Assembly: GCA_963828965.1 (NCBI GenBank)
Contig: CAWHGL010000004.1
Location: 140,533-204,532, forward strand
From: an uncultured Chloroflexia bacterium
GTDB taxonomy: Bacteria; Chloroflexota; Limnocylindria; Limnocylindrales; CSP1-4
DNA: 64,000 nt
Direction of reading: 5' to 3'
Shown here: piece by piece, positions 1 through 64,000 of the stretch
Position numbering within the stretch: the first letter of the stretch is position 1
How the letters are laid out: every line of letters starts with the position of its first letter
Position numbers and translations under genes: made by a program
Notes under the pieces: generated by a model
The model's input: the letters and a program-made list of their open reading frames with translations, nothing else
Told to the model about the DNA's origin: nothing
Databases searched by the model: none

Positions 1-705
1 GCGGACCTGTTCGCCCACGATCTCGATGATCGCCTCGAAGTCGAGCTGCCGGGCGAGCGCCAGGCCGATCTCGTTGACCACGGCCAGCTCGGCATTGCGC
101 TGACGCGTCTCCTCGATGGCCCGGGCGCGGCTGAGCGCGGTGCCGATGTGCTGGCCGACGAATGCCAGCAACTCCAGCTCTGCGTCGGTGTATTGATGGG
201 CGAGGACATAGCTCTGGACGACGATCGCTCCGACCGTCCGACCATCGGCGGGAAGCGGAGCCCCGATCCAACTTGCCTCTTCGGACGTCGGCCCCACGAG
301 CTCGATCTCGCCGCGGGCAACGTAGTCCGGAAAATTCGTCCGGTCGAACCGGCTTGGCCGTCCCGTCCGCAGGACGTACGCCGTGGTCCCCCGGGCGTTG
401 CCGACCCCGAACGGCTCCCAGAGTGCCGGATCAGGAAGGTCGGTGTCGACGGTGTCGACGTAGTACGGGAAGTTGATCGCCTGGCGCGCCTCGTCATAGA
501 GGGCGATGAAGCAGTTCTCGGCGTAGATGAGCTCGCCGACGATGCCGTGCACCGTGGCATAGAACGCCTGGAGATCCTCGGCGGAGCTGGCCGCCGCCGC
601 GATCTTGTAGAGCGCGTCCTGGACGGACGCGGTCCGGGCGTACTCTGCCTCGCGTCCCTCGAGCTCCTCGACGCGCCCACGCAGGGCGTCGATGTCCTCG
701 GTCAT
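1..705 (-). CDS. GAF-domain signalling protein, N-terminal part only (gene runs off the window start)
   Basis: Manual minus-strand translation from the ATG at 705 gives MTEDIDALRGRVEELEGREAEYARTASVQDALYKIAAAASSAEDLQAFYATVHGIVGELIYAENCFIALYDEARQAINFPYYVD...GAIVVQSYVLAHQYTDAELELLAFVGQHIGTALSRARAIEE. This is a coiled coil followed by a GAF-like core. The frame stays open to position 1, so it is absent from the ORF track. The + ORFs 148..810 and 162..476 are Arg/Gly-rich shadows. Confidence 0.6.
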   Translation of the reverse strand, partial: MTEDIDALRGRVEELEGREAEYARTASVQDALYKIAAAASSAEDLQAFYATVHGIVGELIYAENCFIALYDEARQAINFPYYVDTVDTDLPDPALWEPFGVGNARGTTAYVLRTGRPSRFDRTNFPDYVARGEIELVGPTSEEASWIGAPLPADGRTVGAIVVQSYVLAHQYTDAELELLAFVGQHIGTALSRARAIEETRQRNAELAVVNEIGLALARQLDFEAIIEIVGEQVR

Positions 706-838
706 CGCGGGCGGCTCAGGCGGATATGCGGCCGAGCGTGGACGGTCGTCTCCTCGGATCGATCAGGAGCGCATCCAACCAGGTCCCGCGCGCTCGTGGC
801 TGGATGGTAGCGTGCCGCGGGTCCCCCGGAGCGAGCGG

Positions 839-2242
839 TCAGCCGCGTTCCAGGTAGCGCTCGCGATCCCAGGGATGGACGGTCGAGTCGTAGGCGTCCT
901 GCTCCACCTGGGCGGCGTTCAGGTAATGCTCGACCACGTCGTCGCCGAAGATCTCGCGGGCCGCCACCGACTGCTCCAGCTCGCGGATCGCCTCGTACAG
1001 GGCGCGCGGCATGCGCGCATGGCCTTCGGCGAGGTAGCCGTTGCCCTTGAACTCGTCCTCGAGCTTGAGGCCGTGCTCGATGCCGTAGAGACCGGCGCCG
1101 ACCATCGCGGCGTACGTCAGGTAGGCGTTCATGTCGCCGCCCGGAAAGCGGTTCTCGACGTGGATGCCCTTGCCGTGCCCGACGAGCCGGAACCCGGTGG
1201 TCCGGTTGTCCCGACCCCAGACGACGTTGACCGGCGCCCACGACAGGGATGCGTAGCGCTTGTACGAGTTGATGAACGGCGCGATGAAGATCGCGAGCTC
1301 GCGGGAGAGCGCCATCATCCCGGCCATGAACTGCTGTCCGAGCTTCGAGAGCCCGTACGGCCCCGGCTTCTCGCGGCCCGTGGCGTGCATCAGCGGGATG
1401 TCCTTGACCGCATCCCAGACGCTCATGTGGAGGTGGCCCGATGAGCCCGTCCAGCGATGGTCGGGCTTGGCCATGAACGTGATGCCCCAGCCGTTGAGGT
1501 AGGCGATCTCCTTGGCGCCGTGCTTGAACATCACGCTCCGGTCGGCCGACTCGAGGACGTGGTCGTAGCGGATGTTGACCTCGTGCTGGCCGTTGGCCGC
1601 CTCGCCCTTGCTGAACTCGATGGGCACGTTGGCGGCCGACATCTGCGTGCGCAGGAGGTGGTGCAGCGGCTCGGCCTTGGTGGCCTGGAGGAGGTGGTAG
1701 TCCTCGTTGTAGTAGCCGAACGTCTTGGGCACCGGCCAGCCGCGCTCGGCCAGCGATTCCCAGGAGTCCTTGAGGACGTAGAACTCGAACTCCGAGCCGG
1801 CCTTGACCGCGAGACCGCGCTCGGCGGCCTGCGCCACCTGGCGCTTGAGGATCGTCCGCGGCGAGACCGGGATCTCCTCGCCGGTCTCCTCGTCGATGGT
1901 GTCGGACAGGACCATGGCGGTGCCCGGCAGCCAGGGCAGCTCGCGCAGCTGGTCCCAGACCGGCCGGGCGATCCAGTCGCCGTAGCCGGTCTCCCAGTTC
2001 ATGAGCTTGAAGCCCTCGGGCGTGTTCATCTCCATGTCCGTACCCAGCAGGTACGTGCAGAAATGCGCGCCGTGGTCGATGACCCCGTCGAGGAAGGCCT
2101 GGCCGTGGACGCGCTTGCCCATGAGCCGGCCCTGCATGTCCGTGAACGCGACCACGATCGTGTCGATCCGCCCGTCGCGGACCATCGCCTCGAGCTCGGC
2201 AAGGCGGGGGTGCTTGGCGTGATCGCTGTCGTGATCGCTCAT
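839..2242 (-). CDS. Glutamine synthetase family protein (gamma-glutamyl-amine synthetase type, GlnA2/3/4-like)
   Basis: Lies in ORF 839..2359. Start chosen at the internal MSDHDSDHAKHPRLAELEAMV (aa 40). GS-type motifs are present: GSEFEFYV, EAANGQHEVNIRY, TFMAKP, SGHLHMSVW, NRTTGFRLV. Confidence 0.85.
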   Translation of the reverse strand: MSDHDSDHAKHPRLAELEAMVRDGRIDTIVVAFTDMQGRLMGKRVHGQAFLDGVIDHGAHFCTYLLGTDMEMNTPEGFKLMNWETGYGDWIARPVWDQLRELPWLPGTAMVLSDTIDEETGEEIPVSPRTILKRQVAQAAERGLAVKAGSEFEFYVLKDSWESLAERGWPVPKTFGYYNEDYHLLQATKAEPLHHLLRTQMSAANVPIEFSKGEAANGQHEVNIRYDHVLESADRSVMFKHGAKEIAYLNGWGITFMAKPDHRWTGSSGHLHMSVWDAVKDIPLMHATGREKPGPYGLSKLGQQFMAGMMALSRELAIFIAPFINSYKRYASLSWAPVNVVWGRDNRTTGFRLVGHGKGIHVENRFPGGDMNAYLTYAAMVGAGLYGIEHGLKLEDEFKGNGYLAEGHARMPRALYEAIRELEQSVAAREIFGDDVVEHYLNAAQVEQDAYDSTVHPWDRERYLERG

Positions 2243-2318
2243 GGGACTCCTCGCGGATACGGGCAGGGCCGGTCGGACGCGCCGGACCGGCCCTGCAGGA
2301 CTGCGTGCGGTTGCGTTG

Positions 2319-3995
2319 TCAGGTCGGCTGCACCTCGCCGGCCGCGGCTTCGAACTCACGCTCGATGTCGGTCAGCTCGGCTGCGTCACCCATGGAACGG
2401 GGACCCTTGAAGCTTCGGCGAGCCCAGCCGAAGTAGTACACGACGAGGAAGATGACCACCGCCACCATGAACGGCAGCGAGATGTTGCCCGAGGTCGGGA
2501 AGCTGAACAGGACCATCAGGACGACGACCCAGAACACCGCCACCCAGGCAACGGGCTTTGACCAGCGACCCAGGCTCCAGACGCGCTCCTTGAGCCAGTC
2601 CTGGGTGGTGGCGCCCAGGTAGATGCAGATCCCGTACGCGGCGTACAGGAAGATCGTGCTGATGGCGGTCACGATGACGACCGCCGTGCCCTTGCCGACG
2701 AAGAACGCCGCGACCGAGAACAACCAGGCGATGACGACGATCGCCACGAGCGCGTTCGCCGGAGTCCGGTAGCGACGCGACACCTTCTTGAGCCAACCCG
2801 ACCCCGGAACGCCGTCGTCGCGACTGAACGCGTACAGCATCCGACCGGCCGAGGCGATCGAAGAGAGGCCGCAGAACCACATCGCGACCGCGATGCCGGC
2901 GGCCAGGACGCCACCGACGGTGGAGCCGAGGTTGTAGATCAGGGTGTCGATGACGGCCGCGCCGTCACCGAAGTAGTACTGGCTGTACTTCGTCGGGTCG
3001 GCGCCATCGAAGGTCGCCGGGAAGAGGGTCGAAAGATTCGGCAGGTGGGTCGAGAGGGCGACGAGGAAGACGAAACCGACGATCGCGCTGACCGCGACGG
3101 CGAGGAAGAGGCCCCACGCGCTGGCGACGCGCGCGCCGACCGTCTCTTCGGCAACGTGCGCCGAGGCGTCATAGCCGGTATACGTCCAGTTGGCCTGGAG
3201 CAGCGAGAAGAAGAACGCCAACATGATCGGGTAGGTGATCGCCGCTCCGAAGTCGAGGTCGATCGCGCCGCCGATATTGATCTCCCAGCTGCCGGCGACG
3301 TCCTGCGGCTGGACGGCGAACAGCGTCAGCCCGGACTCGTCGGGCTTGCCCGCAAGGAAGATGAGCACGACCACGGCCGCGACGATCGCCATGTGCCACC
3401 AGACACTGACCTGGTTCAGCAGGGCGACGAGGTTGATGCCCGCGATGTTGATGGCCAGCTGGATGAGCATGAGGATGCCCATCGTCACCAGCGAGCCGAC
3501 GAGGATCGGTTGATCGGCCGATCCGATGAGGACGGTCGTGTTGCTGTACGCGATCCCGAAGTTCGACAGGATCGGGGTGACGATGGTGGCGTTGATGAAC
3601 AGCGCCGCGGCGTAGTTGATGCCCGCGACGATCGCGAACTGGCCGATGAGGTTGAACCATGCGGTCCACCAGCCCCAGTTCTTGTTCTTCATCCGGCTGG
3701 CCCAGTAGTACAGGCCACCCGCGGTCGGGTAGGCGGACGCGATCTCGGCCATCGAGGCGGCGATCAGGAGCACGAAGACCGTGACGAACGGCCAGCCGAT
3801 CATGACGGCGGCGGTGCCCGCCCAGGCCAGGCCGTAGTCGTACAGGATGACCGCGCCGGTCAGGATGCTGATGATGCTGAAGCTGATCGCGAAGTTGCTG
3901 AACCCGCCCATCGAGCGGAGCAATTCCTGAGCGTACCCGAGCTTGTGCAGGTCGGCGACGTCCTGTTGGATGACGTCTTCGCGGGATCGGGTCAT
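2319..3995 (-). CDS. APC-superfamily amino acid/polyamine permease
   Basis: 558-aa ORF with about 12 hydrophobic segments. The N-terminal signature GGFSNFAISFSIISILTGA...MAEIASAYPTAGGLYYWA is typical of APC permeases. It is directly upstream of, and co-directional with, the GS-family gene. Confidence 0.85.
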   Translation of the reverse strand: MTRSREDVIQQDVADLHKLGYAQELLRSMGGFSNFAISFSIISILTGAVILYDYGLAWAGTAAVMIGWPFVTVFVLLIAASMAEIASAYPTAGGLYYWASRMKNKNWGWWTAWFNLIGQFAIVAGINYAAALFINATIVTPILSNFGIAYSNTTVLIGSADQPILVGSLVTMGILMLIQLAINIAGINLVALLNQVSVWWHMAIVAAVVVLIFLAGKPDESGLTLFAVQPQDVAGSWEINIGGAIDLDFGAAITYPIMLAFFFSLLQANWTYTGYDASAHVAEETVGARVASAWGLFLAVAVSAIVGFVFLVALSTHLPNLSTLFPATFDGADPTKYSQYYFGDGAAVIDTLIYNLGSTVGGVLAAGIAVAMWFCGLSSIASAGRMLYAFSRDDGVPGSGWLKKVSRRYRTPANALVAIVVIAWLFSVAAFFVGKGTAVVIVTAISTIFLYAAYGICIYLGATTQDWLKERVWSLGRWSKPVAWVAVFWVVVLMVLFSFPTSGNISLPFMVAVVIFLVVYYFGWARRSFKGPRSMGDAAELTDIEREFEAAAGEVQPT

Positions 3996-4295
3996 CGGGA
4001 TCCTCCCTCACTCGGCGCTGCCATCGACGCTGGGGTGGTCGACGAGGCGCCCGGTCGTCGGACCCCCTCCAGGTCCGACCGAGAGCGCGGCAGAGGCCCG
4101 GAGCGATCGGGGGCGCCGCGCGGCGCGGGATGTGCGGGATGACGCGGGGTCGGGGCGGCTTCGCCGCGATGGCACCGTGGGCAACGGCGCCGGATAGGTC
4201 GCTTGGAGAGCCTCCTTTCCGAGCGTCCTCAGGTGACCAGGGTCGCCGACACTCCGACCGGTGGACCCGGGCCCGACACGATGGCGCCGACTATA

Positions 4296-4316
4296 CCCGC
4301 CCCGATCCGGGGCGGG
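4296..4316 (-). terminator. GC-rich hairpin downstream of the 4332..5113 gene (terminator-like, no U-tract)
   Basis: Perfect 8-bp stem, cccgcccc / ggggcggg, with a 5-nt loop, 16 nt after the minus-strand stop at 4332. On the transcribed strand it is followed by TATAGT rather than a U run. Confidence 0.4.
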
Positions 4317-4331
4317 AAGACCGAGGGTCGC

Positions 4332-5113
4332 CTAGTAGAGCATCGTCGTCCCGGTCGGGAAGACGAACTCGAAGGCGGACGGCGGCAGGGCGGCGTCCGG
4401 GTCGATATCGGTCACCAGCGCGTGGCGGGTGACCGTCCCGCCGATGGTCTCGACCAGGCGCAGGATGACCCCGGTCGAGCGGTCGACCGCCAGGTCGAGG
4501 CGGTGGTCAGGGCGATCGCCCGCGATCTCGATGGTCCGTGGGTGGTCACAGGTCGAGCAGGATCGCCTCGCGGTCGGTCACGAGCTCCGTGCCGAGCACC
4601 GCGCAGATGCCGGTGGCCAGCACGTTCTGGCAGAAGCCGGCCGGGTGGACGAAGGTGTCCGGCAGGGTCTCCATCGGCAGCGCGGTCACCGGCTCGTACA
4701 CGCGCGATGGTCCCGGAAAGTCCTGGTCGGCCAGACCGCGCGGACGGTTCCGGACGGGGCGCTGGGTGCCGAGCCGGTGGGCGGCCGCGTACGTCCGGAC
4801 GAGATCGCCGTCGGAGATCCAGATCTCGTACTGGCTCTTCAGCAGCTCGCCCGGTCGACTGGTCGTGACCTTGGCCTCGTTGGGATGGCGCAGGGTCACG
4901 TCGATCTCGGTGACGTCCTCGCCGCGCGGCGTTGGCGACCCGCTCGAGGATGCGCATCCGGAGGGTCGCGAAGCGCAGCTCCGCGTCGCGCATGAAGTCG
5001 AACAGCTCGGGCACCGTGGGCAGGCCCGCCGGCAGGGCCGCGACCTCGGGGAGGCGCCGGCCGTCGACCGGCACGGGCACGGCGGCGCGGTCCCACAGGC
5101 GTGTCGAGGTCAT
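4332..5113 (-). pseudogene. Conserved hypothetical protein (possibly LolA/RseB-like fold), reading frame broken twice
   Basis: Three consecutive minus-strand frames each read like protein. First MTSTRLWDRAAVPVPVDGRRLPEVAALPAGLPTVPELFDFMRDAELRFATLRMRILERVANAAR (from 5113), then EDVTEIDVTLRHPNEAKVTT...LVTDREAILLDL (ORF 4546..4899), then CDHPRTIEIAGDRPDHRLDLAVDRSTGVILRLVETIGGTVTRHALVTDIDPDAALPPSAFEFVFPTGTTMLY ending at 4332. The frame changes are near 4920 and 4546. Confidence 0.55.
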
Positions 5114-5193
5114 CGCGTCGGATCGTACCAAAGCGGATCGCCGATCGAAGCTATCTCGCACGAAGCGAGCGACGCCGTAACAGGCGCCGGACG

Positions 5194-5664
5194 ATGAGGC
5201 CGTACCGTGGCAGCACCGAATACGTTGGAGGTGCTCCGTTGCCATCCGGTGACCGTGCCCATCGTCGGGCCCCGCTTGTCATCGCCCTGGTGATCGCCGC
5301 GGCCGTCGGCGCGTGCGGTGCCTCGTCGTCGTCGTCGCCGGCCGCATCGAGCGGGCCGTCCGCAGCCGGGGGCCCGCCCCAGGCCATGACCATCACGGCC
5401 AAGGACGTCGCGTTCGAGCCGACCTCGTTCACGGCGCCCGCGGGTCGACCGTTGGAGATCACGTTCCACAACCAGGATGCGGGCGTCCCCCACAACCTGG
5501 TGCTGCTCGCGGGTCCGTCGCTGTCCGACGAGCTCGTCAAGAGCGAGGTGTTCACCGGCGTCGCCGACCAGCACGTCAGCATCCCGGGCCTCGTCGCAGG
5601 GGCCTACCGGTTCAGCTGCAACGTCCACCCGAACATGACCGCGGACCTGACGGTCGCGCCGTAA
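5194..5664 (+). CDS. Cupredoxin (plastocyanin/azurin-like type-1 copper) lipoprotein
   Basis: Lies in ORF 5101..5664. There is a signal peptide with the lipobox AVGAC. Copper ligand pattern is H (GVPHNLVL) ... C-x2-H-x2-M (FSCNVHPNM). Start taken at MRPYRG and is uncertain. Confidence 0.8.
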   Translation: MRPYRGSTEYVGGAPLPSGDRAHRRAPLVIALVIAAAVGACGASSSSSPAASSGPSAAGGPPQAMTITAKDVAFEPTSFTAPAGRPLEITFHNQDAGVPHNLVLLAGPSLSDELVKSEVFTGVADQHVSIPGLVAGAYRFSCNVHPNMTADLTVAP

Positions 5665-5693
5665 CGGCGAGCGGCGACCGCCGAGCCCGAGGC

Positions 5694-7104
5694 TCAGCCG
5701 CCGGCCGGCCCCGACCCGAGGCCCGGTTCGGTCATGGCGGCCGGGTCGAGGAGCCGATCCAGGTCCTCGGCGCTCAGACCGCGCTCCAGGGCGAGCTCGC
5801 GGATGGTGCGGCCGTCCTTGTACGCCTGCTTGGCCAGCGCGGCCGCGTCGTCGTAGCCGATGACCGGGGCGAGGGCCGTGGCGAGCATCAGCCCCTGTTC
5901 GACGAGCGCCGGACCGCGGTCCGTCGCGACCAGCCCGTCGATCGTCCGCCGCGAGAAGTTGGCGGCGGCCGCCGCGAGGAGCTCGATCGATTCGAGCAGC
6001 GCCGCTGCCGTGACCGGAAGCATGACGTTGAGCTCGAGGAACGAGCCGGTCTGGGCGAACGCGACGGTCGTGTCGTTGCCGAGCACCCGGGCGACGACCA
6101 TCGTCAGTGACTCGATGATCACCGGGTTCACCTTGCCCGGCATGATCGACGAGCCGGGCTGCGTTTCCGGCAACGCGAGCTCGGCCAGGCCGGCCCGCGG
6201 ACCCATGCCCATCAGGCGGACGTCCGAGGCGATCTTCCACAGCCCGAGCGCGGTCGTGCGGACGGCTCCATGCGCCGCGATCGCGACGTCGAGCGAGGCC
6301 TGGGCGTGGAAGTGGTTCGGGGCCTCCCGGACCGGCAGGGTCAACAGCTCGGTCAGCCGGGCGCAGGCCCGTGCCGCGTATTCGGGATGGGCGTTGATGC
6401 CGGTGCCGACCGCGGTCCCGCCAAGCGGCACCGTGAGCAGCTCGTCACGGGCAGCCTGCGCGCGGCGGATAGCCTCCTCGACCTGACCCGCGTAGCCGCG
6501 GAATTCCTGGCCGAGCCGGATCGGGGTCGCGTCCTGGAGGTGCGTCCGACCCGTCTTCACGATGGGCCAGAACTCGTCGGCCTTCGCGGCGAGCGCGGTC
6601 TGCAGTTCGACCAGCGCCGGGATGAGCGCCTCCTCGATGGCCATCGCCGCGGCTCAGCTGGAGCGCCGTCGGGATCGTGTCGTTGGAGCTCTGGCACTTG
6701 TTGACGTGGTCGTTGGGATGGACCGTCCTGCCATCGCCCAGGCGCCCTGCCGCGAGGTGGGCGATGACCTCGTTCATGTTCGTGTTCGTGGACGTGCCGG
6801 ATCCCGTCTGGTAGATGTCGATGGGGAACTGGTCGTCGTGGGCGCCGTCGGCCACCTCCGCCGCGGCGACCGCGATGGCCGTCGCGACCTCGACGTCGAG
6901 GAGCTCGAGCTCCGCGTTGGCCTCCGCAGCCGCCAGCTTGATGAGGGCCAGCGCCCGGATGAACCGGCGCGGGAAGCGCTGGCCGGAGATCGGGAAGTTC
7001 AGGACGGCACGCTGCGTGGACGCGCCGTACAGGGCGTCGGCCGGGACGGCCATCTCGCCCATCGAATCGCGCTCGAGGCGCGTCGCGCGAACGGGGTCGG
7101 TCAT
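5694..7104 (-). pseudogene. Class II fumarate hydratase-like enzyme (fumarate lyase superfamily), one frame change
   Basis: The N-terminal half is ORF 6445..7104 ([48 protein letters not shown]). The C-terminal half is ORF 5694..6644 (GSSIMPGKVNP signature). The join ...PTALQLS / [14 protein letters not shown] lies at about 6645-6655 in a different frame. Confidence 0.8.
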
Positions 7105-7161
7105 GGCGCCGATCGTAGCCCATGGCTGGGCGACCGGCGACGAACCAGGGTCAGCGACCGG

Positions 7162-8182
7162 TCAATGGACCATCGTGATGGCCGACCCGTCGTCGAGGAG
7201 CACCGTCCAGCCGAGGCCGTCCGCGTCCACCGTGATGCTCACGACCGTGCGGCCGGGGTTGCTCGTCGCCGCGTCGGACACGGCGTTCTTCACGACGACG
7301 GCGCAGCGCCGTCTGATCGAGCGGACCACAGGCGATCTTGATGGGCGGCGCCGGAGCGGCCTTCTTGTCGATGAGCGGGGGCTTCACGCTCGGCGGCATC
7401 GGGGCGAGGCCACCGCTGCGGGTCGTGAGCCGGAGCCCGCGCATGACCAGGCGACCCGGGCCGGTGTCGGGGCCGCTGCGGTCCGGGAGCGTGAGGTCGA
7501 TGTCGCCACCGAAGGCGGCACCGGCCGGCGCCCCGATCGGGACCTCGCTGGTCTCCAGCCAGTCGCTCGGCACCCGGCCGTCGTAGATGCGCGCCTCGTC
7601 GACCCGCCAGCCGTCCGCGTCGGCACGGAAGTACAGGTTGATGCGCATCTCCGTCCGTCCGGCGTTCCAGGCGACTTCGAGGGTCCATTTCTGGGGTGTG
7701 CCCGCGTCGGACGAGATCTTGATCTCTCGGTCGTCCGGCGGGACGACGACCTGGCCGCCGACCTCGAGCCACAGGTCGTCCGCGGCGAGGTCGACGACCT
7801 CGGTCGACCAGTGCACCGCCCGACCGACTGGGGCCGCTGCCGCCGCCTCCGGACCGGCGGGGCGGGGCAGGGCGCCGACGCCGATGGCCGCGCCGCCGAC
7901 CACGGCAAGGACGAGGATCGCCGCGGCGGCGAGCAGGACCGGTGTCGATCGGCCGCCGCCCCGGCGCTCGGCGACGATCGCGATGTCCGCTCGGACAGCG
8001 ACCGGCACGGGTCCCAGGTCGAGGTTGCTCAGCCTCGTCGCATCGGTGGCGAGGTCGGCCGTGAACGCGCGGCAGGCCGCGCACGTATACAGGTGGTCAT
8101 CGAGGTCCGCCCGCTCGGCGGGCTCGAGCTCGAAGTCGATGGCGGTCGCACCCGATCGGCGCGCCGCGTCGTGGTCGATCAT
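7162..8182 (-). CDS. Membrane anti-sigma factor (zf-HC2 type), probable frame change near the 3' end
   Basis: This is the internal part of the chimeric ORF 7151..8914, starting MIDHDAARR. It has the motif HLYTCAACRAF, one TM (VLLAAAAILVLAVVGGAAIGV) and an extracytoplasmic domain. After ...PPIKIACGPLDQT the listed frame turns Arg-rich. A second frame reads CAVVVKNAVSDAATSNPGRTVVSITVDADGLGWTVLLDDGSAITMVH and stops at 7162. Its start overlaps the sigma gene stop (ATGA at 8179-8182). Confidence 0.6.
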
Positions 8183-8763
8183 CGGGCTTCCTCCCCAGCG
8201 TCGAGGCGCTCGCGCAACGACGTCCTCGCGCGCCACATGAGTGAGCGGGTCGCGAGCTCCGTGCGGCCAAGCGCTTCGGCCACTTCGCGGCCGGTGAACC
8301 CGTGGGCGGCCAGCATCAGGGCCACGCGCGCCTCCGCCGGCAGCGACGCGAGCGCCTCGCGGAGCTCCCGATGGGTCTCGGATCCGAGGATCCGGGCGTC
8401 CGCCGGTTCCTCGGTGCCGCGGTCGAAGAGGCGGCCGGCGAATCGCTGGAAGGACTGGCGGCGCCGGCCGTGGTCCACGACGAGGTTGGCGGCGACCCGA
8501 TGGAGCCACGCCCGTGGCTGCACCGGGGTGCGGCCCCGGCGGACCTCCTCGACGAGCCGGACGAAGGCCTCGGAGACGACATCCTCCGCGGTCTGCGGGT
8601 CGCGTTCGATGGCCCGGGCGAAGGTCGCGATCTCGCGATGATGGGCGTCGTAGATGGCGAGGACGGTCCGGCGGACCTCGGCGTCCCGTTCGTCGGATGT
8701 CGCCACCCGATCCAACACGGGCATCGCTCGCACCTCCAGGAACTCGGCGTCCGGCTCGGTCAT
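8179..8763 (-). CDS. ECF (sigma-70 family) RNA polymerase sigma factor
   Basis: 194-aa ORF. Region 2-like AEDVVSEAFVRLVEEV...WLHRVAANLVVD and region 4-like LPAEARVALMLAAHGFTGREVAEALGRTELATRSLMWRAR. Translationally coupled to the anti-sigma gene. Confidence 0.85.
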   Translation of the reverse strand: MTEPDAEFLEVRAMPVLDRVATSDERDAEVRRTVLAIYDAHHREIATFARAIERDPQTAEDVVSEAFVRLVEEVRRGRTPVQPRAWLHRVAANLVVDHGRRRQSFQRFAGRLFDRGTEEPADARILGSETHRELREALASLPAEARVALMLAAHGFTGREVAEALGRTELATRSLMWRARTSLRERLDAGEEAR

Positions 8764-8882
8764 GCGCGTCGGACGGATGTCGGGCCATCTTGTTGCGCGC
8801 CGCGGCGACGTGCCCGGGAGCCGAGCCGGGCGCCACGTCCGTGCGCCACGCTCGGGCGTCGCACCGTCGTAGCATCGGTGTG

Positions 8883-9689
8883 ATGCCGACGATCGACGCC
8901 AACGGGCTGCGCATCGGCTACGACGTGGCCGGGGCCGGTCCTCCGCTGATCCTGCTCCATGGCGCCACCTCCACCGGATCGCGCGACTTCCGTGGCCAGC
9001 TGCCGAGCCTGCGCAAGGCCTTCCGTTGCTTCACGCCGGACGCGCGTGGCCATGGGCGGACCCGCTGGGACACCGCCACGGACGGGTTCGTCGCGGCCTG
9101 GCTCGCGGACGACGCCCTGGCCTTCGCCGACGCGCTGGGGCTGGCGACGTTCCACCTGCTGGGGTTCTCGCTCGGGGCGATGGCCTCGCTGAACGTCGCT
9201 GTCCGGGCCCCCGAGCGCCTGCGCACCCTCGTCGTCGTCGGGATCTCCACCGAGCGCGAGCCGCGCGCCAGCGTCGCGCGGCGCCTGATGGACCCGATCC
9301 GGATCGACCGCGACGACCCGGCCTGGGCGGCCGACCTCGCCGCGCGACACGACCCGGTGCAGGGCGCCGGGGCGTGGCGGTCGCTGCTGCCGGCGATCGC
9401 CGCCGACGTCGCGGTCCAGCCGCTGCTCACGCCGAAGCAGGTCCGGACGATCGACCCACCGACACTCGTGGCGGTCGGGGACCGCGATCCGTTCGTGCCC
9501 GTCGACCATGCCTGGCGTCTGTCACGATCCGTGCTCGACGGCCGCCTGCTCGTCCTGCCCGAGGCCCGTCACGAGGCGTTCGCCGAGCGCCCGACGATCG
9601 CCACCGAGGCGCTCGGGGCGTTCTATCGATCCGCCGAGACCGTCGCCCGCCGCCGGGCGGCCGACCATCCCCACGAGGAGGCCCCATGA
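8883..9689 (+). CDS. Alpha/beta-fold hydrolase
   Basis: Lies in ORF 8514..9689, starting at MPTIDANGLRIGY. It has the HG oxyanion motif (LILLHGA), the nucleophile elbow GFSLGA, and a C-terminal D...H (GDRDPFVP ... EARHEAF). Confidence 0.8.
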   Translation: MPTIDANGLRIGYDVAGAGPPLILLHGATSTGSRDFRGQLPSLRKAFRCFTPDARGHGRTRWDTATDGFVAAWLADDALAFADALGLATFHLLGFSLGAMASLNVAVRAPERLRTLVVVGISTEREPRASVARRLMDPIRIDRDDPAWAADLAARHDPVQGAGAWRSLLPAIAADVAVQPLLTPKQVRTIDPPTLVAVGDRDPFVPVDHAWRLSRSVLDGRLLVLPEARHEAFAERPTIATEALGAFYRSAETVARRRAADHPHEEAP

Positions 9690-10012
9690 CCACGCTACTC
9701 GCCCTGTACCGCCGGCCCGACGGCGGCCCCGACGCGCTGGCCGAGTTCGAGCGGCGCTACGCCGCGGAGCACCTGCCGCTCGTGGCCGAGACGCCCGGCC
9801 TGCGAGCCACCCGCGTCCAGCGGGTCGCGACGGCGCTGGGGACCGAGACGGATCTCGTGCTCATCACGGCGATGGACTTTGACGACCGCGCGGCGCTCGA
9901 TGCCGGTCTCGGCTCGGATGCGATGCGCGCGGCGGGCCGGAACCTGCGTGAGATCGGCCCGGGGCTCGCGACACTGCTCGTCCTGGAGGACGCACTCGAC
10001 CTGCTCGCGTAG
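9686..10012 (+). CDS. EthD-family protein (TIGR02118-like)
   Basis: Lies in ORF 9026..10012, starting MTTLLALYRRPDGGPDALAEFERRYAAEHLPLVAETPGLR...DFDDRAALDAGLGSDAMRAAGRNL. This pattern is typical of the roughly 100-aa EthD family. There is an ATGA overlap with the hydrolase stop. Confidence 0.7.
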   Translation: MTTLLALYRRPDGGPDALAEFERRYAAEHLPLVAETPGLRATRVQRVATALGTETDLVLITAMDFDDRAALDAGLGSDAMRAAGRNLREIGPGLATLLVLEDALDLLA

Positions 10013-10074
10013 CGCCCACTCGAGGGGTCCAAAGCGGTCCACGACGCGGTCCGCGGGCCGTTCGGGCGTCACGC

Positions 10075-10103
10075 TTGGGCTTCAACGGGCCTCGTGCGAT
10101 AAT
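10075..10103 (+). promoter_or_regulatory. Possible sigma-70-type promoter for pdxS-pdxT
   Basis: TTGGGC (10075-10080), a 17-nt spacer, then GATAAT (10098-10103), about 105 nt upstream of the pdxS start. Found by eye only. Confidence 0.3.
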
Positions 10104-10207
10104 CCGGACGCGCGACGGCACCTGGTCGACTCGAACGGGCGAGGACCCCGGGGCCAGCATCGATCGGACATCCGCCGCGCACGCGACCACGAGGATCCAC
10201 AAGCCAC

Positions 10208-11095
10208 ATGACCGTCGAGACCTCCACCTGGGCGACCAAGAAGGGCCTCGCCCAGATGCTCAAGGGCGGCGTCATCATGGACGTCGTCACGCCCGATCAG
10301 GCCAAGATCGCCGAGGATGCCGGCGCCGTCGCCGTGATGGCGCTCGAGCGCGTCCCGGCCGACATCCGCAAGGCCGGCGGCGTCGCCCGCATGTCCGATC
10401 CCGAGATGATCGTCGGGATCATGGACGCGGTGACCATCCCGGTCATGGCCAAGGCGCGCATCGGCCACTTCGTCGAGGCCCAGGTGCTCGAGGCGCTCGG
10501 CGTCGACTACATCGACGAATCCGAGGTGCTCACCCCGGCTGACGAGACCAACCACATCGACAAGCACGCCTTCAAGGTCCCGTTCGTGTGCGGCTGCCGG
10601 AACCTCGGCGAGGCGCTCCGGCGAATCAACGAGGGCGCCGCGATGATGCGGACCAAGGGCGAGGCCGGGACCGGCAACATCGTCGAGGCCGTGCGCCAAT
10701 TGCGCGACGTGCTGAGCGAGCTGCGCCGGCTGCAGGCGATGCGCGAGGACGAGCTGTTCGTCGCGGCCAAGGAGCTGCAGGCGCCGTACGAGCTCGTTCG
10801 TGACGTCGCCGGCAACGGCAAGCTGCCCGTCGTGAACTTCGTCGCGGGTGGCATCAGCACCCCGGCCGACGCCGCGCTCGTGATGCAGCTGGGTGCCGAG
10901 GGCGTGTTCGTCGGCAGCGGCATCTTCAAGAGCGAGGACCCGGCCCGGATGGCCAACGCCATCGTCCAGGCCACGACCTTCTTCGACGACGCGGCCAAGA
11001 TCGCGGAGGTCTCCAAGGGCCTGGGAGCCCCGATGCGCGGCATCGCGCTCGAGGAGATCCCCGAGGCCGAGCGCCTCGCCGTCCGGGGCTGGTAG
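10208..11095 (+). CDS. pdxS: Pyridoxal 5'-phosphate synthase, lyase subunit PdxS
   Basis: 295 aa. Sequence includes [53 protein letters not shown]...[32 protein letters not shown], a near-canonical PdxS sequence. Confidence 0.95.
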
Positions 11096-11196
11096 AGCGG
11101 AGCGCGACGACAAGGACCACGGCGACGACCCGCGCATGAAGATCGGATCCTCCCGCTGATGGCTCGCAGGAGCGTCGCCTCAGCGCTCGGAGAGGC

Positions 11197-11838
11197 TTGG
11201 GCATGAAGATCGGTGTGTTGGCGCTGCAAGGCGCGTTCGCCGAACATCTCAAGACGCTCGCCGCCATCGGCGTCGAGGGCGTTCGCGTGCGCGAGCCGGC
11301 AGATCTCGAGGGTGTCAGCGGGCTGATCCTGCCCGGCGGCGAGAGCACGACGATGCGCCAGCTCATCGAGCGCTGGGGCCTGCGCGAGCCGATCCTCCGG
11401 CTCGCCGCCTCTGGTGCGCCACTGTTCGGGACGTGCGCCGGGATGATCGTGCTCGCCGAGGAGATCGTCGGTGGCGAACCACCCATCCTGCCGCTCCTCG
11501 ACGTGACGGTGGAGCGCAACGCCTTCGGACGGCAGCTCGACTCGTTCGAGGCCGAGCTGTCGGTGCCGGTCCTCGGCGACCGGCCGGTGCACGCCGTGTT
11601 CATCCGCGCCCCGATCATCGAACGGACCGGTCCCGGCGTGGACATCCTGGCTCGGCTCGACGACGGGCGGATCGTCGCCGTCCGCGACCGCAACGTCATC
11701 GCCACCGCGTTCCATCCCGAGCTGGCGGGCGAGAGCCGCTTCCATCGGCTGGTGGCGACGATGGCCGCCGAGCACGACGATCCGGGTGAGGGTTCCGGAC
11801 GGCGGCCCCACCCCACCCGACGGACCCAGACGCGATGA
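11197..11838 (+). CDS. pdxT: Pyridoxal 5'-phosphate synthase, glutaminase subunit PdxT
   Basis: Sequence includes MKIGVLALQGAFAEH...LILPGGESTTM...LFGTCAGMIVLA...AVFIRAP...ATAFHPE, the class I glutamine amidotransferase triad context. The start could be 11203. Confidence 0.9.
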   Translation: MGMKIGVLALQGAFAEHLKTLAAIGVEGVRVREPADLEGVSGLILPGGESTTMRQLIERWGLREPILRLAASGAPLFGTCAGMIVLAEEIVGGEPPILPLLDVTVERNAFGRQLDSFEAELSVPVLGDRPVHAVFIRAPIIERTGPGVDILARLDDGRIVAVRDRNVIATAFHPELAGESRFHRLVATMAAEHDDPGEGSGRRPHPTRRTQTR

Positions 11839-12902
11839 CCGCGTCGCGGCCGCCCCGCACCCCGGGCAAGGTCCGCGCCGCCCGCCTCACCGACCTCGCG
11901 GCCCTGGGTGAGCTCTCCCGGCTGTGCCAATCCGACGATCCGGCGACGCGCTCGCTCGGCCTGCCCGTCAGCGGCCCGCCGATCGGCGTGTTCAGCCTGT
12001 TCCGACTGCCGCTCGGCGCGTTCCGGCCCAACGACCTGATGTACGTCTACGAGCAGGACGGCCGCCTCGCCGGACTGGTCCGGGTGGAGCGCGAGACGAC
12101 CCGCGACGAGTGGACCATCGTGGAGCTCGACGGCGTGGGCATGGCCGATGCCGGCGACATCCGCTACCGCCTCGTCCAGCAGCTCCTGCGCGAGGGCGCC
12201 AAGCGCGGCGCAGCCCGCTTCCACGTCGCCTGCGCGGACGACAACGGCAACGTCGAGCTGCTCATGCAGGCGGGCTTCATCCGCTACGGCGAAGAGCACG
12301 TCCTGTCCCGCGACGCGGACATGGACCTTCCCGAGCCCTGGACCGACAAGCGCGCCGCCGCCGCGGGCATCCGGCCGGTGGGCGGAACCGACGCGCTGGC
12401 CCTGCATCGGCTGTACGGGACGGTCACCCCGAACCCGGTCGTGCGACTGGAGGCGATCCGCCTCCCGGATTGGGAGCGCCAGGGCACGCACTGGCGGGTC
12501 CCACGCTCGAGCCTCGCGCCGATCCTGCGCTTCGCCGACGTCGAGGCCTTCGTCCAGGTGGCCAAGGACGGCGGCAAGGACGGCACGCAGCTCGACGGGT
12601 TCCTCCAGGTCGGGGTCGCCAAGGAGGATCAGCCGCACTACCTCAAGGTCATGGCCCGGCCCGAAGCAGACGCATCGGCGCTCATCGGGTACGGTCTGGG
12701 CATCATCGCGGCGCGCACGGAGCGTGGTGGCGGCCACCGTCATGATCACGGCGTCATCGCCCCCGTGCGAACCTACGAAGCACCGATCGATCGGCGTCTC
12801 GAGGAGGATGGCTTCGCGTCCATCGCCACGGTCACGCTGCTCATGAAGGAAACCCTGGTCCGCGTCGCCGAACCGGCCCTCGTGCCGGCCGGCGTGCGCT
12901 AG
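11835..12902 (+). CDS. GNAT-family N-acetyltransferase-like protein (two-lobed, about 355 aa)
   Basis: 355-aa ORF overlapping the pdxT stop by 4 nt. It has a GNAT-like core: VYEQDGRLAGLVRVERE...IVELDGV...YRLVQQLLREGAKRGAARFHVACADDNGNVELLMQAGF. Confidence 0.65.
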   Translation: MTASRPPRTPGKVRAARLTDLAALGELSRLCQSDDPATRSLGLPVSGPPIGVFSLFRLPLGAFRPNDLMYVYEQDGRLAGLVRVERETTRDEWTIVELDGVGMADAGDIRYRLVQQLLREGAKRGAARFHVACADDNGNVELLMQAGFIRYGEEHVLSRDADMDLPEPWTDKRAAAAGIRPVGGTDALALHRLYGTVTPNPVVRLEAIRLPDWERQGTHWRVPRSSLAPILRFADVEAFVQVAKDGGKDGTQLDGFLQVGVAKEDQPHYLKVMARPEADASALIGYGLGIIAARTERGGGHRHDHGVIAPVRTYEAPIDRRLEEDGFASIATVTLLMKETLVRVAEPALVPAGVR

Positions 12903-12914
12903 GCCAACCGAACG

Positions 12915-14990
12915 ATGGAGGTCAGCGTGGGATCCGAGGATCGACAGCGCGAATCGATCGACGACCTCGACGCCCTGCTCACGTCGCTGCCCCCGGAGAT
13001 CGTCGCGGCGGTCCATGCCTTGCCCGACCGCCAGTCCCTGATCGAGGTCGTGATGGACCTCGGCCGCCGGCCGGAGGCTCGCTTCCCGGACTCCGAGGTG
13101 ATGCTCCTCGAGCGCGAGATCACCGACGCCGACATCGACTTCGTCGTCGAGCACATCGGCTCGTTCGGCGACGACAACCGGGCCGGCATCGAGCGCACGC
13201 TCCATCGCATCAGCGCGATCCGCAATCGCAGCGGCAAGATCGTCGGACTGACCTGCCGGATCGGCCGGGCGGTGTACGGGACGATCGAGATCATCACCGA
13301 CTTCGTCGAGACCGGGAAGTCGATCCTCATCATGGGTCGCCCCGGCATCGGCAAGACCACGATGCTGCGCGAGGCCGCGCGCGTCCTGGCCGACGACCTC
13401 GGCAAGCGCGTGGTCGTCGTCGACACCTCGAACGAGATCGCCGGCGACGGCGACATCCCGCACCCGGCCATCGGCAAGGCCCGCCGGATGCAGGTCCGCA
13501 CGCCGTCGCTCCAGCACGAGGTCATGATCGAGGCGGTCGAGAACCACATGCCCCAGGTCATCGTCATCGACGAGATCGGGACCGAGCTGGAGGCCGCGGC
13601 CGCACGGACCATCGCCGAGCGCGGCGTGCAGCTCATCGGCACCGCCCACGGCAACAACCTCGACAACCTCATGCTCAATCCGACCCTGTCCGACCTGATC
13701 GGTGGCATCCAGAGCGTGACCCTCGGTGACGAGGAGGCACGCCGCCGGCGGACCCAGAAGAGCGTCCTCGAGCGCAAGGCGCCCCCGACGTTCGACGTCA
13801 TCGTCGAGATCCAGGATCGCGAGCGCGTCGCCGTCCACAGCGACGTCGCCGACACGATCGACGCGCTCCTGCGCGGCGACGCCGTCGCCCCCGAGCTGCG
13901 CTGGCGCGACGAGGAAGGGGTCCATCGCTCGCAGGGCCGGCCGCGGCCGTCGCCGCGCGAGCAGCTCGGCGCGGAGCGGTTCGCCGGGCTCGTCGGCAAC
14001 GGATCGCCGTGGCGGATGGAGCCCGGCTGGCGCGGTGACGGATCGGCGCGGACCGCCGGCGGCTTCCGCGAGGCCGAGCGCGGCGCATTCCGCCCGGGCT
14101 ATCGGCCCGGTGCGTCCGGTGGCTGGCGCCAGACCCGCGGCGGCTCGGGACGCGAGAGCTCCCCGCGCGGCCCCGTCTCGGAGGGTGGCGCACCCCGCTC
14201 CATGCCGGGTGAGCGATTCGCCGGGCGGGGTGGTGACGCCCCGTTCGTGGCCGGCGAGATCGCCGATCGCGGACCGCTGGAACGTGGGGCTGCGCAGACC
14301 GCGCTCGAGACCCGGGCCCGCGAGGCCCGCGAGCTCGAACGACAGAAGGCCTGGCGCGATCAGGCCGCCCGTGCCCTCCAGACGTTCAAGGCGGAGGAGG
14401 GGACCGCGCCGGTCAACGTCGACGAGCTCGAGGTCGACGATGACCTCGATCGGATGCCGCTCGGGGCCGAGGAAGGCGCCCACGGCGAGACGGTGCTCGT
14501 CCACGGCGGATCGCCCCTGCCGACGCTCCGGGTGCTGCCCCAGGGCATCAGCCGTAAACGCCTCGAGCAGGCGGTCCGCGACCTCGGCCTGCCGGTGGTC
14601 ATCGCCCGCGACGTCGACGAGGCGGACGTGGTCATGACGCTCAAGAACGAGTACAAGCAGAAGACGCCGTTGCTGCGTGAGGCCGAGGAGCGGGCGATGC
14701 CCATCTACGTCCTCAAGAGCAACACGATCCCGCAGATGCAGACCAGCCTGACCTCGATCTTCTCGCTGGAGATCGATCCGCGCGAGGCGGCGATGCGCGA
14801 GACGGAGGACGCCATCGAGGTCGTGCTCTCGTCGTCCGAAGCGGTCGAGCTCTCGCCGCAGAACGCGTACATCCGCCGCCTGCAGCACCAGATGGCCGAG
14901 CGGGCGAACCTCGTGTCGCGCTCGCGCGGCCGCGAGCCGTACCGACGGGTCCGCCTGTATCCGGACGCGGCGCGGAGCAGCTGGCGGTAG
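12915..14990 (+). CDS. AAA ATPase with C-terminal R3H nucleic-acid-binding domain (SpoIIIAA/Ycf45-like)
   Basis: 691 aa. Walker A is [13 protein letters not shown] and Walker B is VIVIDEIG, followed by LIGTAHG. The C-terminus [38 protein letters not shown] is R3H-like. The two parts are separated by an Arg/Gly-rich low-complexity linker. Confidence 0.8.
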
Positions 14991-15311
14991 GTCGACGACC
15001 CCATAGGCGCGTAGCGGCTGCCCGGCGGTGGCCCGCCATTCCCGATACGCATGCGGGTGCCCGATGGGCCTGCCGATATCGCCCCCACTGGTAACCATGC
15101 GGGTTCGGCGTCGGCAACGGACGAGATCGGGCCTCCAGGAAGGCACCAGCCAGCGCGCCACGAGCGATCCGGGAGTCACGTTCGGCCGGTGACCGGTCGG
15201 TGTGGCCCCGATGGCCCCTGGTTACCGGTCCCAGCGATATCTGCCACGACATCGCGGTCGGTCGGCGCTCAGGGCTCGGCACCGGCGTCGGCCGCGCGGT
15301 ACGGTTCCCCG

Positions 15312-16067
15312 ATGGCACTGACGTCGGTCGACTTCATCGGGCACTCGGCGCTGCTCGTCGAGCTCGACGGTATCCGGCTCCTGACCGACCCGGTGACGCG
15401 CTCCCGGGTCGGCCCGCTGCGGCGCGTCGAGCCGGTGCCGGATCCGCATCGCCTGGCTGGCGTCGATGCCGTGCTCATCTCCCACTTGCACTGGGACCAC
15501 CTCGACGTGCCTTCGCTGCGCGACCTGAAGTCCCACCCGCCGATCTTCGTCCCCGCCGGCTCCGGGGCGTGGATGCGTTCGGCCGGGTTCAGGGATGTCC
15601 GTGAGATCGCGCTGGGTGACCGAGTCGACATCGGCGGGGTCGAGGTCGAAGCCGTGGAAGCCCTCCATTCGGGATTCCGCCCGCCGATCGGACCGACGGC
15701 GCCGGCGATCGGGTTCGTCATGCGCGGCACCCAGTCGGTCTACTTCGCCGGCGACACGGACCTGTGCGAGGGGATGTGGTCGCTCGGCGACATCGACCTC
15801 GCCCTGATCCCGGTCTGGGGCTGGGGCCCGACCCTGGGCCGCGGCCTGCATCTCGACCCGCTCAAGGCGGCCGAGGCCCTGCGCCGGGTCCGGCCGCGCG
15901 CGGCCGTGCCGATCCATTGGGGCACGTACTGGCCGCACGCCATGGGCCGGATCTTCCCCGAGCGCCTGGTCGAGCCGCCGGCGGCGTTCGTGGAGTACGC
16001 CTCCGAGCTGGCCCCGGACGTCCGGATGCTACCGACGGCCGTCGGCGACGCGGTGGCGCTCGACTGA
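15312..16067 (+). CDS. MBL-fold metallo-hydrolase
   Basis: Lies in ORF 15051..16067, starting MALTSVDFIGHSALLVEL. It has the metal motif ISHLHWDHLD and a later FAGDTD ... PIHWGTY. Confidence 0.8.
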   Translation: MALTSVDFIGHSALLVELDGIRLLTDPVTRSRVGPLRRVEPVPDPHRLAGVDAVLISHLHWDHLDVPSLRDLKSHPPIFVPAGSGAWMRSAGFRDVREIALGDRVDIGGVEVEAVEALHSGFRPPIGPTAPAIGFVMRGTQSVYFAGDTDLCEGMWSLGDIDLALIPVWGWGPTLGRGLHLDPLKAAEALRRVRPRAAVPIHWGTYWPHAMGRIFPERLVEPPAAFVEYASELAPDVRMLPTAVGDAVALD

Positions 16068-16135
16068 CCGCTGGCCGGCCGGCCGGCACGTGGCGACCGT
16101 TCCCCGCCCGGACCCGCGTGGCAGACTTCGCCGTG

Positions 16136-16864
16136 ATGACCGCCATCCCGCCACCGCCCCCCGCGCTACCAGCCGCGCCCTCACCGGACGCGACCCTGCG
16201 CCACGGACTCCGGCGCTTCTCGACCGGACTCATCGTCTACGGCGTCATCGGACTCGCGTTCGCGGCGGTCGGGCTCGTACTCCTGCTGTATGTCGGCAAC
16301 CGGGTCGGCACGCTCGCGGATCGCACGAGCACCCAGGTGGAAACCATCATCTCCACGCTCGACCGCACGGCGACGGCCCTGCAGGACGCCGGCGACTCGG
16401 CCGTGTCGTTCTCCGTCACGCTCGAGCGGACGCCACCGGCGGTCCGCCAGGCCGCGGACACCGTCGGCAACCTCCAGGACAACCTGCTCACGATCCAGCA
16501 GCAGCTGGCCGCGCTGTCGATCTTCGGCACCCAGCCACTGGGCCGCGTCGCGGAGGTCTTCGGCTCGATCGCGGGCGACATCGAAGGGCTCGACACGCGG
16601 CTCACGTCGATCGCCGATTCGCTCGACGAGAACAAGGATGCCCTGCTCACGAACGCCGATTCGCTGCGCGCCCTGGGGACGCAGCTCGCGACCGTCGCGG
16701 ACGACCTCCGGACGGGCATCGTCCAGGACAGCCTGGCGGACGTGCAGCTCATCCTGACCGTCCTGTTCGTGCTGCTCGTGGCGTGGACGGCGGTGCCCGC
16801 GGCAGGTGCGCTGTGGATCGGCTGGTGGCTGCGCCGCGAGCTGCCGCCGATGGTCTCGGCCTAG
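16136..16864 (+). CDS. Hypothetical membrane protein (two TM segments flanking a helical extracytoplasmic region)
   Basis: Lies in ORF 15764..16864, from MTAIPPPPP. TM1 is LIVYGVIGLAFAAVGLVLLLYV, followed by a heptad-like region (TLDRTATALQDAGDS...LQDNLLTIQQQLAAL), then TM2 LILTVLFVLLVAWTAVPAAGALWIGWW. Confidence 0.6.
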   Translation: MTAIPPPPPALPAAPSPDATLRHGLRRFSTGLIVYGVIGLAFAAVGLVLLLYVGNRVGTLADRTSTQVETIISTLDRTATALQDAGDSAVSFSVTLERTPPAVRQAADTVGNLQDNLLTIQQQLAALSIFGTQPLGRVAEVFGSIAGDIEGLDTRLTSIADSLDENKDALLTNADSLRALGTQLATVADDLRTGIVQDSLADVQLILTVLFVLLVAWTAVPAAGALWIGWWLRRELPPMVSA

Positions 16865-16880
16865 GCGCTCGCCGCCTCGC

Positions 16881-18418
16881 TCAGCGCAGGTCGCGTCGCA
16901 ACGCGGACCTTGCCGCGAGATACCCGCCCATCCCATGCACGCCGCCGCCCGGTGGCGTCGACGACGAGGCGAGATAGAGGCCCGGCCCCGCGTGGTACGG
17001 GTCCAGCGCCGGGACCGGCCGGAACAGGAGCTGGCGGATGTCGCTGACACCGGCGTTGATGTCGCCACCGACGTAGTTCGCGTCGTGGGCCTCCATCTGG
17101 GCCGGCGCGTGCGTCGAGCGCGCCAGGACCCGGTCGCGGAAGCCCGGCGCGAAGCGCTCCATCTGGCCCTCGATCGCGGCGGTCATGTCGACGTCCGAGC
17201 CGTTGGGCACGTGGCAGTACGCCCAGGCGGTCGTCCTGCCCTCCGGGGCCCGCGACGTGTCCCACGGGTGGTATTGGACGACGAGCGTGAACGGCCGGTC
17301 GGGATGCCGGCCCGCGCCGACCTCGCGTTCGGAGGCGACGACCTCGGCCGCGGTCCCGCCCAGGTGGACGGTCGCAGCGCGACGAAGGCCGTCGGCGGTC
17401 CACGGGATGGGTCCGTCGAGCGCCCAGTCGACCTTGAACACGCCCGGCCCGTAGCGGAACGCCTCGTATCGACGCCGGGTCCGCGACGGCAGCCGGTCGC
17501 CAGCGATCGCCGCCAGCGCCGTCGGGGTGGTGTCGAAGATGACGGCCCGCGCCGCCGGCAACTCGGCCAGTGTCGTGACCCGCTGCCCGACGACGATCTC
17601 GCCGCCGAGGTCGCGGATCTCGCCCGCGAGCGCCTCCGCCACCGCCGCCGAGCCGCCGCGGATCATCGGCCAGCCGACCGCGTGGGCGTACATGCCGAGG
17701 ACCAGTCCGAACGACGCCGTCAGTGGCCGCTCCAGCGGCACCATCGAATGGGCAGCAAGGCCGGCGAACAGGGCGCGCGCGGCATCGCCATGGAACGAGC
17801 CCTCGGCCAGGCCGCTGGCCGAGCGCAGGGCCGGCAGACCGAAGCGCATGAGCGCCAGCGGGTGACGCGGCACGTGGACGACCGGTCGGAGCAGCTCTCC
17901 GGACAGCTTGCCGGCGTCGCGCGTCAACGGTCCGAACAAGGAGCGCCAGGCCTTGCCGTCGCCCGCCTTCCGCCCTGCCCGCCCTCGGCGAGCCCGGCCC
18001 CGGTCGCCGCGACGGACCGCTCCAGGACGGCGGCGCGGCCACCGTCGAGGGCATGGGCCACGGGAGCGTCCGGATGGACGATGTCCACGCCACGAGCGGC
18101 CAGGTCGACCATCCGGAAGAACGGCGACGCGGCGGTCAGCGGCAGGATCGTCGAGCAGACGTCGTGGCGGAACCCGGGGAGGGTCAGCTCCTGGGTCCGT
18201 GTCCCGCCGCCGATCGTGTCGGCCGCCTCGATGACCCGCACCGACCGGCCGGCGCGGGCCAGCGTCAGGGCGGCCGCCAGGCCGTTGGGCCCTGCGCCGA
18301 CGACGATCGCGTCGAGCGCCGGACCGGTCACGTCCGTCCCCCCGGCGACCGGAAGCGTCGCGGCCGCCACGACGGGGTGGGACGACGGTCGGACCCCCCT
18401 CGGCCCGACCGTCGTCAC
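16881..18418 (-). pseudogene. FAD-dependent oxidoreductase (phytoene desaturase/CrtI-like family), one frame change
   Basis: The N-terminal Rossmann motif DAIVVGAGPNGLAAALTLARAGRSVRVIEAADTIGGG is in the frame of ORF 17924..18733. The C-terminal 352 aa are in ORF 16881..17939. The join (...AGLAEG / AGDGKAWRSLFGPLTRDAGK) lies in a G-rich stretch at about 17950-17985. Proposed start is the GTG at 18418, overlapping the upstream stop (GTGA). 18331 is an alternative start. Confidence 0.7.
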
Positions 18419-19208
18419 CCCTTGCGGGAGATCCAGCGGACCGGTGCCGTGAGGGTGTGGCGGGCGGTGCGCAGCGTCGCGCTGTTGCGCACGTTGCGGG
18501 CGTGCCGCCACTGGCGGCGCTTGTCGATGCAGACGATCTGGGTGTCGACCCGCGGGTCCGCGTTGCCCATCGCCTTGGCGACGTTCGACAGCGTCTCGCG
18601 CCAGAAGCGGTCGTTCATCCGATTGCCGCCCAGCATGTAGGCGAGCTCGTCGAACGGGTCGGAGGTGCGTTCCAGGGCCTGCGCCTGGAGGACGGTCGCC
18701 TCGCCGTCGCGATAGGCGGAGAAGGTGATCCACGCCGACAGGGTATGGCCCTCGGGGGTCATGAACGTGAAGGACTCGTCGTCGGCGTAGATGACCATGA
18801 CGCCGGTCGAGAGCTTGACCGGCGAGCCCGGGACGGGCGCGATGTCGAGCAGGGCGACCTCGCCGGGGGCGATGCCCGCGAGCGGGGCGTAGAACCGCGC
18901 GCCCTTGGGCCAGAACGTCGGGAAGCGCTCCTTCCAGGCCGCGACGACCTCCTGGGGCGTCAGCGATCCGTCGAGCTCGACGCGGAACGTCTTCTGCCAG
19001 AGCTGTCCGAAGCCCTGCAGCGGCCCCGACACGCGCTTGCCGGTGACGGAATCGACCTTGGCGCCGGTGACGCCGGTCGCCGACAGGCGGTCGACGGGCT
19101 TGGCCCAGTTGGCGGCGTCGCGCGCCGGGCCGACGTCGCCGGCGTGCTCGGGGAAGGGGTCGGGGTGGTGGTGGTCGGGGTCGGGATCGTCGGTTCGGTC
19201 ATCGTCAT
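18415..19208 (-). CDS. Conserved hypothetical protein; the 5' end is ambiguous or frame-shifted
   Basis: ORF 18415..19032 reads GFGQLWQKTFRVELDG...TPEGHTLSAWITFSAY.... The same frame continues upstream as plausible protein (DPFPEHAGDVGPARDAANWAKPVDRLSATGVTGAKVDSVTGKR) with no start codon. The only ATG (19208, MTMTEPTIPTP) is in another frame, 5 nt after the STAS stop. Confidence 0.55.
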
Positions 19209-19213
19209 CGCCG

Positions 19214-19561
19214 TCAGCCTTCCGCGGCCGCGATGGCCGCCGCTTCGGTGTCGTGGATCTCGATCGCTTCCTCGAGCCGGGTCAGCGCGAGGATCTCGCG
19301 GTAGTGGTTCGACAGGCCCGTCGCCAGCAGGCGGATGGCGCTGCGCTGGGCGCGGACGAGGAGCGTCACGAGCAGGCCGATGCCACCCGAGTTCATGTAC
19401 TCCATCTGCGTGAAGTCGAGCACCACCGCCGTCGCACCGTCGTCGACGGCCTGGGTGAAGCCGGCCATGAGCTCGGCTTCGCTGCCCGAGGTGACATCAC
19501 CGGAGATGCGCAGGATCGCGACGGTGCCGACGCGATCGAGGCCGATCATGGTCGTGGTCAT
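19214..19561 (-). CDS. STAS-domain anti-sigma-factor antagonist (RsbV/SpoIIAA-like), copy 1
   Basis: 115 aa. LDFTQMEYMNSGGIGLLVTLL carries the conserved phosphorylatable Ser context. C-terminus is HYREILALTRLEEAIEI. Confidence 0.85.
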   Translation of the reverse strand: MTTTMIGLDRVGTVAILRISGDVTSGSEAELMAGFTQAVDDGATAVVLDFTQMEYMNSGGIGLLVTLLVRAQRSAIRLLATGLSNHYREILALTRLEEAIEIHDTEAAAIAAAEG

Positions 19562-19890
19562 GCGGCGTCTCCTTCGACGATGTCCATGAAGTCGGACAGG
19601 CGGGTGATCCGGAAGATCTCGCGGTAGTGCGGGGTGAGGCCCACGGCCCGCACGCCACGGCCGTCGCGCCGGGCGTCGGCGAGCAGCCGGACGACGAGCG
19701 CGATGCCCGTGCTGTTGATGTAGCCCACGTCGTGGAAGTCGAGGGTCATCCGCTTCGACCCGATCGCGACCACCTCGCCGTACGCCGCGTTGAGCGTGTC
19801 GTCGGCGCGGCTGTCGAGGTCACCGCGCATCCGGACGCGGACCTCGTCGGGGACATCCTCGACCTGGGCTCCGAACCGGCGGTCATCCAT
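19558..19890 (-). CDS. STAS-domain anti-sigma-factor antagonist (RsbV/SpoIIAA-like), copy 2
   Basis: 110 aa. LDFHDVGYINSTGIALVVRLL has the Ser/Thr in the conserved position, followed by HYREIFRITRLSDFMDI. It overlaps copy 1 by 4 nt. Confidence 0.85.
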   Translation of the reverse strand: MDDRRFGAQVEDVPDEVRVRMRGDLDSRADDTLNAAYGEVVAIGSKRMTLDFHDVGYINSTGIALVVRLLADARRDGRGVRAVGLTPHYREIFRITRLSDFMDIVEGDAA

Positions 19891-21433
19891 GGCTGGTCTC
19901 CTGGCGGGCCAGCCGCAACGTGACGGTCTGGGTCCCCGCGTCGTCGTCGGTCGTCACGTCCATCGCGTCGACCATGTGCTCGATGAGGAAGAGCCCCCAC
20001 CCGCGCGGCTTCTGCTCGCCGGCGAGCTTGCGCTCGATGTCGGGGGTCTCGGCGTCGCTCGGGACGGTGCCGGACAGGGCGTGGTCGGTGACGCGCACGA
20101 TGACGTCGTCGGGCGTGACGGCGACTTCGACGTCGAACGGGACGTCGTCGCGACCCTGGCTGCCGTATTCGATGGCGTTCATCGCCGCCTCGCTGACGGC
20201 GGTCTTGAGGCGTTCGAGACGGTCGGACGAGAGGCCGAGATCGGCGATCGCGGCCGCCACCCGGTCCATCGCCTCACGCTCGTTGCCGGTCGTGCCCGGC
20301 AGGCTGAAGGCCGTCAGCGCGGTCGAGCCGATGTGGCCGTCGTCGTCGGCCACGCCGGCCGCGCGACGGAGGGTCACGAGCGTGATGTCGTCCTCCTGCT
20401 CGTGCTCGGTCCCGGTGAAGCCGTGGAGCGTCTCGAGCAGCCGGTCGAGCAGCTCGCTGCCGGCGTCGTCGATGCGCAGGGCCTCGCGCAGGCGGCCGAA
20501 GCCGAACATCTCGCGGGCGTCGTCGTGTGCCTCGATCAGGCCGTCGCTGTAGAGCAGGACGTTGCTGTCGGGCGCGATGTCGCTCTCGGTCTCGTCGTAG
20601 CGCATCCCGGCCATGAGCCCCAGGGGCATGCCGGTCGCCCGGATCTCGGTGACCTCGTCCCCGGTGCGCACGAACGGCAGGTTGTGGCCGGCGTTGGCCA
20701 GCACGATGTGGCCGGTGGTCGGGTCGAGGACCGCGAACAGGCAGGTCACGAACATCTTGGCCGGCATCTCGGGCACGAGCAGGTCGTTGGCCCGCGACAG
20801 GATCTCGCCGGGCGAGTTGCTGCGGGACGCCTCGGCGCGGAGGATGCTGTGGGTCCGGGCCATGACCAGTGCCGCGGGCACGCCCTTGTCCGTGACGTCG
20901 CCGACGGCGATGCCGATGCGCCCGTCGGGCATCTCGACGAAGTCGTAGAAGTCGCCACCGACCGCGCGGGCCGGACCGTAGTACGCGGCGACCTGCCACT
21001 GCGGCAGCTGCGGCAGCTGGCGCGGCAGGAACTGCTGCTGGATGAGCGTCGCGACGCGCAGCTCCTGGGCGAGACGCTCCTTCTCGGCGGCCTCGTTGGC
21101 CTGCTCGCGGACGAGCTGCGCGACCCGGATCGCGGGCGCGGCCTGCGCGGCGAGGGTCGCCAGGAGGCGGCGGTCGTCGGTCGAGTAGTCCTGCTCGGAC
21201 AGGCGCGGGCCGAGGTTGAGCGTGCCGATGAGCTCGCCCTGCGACACGAGCGGCACGACCAGGGCCACGCCCGCATCGCGGAGGGCCGTGACCGCCGGCG
21301 ACTCGAGATCGAGCCGGGCGATGTCGACCGGGCCAGGGGCGGACTGCAGGTAGGCGAGGAGCGGATCGGACTCGGGGATGTCGACGGCGACGCGAGACCG
21401 CATCGGGTGCGGCGGACACGGTGGGCGTGGCAT
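19883..21433 (-). CDS. GAF - PP2C (SpoIIE/RsbU-type) phosphatase - HATPase_c (RsbW-type kinase) fusion protein
   Basis: 516 aa. The GAF-like part is VPLVSQGELIGTLNLGPRLSEQDYSTDDRRLLATLAAQAAPAIRVAQLV. The PP2C part is GGDFYDFVEMPDGRIGIAVGDVTDKGVPAAL...FVTCLFAVLDP...ANAGHN...LLYSDGLIEA. The C-terminal RsbW-like part is LKTAVSEAAMNAIEYG...VRVTD...RGWGLFLIEHMVD. The N-terminus may really begin at 21521/21533 (MRHEMTELTRPIRRLLGR in a second frame). Confidence 0.85.
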   Translation of the reverse strand: MPRPPCPPHPMRSRVAVDIPESDPLLAYLQSAPGPVDIARLDLESPAVTALRDAGVALVVPLVSQGELIGTLNLGPRLSEQDYSTDDRRLLATLAAQAAPAIRVAQLVREQANEAAEKERLAQELRVATLIQQQFLPRQLPQLPQWQVAAYYGPARAVGGDFYDFVEMPDGRIGIAVGDVTDKGVPAALVMARTHSILRAEASRSNSPGEILSRANDLLVPEMPAKMFVTCLFAVLDPTTGHIVLANAGHNLPFVRTGDEVTEIRATGMPLGLMAGMRYDETESDIAPDSNVLLYSDGLIEAHDDAREMFGFGRLREALRIDDAGSELLDRLLETLHGFTGTEHEQEDDITLVTLRRAAGVADDDGHIGSTALTAFSLPGTTGNEREAMDRVAAAIADLGLSSDRLERLKTAVSEAAMNAIEYGSQGRDDVPFDVEVAVTPDDVIVRVTDHALSGTVPSDAETPDIERKLAGEQKPRGWGLFLIEHMVDAMDVTTDDDAGTQTVTLRLARQETSHG

Positions 21434-21559
21434 CGGACGCTGCCGGGACGTCGACCGCGGGGGCGGTCGTGCGATCCCCGCGCCCGAGGAGGCGGCGGAT
21501 GGGGCGGGTCAGTTCGGTCATCTCGTGCCTCATGCTGGGACCTGCTCGTCCGGGAATCG

Positions 21560-22774
21560 TTACGGCTCGGCGCGGCGCAGCCAGAGGCCGACGAGGGCCG
21601 GGGCCACGGAGGCCCGGACCGTGTCGTCGAGGTCGTCGGCGAGGGTCTGGAGGTCCACTTCGTCGCGGAGTCGCTCCGCGAATGCGTCGGCTATGCGCGC
21701 GCCGTCGTACCGGGACCGATCGAAGCGGCGATCGACGGCGCGCTGGACATAGCGTCGGACGGGCTGAAAGAGCGCGAACGCGAGGAGCGTCGAGACGGCG
21801 ACGGCGAGGGTCTCTCCTTCAGTCTCGCCCCGGGTGACGCCGGCCAGGATGGCCTGCGACGCCAGGACGCCGGCGACGAAAACCGCGACCAGGATGCCCG
21901 TCACGACCGCCCAGGACACCGTCCGCGAGACGATCCGGTCGATGTCGTACAGCCGGTAGCGGAGGATCGCGATACCGATCGCGATCGGGATCAGAGTGCC
22001 GCCCAGCACGCTCCCGACGTCGATGAGGTCGGCCGGTCCGATGTCGGTCGAGAACGACAGGGGGAACAGGACAGCGGTCAGCGATACGGCGGCGACGAGC
22101 CACTTCATCTGCGCCTTCTCGACCCCGCTCGAGCGGCGGTAGCGCGCGACGATCCCCGCGACCGCGAGCGCAAGGGCGAGGAAGATCGCGATCGCACTCA
22201 CGGCGCCCCCCACTTCGGATACGGCCGTCGGGACATCCGGCAGGGCGAACGGGTTCGGGACCGGCTGGTCCTTGCTCGGGACCCACGGGCCGATCGTCTG
22301 GAGGACGACGCCGATGCCGAGGAGAGCGACGCTCGTGGCCACCGGGAATCGCCACCGCGAACCCGGCAGGCGACCGTCCGGGAAGACGAGAGCGACGGCA
22401 GGGAAAAGCAGAAAGAGGCCCGGCAGGAGGGCAACTGTGGCCCACCAGGCGATGAGGCCGCCGGCGGTCGGTGCGATGTCTCCGCGCTCATGGAGGACGA
22501 CCGCGAGGGGCCAGCAGATGAACACACTCATCACCACGAGCGCCCCGACGATCAGGAGCCACGCGATCCGGTTGCCCGGGACTCGCCAGTCGATGATGAC
22601 GCCGACCCCGACGGCGCTCAGGACCAGCAGGCCGATGGCGTTGACGAAGACGCTCAAGCCGCCAGCGTCGGCGACGAACAAATCCCCGGCCTGGATCGCA
22701 AGGATGTTGCCGACGACCAGCATCCCGACGGCCAGGGCGAGGGCGGCGACCAGGAGCGCACGGCGCAGGCTCAT
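21560..22774 (-). CDS. Polytopic membrane protein, kinase-less sensor-like family, paralog A
   Basis: 404 aa, from MSLRRALLVAALALAV within ORF 21560..23878. About 10 hydrophobic segments. Motifs: WRVPGNRIAWLL, FPDGRLPGSRW, RYRRSSGVEKAQMKWL, RYRLYDIDRIVSR, LFQPVRRYVQRAVDRRFDRSRYD, LWLR. Confidence 0.8.
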   Translation of the reverse strand: MSLRRALLVAALALAVGMLVVGNILAIQAGDLFVADAGGLSVFVNAIGLLVLSAVGVGVIIDWRVPGNRIAWLLIVGALVVMSVFICWPLAVVLHERGDIAPTAGGLIAWWATVALLPGLFLLFPAVALVFPDGRLPGSRWRFPVATSVALLGIGVVLQTIGPWVPSKDQPVPNPFALPDVPTAVSEVGGAVSAIAIFLALALAVAGIVARYRRSSGVEKAQMKWLVAAVSLTAVLFPLSFSTDIGPADLIDVGSVLGGTLIPIAIGIAILRYRLYDIDRIVSRTVSWAVVTGILVAVFVAGVLASQAILAGVTRGETEGETLAVAVSTLLAFALFQPVRRYVQRAVDRRFDRSRYDGARIADAFAERLRDEVDLQTLADDLDDTVRASVAPALVGLWLRRAEP

Positions 22775-23958
22775 TGCGCCCGCCGGGTCCCCAGCCAGAC
22801 GCCGATGCCGTTCGGATGGACGGCGGCGGCGGCGGTCGCGTCGAGCTCGGCGATGAGCGCTTCGAGACCGATCTCGTCGCGAAGTCGATCCGCGAAGGCG
22901 GCCGCCATCCGCTCGCCGTCGTAGCGACTGCGGTCGAAGCGCCGGTCGACGGCGTGCTGCACGCGTCGCCGGACCGGCTGGAACAGGGCGAAGGCCACGA
23001 GCGTGGAGGCAGCTACAGCCAGCGTCTCGCCCTGCGTGACGTCGGTCAGGGCCGTCTGAAGGGCGAGCACGCCACCCACGAACACCAGCGCCAGCACCCC
23101 GGTCACGATCGCCCATCCGATCGTGCGACCGACGATCCGATCGATGTCGTACAGGCGGTAGCGCATGACGGCGAACCCGATGGCCAGGGGCACGCAGGCG
23201 TAGGCCATTACGACGGCGATCCAGGTGAGGCCCAGCGGGTCCTGCTCGGTCGCCACGGAGAACAGCGCCCACAGCGCGGTGGAGATCGCGGCTAGGGCGA
23301 CGGCGGCAGCGAGCCAGCGGTACTGGAGGCGTTCCAGCCCGCTCGACCGTCGCCAGCGCATGATCAGGCTGAGGACGCCCAGGATCACCAGCACGAAGAG
23401 CGTCGGATAGAGCGCGAACAGGCTTGGAACGATCGCCCAGATCGCGGCACCGGGCGCGAGTGCGAGCGGGTTCGGCACCTCGATCTGAAGCGACGAGCGC
23501 GCCGGCGCGAGGACGGTCATCGGCGCGACCGCCATGACCGCCGAGATGAGGATGGCGGCCCCGAGCAGGAGGTGGCTGGGCAGGGCGGCCCGGCCACCAG
23601 GCAGGCGACCGGTCGGGAAGACCAGCGCGAGGGCGAGCAGGCCGACGAACGCGAGACTCCAGCCCCAGCCGCTCGCCACGACGGCCGCCGCATCCTCGGG
23701 GTCGAGCCCACCGGCGAGCATGTCTGCCACCGGGATGGCGACCCGGACGCTGCCGAGGCTCAGCCCCCAGGCGGTGAGGAGCAGCAACCAGCCGATGCTG
23801 TTGCCGGGGCGCCGGATCGCCAGGAACGCCCCGACGCCGCCGAAGGCGACGAACAGCACCACCCCGCCGATCTCCCATATGCGGATGGCCATGGCGACCC
23901 CGACGAGCGTCGAGCCGATGACGAGCAGCGACAGGAGGGACCGACGTCCGGTCCTCAT
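22771..23958 (-). CDS. Polytopic membrane protein, kinase-less sensor-like family, paralog B
   Basis: 395-aa ORF. Motifs: RRPGNSIGWLLL, FPTGRLPGG, RWRRSSGLERLQYRWL, RYRLYDIDRIVGR, LFQPVRRRVQHAVDRRFDRSRYD. ATGA overlap with paralog A. Confidence 0.8.
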   Translation of the reverse strand: MRTGRRSLLSLLVIGSTLVGVAMAIRIWEIGGVVLFVAFGGVGAFLAIRRPGNSIGWLLLLTAWGLSLGSVRVAIPVADMLAGGLDPEDAAAVVASGWGWSLAFVGLLALALVFPTGRLPGGRAALPSHLLLGAAILISAVMAVAPMTVLAPARSSLQIEVPNPLALAPGAAIWAIVPSLFALYPTLFVLVILGVLSLIMRWRRSSGLERLQYRWLAAAVALAAISTALWALFSVATEQDPLGLTWIAVVMAYACVPLAIGFAVMRYRLYDIDRIVGRTIGWAIVTGVLALVFVGGVLALQTALTDVTQGETLAVAASTLVAFALFQPVRRRVQHAVDRRFDRSRYDGERMAAAFADRLRDEIGLEALIAELDATAAAAVHPNGIGVWLGTRRAQ

Positions 23959-25154
23959 CGACGCCCGCCCGCTGGGCGTCGCCAGATCGCCACAGAGCTT
24001 GGCTCCACCGTCCGCCGGATGATGGCGCCGATGGTGTCCGTCAGTCGATCCACGTCCACCACGTCACGGAGCTCCACGACCAGGGCCGCAAGGGCCTGGT
24101 CATGGTCGTAGCGCGACCGATTGAACCGCCGGTCGACGAGCCGCTGCATCCGGAGGCGCACCGGGTTGAACAGCGCCGCCGCCACGAGCGTGGAGATGGC
24201 GACGGCCAGGCTGTTGCCTCGGACGGCCGATCCGAGCACCGACTGGATGGCGATGATCAAGCCACCGAACACGGCGAACAACACGGCGCTGACGCCGGCG
24301 TAGGCGATCGTCCGGCTGATGATCCGGTCGATCTCGAACAGGCGATAGCGCATCACGGCTACCCCGATGGCGATCGGCGTGAGCGGGTAGGCGATCAGAG
24401 CGGGGATCCAGGCGTAGCCCCCGATCGTGTCGAACGCCGCGAAGGTCACGAGGCCGAAGGTGATGGCGCTGACGAGGAACGCCATCGCCGCCAGCAGCCA
24501 GCGGATCTGGAGCCGCTCGACCCCGACCGCGCGGCGATAGCGGACGATGAGGCCGATGACGGCCGCGGCGAGCACGAGGATCGGGATCAGGGTGACGAGC
24601 ACCATCGCGACACCGAGCGCCTCCGGCGTCGGGTCCGGCAGGAACCCTACCGGATTCGGGATCCGGATCTCGGTCGCGCCGTTGGCGCTGAACACGAGTG
24701 TGTGCGCAAAGGCTGGAAGGCTGATCGCGATGACCCCGGCCGCCAGGGCCGCGACACAAGCCGCCCGCGCCCGCCCCCCCGGCAGATGCCCGGACGGGAA
24801 CATCATCGCGACCGCTGCGTGCAGGAGGAATGTCGCACCGCCCGCCCACACCGTGATCCAGGCCCAGATGATCTGCTCGGGGCCGGCGCGCCCGGCCTGC
24901 ATCGCGACCGGATCGAACCATGCCGGGGTGGTCGTGCCGACAAACCCTAAACCGATGGCGATCAGCAGCCATCCGATCACGTTGTCCGGCCGTCGGATGG
25001 CCAGGAATCCGCCGACCAGGCCGAATGAGACCCACTGAGTGAGGGATATGACGTCGGTACCGCCGACCGGGAGGCTGGCGAGCAGCAGCGCCACGACCGC
25101 GATCCAAGCCAGCACCGACAGCAGCCGATCCCGCCGCACGTTCGCCGCGGTCAT
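23955..25154 (-). CDS. Polytopic membrane protein, kinase-less sensor-like family, paralog C
   Basis: 399-aa ORF. Motifs: RRPDNVIGWLL, FPSGHLPGG, RYRRAVGVERLQIRWL, RYRLFEIDRIISR, LFNPVRLRMQRLVDRRFNRSRYD. ATGA overlap with paralog B. Confidence 0.8.
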   Translation of the reverse strand: MTAANVRRDRLLSVLAWIAVVALLLASLPVGGTDVISLTQWVSFGLVGGFLAIRRPDNVIGWLLIAIGLGFVGTTTPAWFDPVAMQAGRAGPEQIIWAWITVWAGGATFLLHAAVAMMFPSGHLPGGRARAACVAALAAGVIAISLPAFAHTLVFSANGATEIRIPNPVGFLPDPTPEALGVAMVLVTLIPILVLAAAVIGLIVRYRRAVGVERLQIRWLLAAMAFLVSAITFGLVTFAAFDTIGGYAWIPALIAYPLTPIAIGVAVMRYRLFEIDRIISRTIAYAGVSAVLFAVFGGLIIAIQSVLGSAVRGNSLAVAISTLVAAALFNPVRLRMQRLVDRRFNRSRYDHDQALAALVVELRDVVDVDRLTDTIGAIIRRTVEPSSVAIWRRPAGGRR

Positions 25155-26383
25155 GGGCGCCCCCCCGCGCGCAGCCAGACACCGGTGCTCGTGGGTTCGA
25201 CCGCCTCGGTCGTGGTCCGCCGCAGCTCGCCGGTGAGGGTCGGGAGGTCAAGCTCGTCACGCAGCCGGCCGGCAAAGCCGGCGACGGTGCGTTCGGCGTC
25301 GTACCGGGCTCGATGGAATCGTCGGTCGACGGTCGTTTGGACCCGAAGCCGGACCGGGTTGAACAGGGCGGCGACGACCAGCGTCGATGCCGCCACCACC
25401 CGGGGATCGAGCTTCGACCCGGGCCCAGCGACCGCCCCCGTGACGAGCGACTGGAGGAGCAGGATCAATCCACCGAAGACCACCAGCAGGAGCGCCGTCA
25501 CGAGCGCGTAGGCGATCGACCTGCTCACGATCCGGTCGATGTCGTACAGGTGATACCGGGTGATGGCGATGGCAACGGCGAACACCGGCAGCCCCAGGCT
25601 GGCCAGGGCCACCGCCCACAGGCCCGGGACAAGCTCGCCGAGCACGACCAGGCTGATCATCAGCGCGGCGCTTGCCACCGCCGAAACCAAGACCCAACGC
25701 ATCTGGACGCGGCGAGTCGGGTCGGCGCCGCGGTATCGGAGGGCGAGATCGACGATCGCCCCCAACCAGGCGAGGGCGAAGGCAAGGACCGCGAGCGGCA
25801 GGGACACTGTCAGGGCGTCGTCGAGGAGGCGGCTCCAGCCGACCGCTCGAAGGATGGGGTCCCGCAGGCTCCCTACCGCGACCGTCACGACGCCGAACAG
25901 CAGCGCGAACTGGATGACCGCACCGAGCCGGCTCGTCCGACGGCCGTCCGGGAACCACGTGATGAGGAGCACGGCGCCGAATAGCAAACCCGCGATCGCC
26001 AGCAAGGTGGATAGCGCGTCCGCCATGTCATAGATCGCCTTGAACGGTCCCAGCAACACACTCCGGACGCCGACGCCCGGCTGCCACCACTCCAGCACGG
26101 TCGTCAGGGCCGCACTCCCCGCGAACAGCAGCCCGATCCCGAGCGCAAGGCGACCGATACCGTGCCCGGGTCGCTTCCAGAGCACCACGACGCCGACGAA
26201 CGTGAACATGAGGGCGCCGTAGATCGTGATCACCGTCGTCAGCGGGTCCTGCTCCGGGCTTCCCAGGGTCCAGATGATCGCCATCAGCGAGGCGATCACG
26301 GCGAACCCGGCCACCGCCGCGAGGGCGACCTCGCGCCGAGCGGGTCCGGTCGCGACGGGCATGAGGCGGGACATGCCGGGCAT
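25151..26383 (-). CDS. Polytopic membrane protein, kinase-less sensor-like family, paralog D
   Basis: 410-aa ORF. Motifs: KRPGHGIGRLAL, FPDGRR, RYRGADPTRRVQMRWV, RYHLYDIDRIVSR, LFNPVRLRVQTTVDRRFHRARYD, VWLR. ATGA overlap with paralog C. The start could be one of the nearby internal Met codons. Confidence 0.8.
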   Translation of the reverse strand: MPGMSRLMPVATGPARREVALAAVAGFAVIASLMAIIWTLGSPEQDPLTTVITIYGALMFTFVGVVVLWKRPGHGIGRLALGIGLLFAGSAALTTVLEWWQPGVGVRSVLLGPFKAIYDMADALSTLLAIAGLLFGAVLLITWFPDGRRTSRLGAVIQFALLFGVVTVAVGSLRDPILRAVGWSRLLDDALTVSLPLAVLAFALAWLGAIVDLALRYRGADPTRRVQMRWVLVSAVASAALMISLVVLGELVPGLWAVALASLGLPVFAVAIAITRYHLYDIDRIVSRSIAYALVTALLLVVFGGLILLLQSLVTGAVAGPGSKLDPRVVAASTLVVAALFNPVRLRVQTTVDRRFHRARYDAERTVAGFAGRLRDELDLPTLTGELRRTTTEAVEPTSTGVWLRAGGRP

Positions 26384-26391
26384 CCTCCACC

Positions 26392-29310
26392 GTGGACGTC
26401 ACTGGAACGTTACGGGACAGGCCCCGCAGTCGCTACCGTTACGCGGTGGCGCACGAACGGCGCGGCAAGCCGCGGCTCGACATCCGACTCCTTGGTCCGC
26501 CCGAGGTCCTCGTCGACGGTCAGCCCCTGCGCGTCGACACCCGCAAGGCGATCGCGATCCTCGCCCTCCTCGGAGCCGAGGGCCGGGCGTTCGCCCGCGA
26601 CGAGCTGGCGGCCCTGCTCTGGCCCGAATCCGACGACATGGCCGCCCGCGGCGCGCTGCGGCGGACGCTTTCGACCATGCGGACCGCCATCGGTGAGGGG
26701 CCGCTGGTCATCGATCGCAGCCGGGTCGACCTCGATCGACGGATGGTCCGCGTCGATCTCGACATCGTCGATACCGCCACACGGTCCGACGACCGTCCGA
26801 CGCTGGCCGCGGCGGCGGCGCTCGCCCACGGGGCGTTCCTGGCCGGTTTCAACCTCCGCGACAGCCCCGAGTTCGACGACTGGCGGGCGGCGCGCGCGGT
26901 CGCGGCCGAGCGGGCGGTGCTGACCGTCCTGGATCGACTCGCCATCGTCGCCGAGGCGGATGGAGACCTGCCGGCCGCCATCGAAGCCGCGTCGCGTCGC
27001 CTGGATCTCGACCCGCTGGACGAGGGCGGCCACGTCCGGCTCATGGACCTCCTCGTCGCGACCGGTGACCGGTCCGCCGCGCTGCGCCAGTACCGGGTCT
27101 GCGTGGCGACGCTCGAGCGCGAGCTCGGCGTGGAGCCGCTCGCCTCGACGACCGCCCGCTACGAGGCGATCCGCGACCAGGATCCCGGCGTCGCGGCCAG
27201 GCCGGTCGAGGCGGCCAAGGCGGCAAGCGCGGCGATCGACGGCGACGGCGCGCAGGCATCCGATCACGACCTGCCGACCGCCTTCCCGCTGGTCGGCCGC
27301 GCCGACAGCCTTGGTGCGGTCCTCGCGGCACGGGCCGCGGCCGCCGGCGGGACTGGCCGGGTCGTCGCGGTCCTCGGCGAGGCCGGGATCGGCAAGACCC
27401 GGCTGGGCGACGAGATCGCGGCCCGCGTTCGAGCCGATGCCGGCGTCGTCCTCGCCGCCACCGCCTACCCGGCCGAGCGGGCGATCGCCTACGGCCCCAT
27501 CGTCGACTGGCTTCGGGCGGCGCTCGCCCTGCCGGACGCTGCCGAGCGCGCGGCCGGTCTGGAGGAAGCGACGCGGATGGAGCTCGCCCGGCTGTTGCCG
27601 GCCATCGAGTCGCACGGCGGGACGGCCCTTCCCGATGGCCCCGGCGCCCACGCTCGGCTCGTGGCTGCGATCGCGGACGGGCTGACCGGCCTCGTCGCCG
27701 GCTCGACGCCCGGACTGCTCTGGATCGACGACGTCCCGTGGCTCGACGCCTCGACCCGCGAGGCTCTCGAGTTCCTGGCGCGAAGGCTCGCCGGTCGTCC
27801 GATCGTCCTGCTCCTGACCGCACGACCCGGCGACCTGGATGCCGACGGACGCGCGTTCGTCGACCGGATGGCCGCGACCCCGGGCGCCGAACGACTCGAG
27901 CTCGCCCGGCTCGACCGGGCGGACGTCGCGACCCTGGTCGGCGTCGGTGCTGGCCCGGGCGGCCCCGACCCCGACGTGGTCGACCGCCTGTCCGTCGCCT
28001 CGGAGGGCCTGCCGCTCTACGTCGTCGAGGCGCTGACCGCCGGCCATGGCGCCGCCGTAGCCGACGCCCTCCCGGCCGGGGTCGGGGCCGTGCTCCGGGA
28101 GCGGCTCGGGGTCGTCGGCGAGACCGCCGGGCAGGTCCTTGCCGCGGCCTCCGTCATCGGACGCTCGTTCGACGTGGCCACGCTTCGCCATGCGAGCGGG
28201 CGGACCGACGACGAGACGGTCGACGCGCTCGACGAGAGCCTGCGCCGCGGGCTCATCCGCGAGGCTCCCGGCGGCTTCGACTTCGCCCACGGCGCGTTGC
28301 GCGATCTCGCCTACGAGCGGACGAGTCTGGCCCGCCGCCGGCTGCTCCACCGGCGTGTCGCCGAGGCGCTGCGCCTGGATCTCGCCGGAAGCGGCCGCGA
28401 CGACCTCGGGCGGCTCGTCCTCATCGCCGGTCACGAGCGTGCCGCCGGCCGGGACGCCGAGGCGGCCGAGGCGTATCGCCAGGCCGGCGAACGTGCGGCC
28501 GAGGTCTTCGCCAACCGCGACGCGATCGCCCACGACGAAGCGGCACTGGCCCTCGGCCATCCCGACCAGGTCGGGCTGTACAGCGCCATCGGGCGTCTGC
28601 GGACCCGGATCGGCGACTACACCGGGGCGATCGCGGCGCTCCAGGCCGCGGCGGCGCTCGCGGGGTCGTCGCGACCTGGCCGGCCTCGAGTGGGCGCTGG
28701 CTCGCGCCCACCTGCGCCGCGGCGACCTCGCTGCGGCCGACCACCATCTGGATGCTGCGGCGGCGGCCGCGCCCGACGATGCCGGTCTGGCCGCCCGCCT
28801 GTCGGTCGACCGGAGCGTCATCCGCCGCCGCCTCGGCGATCAGCCCGGCGCCGCGCTCGCCGCCGCGGACGGCCCTGGCGGAGGCCGACCCGCGCCGGCG
28901 ACCCGATCGCTGCTGGAGCCGCCCACCGGATGCAGGGTCTCGCCGCCCTCGATGGTGGCGATCCGGCCGCGGCCATCGCGGACCTCCAGATCGCTCTGGC
29001 GGCCGCGGCGAACGACCCCGACCCATCCGCCGAGGTCGCCGCGCGGACCGGTCTGGCCATGGCGATGGCCCGGACCGGCGATCTCGATGGGGCGCTGGCC
29101 GAGGGCGACGCCGCGCTCGCGGCCTGCCGACGGATCGGCGACCGACACCTGGAGGCCGCGGTGGAGAACCACCTCGCCGACCTGCTCCACGCGGCGAACC
29201 GCGACGAGGAGGCCATGCCCCACCTGCACCGCGCCGTGGCCGCGTTCGCCGAGGTGGGTGGTGACCCCACAGACCCCGATCCCGGGATCTGGATGCTGTC
29301 CGCCTCGTGA
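26392..29310 (+). CDS. Large SARP/AfsR-like regulator: OmpR-type winged helix + BTAD + NB-ARC/AAA ATPase + TPR
   Basis: 972-aa ORF. The DNA-binding part is LDIRLLGPPEVLVDGQPLRVDTRKAIAILALLG...ELAALLWPE. The BTAD part is DLDPLDEGGHVRLMDLLVATGDRSAALRQYRVCVATLERELGVEP. The P-loop is VLGEAGIGKTRL, followed by C-terminal TPR-like helices. The likely true start is the GTG at 26446. There is an out-of-frame excursion at about 28668-28890 (see findings). Confidence 0.8.
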   Translation: MDVTGTLRDRPRSRYRYAVAHERRGKPRLDIRLLGPPEVLVDGQPLRVDTRKAIAILALLGAEGRAFARDELAALLWPESDDMAARGALRRTLSTMRTAIGEGPLVIDRSRVDLDRRMVRVDLDIVDTATRSDDRPTLAAAAALAHGAFLAGFNLRDSPEFDDWRAARAVAAERAVLTVLDRLAIVAEADGDLPAAIEAASRRLDLDPLDEGGHVRLMDLLVATGDRSAALRQYRVCVATLERELGVEPLASTTARYEAIRDQDPGVAARPVEAAKAASAAIDGDGAQASDHDLPTAFPLVGRADSLGAVLAARAAAAGGTGRVVAVLGEAGIGKTRLGDEIAARVRADAGVVLAATAYPAERAIAYGPIVDWLRAALALPDAAERAAGLEEATRMELARLLPAIESHGGTALPDGPGAHARLVAAIADGLTGLVAGSTPGLLWIDDVPWLDASTREALEFLARRLAGRPIVLLLTARPGDLDADGRAFVDRMAATPGAERLELARLDRADVATLVGVGAGPGGPDPDVVDRLSVASEGLPLYVVEALTAGHGAAVADALPAGVGAVLRERLGVVGETAGQVLAAASVIGRSFDVATLRHASGRTDDETVDALDESLRRGLIREAPGGFDFAHGALRDLAYERTSLARRRLLHRRVAEALRLDLAGSGRDDLGRLVLIAGHERAAGRDAEAAEAYRQAGERAAEVFANRDAIAHDEAALALGHPDQVGLYSAIGRLRTRIGDYTGAIAALQAAAALAGSSRPGRPRVGAGSRPPAPRRPRCGRPPSGCCGGGRARRCRSGRPPVGRPERHPPPPRRSARRRARRRGRPWRRPTRAGDPIAAGAAHRMQGLAALDGGDPAAAIADLQIALAAAANDPDPSAEVAARTGLAMAMARTGDLDGALAEGDAALAACRRIGDRHLEAAVENHLADLLHAANRDEEAMPHLHRAVAAFAEVGGDPTDPDPGIWMLSAS

Positions 29311-29317
29311 GGCAGGC

Positions 29318-30763
29318 TCAGCCGCCCACGACGAACGGTTCGCCGGGCGAGAACTCGAGATCAGGCCACGTGCCGTGGGCGCAGACCGGCCCGTAGGTCA
29401 ACGCCTCCAGGCTGGCGGTCGCCGTGACGGGCGACCCGGCTCCGGCGTCGTCGTTGGCCGCGGCGCCCTGCACGATCCACTCCGGAGGGCTGGTCTCCGT
29501 GGATAGGTCGACCGTCGCAAGGAAGTCGGTGGCGTCCGTCCACGGGTGCGGCGGTCGTACGCCGACGACCAGCAGTCCCGACGGGGTCCCTTCGGTGCCG
29601 GTGAACCGGACCGTGTACACCCCGGGTCCGGACCCGTTCACGGTCGCGGCACAGGTCGTGCCGTCCCATGTCACGTCCATCGTTCCCGCCAGCGAGAACG
29701 GCGTCGCTCGTGGCGCCCCGCGCTGCAGCGCAGCCAGCAGCGCAGCCTCGACGGCGGGTCGATCTGCGGCGGAGGCATAGCGGATCGGCCGACCGGCCGC
29801 GTCCTGGGTCAGGCGTCCGTCGTCGCCGACGACGACGTCGGCGTCCGCCCAGGTCACGAGGTCCTGGTCGCTCAGCGACAGGGCCGCGAGCTCGTCCCAG
29901 AGCTGCTGGCCCTGGCTGGGGTCGAGGCGTCCGGGGTTGCGTAGCAGCAGCTCGTCCACGAGATCAGCGCCAGCCGCGGCGTGGTCCGTCGCCAGGCGAT
30001 CGGCGAGGTCCGCCGGGACGGGGACGTCGTCGGTCGCGTCGAGCGGGACGAGATCGATCGGCACATCCGTTGCGAGCACCGCCTCCACCGCAGACGGGTC
30101 GGCGAACGCGTTCCACTCGAACGGATCGGTCGCGTCGTGGCCACCCACGAAGACGTTGCCAGGCGCCTCGATCGTCCCGAGCATGGCGTGGATGCCGGCG
30201 ATCCGGTCGGGCAAGGTCGGGTCAGCCGCGAAGGCGTCCTCGAGGTTCGTGAGGGGCCCGAGCGTCACGATCGTGGGCGCGCTGGGACTGTCGTCCACGG
30301 CGGCGCGGATGACCTCGACCGCGTCGTGCGGGACGCCGGCCTCCGCCTTCGGCGTGATGTCCAGCCCGTACCCCTTGTCGGCCACGGCGCGCCAGTCGTC
30401 GGGGAACGGGGTCGCGTCCGGGCCGCCGGCCTCGCGGCCGCAGCCGAACGGGATGTCCGGCTGGCCGAACTCGTCGAGCAGGTAGCGCGTCACGAGGCGA
30501 CCACCCTGGCAGTGCACGACGCCGGTGCCGTCGATGGCGATGGCCCGCACATCGACCTCCGGATCGCGCAGCAGGACGGAGATGGCGGCGATGTCGCTGA
30601 GGTCGAAGTCGGCGTCGATGATGATCGGCCGCCGGTCCGGTGCCGGCTCTCCGGTCGGAGCCGGGGTCAGCGACGTCTCGGCGGTCGCGTCGCAGGCGGC
30701 GAGCACGAGCCCGAGCAGCAGGAGCCGGACCAGACCGGTCCGATGCGGGTACCTCTTCGTCAT
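29318..30763 (-). CDS. Secreted/lipoprotein nucleoside hydrolase (IUNH family) with an extra C-terminal domain
   Basis: Lies in ORF 29318..30790, starting at MTKRYPHRTGLVRLLLLGLVLAAC (lipobox). The N-terminal Asp cluster IIIDADFDLSDIAAI is followed by TIVTLGPLTNLEDA, which is IUNH-like. The C-terminal roughly 150 aa are unassigned. Confidence 0.75.
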   Translation of the reverse strand: MTKRYPHRTGLVRLLLLGLVLAACDATAETSLTPAPTGEPAPDRRPIIIDADFDLSDIAAISVLLRDPEVDVRAIAIDGTGVVHCQGGRLVTRYLLDEFGQPDIPFGCGREAGGPDATPFPDDWRAVADKGYGLDITPKAEAGVPHDAVEVIRAAVDDSPSAPTIVTLGPLTNLEDAFAADPTLPDRIAGIHAMLGTIEAPGNVFVGGHDATDPFEWNAFADPSAVEAVLATDVPIDLVPLDATDDVPVPADLADRLATDHAAAGADLVDELLLRNPGRLDPSQGQQLWDELAALSLSDQDLVTWADADVVVGDDGRLTQDAAGRPIRYASAADRPAVEAALLAALQRGAPRATPFSLAGTMDVTWDGTTCAATVNGSGPGVYTVRFTGTEGTPSGLLVVGVRPPHPWTDATDFLATVDLSTETSPPEWIVQGAAANDDAGAGSPVTATASLEALTYGPVCAHGTWPDLEFSPGEPFVVGG

Positions 30764-30797
30764 GGGCGCAGGATGCGCCCATGACGTCACGAAGGGG

Positions 30798-31061
30798 TTA
30801 CGACGGCGTCTCGACCTTGTTCGACGGGTCGTTCACGTTCGACACGCCGACCGTGATGCCCTTGCCGCCCTCGCCGACGATCTCGAGCGCGACGAGGTAG
30901 CCGGCGTCCGCGACCCACAGGTCGACCGAGGTCCCGGCCGGCAGCTGGGCACCGAGCGCGGTGCCGGGTCGATCGAGACGTGGTGGGCCTGGATCCCGTT
31001 CTTGTCCTCGACGCCCTTGTCGGCGGCCGGCCGGATCCGCGCAACGGTACCGATGGGCGTC
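30798..31061 (-). pseudogene. Orphan 3' fragment of a gene (no start codon, one frame change)
   Basis: Manual minus-strand translation gives ...GTVARIRPAADKGVEDKNGIQAHHVSIDP, a frame change at about 30960, then GTALGAQLPAGTSVDLWVADAGYLVALEIVGEGGKGITVGVSNVNDPSNKVETPS and a stop at 30798. It begins immediately after the paralog E stop (31065). Confidence 0.4.
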
Positions 31062-31064
31062 CGT

Positions 31065-32279
31065 TCAGCGTCCGTCGTCGCGCAGCCACAACCCCTGGCG
31101 CGCCGGGCGGACGGCCTGATCGATGGTCAGACCGAGGTCGCGCACGAGCGCGTCGATGTCGACCTCGTCGCGCAGCCGCTCGCCGAAGGCATCGATGGTC
31201 CGTTCGCCGTCGACCCGCGCCCGGTCGAAGCGCCGGTCGACGACGCGCTGGACACGCCGACGGATCGGCTGGAAGAGGCTGGCCACGATGAGCGTCGAGA
31301 CGGCGACCGTGATGGTGTCCTCGCCGACCAGTCCGCCGAGCGGACCCTGCAGCAGGAGCACGCTGATCGCATACGCCGCGACGAGTAGCACGGACACGAT
31401 GGCGTACGAGATGCCGCGGCTGATGAGCCGGTCGATCTCGTACAGCCGGTAGCGCACGATCGCGATCCCGATGGCCACGGGGATCGCGTTGAGGCCCAGG
31501 ATCCCGACGCCTTCGAAGATGGCACGCAGATCGGGCGGCGTGAAGAACGAGCAGGCGAAGGCGACCGCGGCGACGCCGGCAGCCGCGGCCAGCCACCGGA
31601 TCTGATGGCGGCCGATGTCATCCGAGCGTCGGTAGCGGAGGACCAGGGAGGCGACCGCCAGGGCGAACATCGGGACGGCCATGACGGTGGCCACCGCCTC
31701 GATGGCCAGCAGGGCGGGCGCCAGCTCGGGGAGATACAGCGGGTTGATCAGGATCGACGACTCCATCAGCTCCCGCTGGCCGAGCAGGGCCTTGAGGTCG
31801 GCGCCTGCGACGGCGAGCGCCGTCCCGACGATCACCCATCGCCAGCGTGGCGAGAGCAAACGCCCGTCCGGAAACACCAGTGGGATGCCGACGAGGACGA
31901 GGACCAGGGAGGGGATGAACACCAGATTCGCGATGAGGCCGGCGATCACCGCATCGGGCTGCTCGACCAGCGCGCCACTGACGCCCGTCCGGGCGATGAC
32001 CCACGACCCGCCCCCGATGAGCAGGGCGAAGCCGACCGTGGCGAACAGCAGCATCGGGCCGATCGGATTACCGGGCACGCGGACGGTCAGGAACGCGCCG
32101 ACGCCACCGAACGCGATCGGCATCGTGACGAAGGTGACGATGTCCATGGGCGTGGCCGCCCAGGTCGTCAGGCTGAGGATCGAGGCCAGCAGGGCGACCC
32201 CGGCGATCGACCATGCGCTGACGACGCGCAGGGAAAGGGAGTGGCGTCGAGCGGCGGGCGCGGCGATCACGAGTGGCAC
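31065..32279 (-). CDS. Polytopic membrane protein, kinase-less sensor-like family, paralog E
   Basis: 404-aa ORF. Motifs: VRVPGNPIGPMLL, FPDGRLLSPRWRW, RYRRSDDIGRHQIRWL, RYRLYEIDRLISR, LFQPIRRRVQRVVDRRFDRARVD, LWLR. Confidence 0.8.
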   Translation of the reverse strand: MPLVIAAPAARRHSLSLRVVSAWSIAGVALLASILSLTTWAATPMDIVTFVTMPIAFGGVGAFLTVRVPGNPIGPMLLFATVGFALLIGGGSWVIARTGVSGALVEQPDAVIAGLIANLVFIPSLVLVLVGIPLVFPDGRLLSPRWRWVIVGTALAVAGADLKALLGQRELMESSILINPLYLPELAPALLAIEAVATVMAVPMFALAVASLVLRYRRSDDIGRHQIRWLAAAAGVAAVAFACSFFTPPDLRAIFEGVGILGLNAIPVAIGIAIVRYRLYEIDRLISRGISYAIVSVLLVAAYAISVLLLQGPLGGLVGEDTITVAVSTLIVASLFQPIRRRVQRVVDRRFDRARVDGERTIDAFGERLRDEVDIDALVRDLGLTIDQAVRPARQGLWLRDDGR

Positions 32280-32306
32280 CTTACCGGCCCGACCGTTCGC
32301 ACATCG

Positions 32307-32771
32307 TTACGGCAGCGCGCCTCGATCGAACCAGATCCGCTCCCCGGTGAACCGCTCCGTGACGGGATCCCAGGGAAACAGGATGAGGACTTCGAGGGCG
32401 ACGGCCAGCCCGGACGGCGCGACGCCCGCCCACGGTCCCTGGTTGGTGCCGGTGAGCGTCGCGACCTCGAACACGCCCTGCGGTCCGACGACGATCTCGC
32501 TCAGCGCGAACGCGTTGTCCGGGAAGGCCGCAAAGAGCTCCGTGTAGAACGCCCGCGCCCCATCGAGCCCGTCCCAGCGCTGGCCGGTGACGACGATCTC
32601 GTACGTGCAGGCGGGGCTGAGCGTCGCGATGAGGCCATCGATGTCGCGGCGGTCCTCCGCGATCGAGTGGCGGACCCACAGGCGCTTGATCCGTCGCAGC
32701 TCGGCCGGATCGAAGCCGCGCGCGAGCCGGGCCTGGATCGGTCCCGGCTCCGGCGCGGGCGACGACGTCAT
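32307..32771 (-). CDS. SnoaL-like / NTF2-superfamily protein (ester-cyclase-like)
   Basis: Lies in ORF 32307..32918, from MTSSPAPEPG. The body reads LWVRHSIAEDRRDIDGLIATLSPACTYEIV...FYTELFAAFPDNAFALSEIVVGPQGVFEVATLTGTNQGPWAG. ATGA overlap with the upstream gene. Confidence 0.65.
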   Translation of the reverse strand: MTSSPAPEPGPIQARLARGFDPAELRRIKRLWVRHSIAEDRRDIDGLIATLSPACTYEIVVTGQRWDGLDGARAFYTELFAAFPDNAFALSEIVVGPQGVFEVATLTGTNQGPWAGVAPSGLAVALEVLILFPWDPVTERFTGERIWFDRGALP

Positions 32772-34045
32772 CGGCGGGCGATCGCCTCGACGGCCTCGAG
32801 CGCGCGATCGACCTCCTCGGCGGTGTTGTAGTGGACGAGCCCGAGGCGCAGCACGCCGCCGATGTCCGCCTTGCCCAGTCGCTCGATGAGCCCGGTCGCG
32901 TAGAAGTCGCCGTCCCACACGAAGATGCCCTGACGTCCGAGCGCCTCCGCCGCGCCGCGCGGCGCGACGCCATCGATCGACACGGACACGGTCGGCACGC
33001 GCTCCGCGGCCCGACCCGGGTCGACCAGCCCGTGGATGGTCACGCCATCGATGGCCGCGAGCCCATCGAGGAGCCGGCGCACGAGCCCCTGCTCGTAGGC
33101 CACGATGGCCGTCATGCCGGCGACGAGCTCGCGCCGGCGCTCGCTGGCATCGGCCGCGCCCGGCGCGCCGGCGACGTCACCGTACGAGCGGCCGACGTCG
33201 CGCAGATAGTCGGTGACGGCGAGCGTGCCGGCGATCGATTCGAAGGCGGCTGTCCCGGTCTCGAACCGGTCGTGTGCGGGTCGGACCTTGAACGCGGGCA
33301 GCCGGTCGAAGACCTCGGCCTTCCCGTACAGCGCGCCGAGGTGCGGCCCGAACCATTTGTAGGCGCTGCAGACGAGGAAGTCGGTGTCGAGCGCCCGGAC
33401 GTCGATGGGGCCGTGGGGCGCGTAGGCGACCGCGTCGACATAGGTGAGCGCGCCGACCTCGTGGGCGCGCGCGACGATCTCGGCGACCGGGTTGATCGCG
33501 CCGACCGCGTTGCTCGCGTAGCCCACCGCGACGAGCTTCGTCCGGTCGTTGAGCTTCGACTCGAGGTCCTCGAGATCGAGGGTCACGTCGTCCTCGTGGA
33601 TGTCGACCTTGCGGACGGTCAGCCCACGGTCCTGGGCCATCGCCTCCCACGTGCTGACGTTGGCCTCGTGGTCGAGCGTCGTGACGACGATCTCGTCGCC
33701 GGGCCGCAGGGTCGCGCCGATGCAGCGCCCGATATGGAGCGTGAGCGTCGACATGTTGTAGCCGAACTTGATCTCCTCGGGGCTCGCGGCGCCCAGGAAG
33801 TCGGCGACCGCGGCGTGGGCCTCGTCGACGATGGCGTCGCTGGCCTCGCTCGTGACGAAGGCCCCGCCGGCATTGGCGTTCGTGTTCGTGTAGTAGTCGG
33901 TGACGGCATCGATGACGCGCTGCGGGACCTGCGTGCCGCCCGGTCCGTCGAGGAAGACCGCCGGCCGGCCGTCGGGTCCACGGCGGGCGAGGGCCGGGAA
34001 CTCGGCCCGCAGGGCCTCGACATCGAACGCGGGCAGGGCGGGCAT
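32768..34045 (-). CDS. Class V aminotransferase, cysteine desulfurase-like family protein
   Basis: 425 aa. Sequence includes FLDGPGGTQVPQRVIDAVTDYYTNTNANAGGAF...TTLDHEANVSTW...FLVCSAYKWFGPHLGALYG, where the Lys in SAYKW is the putative PLP lysine. Confidence 0.8.
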   Translation of the reverse strand: MPALPAFDVEALRAEFPALARRGPDGRPAVFLDGPGGTQVPQRVIDAVTDYYTNTNANAGGAFVTSEASDAIVDEAHAAVADFLGAASPEEIKFGYNMSTLTLHIGRCIGATLRPGDEIVVTTLDHEANVSTWEAMAQDRGLTVRKVDIHEDDVTLDLEDLESKLNDRTKLVAVGYASNAVGAINPVAEIVARAHEVGALTYVDAVAYAPHGPIDVRALDTDFLVCSAYKWFGPHLGALYGKAEVFDRLPAFKVRPAHDRFETGTAAFESIAGTLAVTDYLRDVGRSYGDVAGAPGAADASERRRELVAGMTAIVAYEQGLVRRLLDGLAAIDGVTIHGLVDPGRAAERVPTVSVSIDGVAPRGAAEALGRQGIFVWDGDFYATGLIERLGKADIGGVLRLGLVHYNTAEEVDRALEAVEAIARR

Positions 34046-34151
34046 GGATCCTCCGGGGATGGCGTCACGGTGAGCGACCGCAGCCTAGCGCCTCACCACG
34101 GGTGACGTCTGCCCGGACTTGGCCGACACCGTCGGGATCGTGCGCATCCCG

Positions 34152-34586
34152 TCACGCTACGTCGATCACGTGCTCGCCGGTGCTGGACCACGCGTCGATG
34201 TGGCGGGCGCGGACCTTGATCAGGACGACCGATGGATCCTCGGGACCATTCGTGAACCAGCGCTCGATGTCCTCGTGCCAGAGCCGACGCTTAGCCTCGA
34301 CGTCGTCGCGGACGACGGCGGCGACGCCCTCGACATTGACCCAGGTGGCGTTCGCACTGTCGATGAACGCGAGCTCGACCGTCGGATCCGCCTCGACCTC
34401 GCGGACCTTGCGGCTGTCGGCGGCGGCGAAGAACCAGCTATCGCCGTCGTATTCGACGTCGCCGTTGTTCGACATCGGTCGACCGTGCAGGGTGCCGTCA
34501 TCGGCGCGGGATGTGAGCATGCAGATGTCGAGCCTGGCGAGCAGCTCGGCGATGGCGGACAGTTCGTCGGTTCGGGTCGTGGCCAT
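34152..34586 (-). CDS. Pyridoxamine 5'-phosphate oxidase-family (general stress protein 26-like) protein
   Basis: 144 aa. Sequence includes ICMLTSRADDGTLHGRPMSNNGDVEYDGDSWFFAAADSRKVREVEADPTVELAF...EAKRRLWHEDIERWF. Confidence 0.75.
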   Translation of the reverse strand: MATTRTDELSAIAELLARLDICMLTSRADDGTLHGRPMSNNGDVEYDGDSWFFAAADSRKVREVEADPTVELAFIDSANATWVNVEGVAAVVRDDVEAKRRLWHEDIERWFTNGPEDPSVVLIKVRARHIDAWSSTGEHVIDVA

Positions 34587-34732
34587 GGGTGGGACTCACA
34601 TTGCGGGTTCGGTCTCTGTTACCTTCGGTCGGTCGCAGGTCCCGGATGTCCGCATCACCGCGTGATGGCGTTGCAAACATGCGAGAGCGGCGCCAAGGGC
34701 GGCGTGGCCGGGCCCGACGACAGCCGTTGGTC

Positions 34733-36064
34733 CTAGCCTTGGCGGGTCGGCACGCCGGCGGAACGAAAGAGTCGAACGATCTCCTCGACCGTCGCCGCGG
34801 TCTCGTCGCCGGCATCGTTGGCGATGACGAGCGCCGTCCCGTGAGCGTCGATCAAGGCGTCGGCCGCTTCCCGGAGGTCCTCGAGGGACGTCGGCTCCGG
34901 AGGAGAACCGGCCACGCTGACGGTGATCCCCCTTCGTCCGACGCCGACATCAAGCTGCGGGCCGGAACCCGAGCCGAACGGGCTGGCGCCCAGGGACGTC
35001 GCGCTGACTGCCGTGCCAGGGGCCGGCCCGAGCGCCTCCGCTCCGTCGCGACGGTCCCGGCGGCCGTCGGTGAGCCAGCTCCAACGGCGCGGCCTCGTCG
35101 GGCTCGAGTGCGACGCGCGCCGCGAGCGGGCGTCGCCACGAACGGCGTCGCCATGTCGACCAGGCGCTTCGGCCTCGCGTGCGATCGGTCCCGCCGTCAA
35201 CGCCGGCCCGCCGCCCGCCGCCGCCGCGGCCGCGAGGATCTCGCGGTTCCGGGCGCGAGCGCGTGACTGGATGCGGACCATGATCACCACGAGGACGATC
35301 GCCCCCGCCGACACCATGAGCGTCGTGATGATGTCGACGATGACCTGGATGTCGTACGCCTGTTGGACGCCGTCGATCGCCTCGGACAACGTCGCGGCGT
35401 TCGCCCCGATCGAGAGGATCCGCAGGTTCACCCACCATCCGACGACGAAGGACACGATCCAGCTGCCGACCAAGCCGACCCACGCGACGACGATCATGAA
35501 CAGGCCACCGGCCTTCGGGTCGAGGCGGTAGAGCGCCTCCTGGATGATCGGTGGGGTCTTGAACAGGTTCCAGATCGGGATGAGCGGGGTGACGAAGGCC
35601 CGGGTCGGCGTCGCGTCCGGCGTCCCGCCGCCGAGGGCCGGGATGTCGGCGATGACCCGGCTCAGCCACGCGGCGAAGAACAGCAGCGCGCCGATCGCGC
35701 ACACCGTGTGGGCGAGGGCCGGGATCACCGCGCCGGCTGAACGTCGGGCCAGCTCTCGTTCGTCGATGACCCCGGTCCCCAGGATGTCGGGGATCTGGTC
35801 ACGCAGATAGCGCAGGGCGCCGAGACTCTCGTTGAGCACGATGACCCCGAGCACGGCCACGGCGATGATGAACGCGCTGGCGACGACGAACCGCAGGAAC
35901 GAGCCGCGATACGGCACGACGGCCCGCGTCTGGACCGCGCGCTCGGTGCGCATGTCGGCGAGCTCACCGGTCGCCTGGGACTGCGGTCCCCCGCACTTGT
36001 AGCAACGGTCGTCGCGCTGGCGATTGATGGAGTGGCACGTCGAGCAGACCCAGATGTCGGTCAT
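34733..36064 (-). CDS. Zinc-ribbon + DUF4328-like membrane protein with C-terminal extension
   Basis: 443 aa. The N-terminal ribbon is WVCSTCHSINRQRDDRCYKCG, followed by 4-5 TM segments (FVTPLIPIWNLFKTPPIIQEALYRL ... WWVNLR). A Pro/Arg/Gly-rich linker then leads to a small C-terminal globular-looking segment. Confidence 0.65.
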   Translation of the reverse strand: MTDIWVCSTCHSINRQRDDRCYKCGGPQSQATGELADMRTERAVQTRAVVPYRGSFLRFVVASAFIIAVAVLGVIVLNESLGALRYLRDQIPDILGTGVIDERELARRSAGAVIPALAHTVCAIGALLFFAAWLSRVIADIPALGGGTPDATPTRAFVTPLIPIWNLFKTPPIIQEALYRLDPKAGGLFMIVVAWVGLVGSWIVSFVVGWWVNLRILSIGANAATLSEAIDGVQQAYDIQVIVDIITTLMVSAGAIVLVVIMVRIQSRARARNREILAAAAAAGGGPALTAGPIAREAEAPGRHGDAVRGDARSRRASHSSPTRPRRWSWLTDGRRDRRDGAEALGPAPGTAVSATSLGASPFGSGSGPQLDVGVGRRGITVSVAGSPPEPTSLEDLREAADALIDAHGTALVIANDAGDETAATVEEIVRLFRSAGVPTRQG

Positions 36065-36080
36065 GGCGGCCTTCCGGTGA

Positions 36081-37435
36081 TCAGTGCTCCGTGGTCCCCG
36101 TGAACGTCCAGCCCTCGAGGCGCAGGGCTGGCACCACGACCCCGCCGAGGAAGCCCTTGAGCGTCTTGCGCTCGCGGGCCACGGCGACCACGCCCGCCAT
36201 CGCGTCGACGTAGCTCTGGGTGAACCGAAGGTTCTTCACCGGCCCGACGATCCGGCCGCCCTCGACGAGGAACGTGCCGTCGCGGGTCATGCCGGTCACG
36301 ATCGCGAGCTTGGGGTGGACCGGGTTCGTGTAGTGGAAGCGGGTCACGAGCAGGCCGCGGTCCAGGCCGCCGATGAGCTCGTCACGGGAGGCGTCGCCCG
36401 CGCGTCATGACCATGTTGAGCGGGAACGGTCCCCACGGGTTCGGGGCGGGCAGGCCGTGGCCGGTGGAGACGACGCCATCGCGGGCCGCGGTCTGGGCAT
36501 CGTGGACGACGCCGCGGCAGACCCCGGCATCCAGCAGCGGGACGCGCTGCTTGGCGACGCCCTCGTAGTCGAAGGCCATCGGCAGGCCGGCCGGATCACG
36601 TCCGTCGTCGACGACCGACACGAGGTCGGAGCCGATCCGCTTGCCGATCTCGACGAAGCTGCGCTCCTCCTGGACGGCGAGGGCGGAGAAGCCGAGATAG
36701 CCGAGCATGTCGAGCAGGTCGACGACCGCGTACTCCTCGAGCACGACCGGGTAGTCGCCGGCATCGATGGCGACCGCGTCGGCGGTCGCGCGGGCCTTGT
36801 CGGCGGATTCGCGGCCGATGGCCGCGGCATCGATGGTCGTCGCGTCGACGGCCGCCTGCTCTGCGTAGCCCGTCCCGCCGCCCGGGCCCATCGACACCGT
36901 GAGCAGCTGCGCGACCGTCCGCGTGCCGCCGGCGCGGATGCCCTTCGAGTTCGCGACCGCGGTCGTCTCCGTGCCGTTCGAGAACGAGCCATACGCCGTG
37001 ACCCCGGCCGCGTCCGCGGCGGCGATGACGGCCCGCACGCCGTCGGCGCGCAGCTCGGGCGATGCGTCCGCGGTCGCCGGCGCATAGGCCGCGTCGACGG
37101 CCTCGACCGGCGTCGGCCCGGGCAGGCCCGGCCCAGTCGTCGAGCTCCTCGACCACGCGGGCGATGGCGGCCGCGTTCGCGGCGAGGCGGCGCAGCCCTT
37201 CCTCGTCGGTCCGACCGGACGACGCCACGCCGACGCGCTTGCCGACGACGAACCGCAGGTTCACGACGACGTTGGTCTCGGCCACGTTCTGGTGGATCTG
37301 GCTGTTGGCGAAGCGGGTCAGGCTGGCGTCCTCGGCCATGACCAGGGCCTCCGCCTCGCTCGCACCCTCGCGCTCCGCGTGGGCCAGGACCCGTTCGGCG
37401 AGGGCGAGCGCGTCGTGGGCGCGCTCGTCGTTCAT
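36081..37435 (-). pseudogene. pmbA: PmbA/TldE-family metalloprotease partner, two frame changes
   Basis: The gene is split across three frames. The first is MNDERAHDALALAERVLAHAEREGASEAEALVMAEDASLTRFANSQIHQNV...VVEELDDWAG (from 37435). The second is LPGPTPVEAVDAAYAPATADASPELRADGVRAVIAAADAAGV...GPFPLNMVMTRG (ORF 36382..37038 extended). The third is DASRDELIGGLDRGLLVTRFHYTNPV...LEGWTFTGTTEH (ORF 36081..36347 extended). The frame changes are near 37127 and 36397. Confidence 0.8.
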
Positions 37436-37442
37436 CGGGCGC

Positions 37443-38891
37443 CTACCACTTGCCGACCCCCACCTGGACGTCGCGGAAGCGGGCGCCGGGGACGGCGTGG
37501 CCGACGTGGCCGGTCTGGCCCGGCTCGCCCTTGCCGCAGTTGGGCGTGCCCAGCATCACGTAGCTGCGCTCGTCCCCGACCGCGTCGCACGAGCGCCAGA
37601 ACTCGTAGGTGATGCCGGTGTACGTCGGGTTCTTGAACAGCCGACCCTTCTTGCCGCCCTTGATCTCGTAGGCGACCTCGGTCGCGAACTGGAAGTTGAG
37701 CCGCCGGTCGTCGATCGACCAGCTGCGGTTCGACGAGAGATACAGGCCGTCGTCGGTGTCGGCGACGATCTCGTCGAGGCTCATCCCGGGGCGGGGGAGG
37801 AGGTTGATGTTGGTCATCCGGATGAGCGGGATGCGGTTCCAGCCGTCGGCTCGCATCGCTCCGCCGGACTGCCGCCCGATGCGCGGCGCGGTCTCGCGCG
37901 AGCTCAGGTAGCCCGTGAAGATGCCGTCCTGGACGAGCGGTACGGCCTGCGCCGCGACGCCCTCGTCGTCCCAGCCGAACGTGCCCATGCCGCCGGGCGC
38001 CGTCGCGTCGGCGACGATCGTGATGAGGTCGGAGCCGTAGCGGAAGCCCTCGTCGAGCTTGTCCGTGGTCAGGAAGCTCGTGCCCGCGTAGCTCGCCTCC
38101 GTGCCGAAGACCCGGTCGAGCTCGGTCGGGTGGCCGCACGACTCGTGGACCTGCAGGTACAGCTGGCTCGGGTCGAGCACGATCGTGAACCGACCGCTCG
38201 GGCACTGCGGCGCGCTCAGCAGGGCGACGGCTTCGTCGGCGAGCGGCTCGGCATGGTCCGCGAGGCGCAGGCCGCGGATGTACTCGTAGCCCGCCGCGTT
38301 CCAGCCCCCGCCGCTGTCCGGGTAGCTCCGGCGCTGGTGCTCGTCGCCGTCGATGGCGTTGGCTTCGACCGCCGAGCCCACGTGGGTGATGGTCTGCTCG
38401 GTCGCCGAGCCGTCGGTCGCGGCGAACAGCTTCCACTCGCGCTGCGCGGCGTACATCGACTCGGTGAAGGCGATGCCCTTCACCCGCGTCGCGGCCTCGT
38501 CGGCGGCCAGCAGGTCGGCGATCTTGCGCTCGAGCGGGACCTCGAACGGGTCCTCCTCGATCGGCGTGACGTAGGTCCCGTGGGCGGGCGGGCGGTCGTC
38601 GAGGACCGTCGGTTCGCGCAGCGCGGTGCCGCTCGCCCGGGCGATGCGGACCGCCTCGGCCGCGACGCGGTCGGCTTCCTCGGTGGTCAGGATGTGGCTG
38701 CTGGCGAAGCCCCACGCCCCGTCGACGAGGACGCGGACCCCGAAGCCCTCGCTCTCGCCCGAGGCGACACCTTCGACCCGGCCGGTCTTGATGGCGATCG
38801 ATTCGTCGAGCCGGCGGACGACCCGCGCGTCGGCATATCCGGCGCCCAGGAGCGTGGCAGTGTCGAGGGCGCGGTCGGCTAGGTCTCGCAT
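37443..38891 (-). CDS. tldD: TldD-family metalloprotease
   Basis: 482 aa. It has the HESCGH (HExxxH) motif and typical TldD N- and C-terminal sequence (GFGVRVLVDGAWGFASS ... NCGKGEPGQ). It is adjacent to pmbA. Confidence 0.9.
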   Translation of the reverse strand: MRDLADRALDTATLLGAGYADARVVRRLDESIAIKTGRVEGVASGESEGFGVRVLVDGAWGFASSHILTTEEADRVAAEAVRIARASGTALREPTVLDDRPPAHGTYVTPIEEDPFEVPLERKIADLLAADEAATRVKGIAFTESMYAAQREWKLFAATDGSATEQTITHVGSAVEANAIDGDEHQRRSYPDSGGGWNAAGYEYIRGLRLADHAEPLADEAVALLSAPQCPSGRFTIVLDPSQLYLQVHESCGHPTELDRVFGTEASYAGTSFLTTDKLDEGFRYGSDLITIVADATAPGGMGTFGWDDEGVAAQAVPLVQDGIFTGYLSSRETAPRIGRQSGGAMRADGWNRIPLIRMTNINLLPRPGMSLDEIVADTDDGLYLSSNRSWSIDDRRLNFQFATEVAYEIKGGKKGRLFKNPTYTGITYEFWRSCDAVGDERSYVMLGTPNCGKGEPGQTGHVGHAVPGARFRDVQVGVGKW

Positions 38892-38978
38892 GCGGCGGTC
38901 AATCTAGCGCATCACCGAGGCCGCGGTCAGTCGGGCGACCGCCCTATCGCGACGGGTCCTCGGTTCGCCCGGCCCGTG

Positions 38979-40670
38979 TCAGAGCGTCGGGGCGCCGCCG
39001 ACGGCCTGCGCCGTCAGATAGATCCCGAAGCCGAACACGAGGACGGCGGCCACGAGCGGGATGAGCTCGCGGGCGCGACCCAGCCCGGCGCCGGCCGGCA
39101 GTCGGTCGACGTGGTCGCGAGCGAACACCATCGCCAGGCCGATGCCGGCCATGACCGCGGCCATCCCGACCCCGAAGGCGACGACCAGCACGAAGCCGTA
39201 GGCCGGGCGGCCCGCGGCGATCGAGCCCAGCAGGATGAGCAAGGCGCTGGTCGAGGGGATCAGGCCGCCCGCCAGCCCGAGGACGAACAGGCTGCGCCAG
39301 CTGATGGACGTCCCCGCCGGCGGCAGATGGCTGTGGCGCATGCCGCCGTGGGTGTGCGTGCCGTCGGGCGCCGGGTCGGCCTGCTCGTGCGCGTGTTCGT
39401 GCTCGTGCGGGTGTTCGTGGTCGTGCGCGGCGCCGTGGTCATGATCATGTGCCTGCTCGTGGTCGTGGGCGTGCGCCGCGGCCGATGCGGACCGTCGACG
39501 CCGCCACTCACCGAAGAGCATCCACGCGCCGATCCCGAGGATCGAGATGGCGGCGACGACCGGGGCGGCCCGGACGACGAGATCGGGCGGCAGGACGTCC
39601 GCGGCCCCGATCACGATGGCGGCCAGCACGAGGATCCCGACGGTGTGCGAGATGCTGACCGACAGGCCGAGGCCGAGCGCATGCATCGGCCGCCCGCGGG
39701 TGCCGACGAGGTAGGCGGCCATCAGCGTCTTGCCGTGGCCGGGGGTGAGGGCGTGGCCGGCCCCGAGCGCCGCCGCCGTCACCAGCGACAGGAGCAGGAC
39801 GACCGGCGTCAGGTCGGCGGTCCGGAAGATCGAAGGCAGCTCGGCACCGCTCCCACCCGGGACCGCGCCCGTCGCCGGCGAGGCGGCCGCGGCTGGTGCC
39901 GGCTGCGCGGTGGCGACCGCCGCCGGCGCCATGGACGGCGCCGCGACCGCGGCACCCCCGGAGGCGACCGGCGCGGGCACGACCGCGTCGACGGGCGTGG
40001 CATCCGGCAGGTCCCAGGCCGCGAGCGTCGGGCCACCGGCGGTCGCCGCGAACGTCACGGACGCATCGTCGAGCGGCTTGGGGACGAGGTCGGCCGGGTA
40101 GCTGGTCAGGCGCTGCGACGTGTCGGTCGCCCGCGCGCTGCCGTCGGTCACGGATGCGGTGGCCCCGGAGCCCGTCACGACGATCTCGCGCCAGCCCAGG
40201 CGGTCCGGGAACGAGCTGTCGGCGAAGGCGATGGTGGTCGCGGCGGACGCATCGAGCGGGGCCGGCAACGCCGCGGAGAAGCCGCACACGAGGCGCAGCG
40301 TCGAGAGCCCGCTCGACCCGAGCGGGAAGTCGAGCCCGGCTTCGACCAGGCGGAGCTCGAGCGGTGCCGCGTCGGCGGACAGCGCGAGTTGCCCCGCGAG
40401 GTCGGTGCAGGCGGCGACGCGTCCGGCGTCGGTCTCCTCGTCGGAGACGGAGCCGTCCTCGTCGGTGTCGAAGTCGAGGCGCGACTGGAAGGCCGGGATC
40501 TCGGCCTCGTCGATGACGACATCGAGGAGCACCCGGGCGGGCTCGACGCGCAGGCCGGCGTAGTGATTGATCGTGAAGTTGCCGAGCGGATGGGCTAACA
40601 CCACCGCCGGGACGAGGGCGACGAGGACGGTGGCCGCGGCCGCGATCCGAGCGAGGCGCCCGGGCGTCAT
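38979..40670 (-). CDS. NicO/RcnA-family nickel/cobalt transporter fused to an N-terminal extracytoplasmic domain
   Basis: 563 aa. A signal peptide is followed by HPLGNFTINHY and a roughly 270-aa extracytoplasmic region. The transporter core has GAGHALTPGHGKTLMAAYLVG and a His-rich loop, HAHDHEQAHDHDHGAAHDHEHPHEHEHAHEQ. Confidence 0.75.
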   Translation of the reverse strand: MTPGRLARIAAAATVLVALVPAVVLAHPLGNFTINHYAGLRVEPARVLLDVVIDEAEIPAFQSRLDFDTDEDGSVSDEETDAGRVAACTDLAGQLALSADAAPLELRLVEAGLDFPLGSSGLSTLRLVCGFSAALPAPLDASAATTIAFADSSFPDRLGWREIVVTGSGATASVTDGSARATDTSQRLTSYPADLVPKPLDDASVTFAATAGGPTLAAWDLPDATPVDAVVPAPVASGGAAVAAPSMAPAAVATAQPAPAAAASPATGAVPGGSGAELPSIFRTADLTPVVLLLSLVTAAALGAGHALTPGHGKTLMAAYLVGTRGRPMHALGLGLSVSISHTVGILVLAAIVIGAADVLPPDLVVRAAPVVAAISILGIGAWMLFGEWRRRRSASAAAHAHDHEQAHDHDHGAAHDHEHPHEHEHAHEQADPAPDGTHTHGGMRHSHLPPAGTSISWRSLFVLGLAGGLIPSTSALLILLGSIAAGRPAYGFVLVVAFGVGMAAVMAGIGLAMVFARDHVDRLPAGAGLGRARELIPLVAAVLVFGFGIYLTAQAVGGAPTL

Positions 40671-42148
40671 CGGAGCGTCGCCAGGGTGGCCCGGGCGCGC
40701 GCCACGGACACCGGATCGAAGGTCGGGTCAAGGGCCAGCGAGTCCTCGAGCAGACCGCGGGCCCGCGTCGGGTCGCCCACCGCGGCGGCGGCCATCCCGG
40801 CGTGGTAGAGCACCTTCGCGTCGCGGGTGCCGACGGCCAGCGCCGTGGTGAGGGCCGCGTCGGCTTCGGGCGCGCGTCCGTTGGCCAGGTAGGCCCAGCC
40901 GAGCGCGTCGTAGCCGTAGACGTCCTTGCGAACCGTGATCTCCTCTTCTGCGAGGCGGAGCGCCTTCGGCGCGTCGATGCCGGTCGTCGCCAGGTACAGC
41001 GACAGGGTCCGATCGTAGACGCCCGCCGCCTCACCGGACAGCTGGGCGATGGCCAGGATGGTCGCACGGTCGTCCCGGGCGCGCCGTTCGTCGCCCGTCG
41101 CGGCCCGCAGGTCGTACAGGTCGGCACGCCGCGCGAGCAGCTCGGGAAGGGGCACTGCCGCCACGGCCACGTCGAGGTCCGCGATGGCGGCATCCAGCCG
41201 GCCGTCGGCGGCGGCCAGGCGGGCGCGACCACCGAGCGCCAGGGGCAGGTGCGGATCGGCGGCCAGCGCGTCGTCGAACGCCCCGGAGGCCCCCGCCCGG
41301 TCGCCGGTGGCGAGCAGCATCTCGCCGAGCTGGTAGTGGTACCAGGCGAGCGCGCTGCCGAGCGCCCCCTCGTCGAGGGCGGCGGTGACGGCAGCGTGAG
41401 CCGCCCGGATCGCATCCTTCGTGCGGCCCTCGATGAAGGCGAGCCGCCCCAGGCGGACCTTGGCCGCGGCCGAATCGGCCACCGCGTCGAGGTGGCGGTA
41501 CGACTGGCGGGCCGTCGCGAGGTCGCCCAGCTCCAGGCTCGAATCGCCGAGCGTGGCGAGGGCGACCGGATCGTCCGGGGCGTCGGCGAGGACCGCCTGG
41601 GCGTGATCGCGCGCGGCCGGGAAGCGGTGAAGCGCCACGAGGATCGAGCCACGCAGGCCCTGGGCCGCGGCGGCATCGGGGTTCGCCGCGAGCGCCTGGT
41701 CGACCGCGTGGTCGGCGGCGACATAGGCCGAGATGTCGCCGGTGGCGCGGGCGAGCTCGATGGACGAGCCGGCCAGCCGGGTCGCGCTGACGAAGTCGCG
41801 CGGGTTGTCGGCGAGGCGATCGCCCCAGAACGTGACGTTGGCGCGGATCCGGGCGAGCTCGTCATCGCCGCCAGCGGCGGCCGGCGGGGCCAGCGGATCG
41901 GTCAGGCCGGCGCCGCCCGCGCCGCCAGCACCGGTCGTTCCGGTGTCGGATCCCGCCACCGGGTCGTCGTCGGGGACGACCGCGGCCATCGGAGTGGTCG
42001 CGAGACCGGCAGGATCGCCGGTCGCCTCAGGGCCTTGCGGCACGATAGCTCCGACGAGGCGGGGGACGAGGACGACGGCGAGGGTGAGGCCGAGGACGGC
42101 GAGCGGGATCCTCGGAAGAGCGGCGGTCCGGCGCAGCAGGGTGGTCAT
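40667..42148 (-). CDS. TPR-repeat protein with N-terminal membrane anchor/signal
   Basis: Lies in ORF 40667..42238, from MTTLLRRTAALPRIPLAVLGLTLAVVLV. It contains many Ala/Leu-rich TPR-like repeats (e.g. ALGWAYLANGRAPEADAALTTALAVGTRDAKVLYHAGMAAAAVGDPTRARGLLEDSLALDP). ATGA overlap with the transporter gene. Confidence 0.7.
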   Translation of the reverse strand: MTTLLRRTAALPRIPLAVLGLTLAVVLVPRLVGAIVPQGPEATGDPAGLATTPMAAVVPDDDPVAGSDTGTTGAGGAGGAGLTDPLAPPAAAGGDDELARIRANVTFWGDRLADNPRDFVSATRLAGSSIELARATGDISAYVAADHAVDQALAANPDAAAAQGLRGSILVALHRFPAARDHAQAVLADAPDDPVALATLGDSSLELGDLATARQSYRHLDAVADSAAAKVRLGRLAFIEGRTKDAIRAAHAAVTAALDEGALGSALAWYHYQLGEMLLATGDRAGASGAFDDALAADPHLPLALGGRARLAAADGRLDAAIADLDVAVAAVPLPELLARRADLYDLRAATGDERRARDDRATILAIAQLSGEAAGVYDRTLSLYLATTGIDAPKALRLAEEEITVRKDVYGYDALGWAYLANGRAPEADAALTTALAVGTRDAKVLYHAGMAAAAVGDPTRARGLLEDSLALDPTFDPVSVARARATLATLR

Positions 42149-42248
42149 CGGAGGTACGCGTCCAGCTTCTTTGGGGAGGGGAGGTCGGTCGGATGGAGTC
42201 AGCCCGGGCCGGCGGCGAACCGCCGACCCGAGTGACAACTGGCCAGGC

Positions 42249-43392
42249 TCAGTGCGCCTTGGCGGTGTAGGGGAAGGTGGACAGGAACGCGCGGTCGTTG
42301 TGGTCGACGCCGTCGCTCGTGACCGCTCCGTTGGTGAGCAGGCTGAACTCGGCGTTGATCACGTCGTCGGAGAGCTTCCGGCCGTTGAGGAACCCGGCGG
42401 CGTCGCCGAGCTTGACCGTCAACGTGTCGGGCAGCAGGACCTTGGCGATGCCCTTGATCTGGGCATCGGTGTAGGAGGCAGCTCCGTTGACTTCGAGGAC
42501 GTGGTCGATGGCCTTGAGGACCCCTACGGTGTTCTCCATGTCGACGGCGCGGTCGTCGGACGGGCGCAGCCGGTTGGCAGGCTTCCTTCTCAGCGTGCGT
42601 GTTGTTGAACACCGTGTTGATCGCCGGGCGACCGATGCGGTCGACCTGCTCATACGCGCCCGTGGCGAGCCGGCGGGACACGGTGGCGAACACGCCGACG
42701 GTCTTGCCGGTGCCGCCGAGCTTGCTGTTCGGGAGCTCCAGCGCGATCGAGGTCACGTTCGTGCCCTTGAAGGTGTCCTTGCCGGTGAAGCCACCGAGCA
42801 GGACGCCCAGGTCGGTCGAACCGCCGACGAGCTGGTGCTTGAACTCGACGAAGCCCGGGAGATCGAAGAAGAACGGGTCGTCGCGGGGTCCGACGAACGA
42901 CTTGCCGCCGCCCGAGATGGACGAGACGCGGGTCGCTCCGCCGTAGGCCGAGGTCCGGCCGGTGTCGACGATTGCGCCGTTCCAGCGATTGGCACGGGCA
43001 TCGGCGCCGGTGGCACGCTTGATCGTGTAGTCCTGGACGATCGCGCCGTTGCTCGCCTTGCGCGTGTTGAAGAAGCGGACGCGATAAGCGATGTCCGCCC
43101 ACGCATCGCCGTTGGTGTCGATCTTGAACTCGTAGAGCGTGCTCTCGCGCAGACGGGCCGTCTTGGTGTCGGCCGGGCTGGTGAGCGGATTGACGTTCAG
43201 GACGAGCGTCGTACCGCCACCCGACTTGAAGGCGTACAGGTCGGTGATGTCGATGCGCGAGTCCGACTTCGCGGTCGGGGCATCGAGATGGTCGGCTGCG
43301 CTGACGAGCAGCGAGCCCGTGCCGATGGTCGCGAGCGCGGCCGCAGCGGCAAGGAGTCCGAGGCCGGAGGCAGTCCGGCGGTAGCGGGACAT
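42249..43392 (-). pseudogene. Secreted DUF4331-like protein, one frame change
   Basis: From MSRYRRTASGLGLLAAAAALA (signal peptide). It has ADHLDAP, DITDLYAF, DDPFFFDLPGF and DRIGRPAINTVFNN in the frame of ORF 42199..43479. After ...HAEKEA it continues in ORF 42249..42653 (ANRLRPSDDRAVDMENTVG...FLNGRKLSDDVIN...FPYTAKAH). The frame change is near 42578. Confidence 0.7.
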
Positions 43393-43605
43393 GGGTTGGT
43401 GTGTCCTCCTGGGACGGCGTGCCGGCCGATGAGCCGGCTGGGCGTCGGGGGTGGCGTGGGCGGGTGCCGGTGGCGGCACCTCGAAAGCAGCTGGTCGGTC
43501 GTCGATCGTTCCCTCCTTTCCCCCGCTGACGGGGCCTTCGAGCCGCGAGGTGACCGGGGTACGCGATCGCCGGAGGGACGGATCACTCGGCTACACTCGG
43601 CCGCG

Positions 43606-44301
43606 ATGACAGGACCTGCGGATCCGGCCAAGCGCGGCTGGTTCATCACCATCGAAGGGCCCGAAGGCGGCGGCAAGACGACCCAGGCCGAGCGCCTGCG
43701 GGCGCACCTCGCGGCGACCGGCCGGCCGGTGCATCTCACCCGCGAGCCCGGCGGGACGTGGCTGGGCGAGCGGGTCCGCGACGTGCTGCTGGCCCGGACC
43801 GGCGACGCGGCCGGCGCGGCCACCGACCCGCTGACCGACGCCTTCCTGTTCAACGCCGCGCGTCGGCAGCTCGTCAGCGAGGTCATCCGTCCGGCCCTGG
43901 CGGCGGGCACGACGGTGCTGTGCGCGCGCTACGCCGACTCGACGCTGGCCTACCAGGGCTACGGGGCCGGCGTGCCGCTCGACCGGCTGCGCGCGCTCGC
44001 CGACGTCGCCACCGACGGCCTGACCCCGGACCTGACGATCGTCCTCGACCTGCCGGTCGAGGCCGGCCTGGCGCGCAAGGCGCCCGACGACGTGACCCGG
44101 TTCGAGGCCGAATACGACCTCGCCTTCCATCGACGGGTGCGCGACGGCTTCCTCGCGCTGGCCGTCCAGGAGCCCGGGCGATTCGTCGTCGTCGATGCGA
44201 CGCGTCCGATCGACGACGTCGCCAGCGCGGTGGTGACGGCGGTCGACACACGCTTGCCCGCCGATGAACCAGAATCGGTCGGGCTGCGCACCACCCGATG
44301 A
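43606..44301 (+). CDS. tmk: Thymidylate kinase
   Basis: Lies in ORF 42487..44301, from MTGPADPAKRGWFITIEGPEGGGKTTQ (P-loop). It also has REPGGT and the ARYADSTLAYQGYG motifs. Confidence 0.9.
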   Translation: MTGPADPAKRGWFITIEGPEGGGKTTQAERLRAHLAATGRPVHLTREPGGTWLGERVRDVLLARTGDAAGAATDPLTDAFLFNAARRQLVSEVIRPALAAGTTVLCARYADSTLAYQGYGAGVPLDRLRALADVATDGLTPDLTIVLDLPVEAGLARKAPDDVTRFEAEYDLAFHRRVRDGFLALAVQEPGRFVVVDATRPIDDVASAVVTAVDTRLPADEPESVGLRTTR

Positions 44302-44894
44302 GCGACCCTGACCGGCCGCTGCCGCTCCGCGTCGCGACCGTCGCCGACGACGCGGACCGGGCCGTGCTGGTCCGTGTCGCCGCCGGGGACCTCGATGCAC
44401 TCGAAGAGCTGTACGACCGATACAAGACGATGGCCTACTCGATCGCCTACCGCATCACCGCCGACGCGACCCTCGCCGAGGATGTCGTCCAGGACGCCTT
44501 CCTCGGTGCGTGGCGCAACGCTGCCCGCTACATCGAAGGCCGCGCCAGCGTGAAGACCTGGCTCCTGGCCATCGTCCATCACCGGGCCATCGATGCCATC
44601 CGTCGGCGCCGCCCGACCACGGAGCTGCCCGAGCAGGAGGCCGTCCCGCCGCCGCAGTTCCAGGTGCCCGATGTCTGGGCCGAGGTGTCGGCGAGCCTCG
44701 ATGCCGACACGGTGCGTGGCGCCCTCGACGTGCTGACCGACCCGCAGCGCGAGGCCATCGAGCTCGCCTACTTCGGCGGGCTGACCCAGCAGGAGATCGC
44801 CGACCGGACGGGCACCCCGCTCGGGACGATCAAGTCCCGGATGCGGCTGGGGCTGCTCGCCATGCGCCGGGCGCTCGAGGAGGGGTCGTCGTGA
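44298..44894 (+). CDS. ECF sigma factor (SigK-type, paired with an RskA-like anti-sigma)
   Basis: 198 aa. Sequence includes LEELYDRYKTMAYSIAYRITADATLAEDVVQDAFLGAWRNAARY...WLLAIVHHRAIDAIRRRR...REAIELAYFGGLTQQEIADRTGTPLGTIKSRMRLGL. Confidence 0.85.
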   Translation: MSDPDRPLPLRVATVADDADRAVLVRVAAGDLDALEELYDRYKTMAYSIAYRITADATLAEDVVQDAFLGAWRNAARYIEGRASVKTWLLAIVHHRAIDAIRRRRPTTELPEQEAVPPPQFQVPDVWAEVSASLDADTVRGALDVLTDPQREAIELAYFGGLTQQEIADRTGTPLGTIKSRMRLGLLAMRRALEEGSS

Positions 44895-45825
44895 GCGACG
44901 TCCGGCCGCCGCTCCCCGGCGATGACGCCCGCCCTGGCGGGCTCAGCTGCGACGAGGTCCGCGACCTCGCCGCGTCCTTCGTCCTGGGCGCGCTCGACGC
45001 CGACGAGATGGCCGCGGTGCGCGAGCACCTGGCCGGGTGCGACGACGCGCATGCCGAGATCGCCGAGCTCGGATCGGTGGTGCCGGCGCTCGATGCCAGC
45101 GTGCCGGTCGTCGAGCCGCCGGCCGCACTGAAAGGCCGGCTGATGGCCGCCGCGGCGGCAGATCTCGCGACGCGCTCCGTGGCGGTATCGCCGGCGAGCG
45201 AGGCCGGTGCGGTCGCTCCAGTCGAGGCCGTCGCCACAGCCGAACCCGCCGCGGAGGCGGCTGCGGCCGACGCCAGCGCGCCGACCCCCTTCCCGTCGGC
45301 CGACGAGCGCCAGGCGCGTGCCGCGGACCGCACCCGGACGTCGCGATCGACCTGGGCCCTCCGGATCGCGGCCGTCCTCGCGATCGTCGTGCTCGGTGGC
45401 TGGAACCTCGTCCTCCAGGGGCAGGTCAACGCGTCGAAGACCTACGAGGACAACGTCGCCGCCGTCCTCGATGTCGCCGCCGAGCCTGGGGCCTTGACGG
45501 CGATCCTCCTGCCGCCGGGCGGGAGCGGACCAGTCGGCCTCGCCGCGGTCAGCGCCGGTGGTGACGTGACGATGGCGATGCGCGACCTCGACCCGACCAC
45601 CGGGAGCCAGGTCTACGAGGCCTGGGTCATCGGCAGCGACGGCGTGCCGGTCGCCATCGGCGGCTTCACGGCCGGCTCGCCGGGACCGCATCGTTCACGG
45701 CGTCCGGCCTGCCCACCGAGCCCGGCATGGTGCTGGCCCTGACCCTCGAGCCCGCGCCCGGCGCGACCGCCCCAAGCTCGCCGGTCGTATCGGGCGGCCC
45801 GGCCACGGCGACCGCCGCCGGCTGA
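44891..45825 (+). pseudogene. RskA-type membrane anti-sigma factor, one frame change near the 3' end
   Basis: GTG start overlapping the sigma stop (GTGA). N-terminus is LSCDEVRDLAASFVLGALDADEMAAVREHLAGCDDAHAE and the TM is ALRIAAVLAIVVLGGW. After ...YEAWVIGSDGVPVAIGGFTAG the frame changes (about 45680) into ...ASFTASGLPTEPGMVLALTLEPAPGATAPSSPVVSGG, which is RskA C-terminal-like, with the stop at 45825. Confidence 0.7.
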
Positions 45826-46237
45826 CCGCGGCGCGAGGCGACCAAGCCACCGGCTGATCGGCGCGGGCCAGGTGTCGTCCAGGCACGCCGATCGATCAAC
45901 GGGAGCCAGCCGGGTTCTCTCGCGCTATCGCATCGAATATCGCCCGCACTGGTAACTGGGGCGCTTCGCGGTCGTACCGACCCAGCCTTGGCACGATAGC
46001 CACGCATCGTGAGCGTGCGCAGCGGCGATCCCACGGTTGGCGGCCGCCGATCGTCGTCGTAACGCGCGTCGAACGCGCCGGGATACCAGTCGGGGCGATA
46101 TCGGGCGGGTCAAGGCGTCGGGCTCTCGCGGCCGACCGCGGTCGAAAGGCGGGCGCGAGTCCGGGCCGCAGCCTCCCGCTGTCGAAAGACGCGCCGGAGT
46201 CCTGCCCGGGCTACACGCCACCGACGACCAACGCCGG

Positions 46238-47255
46238 TCAGGCTCCGGTCGTCTCCGCCTCGGCGACGCTGCCGGCGCCCGCCGTCTTGGCCCGCTCGAG
46301 CGTGGCCGTCGCGGCCGCGATCAGGGATTCGGAGTCGCCGCCGTCGATGGGGAAGCGGACCACGCCCGCCGACACCGACACGTTCCGCCCGGCGACCGCG
46401 GGAAGTGCCGCGATGCCGTCCTGGACCCGCCGGGCGACCATCGCGCCGGCTGAGCCCGGGGCCACGAGCACGAACTCGTCGCCGCCGATGCGGCCGACGG
46501 TGTCGACGAGCCGGACCGATTCGGCCAGGACGGCCGCGACCCGGCGCAGGATGTCGTCACCGACCTCGTGGCCGTCGGTCGCGTTGGCCGACCGGAAGTC
46601 GTCGATGTCGAAGAGGGCGAGCGACACCTCCGAGCCCTGCCGCCCGGCACGGGCCAGCTCGAGCTCGAGGATGCGGGCGACCGTCCGCTCGTTGGCGAGT
46701 CCGGTCAGCGGATCGGTGTGGGCCATCCGCTCGAACCACTCGGAGCGCTCCGACGGCGGTCGAGCCGAGTCGCGCCCGGTCGGCGGCCAGCGCGGCGAGC
46801 GACGCGAGGGCGGTGAGTGACCTCGCGCTCGGTGTCGTCGAGCTCGCGCGGGGCCGCCCAGCCGAGACCGATCGACCCGAGCGACACCTCGACACCGCCG
46901 CTGGCGATGAGCAGGGGCAGGTAGGCACCGACGAACTCCTCGCCGGATGCGGTCAACCCGAACCGGTCGAACGCCGTGGCCCGTCCGGTCGCGGCCTCGG
47001 TGAACGGGTGGCTCGGATCCTGACGTCGGCGTCCAGGCGGGCGACGTCGGCCATGCCGGTCGACGCCGCGAGGGTCAGGCCGGGTCGGTCGGGATCCTGG
47101 AGGAAGATGGCCGCCCACGGCGGCGCCCAGACCGGCGGCACCGACGTCGAGGATCGCCTGCAGCGTCGGCATCGAGCTCGGCGCCGGCGCGTCGCGGCGG
47201 CGATGGCGTCGGACAGGCTGGAACGGGGGTCGCGGGACGGACCGTCGCTGGTCAC
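46238..47255 (-). pseudogene. GAF-GGDEF (diguanylate cyclase) gene, heavily frame-disrupted in the GAF half
   Basis: The intact GGDEF half is ORF 46238..46726 (DPLTGLANER...LALFDIDDFRSAN...GRIGGDEFVLV). Upstream GAF-like segments alternate between frames: VTSDGPSRDPRSSLSDAIAAAT / PTLQAILDVGAAGLGAAVGG / AIFLQDPDRPGLTLAASTGMADVARLDADVR / DPSHPFTEAATGRATAFDRFGLTASGEEFVGAYLPLLIASGGVEVSLGSIGLGWAAPRELDDTEREV / LTALASLAALAADRARLGSTAV / ERSEWFERMAHTDPLTG. That is about five frame changes between 47180 and 46765. Confidence 0.7.
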
Positions 47256-47363
47256 GGGTGGACTCCTGCACGCTCTCGGGATTCGGAGCGCGCATCGTAC
47301 ACCGCGGCGGTCGGCCCGAAGCGTGCGTTGACCGGCAGCGACGCGGCACGGATACTCCGCGCG

Positions 47364-47695
47364 ATGAAACTCGTCGTCGCGATCGTCCACAACGAGGACG
47401 CCGGCCGCCCTCGTCGATGCCCTGCTCGAGAAGGAGTTCCGCGCGACCCGTCTGCACAGCTCGGGCGGCTTCCTCAAGCAGTCGAACGCCACGATCCTCC
47501 TGGGCGTCGAGGACGCCGAGGTCGACGAGGTCATGGGCATCGTCCGCGAGACACTGCACGTCGCGCACGCAGGTCGTCAATCCGATGCCGCCGATCATGG
47601 AACCGGGCGAGTTCTTCATGCCCTATCCGCTCGAGGTCGAGGTCGGCGGGGCGACGATCTTCGTCCTCCCGGTCGAGCGGTTCGAGCGGCTGTAG
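47364..47695 (+). pseudogene. darA: Cyclic-di-AMP receptor, PII-like DarA/PstA (YaaQ, DUF970) family, two frame changes
   Basis: Segments read MKLVVAIVHNEDAG / LVDALLEKEFRATRLHSSGGFLKQSNATILLGVEDAEVDEVMGIVRETLHVA / [42 protein letters not shown]. They match the YaaQ/DarA pattern (MKL..AIV...D...L...L....F..T.L.S.GGFL..GN.T...GVE...VD......I...C ... [21 protein letters not shown]). The frame changes are near 47407 and 47570. Confidence 0.75.
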
Positions 47696-47703
47696 CCGAC
47701 GCC

Positions 47704-48132
47704 ATGGCGTGGACGCCGCCCGCGATCGGGGCGCGCGGCACCTGGACCCGGACGTTCAGCGCCGCTGACGTCGAGGCGTACGCGGCCATCACCGGCGACC
47801 ACAACCCGCTCCATTTCGACGCCGACTTCGCGGCACGCGTCCGGCCCGGCGCGCTCATCGTCCACGGCGGGCTGACGACCGGCCTGTTCAACGCGCTGGT
47901 CGCCGAGGTGCTGCCCGGGCCCGGCAGCGTCTTCCTCCACCAGGAGTGGGACTACCCGGCGCCGGCGTACATCGGCGACACGGTCACGGCCGAGGCCGAG
48001 GTCATCGATGCCCGGGCCGACAAGCCCATCACCACCCTGCGCTGCGTCGCCCGGCGCGCCGACGGGACGGAGGTCCTGCGCGGCACGTGCGTCGTCTACA
48101 CCTTCATCCCGGCCGAGCCGGGACCGGCATGA
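47704..48132 (+). CDS. MaoC-like (R)-specific enoyl-CoA hydratase/dehydratase (hot-dog fold)
   Basis: Lies in ORF 47533..48132, from MAWTPPAIGA. Sequence includes FSAADVEAYAAITGDHNPLHFDADFAARVRPGALIVHGGLTTGLF. Confidence 0.8.
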   Translation: MAWTPPAIGARGTWTRTFSAADVEAYAAITGDHNPLHFDADFAARVRPGALIVHGGLTTGLFNALVAEVLPGPGSVFLHQEWDYPAPAYIGDTVTAEAEVIDARADKPITTLRCVARRADGTEVLRGTCVVYTFIPAEPGPA

Positions 48133-49511
48133 CGGCACCGGCCGTCGCGGATCCGACCGTCGTGCCGGCGCTCGGGATCAACCCGCTCGCCGACGAGCCC
48201 GCCCGACGCTGGCGCCAGCTGACCCTCATCTCGATCGGGATCCTGTGCGCGATGTCGCCATCGTTCGCGTCGTCGTCGGTCGCGCCGGTCCTGCGCGAGC
48301 AGTGGGGGATGGACCCGATCGGCGTGTCGTGGCTGCTCGTCGCGATGCTCGTCGGCTTCTCGATCTCGGCCATCGGGCTCGGACTCATCGGCGCGCCGGA
48401 CGTCATCCCCGGGCCGCGGATGTTCGCCCTGGGTGCGCTCGGGGCCGGTATCGCGAACCTGGGCTTCGCGTTCGTCGCGACCGATCTCGCGACGGCGCTC
48501 CCGTTCCGCTTCCTGACTGGGGTGGCGGTCGCTGCGGCCTACCCGGTGGCGATGAAGCTGACCGCGGGCTGGTTCCGTCGCGAGCGCGGCTTCGCGATCG
48601 GGGTGCTGGCCGGCGCGCTGACCCTCGGGACCGCGTCGCCGCTCCTGTTCCGGGCGGTCGGTGCGGCGGCCGGCGTGGACTGGCACGCCGTCATCGCGAC
48701 CGCCAGCGTCGCGTGCTTCGTCGGTGCGGCCGTCGTGTGGTTCGGGGTGCGGACCGGCCCGTTCGATGTCCCGTCGCCGCGGTTCTCCCTGCGCATCGCC
48801 GCTCGCGCGTGGTCGGATCCGGCCGTGCGGCTCGCGAACTTCGGCTACCTCGGGCACATGTGGGAGCTGTTCGCGATGTGGACGTGGGTCCCGCTCTACC
48901 TCGTCGCGAGCTTCACCGCGTCGGGCATGACCGACCCCGCCAGCGCGAGCCTTGCGGCATTCGTCGTGGTCGGCGTCGGGGTGATCGGCTGCATCGGCGC
49001 GGGCGCGATCGCGGATCGCGTCGGGCGGACCACCACGACCATCGTCGCGATGGCCGCGTCCGGGACCTGCGCCGTCCTCGTCGGACTGGCCTTCGGCGCA
49101 CCCGCGCCGCTCGTCATCCTGCTCGGGATCATCTGGGGGATCACGGTCATCGCCGACTCGGCCCAGTTCTCGGCGGCCGTGTCCGAGCTGGCCCCGTCCG
49201 GGACCGCCGGCTCCGCGCTGTCGCTCCAGACCGCGGTCGGGTTCCTCTTCACCGCGATCACGATCGTCATCATCGGCCTGCTCGACCCGACCGACGCCGC
49301 CGGCTGGCGCGTCGCGTTCGGGCTGCTGGCCCTCGGCCCGATCGTCGGGATCATCGCGATGTGGCGGCTGCGCCAGCGGCCGGAGTCGATGGCGCATGGC
49401 CAACGGCCACCGATGACCGGCTGGGTCGACGCCCTCGAACCCGGCGCACCCGACGTGGTGGCCGCCTGGCGCGGCATCGACGACGGCGAGGTGCTCGGCG
49501 CTCCGTCGTGA
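48129..49511 (+). CDS. MFS transporter
   Basis: Lies in ORF 47946..49511, from MTAPAVADP. About 12 TM segments, with motifs such as FRFLTGVAVAAAYPVAMKLTAGWFRRERGFAIG. ATGA overlap with the MaoC stop. Confidence 0.85.
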   Translation: MTAPAVADPTVVPALGINPLADEPARRWRQLTLISIGILCAMSPSFASSSVAPVLREQWGMDPIGVSWLLVAMLVGFSISAIGLGLIGAPDVIPGPRMFALGALGAGIANLGFAFVATDLATALPFRFLTGVAVAAAYPVAMKLTAGWFRRERGFAIGVLAGALTLGTASPLLFRAVGAAAGVDWHAVIATASVACFVGAAVVWFGVRTGPFDVPSPRFSLRIAARAWSDPAVRLANFGYLGHMWELFAMWTWVPLYLVASFTASGMTDPASASLAAFVVVGVGVIGCIGAGAIADRVGRTTTTIVAMAASGTCAVLVGLAFGAPAPLVILLGIIWGITVIADSAQFSAAVSELAPSGTAGSALSLQTAVGFLFTAITIVIIGLLDPTDAAGWRVAFGLLALGPIVGIIAMWRLRQRPESMAHGQRPPMTGWVDALEPGAPDVVAAWRGIDDGEVLGAPS

Positions 49512-49995
49512 GGTCCGCCGGCGGTCCGGACCCGGGTCGGCGCCCGGCCTGACCGCGCAGCTCGCGGTCCTCGCCGACGCCCTCCTGGTGATCGTCGACG
49601 GACTCGACGAGACCGATCTGCGGCGGCCCGGTGGGGAAGAGGACTGGAACGTGGCCCAGGCGCTCGGGCATGCGGCGGACGCCCGGGCCGGCCTGGTCCT
49701 GGCCGCCGCCCGGGCCGCGGCCGGGACCTTCCCGGCGGATGCCCCCGTCGTCGTCCCCGGCATCCCGGGTCCGGCCGACGCCGAGCGCGAGGGCCTGCGG
49801 CGACGGATCGCCCAGAGCCAGCGCATCATCGAGCGGTCCGCGCGGACGGTCGCCGGGCACGAATCGGACCCGTGTCCGCTCGTGCACCCGATCATCGGCC
49901 GGCTCCGTTGCGGCGAGTGGCTGCTGTTCGCCGGCATGCACGACCTCATGCATCTCGAACAAGTCCATCGCCTGACAGGTACGCTGCGGACATGA
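49508..49995 (+). CDS. DinB-family (DinB_2-like) metal-dependent protein; the 5' end is probably frame-shifted
   Basis: ORF 49588..49995 reads IVDGLDETDLRRPGGEEDWNVAQALGHAADA...GEWLLFAGMHDLMHLEQV. The same frame extends upstream (PGLTAQLAVLADALL) without a start. A GTG at 49508 overlaps the MFS stop (GTGA) but is in another frame, which implies an indel between 49510 and 49550. Confidence 0.6.
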
Positions 49996-50528
49996 GTCCC
50001 TTCCGTCCCGATCTCATCGACTGCTGGGTGTACCGCGTCGGGACGACGGCGCGTGGCGTCGAGCGCCCCGAGATCCTGCTCATCCGCCGTTCCCCGGGCC
50101 GCATCCTGGAGGGCCTGTGGCAGTGCGTCTCCGGAACGCTCGAGCCCGATGAGCGGGTCACGGCCGGCGCCCTGCGTGAGCTGCTCGAGGAGACCGGCTT
50201 CGGGCCGGACGACATCGAGGCGTTCTACGACCTTGACCTCGTCAACCAGTTCCACGAGCCGTCGTTCGACGCGATCGTGACGTCGGCCGTCTTCGCCGTC
50301 CGGACGAGGCCCCAGGCCGAGCTGCGGCTGTCGAACGAGCACGACGATGCCCGCTGGCACGACCTCGAGGAAGCCCATCAGCAGGTCATCTGGCCCGGCT
50401 ATCGGACCGCCATCGAACGGATCCGCGACGACCTGTCCGAGCCCGAGCGAGCGGGCTGGTTCGAGCTGACGCTCGAGGGCGCCCGGGCCGGCACGGACCT
50501 CGGATCGCCGAAGCTGACGCGCTGGTAG
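49992..50528 (+). CDS. NUDIX hydrolase
   Basis: Lies in ORF 49872..50528, from MSPFRPDLIDCWVY. The Nudix box is GTLEPDERVTAGALRELLEETGF. ATGA overlap with the DinB stop. Confidence 0.8.
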   Translation: MSPFRPDLIDCWVYRVGTTARGVERPEILLIRRSPGRILEGLWQCVSGTLEPDERVTAGALRELLEETGFGPDDIEAFYDLDLVNQFHEPSFDAIVTSAVFAVRTRPQAELRLSNEHDDARWHDLEEAHQQVIWPGYRTAIERIRDDLSEPERAGWFELTLEGARAGTDLGSPKLTRW

Positions 50529-50563
50529 GCGCTGCTCGTTCTGGGCTCGCGCGACGTCGCTCC

Positions 50564-50588
50564 CGGGTCGCAACCCTTCGGCGACCCG
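50564..50588 (+). terminator. GC-rich hairpin after the NUDIX gene (possible terminator, no U-tract)
   Basis: 8-bp stem, cgggtcgc / gcgacccg, with a 9-nt loop, 36 nt after the stop at 50528. Confidence 0.25.
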
Positions 50589-50648
50589 AGTCGCGGTAGA
50601 CTCGCCGTCAAGAGGCAGCCCATCCGTGAGGCGGCGCAGGAGGGCCAC

Positions 50649-51827
50649 GTGATCGAGCGAACCGAGGCTTCACCGGCGGCGGCGCGCCGGGTCTTCCATT
50701 CCAAGGTCGACACCATCCGGCCGACGTACGGCTTCGAGGACGTCTCGCTCGCGCCCGGCACCGACACGGTCGAGCCGGCCGATGTGGACCTGACCCAGAC
50801 CTTCTGCGGCATCGAGCTGCGCATCCCGATCCTCGCCGCGGCCATGGACGCCGTGGTCGACGTCCGGATGGCCGGCGAGCTCGCCCGCCTCGGCGGTCTC
50901 GCCATCCTCAACCTCGAAGGGGTCCAGGCCCGCTACGACGACCCTGACGACATCCTCGAGCGCATCGCGACGGCGCCGGACGGCGAGGTCCAGTCACTGC
51001 TCGCCGAGGTCTACCAGCAGCCGATCCGCGAAGACCTCATCGCCGCGCGGCTCGAGGCGATCCACGCGGCCGGCTCGAAGGCGGCCGTCGCGGCCACCCC
51101 GGGCGCGGCCCGCCGCTTCGGTCCGTTCTGCGCGGAGCACGGCGCGGATCTCTTCCTCGTCCAGAGCCAGGTCAGCAGCGCCCGACATCTCGCGACCGGC
51201 TACGACCCGTTGTCGCTCGAGGACTTCACCCGCTACATGCCGATCCCGGTCGCGGTCGGAAACACGACGAATGCCGAGGCGGCGTTCCAGCTGATGGAGC
51301 AGGGCGCCGCGGCCGTGTTCGTCGGCGTCGGGCCGGGCGCGGCCTGCACGACCCGCGAGGTCCTCGGCATCGGCGTGCCGCAGGTGACGGCCATCAGCGA
51401 CGTCGCGGCCGCCCGCGATGCCTACTTCAACGAGACCGGTCGCTACGTCCCGGTCGTCGCCGACGGCGGGATGCGCCGTGGTGGCGAGCTGGCCAAGGCC
51501 ATCGCCGCCGGTGCGGACGCGCTCATGATCGGCTCGCCGCTGGCCAAGGCCGAGGAGGCGCCCGGTCGCGGCACGAACTGGGGCATGGCCGCGCCCTCGC
51601 CGACGCTCCCACGGGGGACCCGCATCAAGGTCGGCACGACCGGCTCGCTCCAGCAGATCCTCGACGGGCCGGCCCACGTGACCGACGGCAGCGAGAACCT
51701 CGTCGGCGCATTGCGCCAGTCGATGGCGGCGCTCGGCGCCCGCACGATCCGCGAGATGCAGGCGGTCGAGATGGTCTACGCACCATCGACCCAGACCGAG
51801 GGCAAGTCCTGGCAGCGCGCCCGCTGA
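50649..51827 (+). CDS. GuaB3-type IMP dehydrogenase-family protein (no CBS insert)
   Basis: 392 aa. Sequence includes YGFEDVSLAPGTDTVEPADVDL...IPILAAAMDAVVD...VGVGPGAACTTREVLGIGVPQVTAI...VVADGGMRRGGELAKAIAAGADALMIGSPLA. Confidence 0.85.
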   Translation: MIERTEASPAAARRVFHSKVDTIRPTYGFEDVSLAPGTDTVEPADVDLTQTFCGIELRIPILAAAMDAVVDVRMAGELARLGGLAILNLEGVQARYDDPDDILERIATAPDGEVQSLLAEVYQQPIREDLIAARLEAIHAAGSKAAVAATPGAARRFGPFCAEHGADLFLVQSQVSSARHLATGYDPLSLEDFTRYMPIPVAVGNTTNAEAAFQLMEQGAAAVFVGVGPGAACTTREVLGIGVPQVTAISDVAAARDAYFNETGRYVPVVADGGMRRGGELAKAIAAGADALMIGSPLAKAEEAPGRGTNWGMAAPSPTLPRGTRIKVGTTGSLQQILDGPAHVTDGSENLVGALRQSMAALGARTIREMQAVEMVYAPSTQTEGKSWQRAR

Positions 51828-51853
51828 GGCCCGAAGCGGGCCGGCTGCGGCCG

Positions 51854-52211
51854 ATGGAGCAGGAACTGGTCGCGCTGGGCCGGGTCGCGCATCTCGTGAC
51901 GATCGGCCGGATCAGTGGTCGAGCCGCGCGACGTCGCGGTGGGATATGTCGATGAGCCCGATGGCTCGATCCTCGTGGCGGCCAACGACGCCCATACCGC
52001 GTGGGGGCACAACCTGCTCGCGGATCCGGCCGTCAGCGTCGAGATCGCGGACCGCTGGTTCGAAGCGATCGCCGAGCCGCTCGAGCGGGCGGATCACGGC
52101 CGCGTCGTGCGCGAGCTGATCCTGCGCTACGGCACCTCCTCGGAGGGCCTCGGGAACGGGCCGTCGTTCCGCCTCGTCCCGATCACGGCCGCCGCCGCGG
52201 ACCGCGCATGA
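51854..52211 (+). pseudogene. DUF385/deazaflavin-dependent nitroreductase-family protein, one frame change
   Basis: ATG at 51854 gives MEQELVALGRVAHLVTIGRISG. The frame changes at about 51918 into ORF 51915..52211 (PRDVAVGYVDEPDGSILVAANDAHTAWGHNLLADPAVSVEIADRWFEAIAEPL). Together these match the T.GRKSG.PR...L.Y......V.AS......P.W..NL.A.P.V.V pattern. Confidence 0.6.
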
Positions 52212-52666
52212 GCATCAAGGTCGTCATCGAGACGGACGTCGCCCGGCCGATCGACGACGTCTTCGCCGCCCTCGTGGACCTCGACCAGTGGCCGTCCTGG
52301 CTCATCGCGACCGGCATCATCCAGGTGACCAGGCCGACCGCCGCAGCGCCGTCGGCCGGCGACCGCCTGACGATCGAGCAGCGCGCGGCCGGCCGCGCGA
52401 GCACGGTCCAGGCGACCGTCACGGCGCTCGAGCCACCGACCCGCTTCGTGGTGGCGGGCAAGGACGCGGATGGCATCAAGACCGAGCTGGATGCCGCGCT
52501 CCGGTCCGTCGAGGGCGGGCACACCCGACTGCGCTGGTCGGCGCGCATCGACGTGCCGCTCCGCTTCCGCATCTTCGAATCGATGGTCGCGCCGCAGGTC
52601 CAGCGTGCGGCGGCCCTCGACGTCGAGGCGTTCAAGCGTCGCCTGGAGACGGCGCCCGGCGACTGA
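52208..52666 (+). CDS. SRPBCC (polyketide cyclase/START-like) family protein
   Basis: Lies in ORF 52001..52666, from MSIKVVIETDVARPIDDVFAALVDLDQWPSWL. ATGA overlap with the upstream stop. Confidence 0.7.
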   Translation: MSIKVVIETDVARPIDDVFAALVDLDQWPSWLIATGIIQVTRPTAAAPSAGDRLTIEQRAAGRASTVQATVTALEPPTRFVVAGKDADGIKTELDAALRSVEGGHTRLRWSARIDVPLRFRIFESMVAPQVQRAAALDVEAFKRRLETAPGD

Positions 52667-52784
52667 CATCCGTCCATGCGCCTTGGCGCCCGGCGTCGAT
52701 GCCGGTCGCGCGGGGCCGGGACCATCCTGCCTGCATCGGACCCCGGCACCAGCCGGCGGAACGATGAGGAAGGAGTCAGACGCG

Positions 52785-53024
52785 ATGTTCCACCCGGATC
52801 AGGCCAGCGCCACCACGGCCACCGTGCCCGCGCCCGTCGTGCCCGTCGTGAGTCGCGCCTGCCTCGTCGACGGCTGCCCGTGCAAGGACGCGCGCTTCGT
52901 GTCCCATCGGCGGGCCGCCTTCTTCGCCGACCTCGCCCGGCGCACCGGCGAGACCGCGGATCGGATCATCGCTCCCGATCCCGCCTGGACCTGGACCCCG
53001 CCCACGACTGGAGTCGATGCATGA
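52785..53024 (+). CDS. Small hypothetical protein with a C-x4-C-x-C motif
   Basis: 79 aa, from MFHPDQASATTATVP, within ORF 52470..53024. It is preceded by GGAAGGAG 9 nt upstream. The motif is SRACLVDGCPCKDARF. Confidence 0.5.
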   Translation: MFHPDQASATTATVPAPVVPVVSRACLVDGCPCKDARFVSHRRAAFFADLARRTGETADRIIAPDPAWTWTPPTTGVDA

Positions 53025-53542
53025 CCGCGCCTGACCGCACCTGGGATCCCATCCGCTTCCATCGCGGGACCCGCGGGTTCGCCGCGTTCGTCACGATCAT
53101 CAACGGCCTGGCCGTGCTCGCCTTCGGGACGCTCGTCGCCCCGCAGTCGGACCTCGCCAGCCCGCTCATCGCTTGGCTGACGATCATCGCGATCGCGGCC
53201 GGTCTCGCCCACTTCGTGGCGGTCTACGGGCTCATCCGCGGACGTCGCTGGAGTGGCGCGCTGGTGGCCTACCTCGCGGCCGCGGGCATCGGTGCCTCGG
53301 TGTTCGCGATCCTCATGATCGCCCGAGCCGGTGAGCCGGTCGTCGGCGCGTCAGGTGCCAGCAGCGTCGGCTTCTTCGTCTGGATGATCGGCTCGTGGCT
53401 CGTCGCCACGCGCTTCGCCCTCAAGCCGTTCCGGCCGGTCGCGACCTACCGCCAGACGCGGGTCGTCCGGGTCGCCTCGCCCATCGAGCAGGCCCTCGCT
53501 CCGATGGTCTCCCCGCGGCGGTTCGTGGCCGTCGCCGCCTGA
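53021..53542 (+). CDS. Hypothetical 4-TM membrane protein
   Basis: Lies in ORF 52676..53542, from MTAPDRTWDPIRFH. Four hydrophobic segments (FAAFVTIINGLAVLAFGTLV, LIAWLTIIAIAAGLAHFVAVYGL, ALVAYLAAAGIGASVFAILMI, VGFFVWMIGSWLVA). ATGA overlap with the small ORF. Confidence 0.6.
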   Translation: MTAPDRTWDPIRFHRGTRGFAAFVTIINGLAVLAFGTLVAPQSDLASPLIAWLTIIAIAAGLAHFVAVYGLIRGRRWSGALVAYLAAAGIGASVFAILMIARAGEPVVGASGASSVGFFVWMIGSWLVATRFALKPFRPVATYRQTRVVRVASPIEQALAPMVSPRRFVAVAA

Positions 53543-53896
53543 CCTGCAGCCCGTCCCGGGCCGCCGCACGGCCCCTCGCTCCGCCTCGCGTCTACGTCAT
53601 CCGGCCAGGACCCGCAGAGGACCTTCGCCGGATGTCGTGGCGTCAGGGAGACGCGCATCCTCCGGTCATGGACACGCTCAGCCTGGTGATCCTCGCGATC
53701 GGGTCGCTCGCGCTGCTCGACCTCGCGGCCGCGAACCTGCGTGGCCCCGAGCGCACGACGCGTCGGACCCGCCCCACGCGCGCCCGGCGCTGACCGCGGA
53801 CGCCGGCGAGGCCGGCGCCATCCGCGGCCCGCCGCGGGTGTCCCCGTGACCCCGCGACCCGCGGCCCTGCGCCCGGCAAGTCCGTATGCTCCACCC

Positions 53897-54277
53897 GTGA
53901 TCGACCAGACGACCCTGTACGCGCGCGCCGGCGGCATGGCGTTCTTCGAGGCGCTGGTCAGCGCGTTCTACGCGGGCGTGGCGAGTGATGACGTCCTGCG
54001 GCCGCTCTATCCGGAGGCCGACCTCGCCCCCGCACAGCACCGGCTCACCCTGTTTCTTGCCCAGTACTGGGGCGGTCCGCGGACCTACGACGAGGAGCGC
54101 GGGCACCCACGGCTGCGGATGCGCCACGCGCCGTTCGCCATCGACGGCGCCGCACGCGATCGCTGGCTCGTTCACATGCGCGCGGCGCTGACCACGGTCG
54201 CGCCGCCCGACGACGTCGCGGCCGAGCTCGAGGCGTACCTGTCGATGGCCGCCGAGGCGATGCGCAACCGCGACTGA
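53897..54277 (+). CDS. glbO: Group II truncated haemoglobin (trHbO)
   Basis: Lies in ORF 53741..54277, from the GTG (VIDQTTLYARAGGMAFFEALVSAFYAGVASDDVLRPLYPEADLAPAQHRLTLFLAQYWGGPRTYDEERGHPRLRMRHAPFAI). This is a near-canonical GlbO sequence. Confidence 0.85.
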   Translation: MIDQTTLYARAGGMAFFEALVSAFYAGVASDDVLRPLYPEADLAPAQHRLTLFLAQYWGGPRTYDEERGHPRLRMRHAPFAIDGAARDRWLVHMRAALTTVAPPDDVAAELEAYLSMAAEAMRNRD

Positions 54278-54292
54278 CCACTCGCGGGCCTG

Positions 54293-54941
54293 TCAGTGCA
54301 CGCGCAACCAGGTAAGGACAGCGAGGACGCGGCGATGGTCGTCGGTCTGTGGCTCCAGCCCGAGCTTCGAGAAGATGTGGGCGACATGCGTCTCGACCGT
54401 CTTCTCCCCGACGCCGAGCGCGGTCGCGATCGCCCCGTTCGAGCGGCCCTCGGCCATGAGCCGGAGGACCGCCGTCTCGCGCTCGCGTGAGCTCGACCAG
54501 CGCGTCGCGGTCGCGCCGCCGGCCGACGAGCACGGCCACGACCTCTGGATCGATCGCCGTGCCGCCGCGCGCCACCCGCCGAACCGCGTCGAGCAGCTCA
54601 TCGACGTCGGCGACCCGGTCCTTGAGCAGATAACCGACGCCGGTCCGACCATCGGCGAGGAGGCGCACGGCATGGGCCGGCTCGACGGCCTGCGACAGGA
54701 CGACGACCGGCGTCGGCGGGGACGCGGCCAGCAGCGCCTCCGCCGCCCGCAGCCCCTCGTCCGTGAAGGTCGGTGGCATGCGGATGTCCACGATCGCGAT
54801 GTCGGGCCGGCTCGTCGCGACCAGATCGAGCAGCGCGGTCGCATCGCCCACGGCGCCGACGACCTCGAACCCACCGTCCCGCAACACGCGGGCGACGCCT
54901 TCGCGCAGCAGGACGTTGTCCTCGGCTAGGACGACGCGCAT
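54293..54941 (-). pseudogene. NarL/LuxR-family response regulator, one frame change between receiver and HTH
   Basis: The receiver MRVVLAEDNVLLREGV...PDIAIVDIRMPP... is in the frame of ORF 54045..54941. The HTH RERETAVLRLMAEGRSNGAIATALGVGEKTVETHVAHIFSKLGL is in ORF 54293..54874. The change is near 54490 (ALVELT / RERE). Confidence 0.8.
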
Positions 54942-56738
54942 GGCAGCTCCACCACGATCCTCGTCCCGCCATCCGGTGGACTCGTCAGCCGGAACGTGCC
55001 GCCGAGCGCGGCGACCCGATCCTCGAGACCGCGCAGTCCCGTCCCGCCGTCGGTCGACGCACCGCCGCGACCGTCGTCGGTGATCTCGAGGCGGAGGTCC
55101 GGCCCGTCGCGCCGAGCGCGGACGTCGACCCGCGTGGCATCGGCATGCTTCGCCGCGTTGGTCAGCGCCTCGGCGACGACGAAGTAGGCGGTCGCCTCGA
55201 CGGGCGGCGGCAGCCGCCCCTCCACCGTGCTGTCGACCGTGACCGGCACGAGCGACCGTTCGGCGAGCGACGTCAACGCCGCGCTGAGCCCGGCCTCGGT
55301 CAGGATGGCCGGATGGACGCCGCGGGCCAGCTCGCGGATCTCGGTCACGGCGGCGCGGGCCTCGGCGGAGGCGGCGTCCACCTCGGCGAGCACGGCGGGA
55401 TCCGTACCGTCGTCGAGCTGGCGGCGAAGCAGCTGCAGCGACAGCTGGAGCGAGACGAGCCGTTGCTGGGCGCCGTCGTGCAGGTCGCGCTCCAGCCGGC
55501 GGCGCTCGACATCCTGGGCCTCGACGATGCGGGCCCGCGACGCCCGCACGTCGTCCAGCTGGGCCAGCACCTCGGCCTGCAGCCGCTCGTTCTCGACGGC
55601 GAGACGGATGGCGGCGACGGCCGCCGCGACGAGGCCGGGGTCGTCGCGCAGGGCCGGGTCGAGGGCGATGCGCAGGCCGGGCGCCTCGGCTCCGGTGTCA
55701 TCGATGGCGACGACCGCGCGGGCCGGACCGTCGTCGGGCGGCGTCGCCGGCCGGCCATCGGCATCGCGAAAGCCCGCGAGGGCCACGTCCCAGCGATAGA
55801 CCTGCACCGACGGGTCGCCCAGGGCATCGCGCAGCGACGTTTCGAGCACGGCGATCGACGGGAGATCGCCCAGCCCGATGACGAGGTCGGCGATCCGTCC
55901 CCGTGCCGCGGTGTCGCGCAGCACGCCAAGCAGGAGCCCAACGGCGACGCCGATCCGGAGGATGGCCAGCACGAGGACCCGCAGCTCGCCCTCCGCGGTA
56001 CGGGCACTGGCCGGCACGAGCGTCTGGAGCAGGAACCCGCCCGTGAACCCGAGGGCGAGCACGACGCCCGCCGCCACGACCGGCGCCCGCCGCCGACGGG
56101 CGGCGCCGCTCGCCTGCGCCCAGCGGACGATCAGGAGCCCAAGGACGCCGAGGCTGAGCGCGGTGAGCGCCGCGGTCTCGACCCGGCCGATCGTGAGCCA
56201 TCGCGTCCTGGGCGGCGATCCACGCGTCGACCGTGTCGAGGCAATCGGGGCACGGCCACCAGGCGATGGGCGCGAGGGCGACCGCCTTGGTGAGCGTCCA
56301 GCCGAGCTGCACCGCGACGAACCCGATGGCCAGGAGACGCTCCGGGCGCCGCTCGAACCGGCCCGTCGGGTAAGCCAGGATCACGAGCGCGAACAGCGGA
56401 TCGAACCATCCGTGGGTCGTCCCCCCGAGAAAGGCCACGACCGCCGAATCGGCCGAGGTCGCGTCACCCGCGAACCAGGCGAAACCGGTCAGCACGGCCA
56501 ACGGCCCGATCCGGTTGCCGGGTCGCTGGTCGGCGATGATCAGGCCGGTCGCGATCATCGACCAGCCGACCGCGACATCCGCCAGCAGCAGGGCCGGGCT
56601 GCGGGGCGCGGTCAGCGTGAGCTGCGCGGTCGCAACGGGCCCGAGCACGAGCGCGGCGACGCCGATGGCCAGGAGCCAGAACCGTCGCGTGGTCGACGAT
56701 GCGGTCACGGTCGCGGTCGACATCGCCGCCCGCGTCAT
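54926..56738 (-). pseudogene. NarL-type sensor histidine kinase (membrane sensor + HisKA_3 + HATPase_c), one frame change
   Basis: The N-terminal membrane domain is in the frame of ORF 55698..56738 (ADQRPGNRIGPLAVLTGFAW, LAYPTGRFERRPERL). The remainder is in ORF 54926..56077 extended upstream (WLTIGRVETAALTALSLG...ERRRLERDLHDGAQQRL...AEALTNAAKHA...GTGLRGLEDRV). The change is near 56215. Confidence 0.8.
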
Positions 56739-57121
56739 CGGGCGCCTGCCAGGACCGCGCCGAGAGCGGGGCCGTCCAGGTCGCCCTTCGCGACGAACCC
56801 CCGAGCGCCACTCGCGCTGATCCGGTCGCCATAGGCCCGCGCATCCCGGCTCGACACGAGCACGACCGCGGGCGCGTCGCCGTCATCGTCGCGTGCCGCC
56901 AGGCGGTCGCTGACCACGAACCCGTTCATGTCGGGCAGGCCGATGTCGAGGACGACGACGTCGGGTCGGAGCGTGGCCGCCAGCCGGACCGCGGTCGCGC
57001 CGTCGGCCGCTTCGCCGACGATCTGCCATCCGTCGGCCTCCAGGACGCGACGCAGGGTGGCGCGGAAGCCGGCGTGGTCGTCGACGATGAGCACGCGCCG
57101 GGCGGCGGCCTCGGTCGTCAT
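56735..57121 (-). CDS. Stand-alone CheY-like receiver domain protein
   Basis: 128 aa, from MTTEAAARRVLIVDDHAGFRATLRRVLEADGWQIVGEAADGATAVRLAATLRPDVVVLDIGLPDMNG, within ORF 56735..57499. It has ATGA overlaps on both sides. Confidence 0.8.
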   Translation of the reverse strand: MTTEAAARRVLIVDDHAGFRATLRRVLEADGWQIVGEAADGATAVRLAATLRPDVVVLDIGLPDMNGFVVSDRLAARDDDGDAPAVVLVSSRDARAYGDRISASGARGFVAKGDLDGPALGAVLAGAR

Positions 57122-57597
57122 CCGACCGGCTTCCAAGGTCGGGTACCGAGCTCGGTGAACCAGTCGGTATCGTCCGGGATGTCCGACGAGACGAAGACCG
57201 TCCACAAGGCGTCGCCGTCGATCCGCCAGCGGTGCTCGCTCGTCCCCCAGTCGGGTGGCCACGAGGTGGCGATCGTGAGCGTGTCGCCGGCGACCGTGTA
57301 GGTGCCGCGTACGGCCGGACCGCGTTGCGGCTGACCATCGAGCGGGATCTGGATCTCGGCAAAACGGCCGTCGGGACCGAATACCCAGTCGATGCGCACG
57401 TGGCCCAGGTCCGGGTTCGTGATCTCCTGCGTGTAGGCGCCGAACGGGAACCCGCTGGCCGGGTCCGTGCCGCGCGCCGGTGCGGTGCCGCCGACGCACG
57501 CCGCGATGACGAGCACCACGACGAGGGCGATGCCAGCGGCACGCGACAACGCGCCGAACCGCCGTCCCCGCCTCGTGTCATCCGGTCCGCTGCGCAC
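57118..57597 (-). CDS. Hypothetical lipoprotein
   Basis: 159-aa ORF. It has a signal peptide with the lipobox VIAAC and no recognised domain. Confidence 0.55.
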   Translation of the reverse strand: MRSGPDDTRRGRRFGALSRAAGIALVVVLVIAACVGGTAPARGTDPASGFPFGAYTQEITNPDLGHVRIDWVFGPDGRFAEIQIPLDGQPQRGPAVRGTYTVAGDTLTIATSWPPDWGTSEHRWRIDGDALWTVFVSSDIPDDTDWFTELGTRPWKPVG

Positions 57598-57778
57598 GCT
57601 CTGCCTCCGATCGCCCCTCGTTCACGACCCGACCCAACGATACGGACCGCCGTCACCCCGGCGTCAGGGCCAACCCGGAGACCGACCCCCGGCTCGCCCG
57701 GACGACGTCGTCGCCGTGGCGGCGGACGCTGGATCCAGCACGTCGGCGATGGTCGCCGACGGATCGAGGAGGCGGACC

Positions 57779-58741
57779 ATGCGTCGCATCATCAGCATCG
57801 TCGCCGTCGCGGCAACATTCACGCTTCTCGCAGGTTGCGGGGGCGCCGGATCGTCGCCGGCGGCCACCAGCCCGGCAGCGGCCGACACCTCGGCCGCCCC
57901 GCCCGCGAGCCACGACCCGGCCGCGACCCCTGGGGCCGCGTCGAGCGGGACGGATCTCCTGGCCGACGTGGACATGGGCGGCGGCCGGACCATGCACCTC
58001 CTCTGTGTCGGACCGACGACGCCCGGCCGGCCGACGGTCATCTTCGAATCGGGCCTCGGCGGGGACGCCGGGCAGTGGAGCGACGTCATCCACGAGCTCG
58101 ACGGCTCGGTCCGGGCGTGCGCCTACGATCGCGCGGGGGACGGACAGAGCCCGCCGGTCGCCGGCGGGCGGACGACGACCGACCAGGTCGCCGATCTGCG
58201 CGCTCTGCTGACCGCCGCGAAGATCCCGCCGCCGTACGTGCTGGTCGGCTACTCCGTCGGGGGCTGGAACGTGATGGTCCATGCCGACGAGCACCCGGAC
58301 GATGTCGTCGGGGCCGTCTTCGTCGACGTGCGGCCGCCCGCTGCCAGCCAGCGCTGGCTCGAGGCCCTGCCGCCCGAGGCGTCAGGCGAGCCCGAGGCGA
58401 TCCATCTCACCAGGACCGACCCGGTGACCTTCGAGCAGGACCCAGCGCAGAACCCCGAGGGGCTGCTGATCGCGGACAGCGCGGCCGAGGCGCTCGGGAC
58501 CGACGACTTCCGTGATGCGCCGCTGGTCGTCCTGGCCGCCGGCGACACGAGCGGCGTCAGCGAGGGGTTCGATGCCACCCTCGGCGCGACGATGGTCCGC
58601 ATCTACTGGGAACTCCAGGAGGAGCTCGCGGCGCGATCGACGGCCGGCAAGCTGGTCAAGGTCGACGGGGCGACCCACGAGATGCCGTTCGAGCGCCCGG
58701 ATGCCATCGCCGATGCCATCCGCGAGGTGCTCGGCGGCTGA
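57779..58741 (+). CDS. Secreted alpha/beta-fold hydrolase lipoprotein
   Basis: Lies in ORF 57467..58741, from MRRIISIVAVAATFTLLAGC (lipobox). It has the nucleophile elbow GYSVGG and a C-terminal ...DGATHEMPFERP. Confidence 0.75.
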   Translation: MRRIISIVAVAATFTLLAGCGGAGSSPAATSPAAADTSAAPPASHDPAATPGAASSGTDLLADVDMGGGRTMHLLCVGPTTPGRPTVIFESGLGGDAGQWSDVIHELDGSVRACAYDRAGDGQSPPVAGGRTTTDQVADLRALLTAAKIPPPYVLVGYSVGGWNVMVHADEHPDDVVGAVFVDVRPPAASQRWLEALPPEASGEPEAIHLTRTDPVTFEQDPAQNPEGLLIADSAAEALGTDDFRDAPLVVLAAGDTSGVSEGFDATLGATMVRIYWELQEELAARSTAGKLVKVDGATHEMPFERPDAIADAIREVLGG

Positions 58742-58798
58742 TCGGACCGCCATCGCAACCACCCGGCCCGGGGTCCTCCCTCCCGGGCCGGTACACTG

Positions 58799-60568
58799 GT
58801 GCCCGGCGGGTGGTACGGCAGGCGGAGGGCGGCATTGGCGGACACCGAGGGGTCAGCGACACACCCTGATCGGGGCAAGACGGTGCACGGCGAGGCCGCG
58901 AATGCCGGGCACCGGGTCCTCGCCCCGGACGACGCCGAGGTGGAGGCGTATCTCGAGACCGCGCTCAAGGCCCCGTCCCCCGAGCGCTCTGACGCCGACG
59001 CGACCGACGGCCCGGTCGTCGTCCTCGACTTCGGCAGCCAGTTCGCCCAGCTCATCGCGCGACGCGTGCGCGAGCTCGACGTCTACTCGGAGCTGCTGCC
59101 GCACGACACGTCCTACGAGGAGCTCGAGCGCCGCGGCACGCGCGCGATCATCCTGTCCGGCGGTCCGATGTCCGTCTATGACGAGGGCGCCCCGCGACCC
59201 GACGGCGCCGTCTGGAGCGGGCGCATCCCGGTGCTGGGCATCTGCTACGGGGCGCAGCTCATGGCCCACGAGCTCGGCGGTGACGTCCTGCCGGCGTCGC
59301 ACCGCGAGTACGGTCCGGCCAACGTCGTCATCACCAGCCCCGATGCGGCGCTGTTCGCCGGCATCGATCGCGACCAGCCCGTCTGGATGAGCCACGGCGA
59401 CTCCATCACGCGGCTGCCCGAGGGCTTCAGCCCGACGGCCCAGACCGACAGCACGCCCTTCGCCGGGCTCCAGGCCGCCGACCGCAACCTGTACGGCATC
59501 CAGTTCCACCCCGAGGTCGTGCACACCCCGCGCGGCCGCGACGTGCTGCGCAACTTCGTGGTCGGTATCGCCGGGGTCACGCCGTCGTGGACCGCCGCCA
59601 ACTTCATCGACACGACCGTCGCCGGCATCCGCGACCGGGTCGACCGCCACGCCGTGGCCACCGGGTCGGATGGCAAGGTCATCTGCGCCCTGTCGGGCGG
59701 CGTGGACTCGGCCGTCGCCGCGGCGCTCGTCCATCGGGCGGTCGGCGACCGGCTCACCTGCATCTACGTCGACCATGGGCTCATGCGCAAGAAGGAGTCG
59801 GAGCTCCTGCGCGTCACCTTCGAGCGCGATCTCGGCATGAACCTGGTCATGGTCGATGCGCGCGAGCGCTTCCTCGCCCGGCTGGCCGGCGTCGAGGATC
59901 CGGAGCAGAAGCGCAAGATCATCGGCGACGAGTTCATCCGGGTGTTCGAGGAAGAGGCGCTCAAGATCGGCGCCATCGACTTCCTGACCCAGGGCACGCT
60001 CTATCCCGACGTCATCGAGAGCGCGACCTCGGAGACCAAGGCCGCCCAGAAGATCAAGACCCACCACAACGTCGGCGGCCTGCCGGCCGACCTGCGCTTC
60101 CAGCTCATCGAGCCGTTGCGCTACCTGTTCAAGGACGAGGTCCGCAAGGTCGGCCTGGAGCTGGGCCTGCCCGAGGCGATGGTCCTGCGCCAGCCGTTCC
60201 CGGGCCCGGGGCTCGCCATCCGGATCATCGGCGAGGTCACGGCCGAGCGGCTCGACACGCTGCGCGAGGCGGACTGGATCGTCATCGACGAGATCAAGGG
60301 TGCGGGGCTGTACCGCTCGCTCTGGCAGAGCTTCGCGATCCTCACGCCGATCAACAGCGTCGGCGTGATGGGCGACGGGCGGACCTACGCCAACGTCGTC
60401 GCCATCCGCGCCGTCACGAGCGAGGACGGCATGACGGCGGACTGGGCCAAGCTCCCCTACGACGTCCTGGGCAAGATCTCGTCGCGCATCGTCAACGAGG
60501 TCCCGGGCGTGAACCGGGTGGTGTACGACATCTCCTCCAAGCCGCCGGCGACCATCGAGTGGGAGTAG
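58799..60568 (+). CDS. guaA: GMP synthase (glutamine-hydrolysing)
   Basis: The GATase part is [20 protein letters not shown]...GICYGAQLM...QFHPEV. The ATP-PPase P-loop is [10 protein letters not shown]. The C-terminus is [10 protein letters not shown]. The roughly 70-aa N-terminal extension in the ORF is probably not translated, so the true start is uncertain. Confidence 0.95.
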
Positions 60569-60655
60569 GGCGACCCCGCGCGTAGCCCGGCCGGGCAGAC
60601 GACCCCGGACCTGTGGGGTATTCCGGAGCCAGCGCGAGGCGGTAGCATTCCGCCC

Positions 60656-61294
60656 ATGGTCGACCAGACGCCCCCTGCGGGTGAGCCCACCGCGTCCATC
60701 TGCCCCTGGTGCTCGGCGACGTACGACGGCGCGCCCGAGAACTGCCCGTCGTGTGGCGCCACCCTGACCGGTGATGCCGCCACGGATCCCTCGCTGCCCG
60801 GCCTGACCGCGATCGACGCGGCGGCCATCGTGCGCGCCAAGGAGCCGGTCAAGCGCCAGCGCAGCCGTCTCCTGTCGTGGATCAGCGGCGACTACCCCGA
60901 CGAGGCGCCGACCACCGGCGATGCCGGGGCGCTCGCCCCGCCCGACATCGACGTCCGCCGCGAGATCCTCCGCCTCGAGCTCGAGGCGGAGGTCGCCAAC
61001 CTCCAGGCCGAGGCCGACGCGATGCGGGCCGAGGCGACCGTCGAAGGCCGGCTCGACGACGCGACCCCCGAGGACGCCGCGGCCGCCGACGCTGTCGTGG
61101 CCGAGCTCGACGCCGTGTCGGCCAACCTCGATTCCATCGACGAACGCATCGAGCACGATCCGCTCGGCGCGGACGCCGAGACCGTCGAGGCCGCCGTTCC
61201 CGCCGATGCTCCGGCGCCCGACGCCGCCGCCGACACGGCGACCGCCGCCGACGCGACGACGCCCGACGACGAGGCCACGACCACCACCGCCTGA
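60656..61294 (+). CDS. Hypothetical zinc-ribbon protein with acidic, Ala-rich C-terminal half
   Basis: 212-aa ORF. The ribbon is CPWCSATYDGAPENCPSCG, followed by a helical/acidic low-complexity region. Confidence 0.5.
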   Translation: MVDQTPPAGEPTASICPWCSATYDGAPENCPSCGATLTGDAATDPSLPGLTAIDAAAIVRAKEPVKRQRSRLLSWISGDYPDEAPTTGDAGALAPPDIDVRREILRLELEAEVANLQAEADAMRAEATVEGRLDDATPEDAAAADAVVAELDAVSANLDSIDERIEHDPLGADAETVEAAVPADAPAPDAAADTATAADATTPDDEATTTTA

Positions 61295-61370
61295 CCACCT
61301 CCGGCGCCGCGCCGCGGCGCCGCCAGGAGCCGCGCACGGTGCTGCGGCGAACGCCCGCTATCCTTCCGCG

Positions 61371-61829
61371 GTGCCCGACCGTCTGCCCCCGCCCGGTCCG
61401 TCGTTCCTGCGTGAGCACGAGGTCCGCATCGGCGACCGCGTCCTGCGCGCGGGCATGGCCCGTCCGTCCGACGCCCCCGACGGTTGGTGGCTGACCCTCC
61501 TGTGGGTCACCGATGACGACGGCGTCGTCAGCTTCCGCGACGTGGCTCCGGCCGCCGGCCCGCCGCCCGATCCACCGCTGGCGCGCCTCGGTCCGGCGCT
61601 GGCCGGGGCGTTGAGCGGGATGATCCTCGAGGACGCCGGGCGGCTTCAGCTGCGGGTCGGTGCCCTCGTGCCGCCCGACGACGTCACCCGCCCGTGGCGG
61701 TCGCCGCTGGCCATCCGGGCGGCCTTCCGCTTCGAGCCGGCGCGGGCCGCGGCCATGCGGCCCAACGAACTCGCGGACACCGTCCTCGCCGCGTTCCGTC
61801 GCGCCGTCGAAGGCCTGGCCAAGCCCTGA
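61371..61829 (+). CDS. Hypothetical protein
   Basis: This is the 3' part of ORF 60921..61829, from the GTG (VPDRLPPPGPSFLREHEVRIGDRVLRAGMARPSDAPDGWWLTLLWVTDDDGVVSFRDV...). The upstream part of the ORF is Pro/Arg-rich shadow. Confidence 0.4.
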   Translation: MPDRLPPPGPSFLREHEVRIGDRVLRAGMARPSDAPDGWWLTLLWVTDDDGVVSFRDVAPAAGPPPDPPLARLGPALAGALSGMILEDAGRLQLRVGALVPPDDVTRPWRSPLAIRAAFRFEPARAAAMRPNELADTVLAAFRRAVEGLAKP

Positions 61830-61868
61830 CGGCCCCTGCGACCGGGAACGGCTAGACTCGCGGGGCTG

Positions 61869-64000
61869 ATGCGCGACCTGTTCGACGACTTTCTCGAGGA
61901 GCTCCGCCGCCGGGAAGCCATCGCACGTGGCGAGGACCCCGACGCGGGAGCGCCCAAGCGCGCGCGCCAGGTCGGTCCCGACCCGGACGACGACGATCCC
62001 GACCGCGCCGACGCCGACACGGACGATGGCGACGGGGACGACGCGACGGACGACCGTCCGCCGCCACCGCACGAGCCTTCACCGCCCCGCCGGCCGCGTC
62101 TGGTCGTCGACGAGGACGACCGAGGCGGCGGGAACGGACGGCGCATCGGCTGGATCCTGTTCGGGATCGCCGCGATCGTCCTCATCGGGCTCTTCAGCTT
62201 CGGTCTCGATCTGTGGACGGATGCGCTCTGGTACCAGAGCGTCGGCTTCGACAGCGTGTTCTGGACGCGCATCGGCGCGCAGGCCGGGCTGTTCGCGCTT
62301 GCCGGGCTGGGCACCCTGGCCATCCTGTTCGGCAACCTGTGGGTCGCCGGCCGGCTGATCCCACCGTCGGACCCGGACCGCCGCGGCGGGTCGCTCGGGT
62401 CGCTCTTCGAGCGGCTCAACGAGGCGGCCCAGCAGGGTGCGCAGGCCCGTGCCGGCGGCGGCCGCCGACCGCCGATGGATGACTCCCGGGCCATCGCCTT
62501 CGATGCCCAGGACATACCCGACCTGACCCCGATCGCCCGGGTCGTGCTCGTGATCGTGAGCGTGTTCATCGCGCTGGCGGTCGCGGGGACCGTGGCCTCC
62601 GCCTGGGAGACCGTGCTCCTCTGGCAGCATCGCGTCCCGTTCTCCCCCCAGACCGCGACCGCGGTCGTCGACCCGATCTTCAACCGCGACATCGGGTTCT
62701 TCCTGTTCGAGCTGCCCTTCCTGCGCTTCATCCAGTCGCTGTTCAACGCGATCGTGGTGGCGACGCTGGTCGTCGTCGGGGCGCGCTATCTCGTCGGGGC
62801 GACGCGCGGCAGCCTGGTCTTCGCCACGCCGGTCCGCGTCCATCTCGCCGTCCTCGGCGGGCTGTTCCTGCTGTCGGTGGCGTTCGGCTACCAGCTCGAC
62901 AAGTACGAGCTGTCGTACAGCGTCCGCGGCATCGCGACCGGCGTGAGCTACACGGACCAGCACGCCCAGTTCTTCGCGTACGACGTCCTGACCGTCCTGT
63001 CCGGCCTGGCGGCGGCGTTCCTGGTCGGGGCGGCGTTCACCCGGCTGGTCTGGCCGCTGGCGTTGACCGTCGGAGTCTGGATCCTGGCCGCCCTGATCAT
63101 CGGCCGGGCCTATCCGGAGGGCGTCCAGTTCTTCACGGTCAAGCCCAACCAGTTCGCCCAGGAGGACCGCTACATCGCGAACAACATCGCGATGACCCGG
63201 CTGGCGTTCGGGCTCGATACGTGGGAGGACCGCTCCTTCCAGGGCGAGGCGATCCTGACCGAGGAAGCCATCGCCAACGACGAGGACACGTTCCGCAACG
63301 CCCGGCTGTGGGACTACCGGCCGCTCGGCGACACGTTCGACCAGCTCCAGACGATCCGTCGCTACTACACCTTCCCGGACGTCGACACGGATCGCTACGA
63401 GATCGACGACGTCCAGCGTCAGGTGATGCTGTCGGGCCGCGAGCTCGACCTCAAGCAGGCCGAGGGCACGTCCGGCTTCGTCAACGAACGGATCATCTAC
63501 ACCCACGGCTATCGGCCTGGCGATGTCACCGGTCAACGAGGTCGCCAACGAGGGCCAGCCGCGCCTGTTCGTCAGCAACATGCCGCCGGTCTCGACGCCC
63601 GGCGCTCCGGTCATCACCGAGCCGCGCATCTACTTCGGCGAGCAGCCGACCTCGTACGTGATCACCGGCGCCCGCCAGGCCGAGTTCGATTACCCGACCG
63701 GTGAGGGCGAGGGCGCTGCCGGTGACGGGACGTCGACGCGCTGGACGGGGACGACCGGGATCAAGCTCGACACGACCCTGATGCGGCTGCTCTTCGCCGC
63801 CCGCTTCCGCGACATCGACCTGCTCATCAGCGACCAGGTCACGGCCGAAAGCCAGCTGCTGATGCATCGCTTCCTGACCGACCGGCTGCCGCGCATCGCC
63901 CCGTTCCTGGCCTACGACAAGGACCCCTACCTCGTCGTCAACGACGAGGGTCGGCTCGTCTACGTCCAGGACGCGTACACGACGAGCGACCGATTCCCGG
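61869..64000 (+). pseudogene. UPF0182-family large membrane protein (partial at the window end), one frame change
   Basis: ORF 61869..63704 reads acidic N-terminus, TM segments, WTDALWYQSVGF, IGFFLFELPFLRF ... NERIIYTHGY. The expected continuation GLAMSPVNEVANEGQPRLFVSNMPPVSTPGAPVITEPRIYFGEQPTSYVITGARQAEFDYP...DAYTTSDRFP is in another frame from about 63515 and stays open to 64000. Confidence 0.8.

Follow-up and report, generated by a model that had tools for sequence, protein, structure and literature searches.

A putative split membrane sensor coupled to a partner-switching module with probable activator-type promoters in Chloroflexota and Actinomycetota

Introduction

How can a family of membrane proteins be connected with a phosphatase, a kinase and STAS proteins, if the sigma factor expected as the output of such a device is not encoded beside them? 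This question is raised by a train of nine genes at positions 16881–26383 of the window, which is the whole stretch of 64,000 nucleotides from an uncultured Chloroflexia bacterium analysed here. Both kinds of device concerned, partner-switching modules and SARP activators, have been studied extensively. A sequence-only reading of this DNA proposed that four membrane paralogs (A–D), a fusion of GAF, PP2C and RsbW-like domains, and two STAS proteins belong to one transcription unit. The data described below favour, with a probability of about 60%, a membrane sensor split into separate proteins, coupled to a phosphorylation-based partner switch and served by activator-type promoters.

Results

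Gene train and its conservation

Direct reading confirmed that all nine genes (9/9) lie on the minus strand and that every overlap reported for them is present. The genes of paralogs D and C share an ATGA (4 nt, 25151–25154), and the same 4-nt ATGA joins C to B (23955–23958) and B to A (22771–22774). Paralog A ends with TAA at 21562–21560, and the gap separating it from the fusion gene depends on the start chosen for the latter: 126 nt with ATG 21433, 26 nt with ATG 21533 and 38 nt with ATG 21521. The fusion gene overlaps that of STAS protein 2 by 8 nt (ATGGATGA, 19883–19890), the two STAS genes overlap by 4 nt, and only 5 nt lie between the stop of STAS protein 1 and ATG 19208 of a hypothetical gene, whose own stop (18417–18415) overlaps GTG at 18418. 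The latter codon was previously taken for the start of the FAD oxidoreductase gene, but homologs place this start at GTG 18331, leaving a gap of 83 nt.

While the arrangement of nine genes is real, their intactness is not: three of them (the fusion, the hypothetical gene, termed DUF1990-like below, and the FAD oxidoreductase) are frameshifted in the window. The fusion gene carries one extra base near 21392, its homolog-type start being in another frame; the DUF1990-like gene changes frame between ~19180 and ~19150, and the oxidoreductase gene between 17990 and 17960, inside a G-rich insertion. Since PmbA/TldD, fumarase and SARP genes of the same window are likewise broken and related long-read MAG contigs show similar damage, indel errors of assembly or sequencing are the likeliest cause. 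An internal out-of-frame stretch in the SARP gene suggests two such errors.

The cluster consists of an AfsR-like regulator, the paralogs, the PP2C/kinase fusion, two STAS proteins, the DUF1990-like protein and the FAD oxidoreductase. Its core was found in 30 other loci of Chloroflexota and Actinomycetota, two cultured strains (Ktedonobacter racemifer DSM 44963 and Blastococcus saxobsidens DSM 44509) being among the carriers, and because the same gene set recurs in so many places its arrangement cannot be ascribed to chance. Wherever the contig reaches, the order fusion–STAS–STAS–DUF1990-like is kept in all 31 split-type loci (the window plus 30). Paralogs were registered in 26 of the 31, from 1 to ~10 per locus, and the five loci without them are cut-off or fragmented contigs. 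The linkage of paralogs, PP2C/kinase and STAS extends over two phyla; in L009, L015, L016, L023 and L026 paralogs are located downstream of the oxidoreductase or DUF1990-like gene.

Absence of a sigma factor, as judged by Pfam, holds for the nine train genes and the flanking genes but not for the entire window. Its only sigma gene, of the ECF type, occupies 44268–44894, at a distance of ~18 kb from the train's upstream end, and shows no link to the cluster.

Membrane paralogs and the fusion protein

Paralog D (25151–26374, minus strand) was assigned by a match to the paralog profile and has a 79% identical ortholog in L003. Its start is probably ATG 26374, which is preferred because ATG 26383 overlaps a −10-like element. 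Paralog C (23955–25154, minus strand), whose gene shares an ATGA with each of its neighbours, is 65% identical to its ortholog in L003; in that locus no close ortholog was found for paralog B (22771–23958, minus strand; 38% identity at most). Paralog A (21560–22774, minus strand) was studied by AF2 modelling (pLDDT 87.8), BLASTP and hhalign; in it a membrane bundle of helices is followed by a juxtamembrane helix, the first helix of the GAF and the terminal strand ...VGLWLRR. A fifth paralog (31065–32270, minus strand), probably starting with GTG 32270, lies outside the train. Identity of the paralogs is 28% in the membrane cores and 53% in the C-terminal parts, and P392 and W398 of the tail are invariant in 104 family members. 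The family as a whole is very large (>4800 clusters), its members have ~400 aa and always end at WLR, and some of them may work without a PP2C partner.

The fusion protein (19883–21521, minus strand) is composed of a short N-terminal peptide, a variable linker, a partial GAF domain, a SpoIIE-type PP2C domain (Pfam SpoIIE 1.3e-51) and an RsbW-like kinase domain (HATPase_c_2 1.9e-19). Every close homolog (~545 aa) begins with M(RHE)MTELTRPIRRLLGR, and the start is probably ATG 21521 (MTELT...). The phosphatase belongs to the SpoIIE-type PPM/PP2C enzymes with metal-binding aspartates and retains the motifs GGDFYD, GDVTDKG, YSDG and EDDIT. The kinase domain has kept its N-box (E..MNA.E.G) and G2 box (RGWGLFLI), while the G1 box is degenerate in the clade of the fusion (DHALSG versus D.GGG in relatives), and because of this the predicted kinase activity is not assured. 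Relatives in PDB are SiaA (6k4e) and Rv1364c (3ke6). Pfam detected no REC domain in the fusion, the input part being the incomplete GAF: similarity to this fold, proposed earlier, is genuine, but only the C-terminal portion is present (Pfam profile positions ~53–133).

Division of the GAF domain

The missing portion was recognised from unsplit relatives found in a representative search, in which membrane module, GAF and PP2C, in part with the kinase, form a single chain of 747–1008 aa. Each paralog matches the N-terminal ~420 residues of these proteins from end to end; the match ends directly after the first GAF helix and strand, and the fusion begins just past that point. For instance, paralog A aligns with residues 99–428 of P0247 (E 4e-22) and the fusion from residue 436, while in P0268 paralog A covers residues 176–401 (BLASTP E 9e-33, end at LWL) and the fusion continues from residue 404. 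Comparison of the paralog and unsplit families by hhalign gave a probability of 100% and E 1.3e-57, again with the end at LWL. In the unsplit proteins the Pfam GAF match spans profile positions 1–130 and begins within the paralog-like part, and the motifs FPDGR, RYRLYDIDR and DRRF.R.RYD of their membrane module are found here on separate proteins. Since the paralogs match the N-terminal part of the relatives while the GAF of the fusion is limited to the remainder of the domain, the locus, as judged from its sequence, is a product of gene fission through the GAF; the number of copies of the input half varies between genomes, from 1 to ~10. Thus the proposed tie between the membrane paralogs and the phosphatase/kinase/STAS device is substantiated by homology to the N-terminal module of unsplit sensors, in addition to adjacency.

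Could paralog A and the fusion be one gene disrupted by sequencing errors? They do share a reading frame, if the 21433 frame of the fusion is considered, and the assembly clearly has indel errors. Yet the two are set apart by four stop codons. In assemblies of independent origin, the JGI contig L003 among them, the genes are separate as well and have a conserved N-terminus and a promoter box of their own, and ~40 residues found between the juxtamembrane and DPL helices of the unsplit proteins are missing from the fusion. The probability of such an artefact is negligible, and the conserved split in 30 other loci effectively refutes it.

More attention is deserved by the idea that the paralogs act alone, as decoys or as sensors for other partners, the truncated GAF being merely a smaller dimerisation domain. 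It agrees with the size of the ~400-aa family and its uniform end at WLR, with the location of the fifth copy apart from the fusion, and with a Pfam scan of an artificial chimera made of the paralog tail plus the fusion, in which the N-terminal GAF positions were not recovered. It is difficult to reconcile with the presence of paralog genes in 26 of the 31 split-type loci of two phyla and with the fact that the best-conserved part of the paralogs is homologous to the piece absent from the fusion, whose half-GAF retains residues found in unsplit relatives. Moreover, the tail lacks structure in the lone model despite its invariant Trp: the VSLRL segment of unsplit P0268 is a strand (397–401) with pLDDT >90 in its AF2 model, and the equivalent segment of lone paralog A is coil with pLDDT 54–74. 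We therefore consider independent action of the paralogs rather improbable.

STAS proteins and conserved neighbours

STAS protein 2 (19558–19890, minus strand; 110 aa, Pfam STAS_2 2.3e-12) has the motif YINSTGIA, and STAS protein 1 (19214–19561, minus strand; 115 aa, Pfam STAS 2e-14) the motif YMNSGGIGLL. Alignment with SpoIIAA of B. subtilis was used to locate the position of its Ser58, and Ser is invariant there in 28 of 28 orthologs of STAS protein 2 and 30 of 30 orthologs of STAS protein 1. The DUF1990-like protein (18415–19208, minus strand; ~264 aa) was delineated by tblastn with its ortholog from L001 (82.6% identity over 241 aa). Its gene was found in all loci with a contig extending that far; the match to DUF1990 itself is weak (3 of 14 orthologs, best E 2e-4). 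The CrtI/amine-oxidase-type FAD oxidoreductase (16881–18331, minus strand; ~476 aa, start taken from homologs) has a 56.5% identical ortholog in L084, where it follows an unsplit sensor and a single STAS gene.

AfsR-like regulator and promoter-like boxes

Divergently from paralog D lies the gene of an AfsR-like regulator (26392–29310, plus strand) with a SARP DNA-binding domain of the OmpR type, BTAD (Pfam 3e-14), an AAA_16/NOD ATPase (1.2e-16) and TPR; its true start is probably a few codons downstream of 26392. The intact ortholog L003:2510-5377 matches EmbR (2fez) at residues 9–262 with E 5.6e-8. That this SARP-NB-ARC-TPR protein is the only regulator nearby was borne out, and it adjoins the cluster in at least 14 loci.

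Three promoter-like boxes were distinguished on the minus strand of the window. The box of paralog D (26382–26443) contains GTAACG at 26413–26408, TGACG at 26401–26397 and −10-like GAGGAT at 26387–26382, with an additional GTAACG upstream (26442–26437), and its layout is common to L001, L003, L005 and L025. In the box of the fusion gene (21532–21564) GTAACG at 21563–21558 includes the stop TAA of paralog A and is followed by GGACG (21551–21547) and −10-like CAGCAT (21537–21532); a box at this position was found in 23 of 31 loci. The fifth paralog has a box at 32278–32311, composed of GTAACG (32310–32305), GAACG (32298–32294) and −10-like TAAGGT (32283–32278), its GTG being 7 nt after the latter. 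The pattern CGTAACGNT has 4 matches in the window against 0.37 expected, all four in front of cluster genes, and the bipartite pattern has 55 matches in 510 kb against 1–8 in simulations, 51 of the 55 being on the cluster strand. The repeats recur every 11 nt in 21 of the 23 promoters (in L009 a period of 12 nt was read as 10), with a spacing of 20 nt to the −10 element. The box is missing in some loci, such as L015 of Blastococcus. In the afs box recognised by AfsR two 11-bp repeats occupy positions −19 to −40 (PMC10936776), and this coincidence of geometry makes the box a candidate SARP site. Given synteny and geometry, on which this assignment is based, the AfsR-like regulator probably binds the boxes of the cluster.

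An alternative to this assignment is a promoter of a dedicated alternative sigma factor encoded elsewhere and held by the RsbW-like domain, with autoregulation like that of the sigB operon. RsbW-type domains are classical binders of sigma factors, GTAACG is highly conserved at the −35 position with a fixed 20-nt spacing to the downstream element, and in L009 and L086 the box is kept without a SARP gene in the fetched flanks (8–10 kb). Nevertheless, the two elements are repeats spaced by exactly 11 nt, and L009, L010, L019 and L026 have a third copy in phase, which is typical of activator sites, while the downstream hexamer resembles the housekeeping −10 element (TATAAT and TATACT in L017 of Ktedonobacter, TACAAT in L019 and L026). 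The 20-nt gap is, furthermore, too long for a usual −35/−10 pair, and readings of the ECF type (GGAAC-N16-17-CGT), tried by eye, do not fit. A sigma-dependent box thus appears unlikely, although somewhat less so than independent action of the paralogs.

The boxes also bear on the claim of one transcription unit, that is, a single 9.5-kb operon read from a promoter upstream of D, with separate sensors signalling to a complete GAF-PP2C-kinase protein. The common strand and the stop/start overlaps or short gaps within the D-C-B-A block and the block from the fusion to the hypothetical gene are as expected for an operon; a consensus scan found no terminator-like site between the blocks above background, and read-through from the D promoter is possible. 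The conserved box, however, is situated exactly in the gap between paralog A and the fusion, so that an internal promoter separating the paralogs from the PP2C gene is probably present. Location of paralogs downstream of the oxidoreductase or DUF1990-like gene in the five loci named above means that co-transcription in that order is not required, and the GAF of the fusion is incomplete. Hence a single operon is doubtful, with chances as low as those of self-sufficient paralogs. Because the same box precedes each unit, the units look, from these sequences, co-regulated from several promoters and not necessarily co-transcribed.

Discussion

Proposed mechanism

In the split-sensor reading, which we prefer, an ancestral single chain of membrane bundle, GAF-like domain, PP2C and RsbW-like kinase has been broken inside the GAF, as homology shows. 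Paralogs A–D and the fifth copy each retain the membrane bundle together with the juxtamembrane helix and the opening helix and strand of the GAF, and one soluble protein retains the remainder of the GAF with the PP2C and kinase domains. The terminal strand of a paralog, with its invariant Trp, may dock into the incomplete GAF, rebuilding the domain and passing the membrane signal, and several diverged input modules may share one catalytic module or compete for it. The balance of phosphatase and kinase would set phosphorylation of the invariant Ser on both STAS proteins, which would thereupon exchange partners in the manner of HsbR/HsbA or CrsR/CrsA. Their ultimate target may be encoded elsewhere or be a conserved neighbour, namely the AfsR-like regulator, the FAD oxidoreductase or the DUF1990-like protein. 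The cluster would be served by no fewer than three similar promoters of the activator type, located before D, before the gene of the fusion and before the fifth paralog. Each has two 11-nt-phased repeats at approximately −40 to −19, probably bound by the AfsR-like regulator, and many of the resulting mRNAs may be leaderless or nearly so.

A bolder version can be offered only tentatively, its odds being well below even but slightly better than those of a sigma-dependent box. Up to ~10 input modules would compete for one phosphatase/kinase by donating the GAF helix and strand, and the STAS outputs would act on the AfsR-like STAND activator or the oxidoreductase without a sigma factor, closing a feedback loop on the afs-box-like promoters. 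If the halves do reassemble, bacteria would have a cheap way of widening their sensory range, in which just the input half of a receptor needs to be duplicated, and a natural template for engineering modular sensors would be available.

Comparison with known systems

In the searched literature we found no sensor split in the middle of a domain with its input half amplified and diversified, no partner switch embedded in an AfsR-type regulon and no such regulon architecture in Chloroflexota. Unsplit proteins annotated only as SpoIIE family phosphatases (P0246, P0247, P0265, P0268 and similar ones) are homologous over their entire length to paralog plus fusion. P0246 and P0247 are each followed by a STAS gene, and P0247 additionally by the same FAD oxidoreductase. 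In these sensors one gene, one copy of the input module and one STAS gene go with a contiguous GAF, whereas in the cluster the GAF is divided. The closest solved relative covering both PP2C and kinase is Rv1364c of Mycobacterium tuberculosis (3ke6; E 2.7e-13, fusion residues 169–466), in which PAS input and a fused STAS domain belong to one soluble chain that is not known to have a membrane module or a split.

Established systems in which PP2C followed by kinase acts on STAS with remote targets are HsbR of Pseudomonas aeruginosa and CrsR of Shewanella oneidensis; in HsbR/HsbA and CrsR/CrsA the STAS gene is adjacent, and the targets FlgM, HsbD and RpoS are encoded elsewhere (PMC6482189). The cluster resembles them in the order of input, PP2C and RsbW-like kinase/anti-sigma domain in one chain and in the adjacent STAS gene. 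Their input is a receiver domain fed by a phosphorelay, while here it is an incomplete GAF with separate membrane modules, and the cluster differs also in having two STAS proteins and conserved genes of the DUF1990-like protein and FAD oxidoreductase. In NCBIfam as well as in PDB the phosphatase domain is matched best by SiaA, the membrane-anchored PP2C of SiaABCD in P. aeruginosa, although the score of 59.5 bits is far below the family cut-off of 700. The protein on which SiaA acts is a small switch in control of an enzyme and not of a sigma factor; SiaABCD is not known to have a split GAF, and its kinase SiaB is a separate protein of another type. With RsbU/RsbW/RsbV-type modules the cluster shares PP2C and STAS with a phosphorylatable Ser, but not the sigma factor encoded with the module, and it is unlike the stressosome (RsbR/RsbS/RsbT), since both its STAS proteins are single-domain (110 and 115 aa), whereas RsbR has a sensor domain at its N-terminus, and a separate RsbT-like kinase is absent.

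The regulator has the SARP-NOD-TPR domain order of AfsR from Streptomyces coelicolor and occurs in Chloroflexota as well as in Actinomycetota. Its putative box is built like the afs box, where two 11-bp direct repeats at approximately −40 to −19 replace the −35 element and precede a weak −10 (PMC10936776), but the repeats GTAACG/GGACG differ, and the genes under putative control form a signalling cluster instead of antibiotic genes. The same gene cluster with a shared promoter box in two phyla points to an undescribed mix-and-match signalling system.

Gene composition and frame breaks in the train

Nine minus-strand genes follow each other from 26383 down to 16881, and direct reading of the window, whose G+C content is about 72%, confirmed their order and junctions as they had been described in the sequence-only reading. 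The train opens with four paralogous genes for membrane proteins (D, C, B and A), with ATGA common to both partners at the D/C, C/B and B/A junctions. The next gene encodes a fusion of a partial GAF domain, a PP2C phosphatase and an RsbW-like kinase; it overlaps STAS2 by 8 nt, STAS2 overlaps STAS1 by 4 nt, and a gap of 5 nt separates STAS1 from a conserved hypothetical gene, after which comes an FAD oxidoreductase. For the latter a start at the overlapping GTG 18418 had been proposed, while homologs favour GTG 18331 instead. The nearest relatives of the window proteins come from metagenome bins of Chloroflexota, among them Candidatus Limnocylindrales.

In the fusion protein the SpoIIE-type PP2C domain was recognized by Pfam with an E-value of 1.3e-51 and the RsbW-like HATPase_c_2 domain with 1.9e-19. 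The aspartate motifs of the phosphatase, the N-box and the G2 box of the kinase are conserved, and the G1 box is degenerate in the fusion clade. Both STAS proteins keep a serine at the position of SpoIIAA Ser58, invariant in 30/30 and 28/28 orthologs. The hypothetical protein is distantly DUF1990-like, with a weak profile signal and no relative in PDB, and the final gene codes for a flavoenzyme of the CrtI/amine-oxidase type. The paralogs correspond to no curated family in Pfam or NCBIfam, a weak HisKA_7TM match being found in some homologs only; a sequence-profile search of PDB gave no match, and Foldseek comparison of the structural model with PDB yielded nothing more specific than helical bundles of a generic kind, with E >0.01. 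According to the AF2 model (pLDDT 87.8), paralog A is predicted to consist of a purely helical membrane bundle and, after it, two helices in the cytosol, with its final segment ...ALVGLWLRR modelled as unstructured (pLDDT 54–74). Two other readings of the cluster were rejected: a stressosome, and an anti-phage defence system, no defence family being matched.

The reading frame is broken in three genes of the train. Close homologs of the fusion have about 545 residues and begin with M(RHE)MTELTRPIRRLLGR; in the window a single additional base near 21392 puts the corresponding start (ATG 21533 or 21521) out of frame with the remainder. In the DUF1990-like gene the frame changes between ~19180 and 19150, and in the oxidoreductase gene at 17990–17960, within a G-rich insertion. 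Genes outside the train are also broken: PmbA/TldD (36081–37260, minus strand) is split at profile position 124/125 into two overlapping ORFs, the fumarase gene (5694–6653, minus strand) lacks the first 122 profile positions in frame, and the SARP gene divergent from the train has an internal out-of-frame stretch (~28060–29310, plus strand). Since similar breaks occur in related long-read MAG contigs, the frameshifts of the train were read as assembly errors rather than biology, and the broken genes beyond it point to indel errors throughout the assembly. No exact match to the 506-aa protein annotated in the window is on record. In the related locus L001 a 483-aa “gene” called at 4883–6334 (plus strand) has no domains and lies antisense to a frameshifted SARP gene; the call is probably spurious, and it matches the window only via conserved DNA of the opposite strand.

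A sensor gene divided within its GAF domain

GAF matches of the fusion protein are limited to the C-terminal part of the profile, approximately positions 53–133. When 1.84 billion representative proteins were searched with an intact fusion homolog, many longer relatives were found, those of 898–1008 aa having ~400–500 additional N-terminal residues followed by GAF, PP2C and kinase, and many others of about 750–850 aa showing the same N-terminal part, GAF and PP2C without the kinase. The additional part of these unsplit proteins is related to the paralogs. Paralog A aligns with residues 99–428 of P0247 (E 4e-22) and 176–401 of P0268 (E 9e-33, 37% identity), both being single-chain membrane-GAF-PP2C relatives; the alignment stops at the ...SLWL segment, and the fusion aligns onward from residues 436 and 404, respectively. 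Profile-profile comparison of the paralog and unsplit families covered the first ~420 columns with a probability of 100% and E 1.3e-57. The Pfam GAF model matches unsplit proteins from profile position 1, beginning within their paralog-like part, and in the AF2 model of P0268 (pLDDT 88.4) a helix (377–391) and a strand (397–401), predicted with pLDDT >90, precede the remaining small GAF-like fold. Alignment ends, GAF profile and P0268 model thus place the first helix and strand of a GAF domain at the end of the paralogs, and the start of the fusion just past them. Tail residues P392 and W398 are invariant across 104 members of the paralog family.

The break between paralog A and the fusion is not a further assembly error, because four stop codons lie between them and the two genes are separate in independent assemblies. 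Paralog “homologs” of 590–707 aa, considered as unsplit forms, were rejected as tandem paralogs merged by frameshifts. An artificial chimera of the paralog A tail with the N-terminus of the fusion gave a Pfam GAF match that was barely longer (38.0 vs 37.4 bits). Soluble relatives with a complete GAF domain also exist (P0293 and P0295, on contigs <3 kb).

In place of the paralog-like part, split-type fusions have an N-terminal peptide that is short and basic, and then a variable proline-rich linker. This peptide (for example TRPIRRLLGR or ESIRRTVGR), encoded in the window at 21479–21521 (minus strand), is shared by the homologs P0002, P0241, P0242, P0244 and P0252. It resembles the juxtamembrane helix PLRRxIQ..DRRF of the unsplit proteins and could be either its vestige or a docking element.

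Conservation of the cluster

Eighty loci from species-representative genomes, together with loci obtained by exact protein lookup, were scanned with a profile for each component. Split-type fusions were found in 31 loci, window included, and wherever the contig allows, all of them have the order fusion-STAS-STAS-DUF1990-like, usually with the oxidoreductase next. Paralog genes are present in 26 of the 31 loci, from 1 to ~10 per locus, mostly upstream and in some cases downstream (L009, L015, L016, L023, L026); the five paralog-free loci are cut-off or badly fragmented contigs. At least 14 loci have the divergent regulator. The hosts are Chloroflexota (Limnocylindria-like bins, Ktedonobacter racemifer DSM 44963, Anaerolineales) and Actinomycetota (Gaiellales, Thermoleophilia, Rubrobacteraceae, Acidimicrobiia, Blastococcus saxobsidens DSM 44509). 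Thus the linkage of membrane sensors to a partner-switching module, previously deduced from gene order, holds and is strengthened both by this conservation and by the relation of the paralogs to the N-terminal module of unsplit sensors. What homology establishes is the identity of the components, the fission point, the conservation of catalytic and phospho-acceptor residues, and that of the cluster with its repeated box (see below).

Paralog content turns over rapidly. The fusions of the window and L003 are 93% identical, while paralog orthologs are found only for D (79%) and C (65%), and the five window paralogs, one of which lies outside the train, are 28% identical in the membrane core vs 53% in the C-terminal 140 residues. 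The largest expansions seen, ~8–10 tandem paralogs upstream of one fusion gene, occupy L014 1–10000 and L056 1–9700. Around kinase-bearing unsplit relatives the cluster is simpler: a single STAS gene and an oxidoreductase 56.5% identical to that of the window come after P0247, and a single STAS gene after P0246. The oxidoreductase and DUF1990-like genes are conserved even beside unsplit sensors. In three Chloroflexota loci the DUF1990-like gene is doubled in tandem (L009 12154–13891, L010 6495–8148, L023 11934–13589). Oxidoreductase homologs were also seen on the opposite strand near kinase-less unsplit membrane-GAF-PP2C genes (L036 3–932, L037 4912–6318). In L022 (3380–4888) the homolog has been relocated to the regulator's other flank. 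These cases suggest that the enzyme is tied to the sensor family more widely.

A repeated box upstream of cluster genes

The motif CGTAACGNT has four matches in the 64-kb window against 0.37 expected, a number reached in 0/100 shuffles. Each is a minus-strand match; two precede paralog D, a third lies in the gap between paralog A and the fusion and overlaps the stop codon of paralog A, and the fourth precedes the fifth paralog. The box sequence, CCGTAACGATTCCCGGACG, is a putative target of the SARP DNA-binding domain (~residues 1–270). The 31 loci (510 kb) contain 55 matches to the bipartite pattern GTAACG-N5-8-N[GA]ACG, as compared with 1–8 in 20 Markov simulations, and 51 of the 55 are on the cluster strand. 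Fusion genes are preceded by 28 and paralogs by 13; further ones stand upstream of the DUF1990-like gene or, in Ktedonobacter, of a third STAS gene. In K. racemifer (L017) the latter (9340–9756, minus strand) is divergent from the fusion gene and has its own box copy at 9787 (minus strand), followed by a perfect TATAAT.

Among the 23 presumed promoters before fusion genes, 21 have a second element that repeats the first with a period of exactly 11 nt. A hexamer with conserved A2 lies at a fixed distance of 20 nt from GTAACG; Ktedonobacter has TATACT or TATAAT here, and other loci have TACAAT, TAGAAA or GAGGAT. Often 4–10 nt separate this hexamer from the start codon. With this spacing the repeats span roughly −40 to −19. 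The same position and structure are known for the 22-bp afs box, to which two SARP domains of AfsR bind (PMC10936776), and the SARP-NOD-TPR architecture of AfsR is also encoded by the divergent gene (26392–29310, plus strand). Based on this geometry and this neighbour, the cluster probably makes up a regulon of the AfsR type that has three or more promoters in the window, the boxes serving as presumed promoter elements and SARP sites. The earlier proposal of a single transcript is, accordingly, probably wrong. Likely starts are ATG 26374 for paralog D, ATG 21521 for the fusion, in agreement with the N-terminus of homologs, and GTG 32270 for the fifth paralog (31065–32270, minus strand). The box sequences do not fit an ECF-type promoter (GGAAC-N16-17-CGT), and a consensus sigma-70 scan, uninformative at 72% G+C, gave 0 promoters and terminators at the background level.

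An extra copy of GTAACGGTA was observed upstream of the paralog D box at 26437–26442 (minus strand), at a distance of exactly 29 nt. Four relatives keep this copy despite a diverged spacer (L001 6302, L003 5381, L005 4967, L025 6292); it may be a further regulator site or be related to the divergent SARP promoter. A GTAACG-N6-GAACG match at 46059–46075 (plus strand), with TACCAG at 19-nt distance and no clear gene after it, may be either a chance occurrence or another regulon member; it lies ~1.2 kb downstream of an ECF-type sigma gene (44268–44894, plus strand; Sigma70_r2 3e-20, r4 5.7e-13). No other sigma gene was seen in the window; this one is ~18 kb away from where the train begins upstream, and nothing ties it to the cluster.

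Possible signal route and known counterparts

In the mechanism we propose, paralog tails would complete the GAF domain of the fusion in trans, so that several input modules could serve one catalytic module. The balance of phosphatase and kinase would set STAS phosphorylation, and the STAS proteins or the kinase domain would then act on a target outside the unit. Candidate outputs are a sigma factor encoded elsewhere, the oxidoreductase, the DUF1990-like protein or the AfsR-like regulator itself. In the literature searched we came across neither a naturally split GAF sensor nor a partner-switch linked to a SARP. The closest solved relative covering both PP2C and kinase domains is Rv1364c, and a precedent for PP2C-kinase fusions with remote targets is provided by HsbR/HsbA and CrsR/CrsA (PMC6482189).

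Follow-up and report, generated by a model that had tools for sequence, protein, structure and literature searches.

The question raised by this locus is what a run of polytopic membrane proteins that resemble histidine-kinase sensors, and that carry no kinase, might do and on which protein they might act. All positions given here refer to the window, by which we mean the whole stretch of 64,000 nucleotides of DNA that was analysed, from an uncultured Chloroflexia bacterium.

The array and its family

An earlier reading made from the DNA alone (the sequence-only reading) had described four coupled genes on the minus strand, and ORFs of the lengths that it gave are present. The first gene of the operon is D (25151..26383, 410 aa), followed by C (23955..25154, 399 aa), B (22771..23958, 395 aa) and A (21560..22774, 404 aa), the last copy of the array. 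The ATGA stop/start overlaps that join D to C, C to B and B to A are found exactly where they had been placed (25151-25154, 23955-23958 and 22771-22774). The start of D is more probably the second ATG, at 26374, than the called start because GGAGG lies 9 nt upstream of it. GC content at the third positions of the array genes follows the pattern of coding sequence.

Pairwise BLASTP between A, B, C and D gives 34-48% identity (E 1e-40 to 1e-82), a significance far above the level expected from composition alone, and the four are true paralogues. All five motifs that had been pointed out in them are present and are conserved in 110 homologues. A fifth copy, E, is a solo ORF outside the array (31065..32279, minus strand, 404 aa), which matches A-D by tblastn with E values of 1e-31 to 1e-50 and the family HMM with an E value of 1.8e-173. 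In paralogue C there is also weak similarity to PrsK, within its membrane region (E 0.0017).

About ten hydrophobic segments had been noted in each protein, in agreement with the AlphaFold2 model of B (pLDDT 88, pTM 0.78), which has ten transmembrane (TM) helices followed by a helical tail. Per-loop K/R counts for B place both termini inside and all the Arg-rich motifs in the cytoplasm. Conservation within the family is highest in TM9, TM10 and the juxtamembrane helix; segments of this type are typical dimer-interface elements. The P-x5-W strand at the extreme C-terminus is also strongly conserved, yet has a pLDDT of ~50 in the monomer model, as expected if the strand requires a partner. A PDB sequence search with the family gave no matches at E<=10 and Foldseek returned 7-TM noise alone (TM-score 0.2-0.3), with no match to a transporter or enzyme fold.

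The family comprises more than 3000 proteins of ~400 aa (the length being that of nearly all of the 120 matches listed), has no name and is found mainly in soil Chloroflexota, usually as tandem arrays of one to about ten copies. In a Pfam search it has no family of its own, and A-E have no HisKA, HATPase or STAS match. In 77 other loci there are 320 matching ORFs, and in every one of them the family profile runs to the stop codon, or to within a few dozen residues of it, so there is no space for kinase domains. The kinase-less state is a stable trait of a large family, as opposed to a local truncation. For 162 of 174 sensor genes the nearest relative is in another genome, suggesting that the paralogues are old and maintained, and their age favours distinct, maintained roles. 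Three findings that the sequence-only reading had named as fatal to it (a transporter or enzyme fold, motifs due to composition, or homologues that always carry a kinase) did not appear.

The sensor tail and the PP2C gene

The family is homologous to a family of ~700 aa NarL-type kinases with the order 10TM-GAF-HisKA_3-HATPase_c (e.g. WP_015231682.1 from the Deinococcus peraridilitoris plasmid pDEIPE02), which share its membrane domain and for which there are at least 5061 matches. Residues 5-395 of the family align with residues 24-423 of the kinases (hhalign probability 100%, E 2.3e-51, 385 columns), the end of the family falling just past strand β1 of the GAF domain. The homology to the first ~420 residues of the kinases therefore spans the full length of the sensor proteins, tail included. 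Common to both families are the membrane module, the four Arg-rich motifs on the cytoplasmic side, the juxtamembrane helix and the first elements of the GAF domain. Unlike the kinases, the window proteins have no complete GAF domain, DHp histidine or ATPase domain. They end at the equivalent of kinase residue ~423, as do the 320 ORFs in the 77 loci, and they adjoin PP2C and STAS genes with no response regulator, again unlike the kinases.

The proposal that the membrane part is related to a histidine-kinase sensor module is thus borne out, and weak matches to HisKA_7TM (PF16927) agree with this. Among the window copies B scores 11.4 bits (E 0.29), below the gathering score of 28.6 bits, and there is no match in A, C or D; of 110 homologues, 20 have a match at E<=1, all weakly (best 4.3e-6). 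These scores make the family a distant relative of HisKA_7TM and no recognised member. The kinase at 54926..56738, with which the proteins had been compared, lies in two reading frames in the window. Its likeness to them holds only marginally, at ~55.7-56.7 kb (hhalign probability 43%, E 2.5e-4, 75 columns).

The cytoplasmic tail had been taken for an output module that replaces HisKA and HATPase. In A it consists of residues 335-404 (21563..21772, minus strand), with a helix, LFQPVRRxVQxxVDRRFDRSRYD, and then the start of a GAF domain ending in β1 (...P-x5-WLR). The profile alignments show that the tail corresponds to the juxtamembrane helix, the first helices of a GAF domain and strand β1, and in several of the 10TM-GAF kinases the Pfam GAF_3 match extends back into the segment aligned with it. 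Because the tail is present in the kinases, and in the unsplit phosphatases described below, and is followed there by the rest of the GAF domain, it replaces nothing. Of 35 unsplit phosphatases, 17 have the β1 signature P-x(3-8)-hydrophobic-W, compared with 2 of 110 kinases.

The gene downstream of A encodes a PP2C-kinase protein (19883..21533, minus strand). Its ATG is at 21533 and the stop of A at 21560, a gap of 26 nt; translational coupling extends beyond A. The protein has a conserved N-terminal peptide, an A/P-rich linker, the C-terminal part of a GAF domain (partial GAF_3), a SpoIIE/PP2C domain (Pfam SpoIIE, 1.3e-51) and an RsbW-like Ser kinase domain (HATPase_c_2, 1.9e-19). The reading frame shifts between ~21395 and 21433 in the window, and the N-terminus was rebuilt from orthologues. 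The half-GAF (21125..21394, minus strand) comprises β2, inserted helices, the β4-β5 hairpin and the start of a long C-terminal helix that continues into the PP2C linker, and its GAF_3 match covers just profile positions ~53-127 of 129. The 29 full-length orthologues taken from the loci, and 73 database orthologues whose N-terminus is complete, likewise have a partial GAF behind a short peptide and an A/P-rich, disordered linker. Positions 86-132 of the PP2C N-terminal alignment are collinear with kinase residues 434-480 (hhalign probability 97%, E 1.1e-10). This comparison shows that the output protein begins with the remaining part of the GAF domain of the sensor tail. The sequence-only reading had considered this protein solely as a candidate for an interaction.

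A conserved operon and unsplit relatives

The PP2C gene overlaps the gene for STAS protein 1, which in turn overlaps that for STAS protein 2. STAS protein 1 (19558..19890, minus strand, 110 aa; Pfam STAS_2, 2.3e-12), whose start overlaps the PP2C stop, has the Ser motif YINSTG and is presumed to be a substrate of the PP2C/kinase. STAS protein 2 (19214..19561, minus strand, 115 aa; Pfam STAS, 2e-14), with a 4-nt overlap, has the motif YMNSGG; both motifs were read from the translations. Further downstream are X205 (18415..19122, minus strand, extent by tblastn), a conserved operon member with a weak likeness to DUF1990 (E 0.0086, below the Pfam cut-off) that is present in 48 related loci, and a conserved FAD-dependent oxidoreductase of the amine-oxidase/phytoene-desaturase type (16905..18331, minus strand), which is frameshifted in the window near 17960-17984. 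Located divergently to the array is a SARP/AfsR-type regulator (26392..29310, plus strand; Pfam BTAD, AAA_16 and TPR), which is conserved beside arrays and found in 44 related loci. Its called start is just 8 nt from D, suggesting that the true start is further downstream.

About 48 of the 77 related loci have, in order, the divergent SARP gene, the array, the PP2C-kinase gene, two STAS genes, X205 and the FAD oxidoreductase. Some are labelled Actinomycetota and Acidobacteriota; much of the synteny is drawn from one Chloroflexota class and may partly mirror common ancestry. The last sensor gene and the PP2C gene are 0-90 nt apart in the related loci and this spacing, with the translational coupling, indicates that they are co-expressed. 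Translational coupling extends along the whole window operon, in which terminator-like sites are not more frequent than expected by chance. In about 12 loci, and likewise for E, there is a solo family gene with no PP2C gene within 10 kb, and some solo genes are on the same contig as an array (L010/L067 and L042/L064).

A partner-switching set is present, consisting of a SpoIIE phosphatase, a HATPase_c_2 Ser kinase and two STAS proteins with a conserved Ser. There is no sigma or anti-sigma gene in the operon, and no sigma gene among the conserved neighbours of the related loci. A sigma-70-family-like gene at 44298-44891, ~22 kb away, has no linkage to the operon.

An exhaustive search with the PP2C N-terminus found a sensor-family domain directly upstream, in the same protein, in 53 of the best 148 representatives, and these natural fusions are on several independent contigs. 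Examples are P0412 (947 aa, GCA_048499455.1), P0414 (1008 aa) and the P0404 cluster, which includes HEX8929012.1 ('GAF domain-containing SpoIIE family protein phosphatase'); the source annotation of the unsplit proteins is just 'serine phosphatase RsbU'. In P0404 the sensor domain (residues 22-395) is followed by the half-GAF match from residue 401, and a full-length Pfam GAF domain (371-491, profile positions 3-133) precedes SpoIIE. Position 3 of the GAF profile begins, in the unsplit proteins, inside the segment equivalent to the tail of A. P0412 and P0414 have HATPase_c_2 in addition to the sensor, GAF and PP2C domains, and a STAS gene lies downstream of both, with an FAD oxidoreductase gene also following P0412. 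Residues 56-399 of A match residues 99-428 of P0412 (BLASTP E 4e-22) and the window PP2C protein is 53% identical to residues 446-933 (E 3e-166).

The unsplit phosphatases, of which we know of no experimental study, therefore correspond to the window proteins in their membrane module, with family HMM E values as low as 6e-71, and in the juxtamembrane motif, GAF domain, PP2C (53% identity over 490 residues) and RsbW-like kinase. They are one gene and one polypeptide. The window differs in that the break falls in the GAF β1/β2 loop, that there are 4+1 sensor halves and that an N-terminal peptide and a disordered linker have been added to the output half. Sensor and output are separate genes that together are collinear with the unsplit architecture, which makes the window arrangement a split variant of it and no strict member.

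A split-sensor model and its alternatives

We think it probable, with some reserve, that A-D, and probably E, represent the sensor part, encoded on its own, of a membrane sensor phosphatase/kinase that has been split and belongs to a partner-switching pathway. Because the sensors stop inside a GAF domain and the next gene supplies the remainder, one output enzyme can probably be joined by any of several alternative sensors. An ancestral 10TM-GAF-PP2C-kinase gene would have been split in the β1/β2 loop, after which the sensor half would have multiplied into ancient paralogues. The sensor tail and the output half-GAF would re-form a GAF domain non-covalently, tethering the output protein to the membrane. 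A conformational change in the TM bundle could then reach the PP2C linker by way of the reconstituted GAF domain and the helix at its C-terminal end, and set the balance of phosphatase and kinase activity on the two STAS proteins, with two conserved operon products, the DUF1990-like protein and the oxidoreductase, as candidate STAS targets. Sensor halves differing in TM and outer-loop sequence would have a single output half in common, or compete for it, so that many inputs would converge on one output.

That the GAF domain is re-formed from two chains we infer from the collinear homology and the natural fusions. In an AlphaFold2 monomer chimera of full-length A and PP2C residues 1-182 (unpaired alignment, one run) the tail strand was not packed on the half-GAF, with a pLDDT of 45-52 for residues 391-409 and of 93-97 for the half-GAF alone. 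Additionally, the Pfam GAF models stop short of the tail in artificial sensor-PP2C chimeras. It seems to us an evenly balanced question whether this is a natural split-domain device in which one GAF domain is divided between two genes and about ten or fewer ancient and divergent membrane input halves can each complete one output half by strand and helix complementation. If it is, the sensor that is plugged in, or the combination of sensors in a dimer, would decide the state of the pathway, the input stage would be modular and built by non-covalent domain reconstitution, and a role would be available for more than 3000 uncharacterised proteins that are common in soil Chloroflexota.

The family might alternatively act without PP2C, as truncated sensor modules that form heterodimers, either among themselves or with complete 10TM-GAF kinases or phosphatases of the same superfamily, in the role of decoys, modulators or scaffolds, the conserved neighbourhood then being inherited gene order with no physical partnership. 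Solo copies in unrelated contexts (E and the ~12 loci), a chimera with no contact signal, the large size (at least 5061 matches) of the family of full-length kinases that share the membrane domain and the conservation of TM9, TM10 and the juxtamembrane helix above all else are consistent with this. We nevertheless consider it unlikely, since it leaves unexplained both a conserved GAF fragment whose end coincides exactly with the start of the neighbour's GAF and the existence of unsplit proteins followed by the same STAS gene, and since spacing and coupling indicate co-expression with PP2C. Less likely still is the explanation of the sequence-only reading, that the tail is an autonomous output or interaction module and the four proteins a hetero-oligomeric complex with its own function. 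The tail is strongly conserved and predicted to be helical, and translational coupling of four genes is compatible with stoichiometric co-expression; however, kinases and unsplit phosphatases have the same tail followed by the GAF remainder, and a copy number of 1 to ~10 across genomes argues against a complex of fixed composition. Decaying remnants (truncated kinase or phosphatase pseudogenes) or an unrecognised transporter or enzyme family, which several frameshifts in other window genes and the lack of a Pfam family might suggest, are very improbable and largely refuted by the >3000 homologues (nearly all of the 120 listed being ~400 aa), the coding-type third-position GC, ancient paralogues with orthologues in other genomes and the absence of a sequence or fold match in the PDB and Foldseek searches.

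Signalling by the split sensor through a linker would have parallels. Dimeric N-terminal sensor domains, GAF included, regulate PPM phosphatases via a crossing helical linker (PMC12143880), and in the RsbU pathway the PP2C is under the control of its own N-terminal domain, acting with a linker that is helical (PMC12143880; see also PMC11821858). M. tuberculosis Rv1364c and S. coelicolor OsaC are PP2C-HATPase_c_2 kinase fusions with N-terminal PAS/GAF domains (as cited in PMC12143880). They resemble the window output protein in having PP2C fused to a HATPase_c_2 kinase, but their sensor domains are complete and in cis. Both are soluble, and neither is known to have a detached partner in the membrane. 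The likeness to the Bacillus stressosome/RsbU pathway (RsbRA-RD, RsbS, RsbT, RsbU, RsbV and RsbW) is one of logic only, namely a partner-switching cascade that runs from several paralogous sensors through one PP2C to a protein with a STAS domain. RsbR proteins are located in the cytoplasm and couple by their own STAS domains and the kinase RsbT, whereas the window sensors have ten TM helices and no STAS domain, and would couple by completion of the split GAF domain.

The tandem membrane paralogues and their family

Paralogues A (21560-22774), B (22771-23958), C (23955-25154) and D (25151-26383) are minus-strand ORFs arranged head to tail, with products of 395-410 aa. The ATGA stop/start overlaps described in a sequence-only reading of the region are present at every junction, at exactly 22771-22774, 23955-23958 and 25151-25154. 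All the shared motifs listed in that reading were found and are conserved across an alignment of 110 homologues. Pairwise identities among A-D are 34-48% with BLASTP E values of 1e-40 to 1e-82, so the likeness is due to homology and not to shared composition. A fifth paralogue, E (31065-32279, minus strand, 404 aa), lies outside the array and has a complete tail; a SARP regulator gene and a nucleoside hydrolase gene (29321-30790) stand between D and E. The called GTG start of the SARP gene (26392) is 8 nt away from the ATG of D (26383). A start for D at 26374, which has a GGAGG 9 nt upstream, is more likely than 26383, and the true start of the SARP gene is probably further downstream than called. 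A search for SARP-type repeats between D and the SARP gene yielded just one 7-nt direct repeat (CGTTACG, copies 29 nt apart), a pair that is probably due to chance.

More than 3000 relatives, counted as clusters at 90% identity, were found in a search with B. Nearly all of the 120 relatives listed are ~400 aa long, have no Pfam domain and are called 'hypothetical' at best. The family belongs mostly to soil Chloroflexota/Limnocylindria, with some members in Actinomycetota. A scan of one genome per species gave at least 563 loci with family genes, most of them in soil MAGs labelled Chloroflexia or Candidatus Limnocylindrales and a few labelled Actinomycetota, Gemmatimonadota or Acidobacteriota.

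Copy number was surveyed in 77 loci by running an HMM made from A-E against six-frame ORFs. As a rule the genes form tandem arrays on one strand, numbering 1 to about 10 copies. In every HMM hit the profile reaches the stop codon or comes within a few dozen residues of it, which leaves no room for kinase domains and bears out the kinase-less state proposed from the sequence. Solo family genes in an unrelated context occur in about a dozen loci, in at least two cases with an array on the same contig. The nearest relative lies in another genome for 162 of 174 family genes (median identity 55% to the closest relative in another genome vs 43% within the gene's own array), so the paralogues are old. 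Positional orthology was not evident when array members were compared between genomes. Three database proteins that looked like long fusions were discarded: P0010 and P0020 are gene calls merging two tandem family copies, and P0035 is a family copy run into the N-terminus of an FAD oxidoreductase. They are a caution for domain architectures taken from metagenome gene calls.

An AlphaFold2 model of B, made from the alignment of 110 homologues, is confident (pLDDT 88, pTM 0.78). Ten transmembrane helices precede a helical C-terminal tail, whose final ~15 residues are poorly ordered, and there is a short beta-hairpin on the outer side. Counts of Lys and Arg per loop indicate an N-in, C-in topology with the tail and all four Arg-rich motifs on the cytoplasmic side. 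Conservation peaks in the RYRLYDIDR loop, TM10 and the juxtamembrane helix and is lowest in TM1 and the outer loops. A sequence search of the PDB with the family profile gave no hits at E<=10, and Foldseek searches of the PDB with the B model and with a chimera model (see below) gave nothing at E<=1e-3. The top Foldseek hits were GPCRs and rhodopsins with TM-scores of 0.2-0.33, which we read as a generic resemblance between helical bundles (7-TM noise) and not as homology. Neither search therefore placed the family in a transporter or enzyme class, in line with the sequence-only reading.

Identity of the tail

A-D matched Pfam and NCBIfam models below threshold only, namely HisKA_7TM, PrsK and LuxN; hits to DUF2755 and Cornichon were dismissed as noise. 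HisKA_7TM was matched by 20 of 110 family members (best E 4e-6). A tblastn search of plasmids led to a protein of Deinococcus peraridilitoris annotated as 'GAF domain-containing sensor histidine kinase', and its N-terminal part, used as a query, found at least 5061 relatives, the best 120 of which are almost all ~700 aa long with GAF, HisKA_3 and HATPase_c domains. When the family profile was compared with a profile of 42 such kinases, the probability was 100% and the E value 2.3e-51, with family residues 5-395 aligned to kinase residues 24-423. The homology to the kinases thus takes in the entire family protein with its tail, and covers their N-terminal 60%.

The tail had been seen in the sequence-only reading as a replacement for the HisKA/HATPase output. 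This cannot be upheld, because the kinases share the tail segment, in which their GAF domain starts. The family ends directly after the kinase segment ...LKLPYAAIAL..., and the Pfam GAF domain of the kinases runs from about residue 380-400 to 470-480. As the family stops inside this span, the tail is no substitute for the kinase core. These data show that the tail consists of the juxtamembrane helix and an N-terminal GAF fragment, and that A-D are kinase-less relatives of a sensor module found in kinases and phosphatases.

The window has a NarL-type two-component pair of its own, with both genes on the minus strand (kinase, 54926-56738, with HisKA_3 and HATPase_c; partner, 54045-54941). The kinase gene (about 54.9-56.7 kb) is in two reading frames. 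The QRPGNRIGPL and YPTGRF motifs that had suggested its likeness to A-D are present in its N-terminal membrane domain, but the likeness as a whole is marginal (hhalign probability 43%, E 2.5e-4).

The output half and its natural fusions

The gene 3' of A (19883-21533, minus strand), which we call the output half, begins 26 nt past A. Its product has a SpoIIE/PP2C phosphatase domain (E 1.3e-51) and a HATPase_c_2 anti-sigma-type kinase domain (E 1.9e-19), and it matches the C-terminal part only of GAF models (GAF_3 profile positions ~53-127 of 129). This half-GAF matches kinase residues 434-480 (probability 97%, E 1.1e-10), so it is collinear with the tail-aligned part and follows it immediately. 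The adjacent gene is thereby shown to open with a GAF fragment complementary to the tail.

We compared 29 full-length orthologues of the output half from the loci and 73 N-terminally complete ones from the database. All of them start with a conserved peptide, M(T/S)xLTRPIRRLLGR (21492-21533, minus strand, in the window; also in the orthologues of loci L006, L020, L029 and others). The peptide is followed by a variable, disordered A/P-rich linker of 30-50 residues and then by ...IAVDIPESDPLLAYLQ..., and there is no space for the first GAF elements in any of these proteins. Peptide and linker are confined to split-type PP2C proteins and are missing from unsplit relatives; the peptide could be a docking element. 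We also considered LTRPIRRLLGR as a vestige or mimic of the juxtamembrane LFQPVRRRVQ of the sensors, but this is not supported: MAFFT repeatedly aligns the two, yet hhalign gave no signal.

An exhaustive phmmer search of 1.84 billion representatives with the first 170 residues of the window PP2C ORF gave 235 hits at E<=1e-30. Many of the top-scoring ones are 735-1008-aa proteins in which the match begins around residue 400-570, and in 53 of the 148 best representatives the sensor-family HMM also matches upstream of it. One such unsplit protein is P0404 (758 aa). Its residues 22-395 match the sensor domain (E 6e-71), and the half-GAF match follows from residue 401. A full-length Pfam GAF domain (PF01590, profile positions 3-133) lies across the junction at residues 371-491 and is followed by SpoIIE. 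The junction reads ...TMQPTSFSLWLQPLGPDAEPAGIQIPPGDPL... in P0404; in the window, A ends with ...APALVGLWLRRAEP* and the PP2C protein picks up with ...RVAVDIPESDPLL... Two further unsplit proteins, P0412 (947 aa) and P0414 (1008 aa), additionally have HATPase_c_2. A aligns to residues 99-428 of P0412 (E 4e-22) and the window PP2C protein to residues 446-933 (53% identity, E 3e-166).

The fusions are real: several independent contigs of different origin carry them, and they are without the peptide and linker that read-through of a split arrangement would carry. A STAS gene lies 3' of both P0412 and P0414, and after P0412 there is also an FAD oxidoreductase gene, as in the window. This shows that sensor and output halves exist fused in close relatives, and that kinase-bearing fusions are followed by a STAS gene. 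The P0404 type (758 aa, without HATPase_c_2), seen in context in loci L082 and L083, is not followed by a STAS gene; an ArsR/MarR-like HTH gene and an AHSA1-domain gene come after it, so this branch may be wired differently. An unsplit phosphatase has the single best score against the family (233 bits), but as a group these phosphatases do not score consistently nearer to it than the kinases: their median is 140 bits, against 162 bits for the kinases. The GAF domain is contiguous in kinase and phosphatase relatives alike, and the split state is therefore most simply read as the derived one.

Proposed signalling route and gene order

The Rosetta-stone principle and the position of the cut, inside a domain, lead us to infer that the two products may reassemble, with the terminal strand and helices of the sensor completing the half-GAF. 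A transmembrane signal would then pass through the GAF C-terminal helix to the PP2C linker, a general control route of PPM phosphatases (PMC12143880), and would shift the phosphatase/kinase balance on the STAS proteins. In an AlphaFold2 monomer model of full-length A fused to the PP2C N-terminus (unpaired alignment), the half-GAF was confident by itself, the end of the tail had a pLDDT of 45-52 and the strand was not formed. In artificial tail+PP2C chimeras, the matches of Pfam GAF models never extended into the tail. The split site and the conserved terminal strand offer handles for mutagenesis.

There are several old, divergent sensor halves per output half, which suggests that different inputs converge on one output. 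The RsbR paralogues of the stressosome follow a similar many-sensor logic, but the parts in the window are unrelated to them. The nearest known counterparts are the unsplit 10TM-GAF-PP2C(-kinase) proteins, annotated merely 'RsbU' in their sources, and the 10TM-GAF-HisKA_3 kinases. As single polypeptides the window proteins have the defining features of neither, and we have therefore classified the system as a split, amplified version of a known partner-switching sensor type, neither categorically new nor a member of either family. Full-text literature searches on HisKA_7TM and on split or incomplete GAF domains turned up no account of such an arrangement. What kinds of input feed partner-switching signalling is a long-standing question. 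The proposal ties the family to such PP2C/STAS signalling and gives a large set of 'hypothetical' membrane proteins a concrete, testable role. If true, the division of a sensor domain between two genes and the amplification of its sensing half would make for an unusual many-inputs-to-one-output wiring and a natural case of protein-fragment complementation in signalling.

Clustering of the neighbour proteins of the 77 loci gave a fixed gene order in about 48 of them: divergent SARP regulator, family array, half-GAF-PP2C-kinase gene, two STAS genes, DUF1990-like gene and FAD enzyme gene. The same order is seen in loci labelled Actinomycetes, Thermoleophilia, Cellulomonas and Acidobacteriota, and the distance from the last family gene to the PP2C gene is 0-90 nt. 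In the window, the start of STAS1 overlaps the PP2C stop, STAS1 and STAS2 overlap each other, and both STAS proteins retain the Ser at the phosphorylation position. In a promoter/terminator scan, terminator-like sites inside the window operon were not commoner than chance. Beyond the STAS genes lie a DUF1990-like gene (18415-19122, minus strand; sub-threshold match) and a gene for an FAD amine-oxidase/phytoene-desaturase-like enzyme (16905-18331, minus strand). In about 44-48 related loci both stand after the STAS genes; there the DUF1990-like product is 205-280 aa long and the resemblance is weak. Either could be a target or a co-factor of the pathway.

Two adjacent plus-strand genes (11835-12899 and 12915-14987) belong to a single protein cluster, members of which recur beside the operon in 20 related loci. 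Finally, four conserved genes in the window have frame breaks: the PP2C gene at its N-terminus (~21395-21433), the FAD oxidoreductase gene (17960-17984), the NarL-type kinase gene (~56077) and a gene of the 455-aa class (36084-37038). Orthologues of all four are intact elsewhere, and the breaks have the look of indel errors from long-read assembly rather than of pseudogenes.
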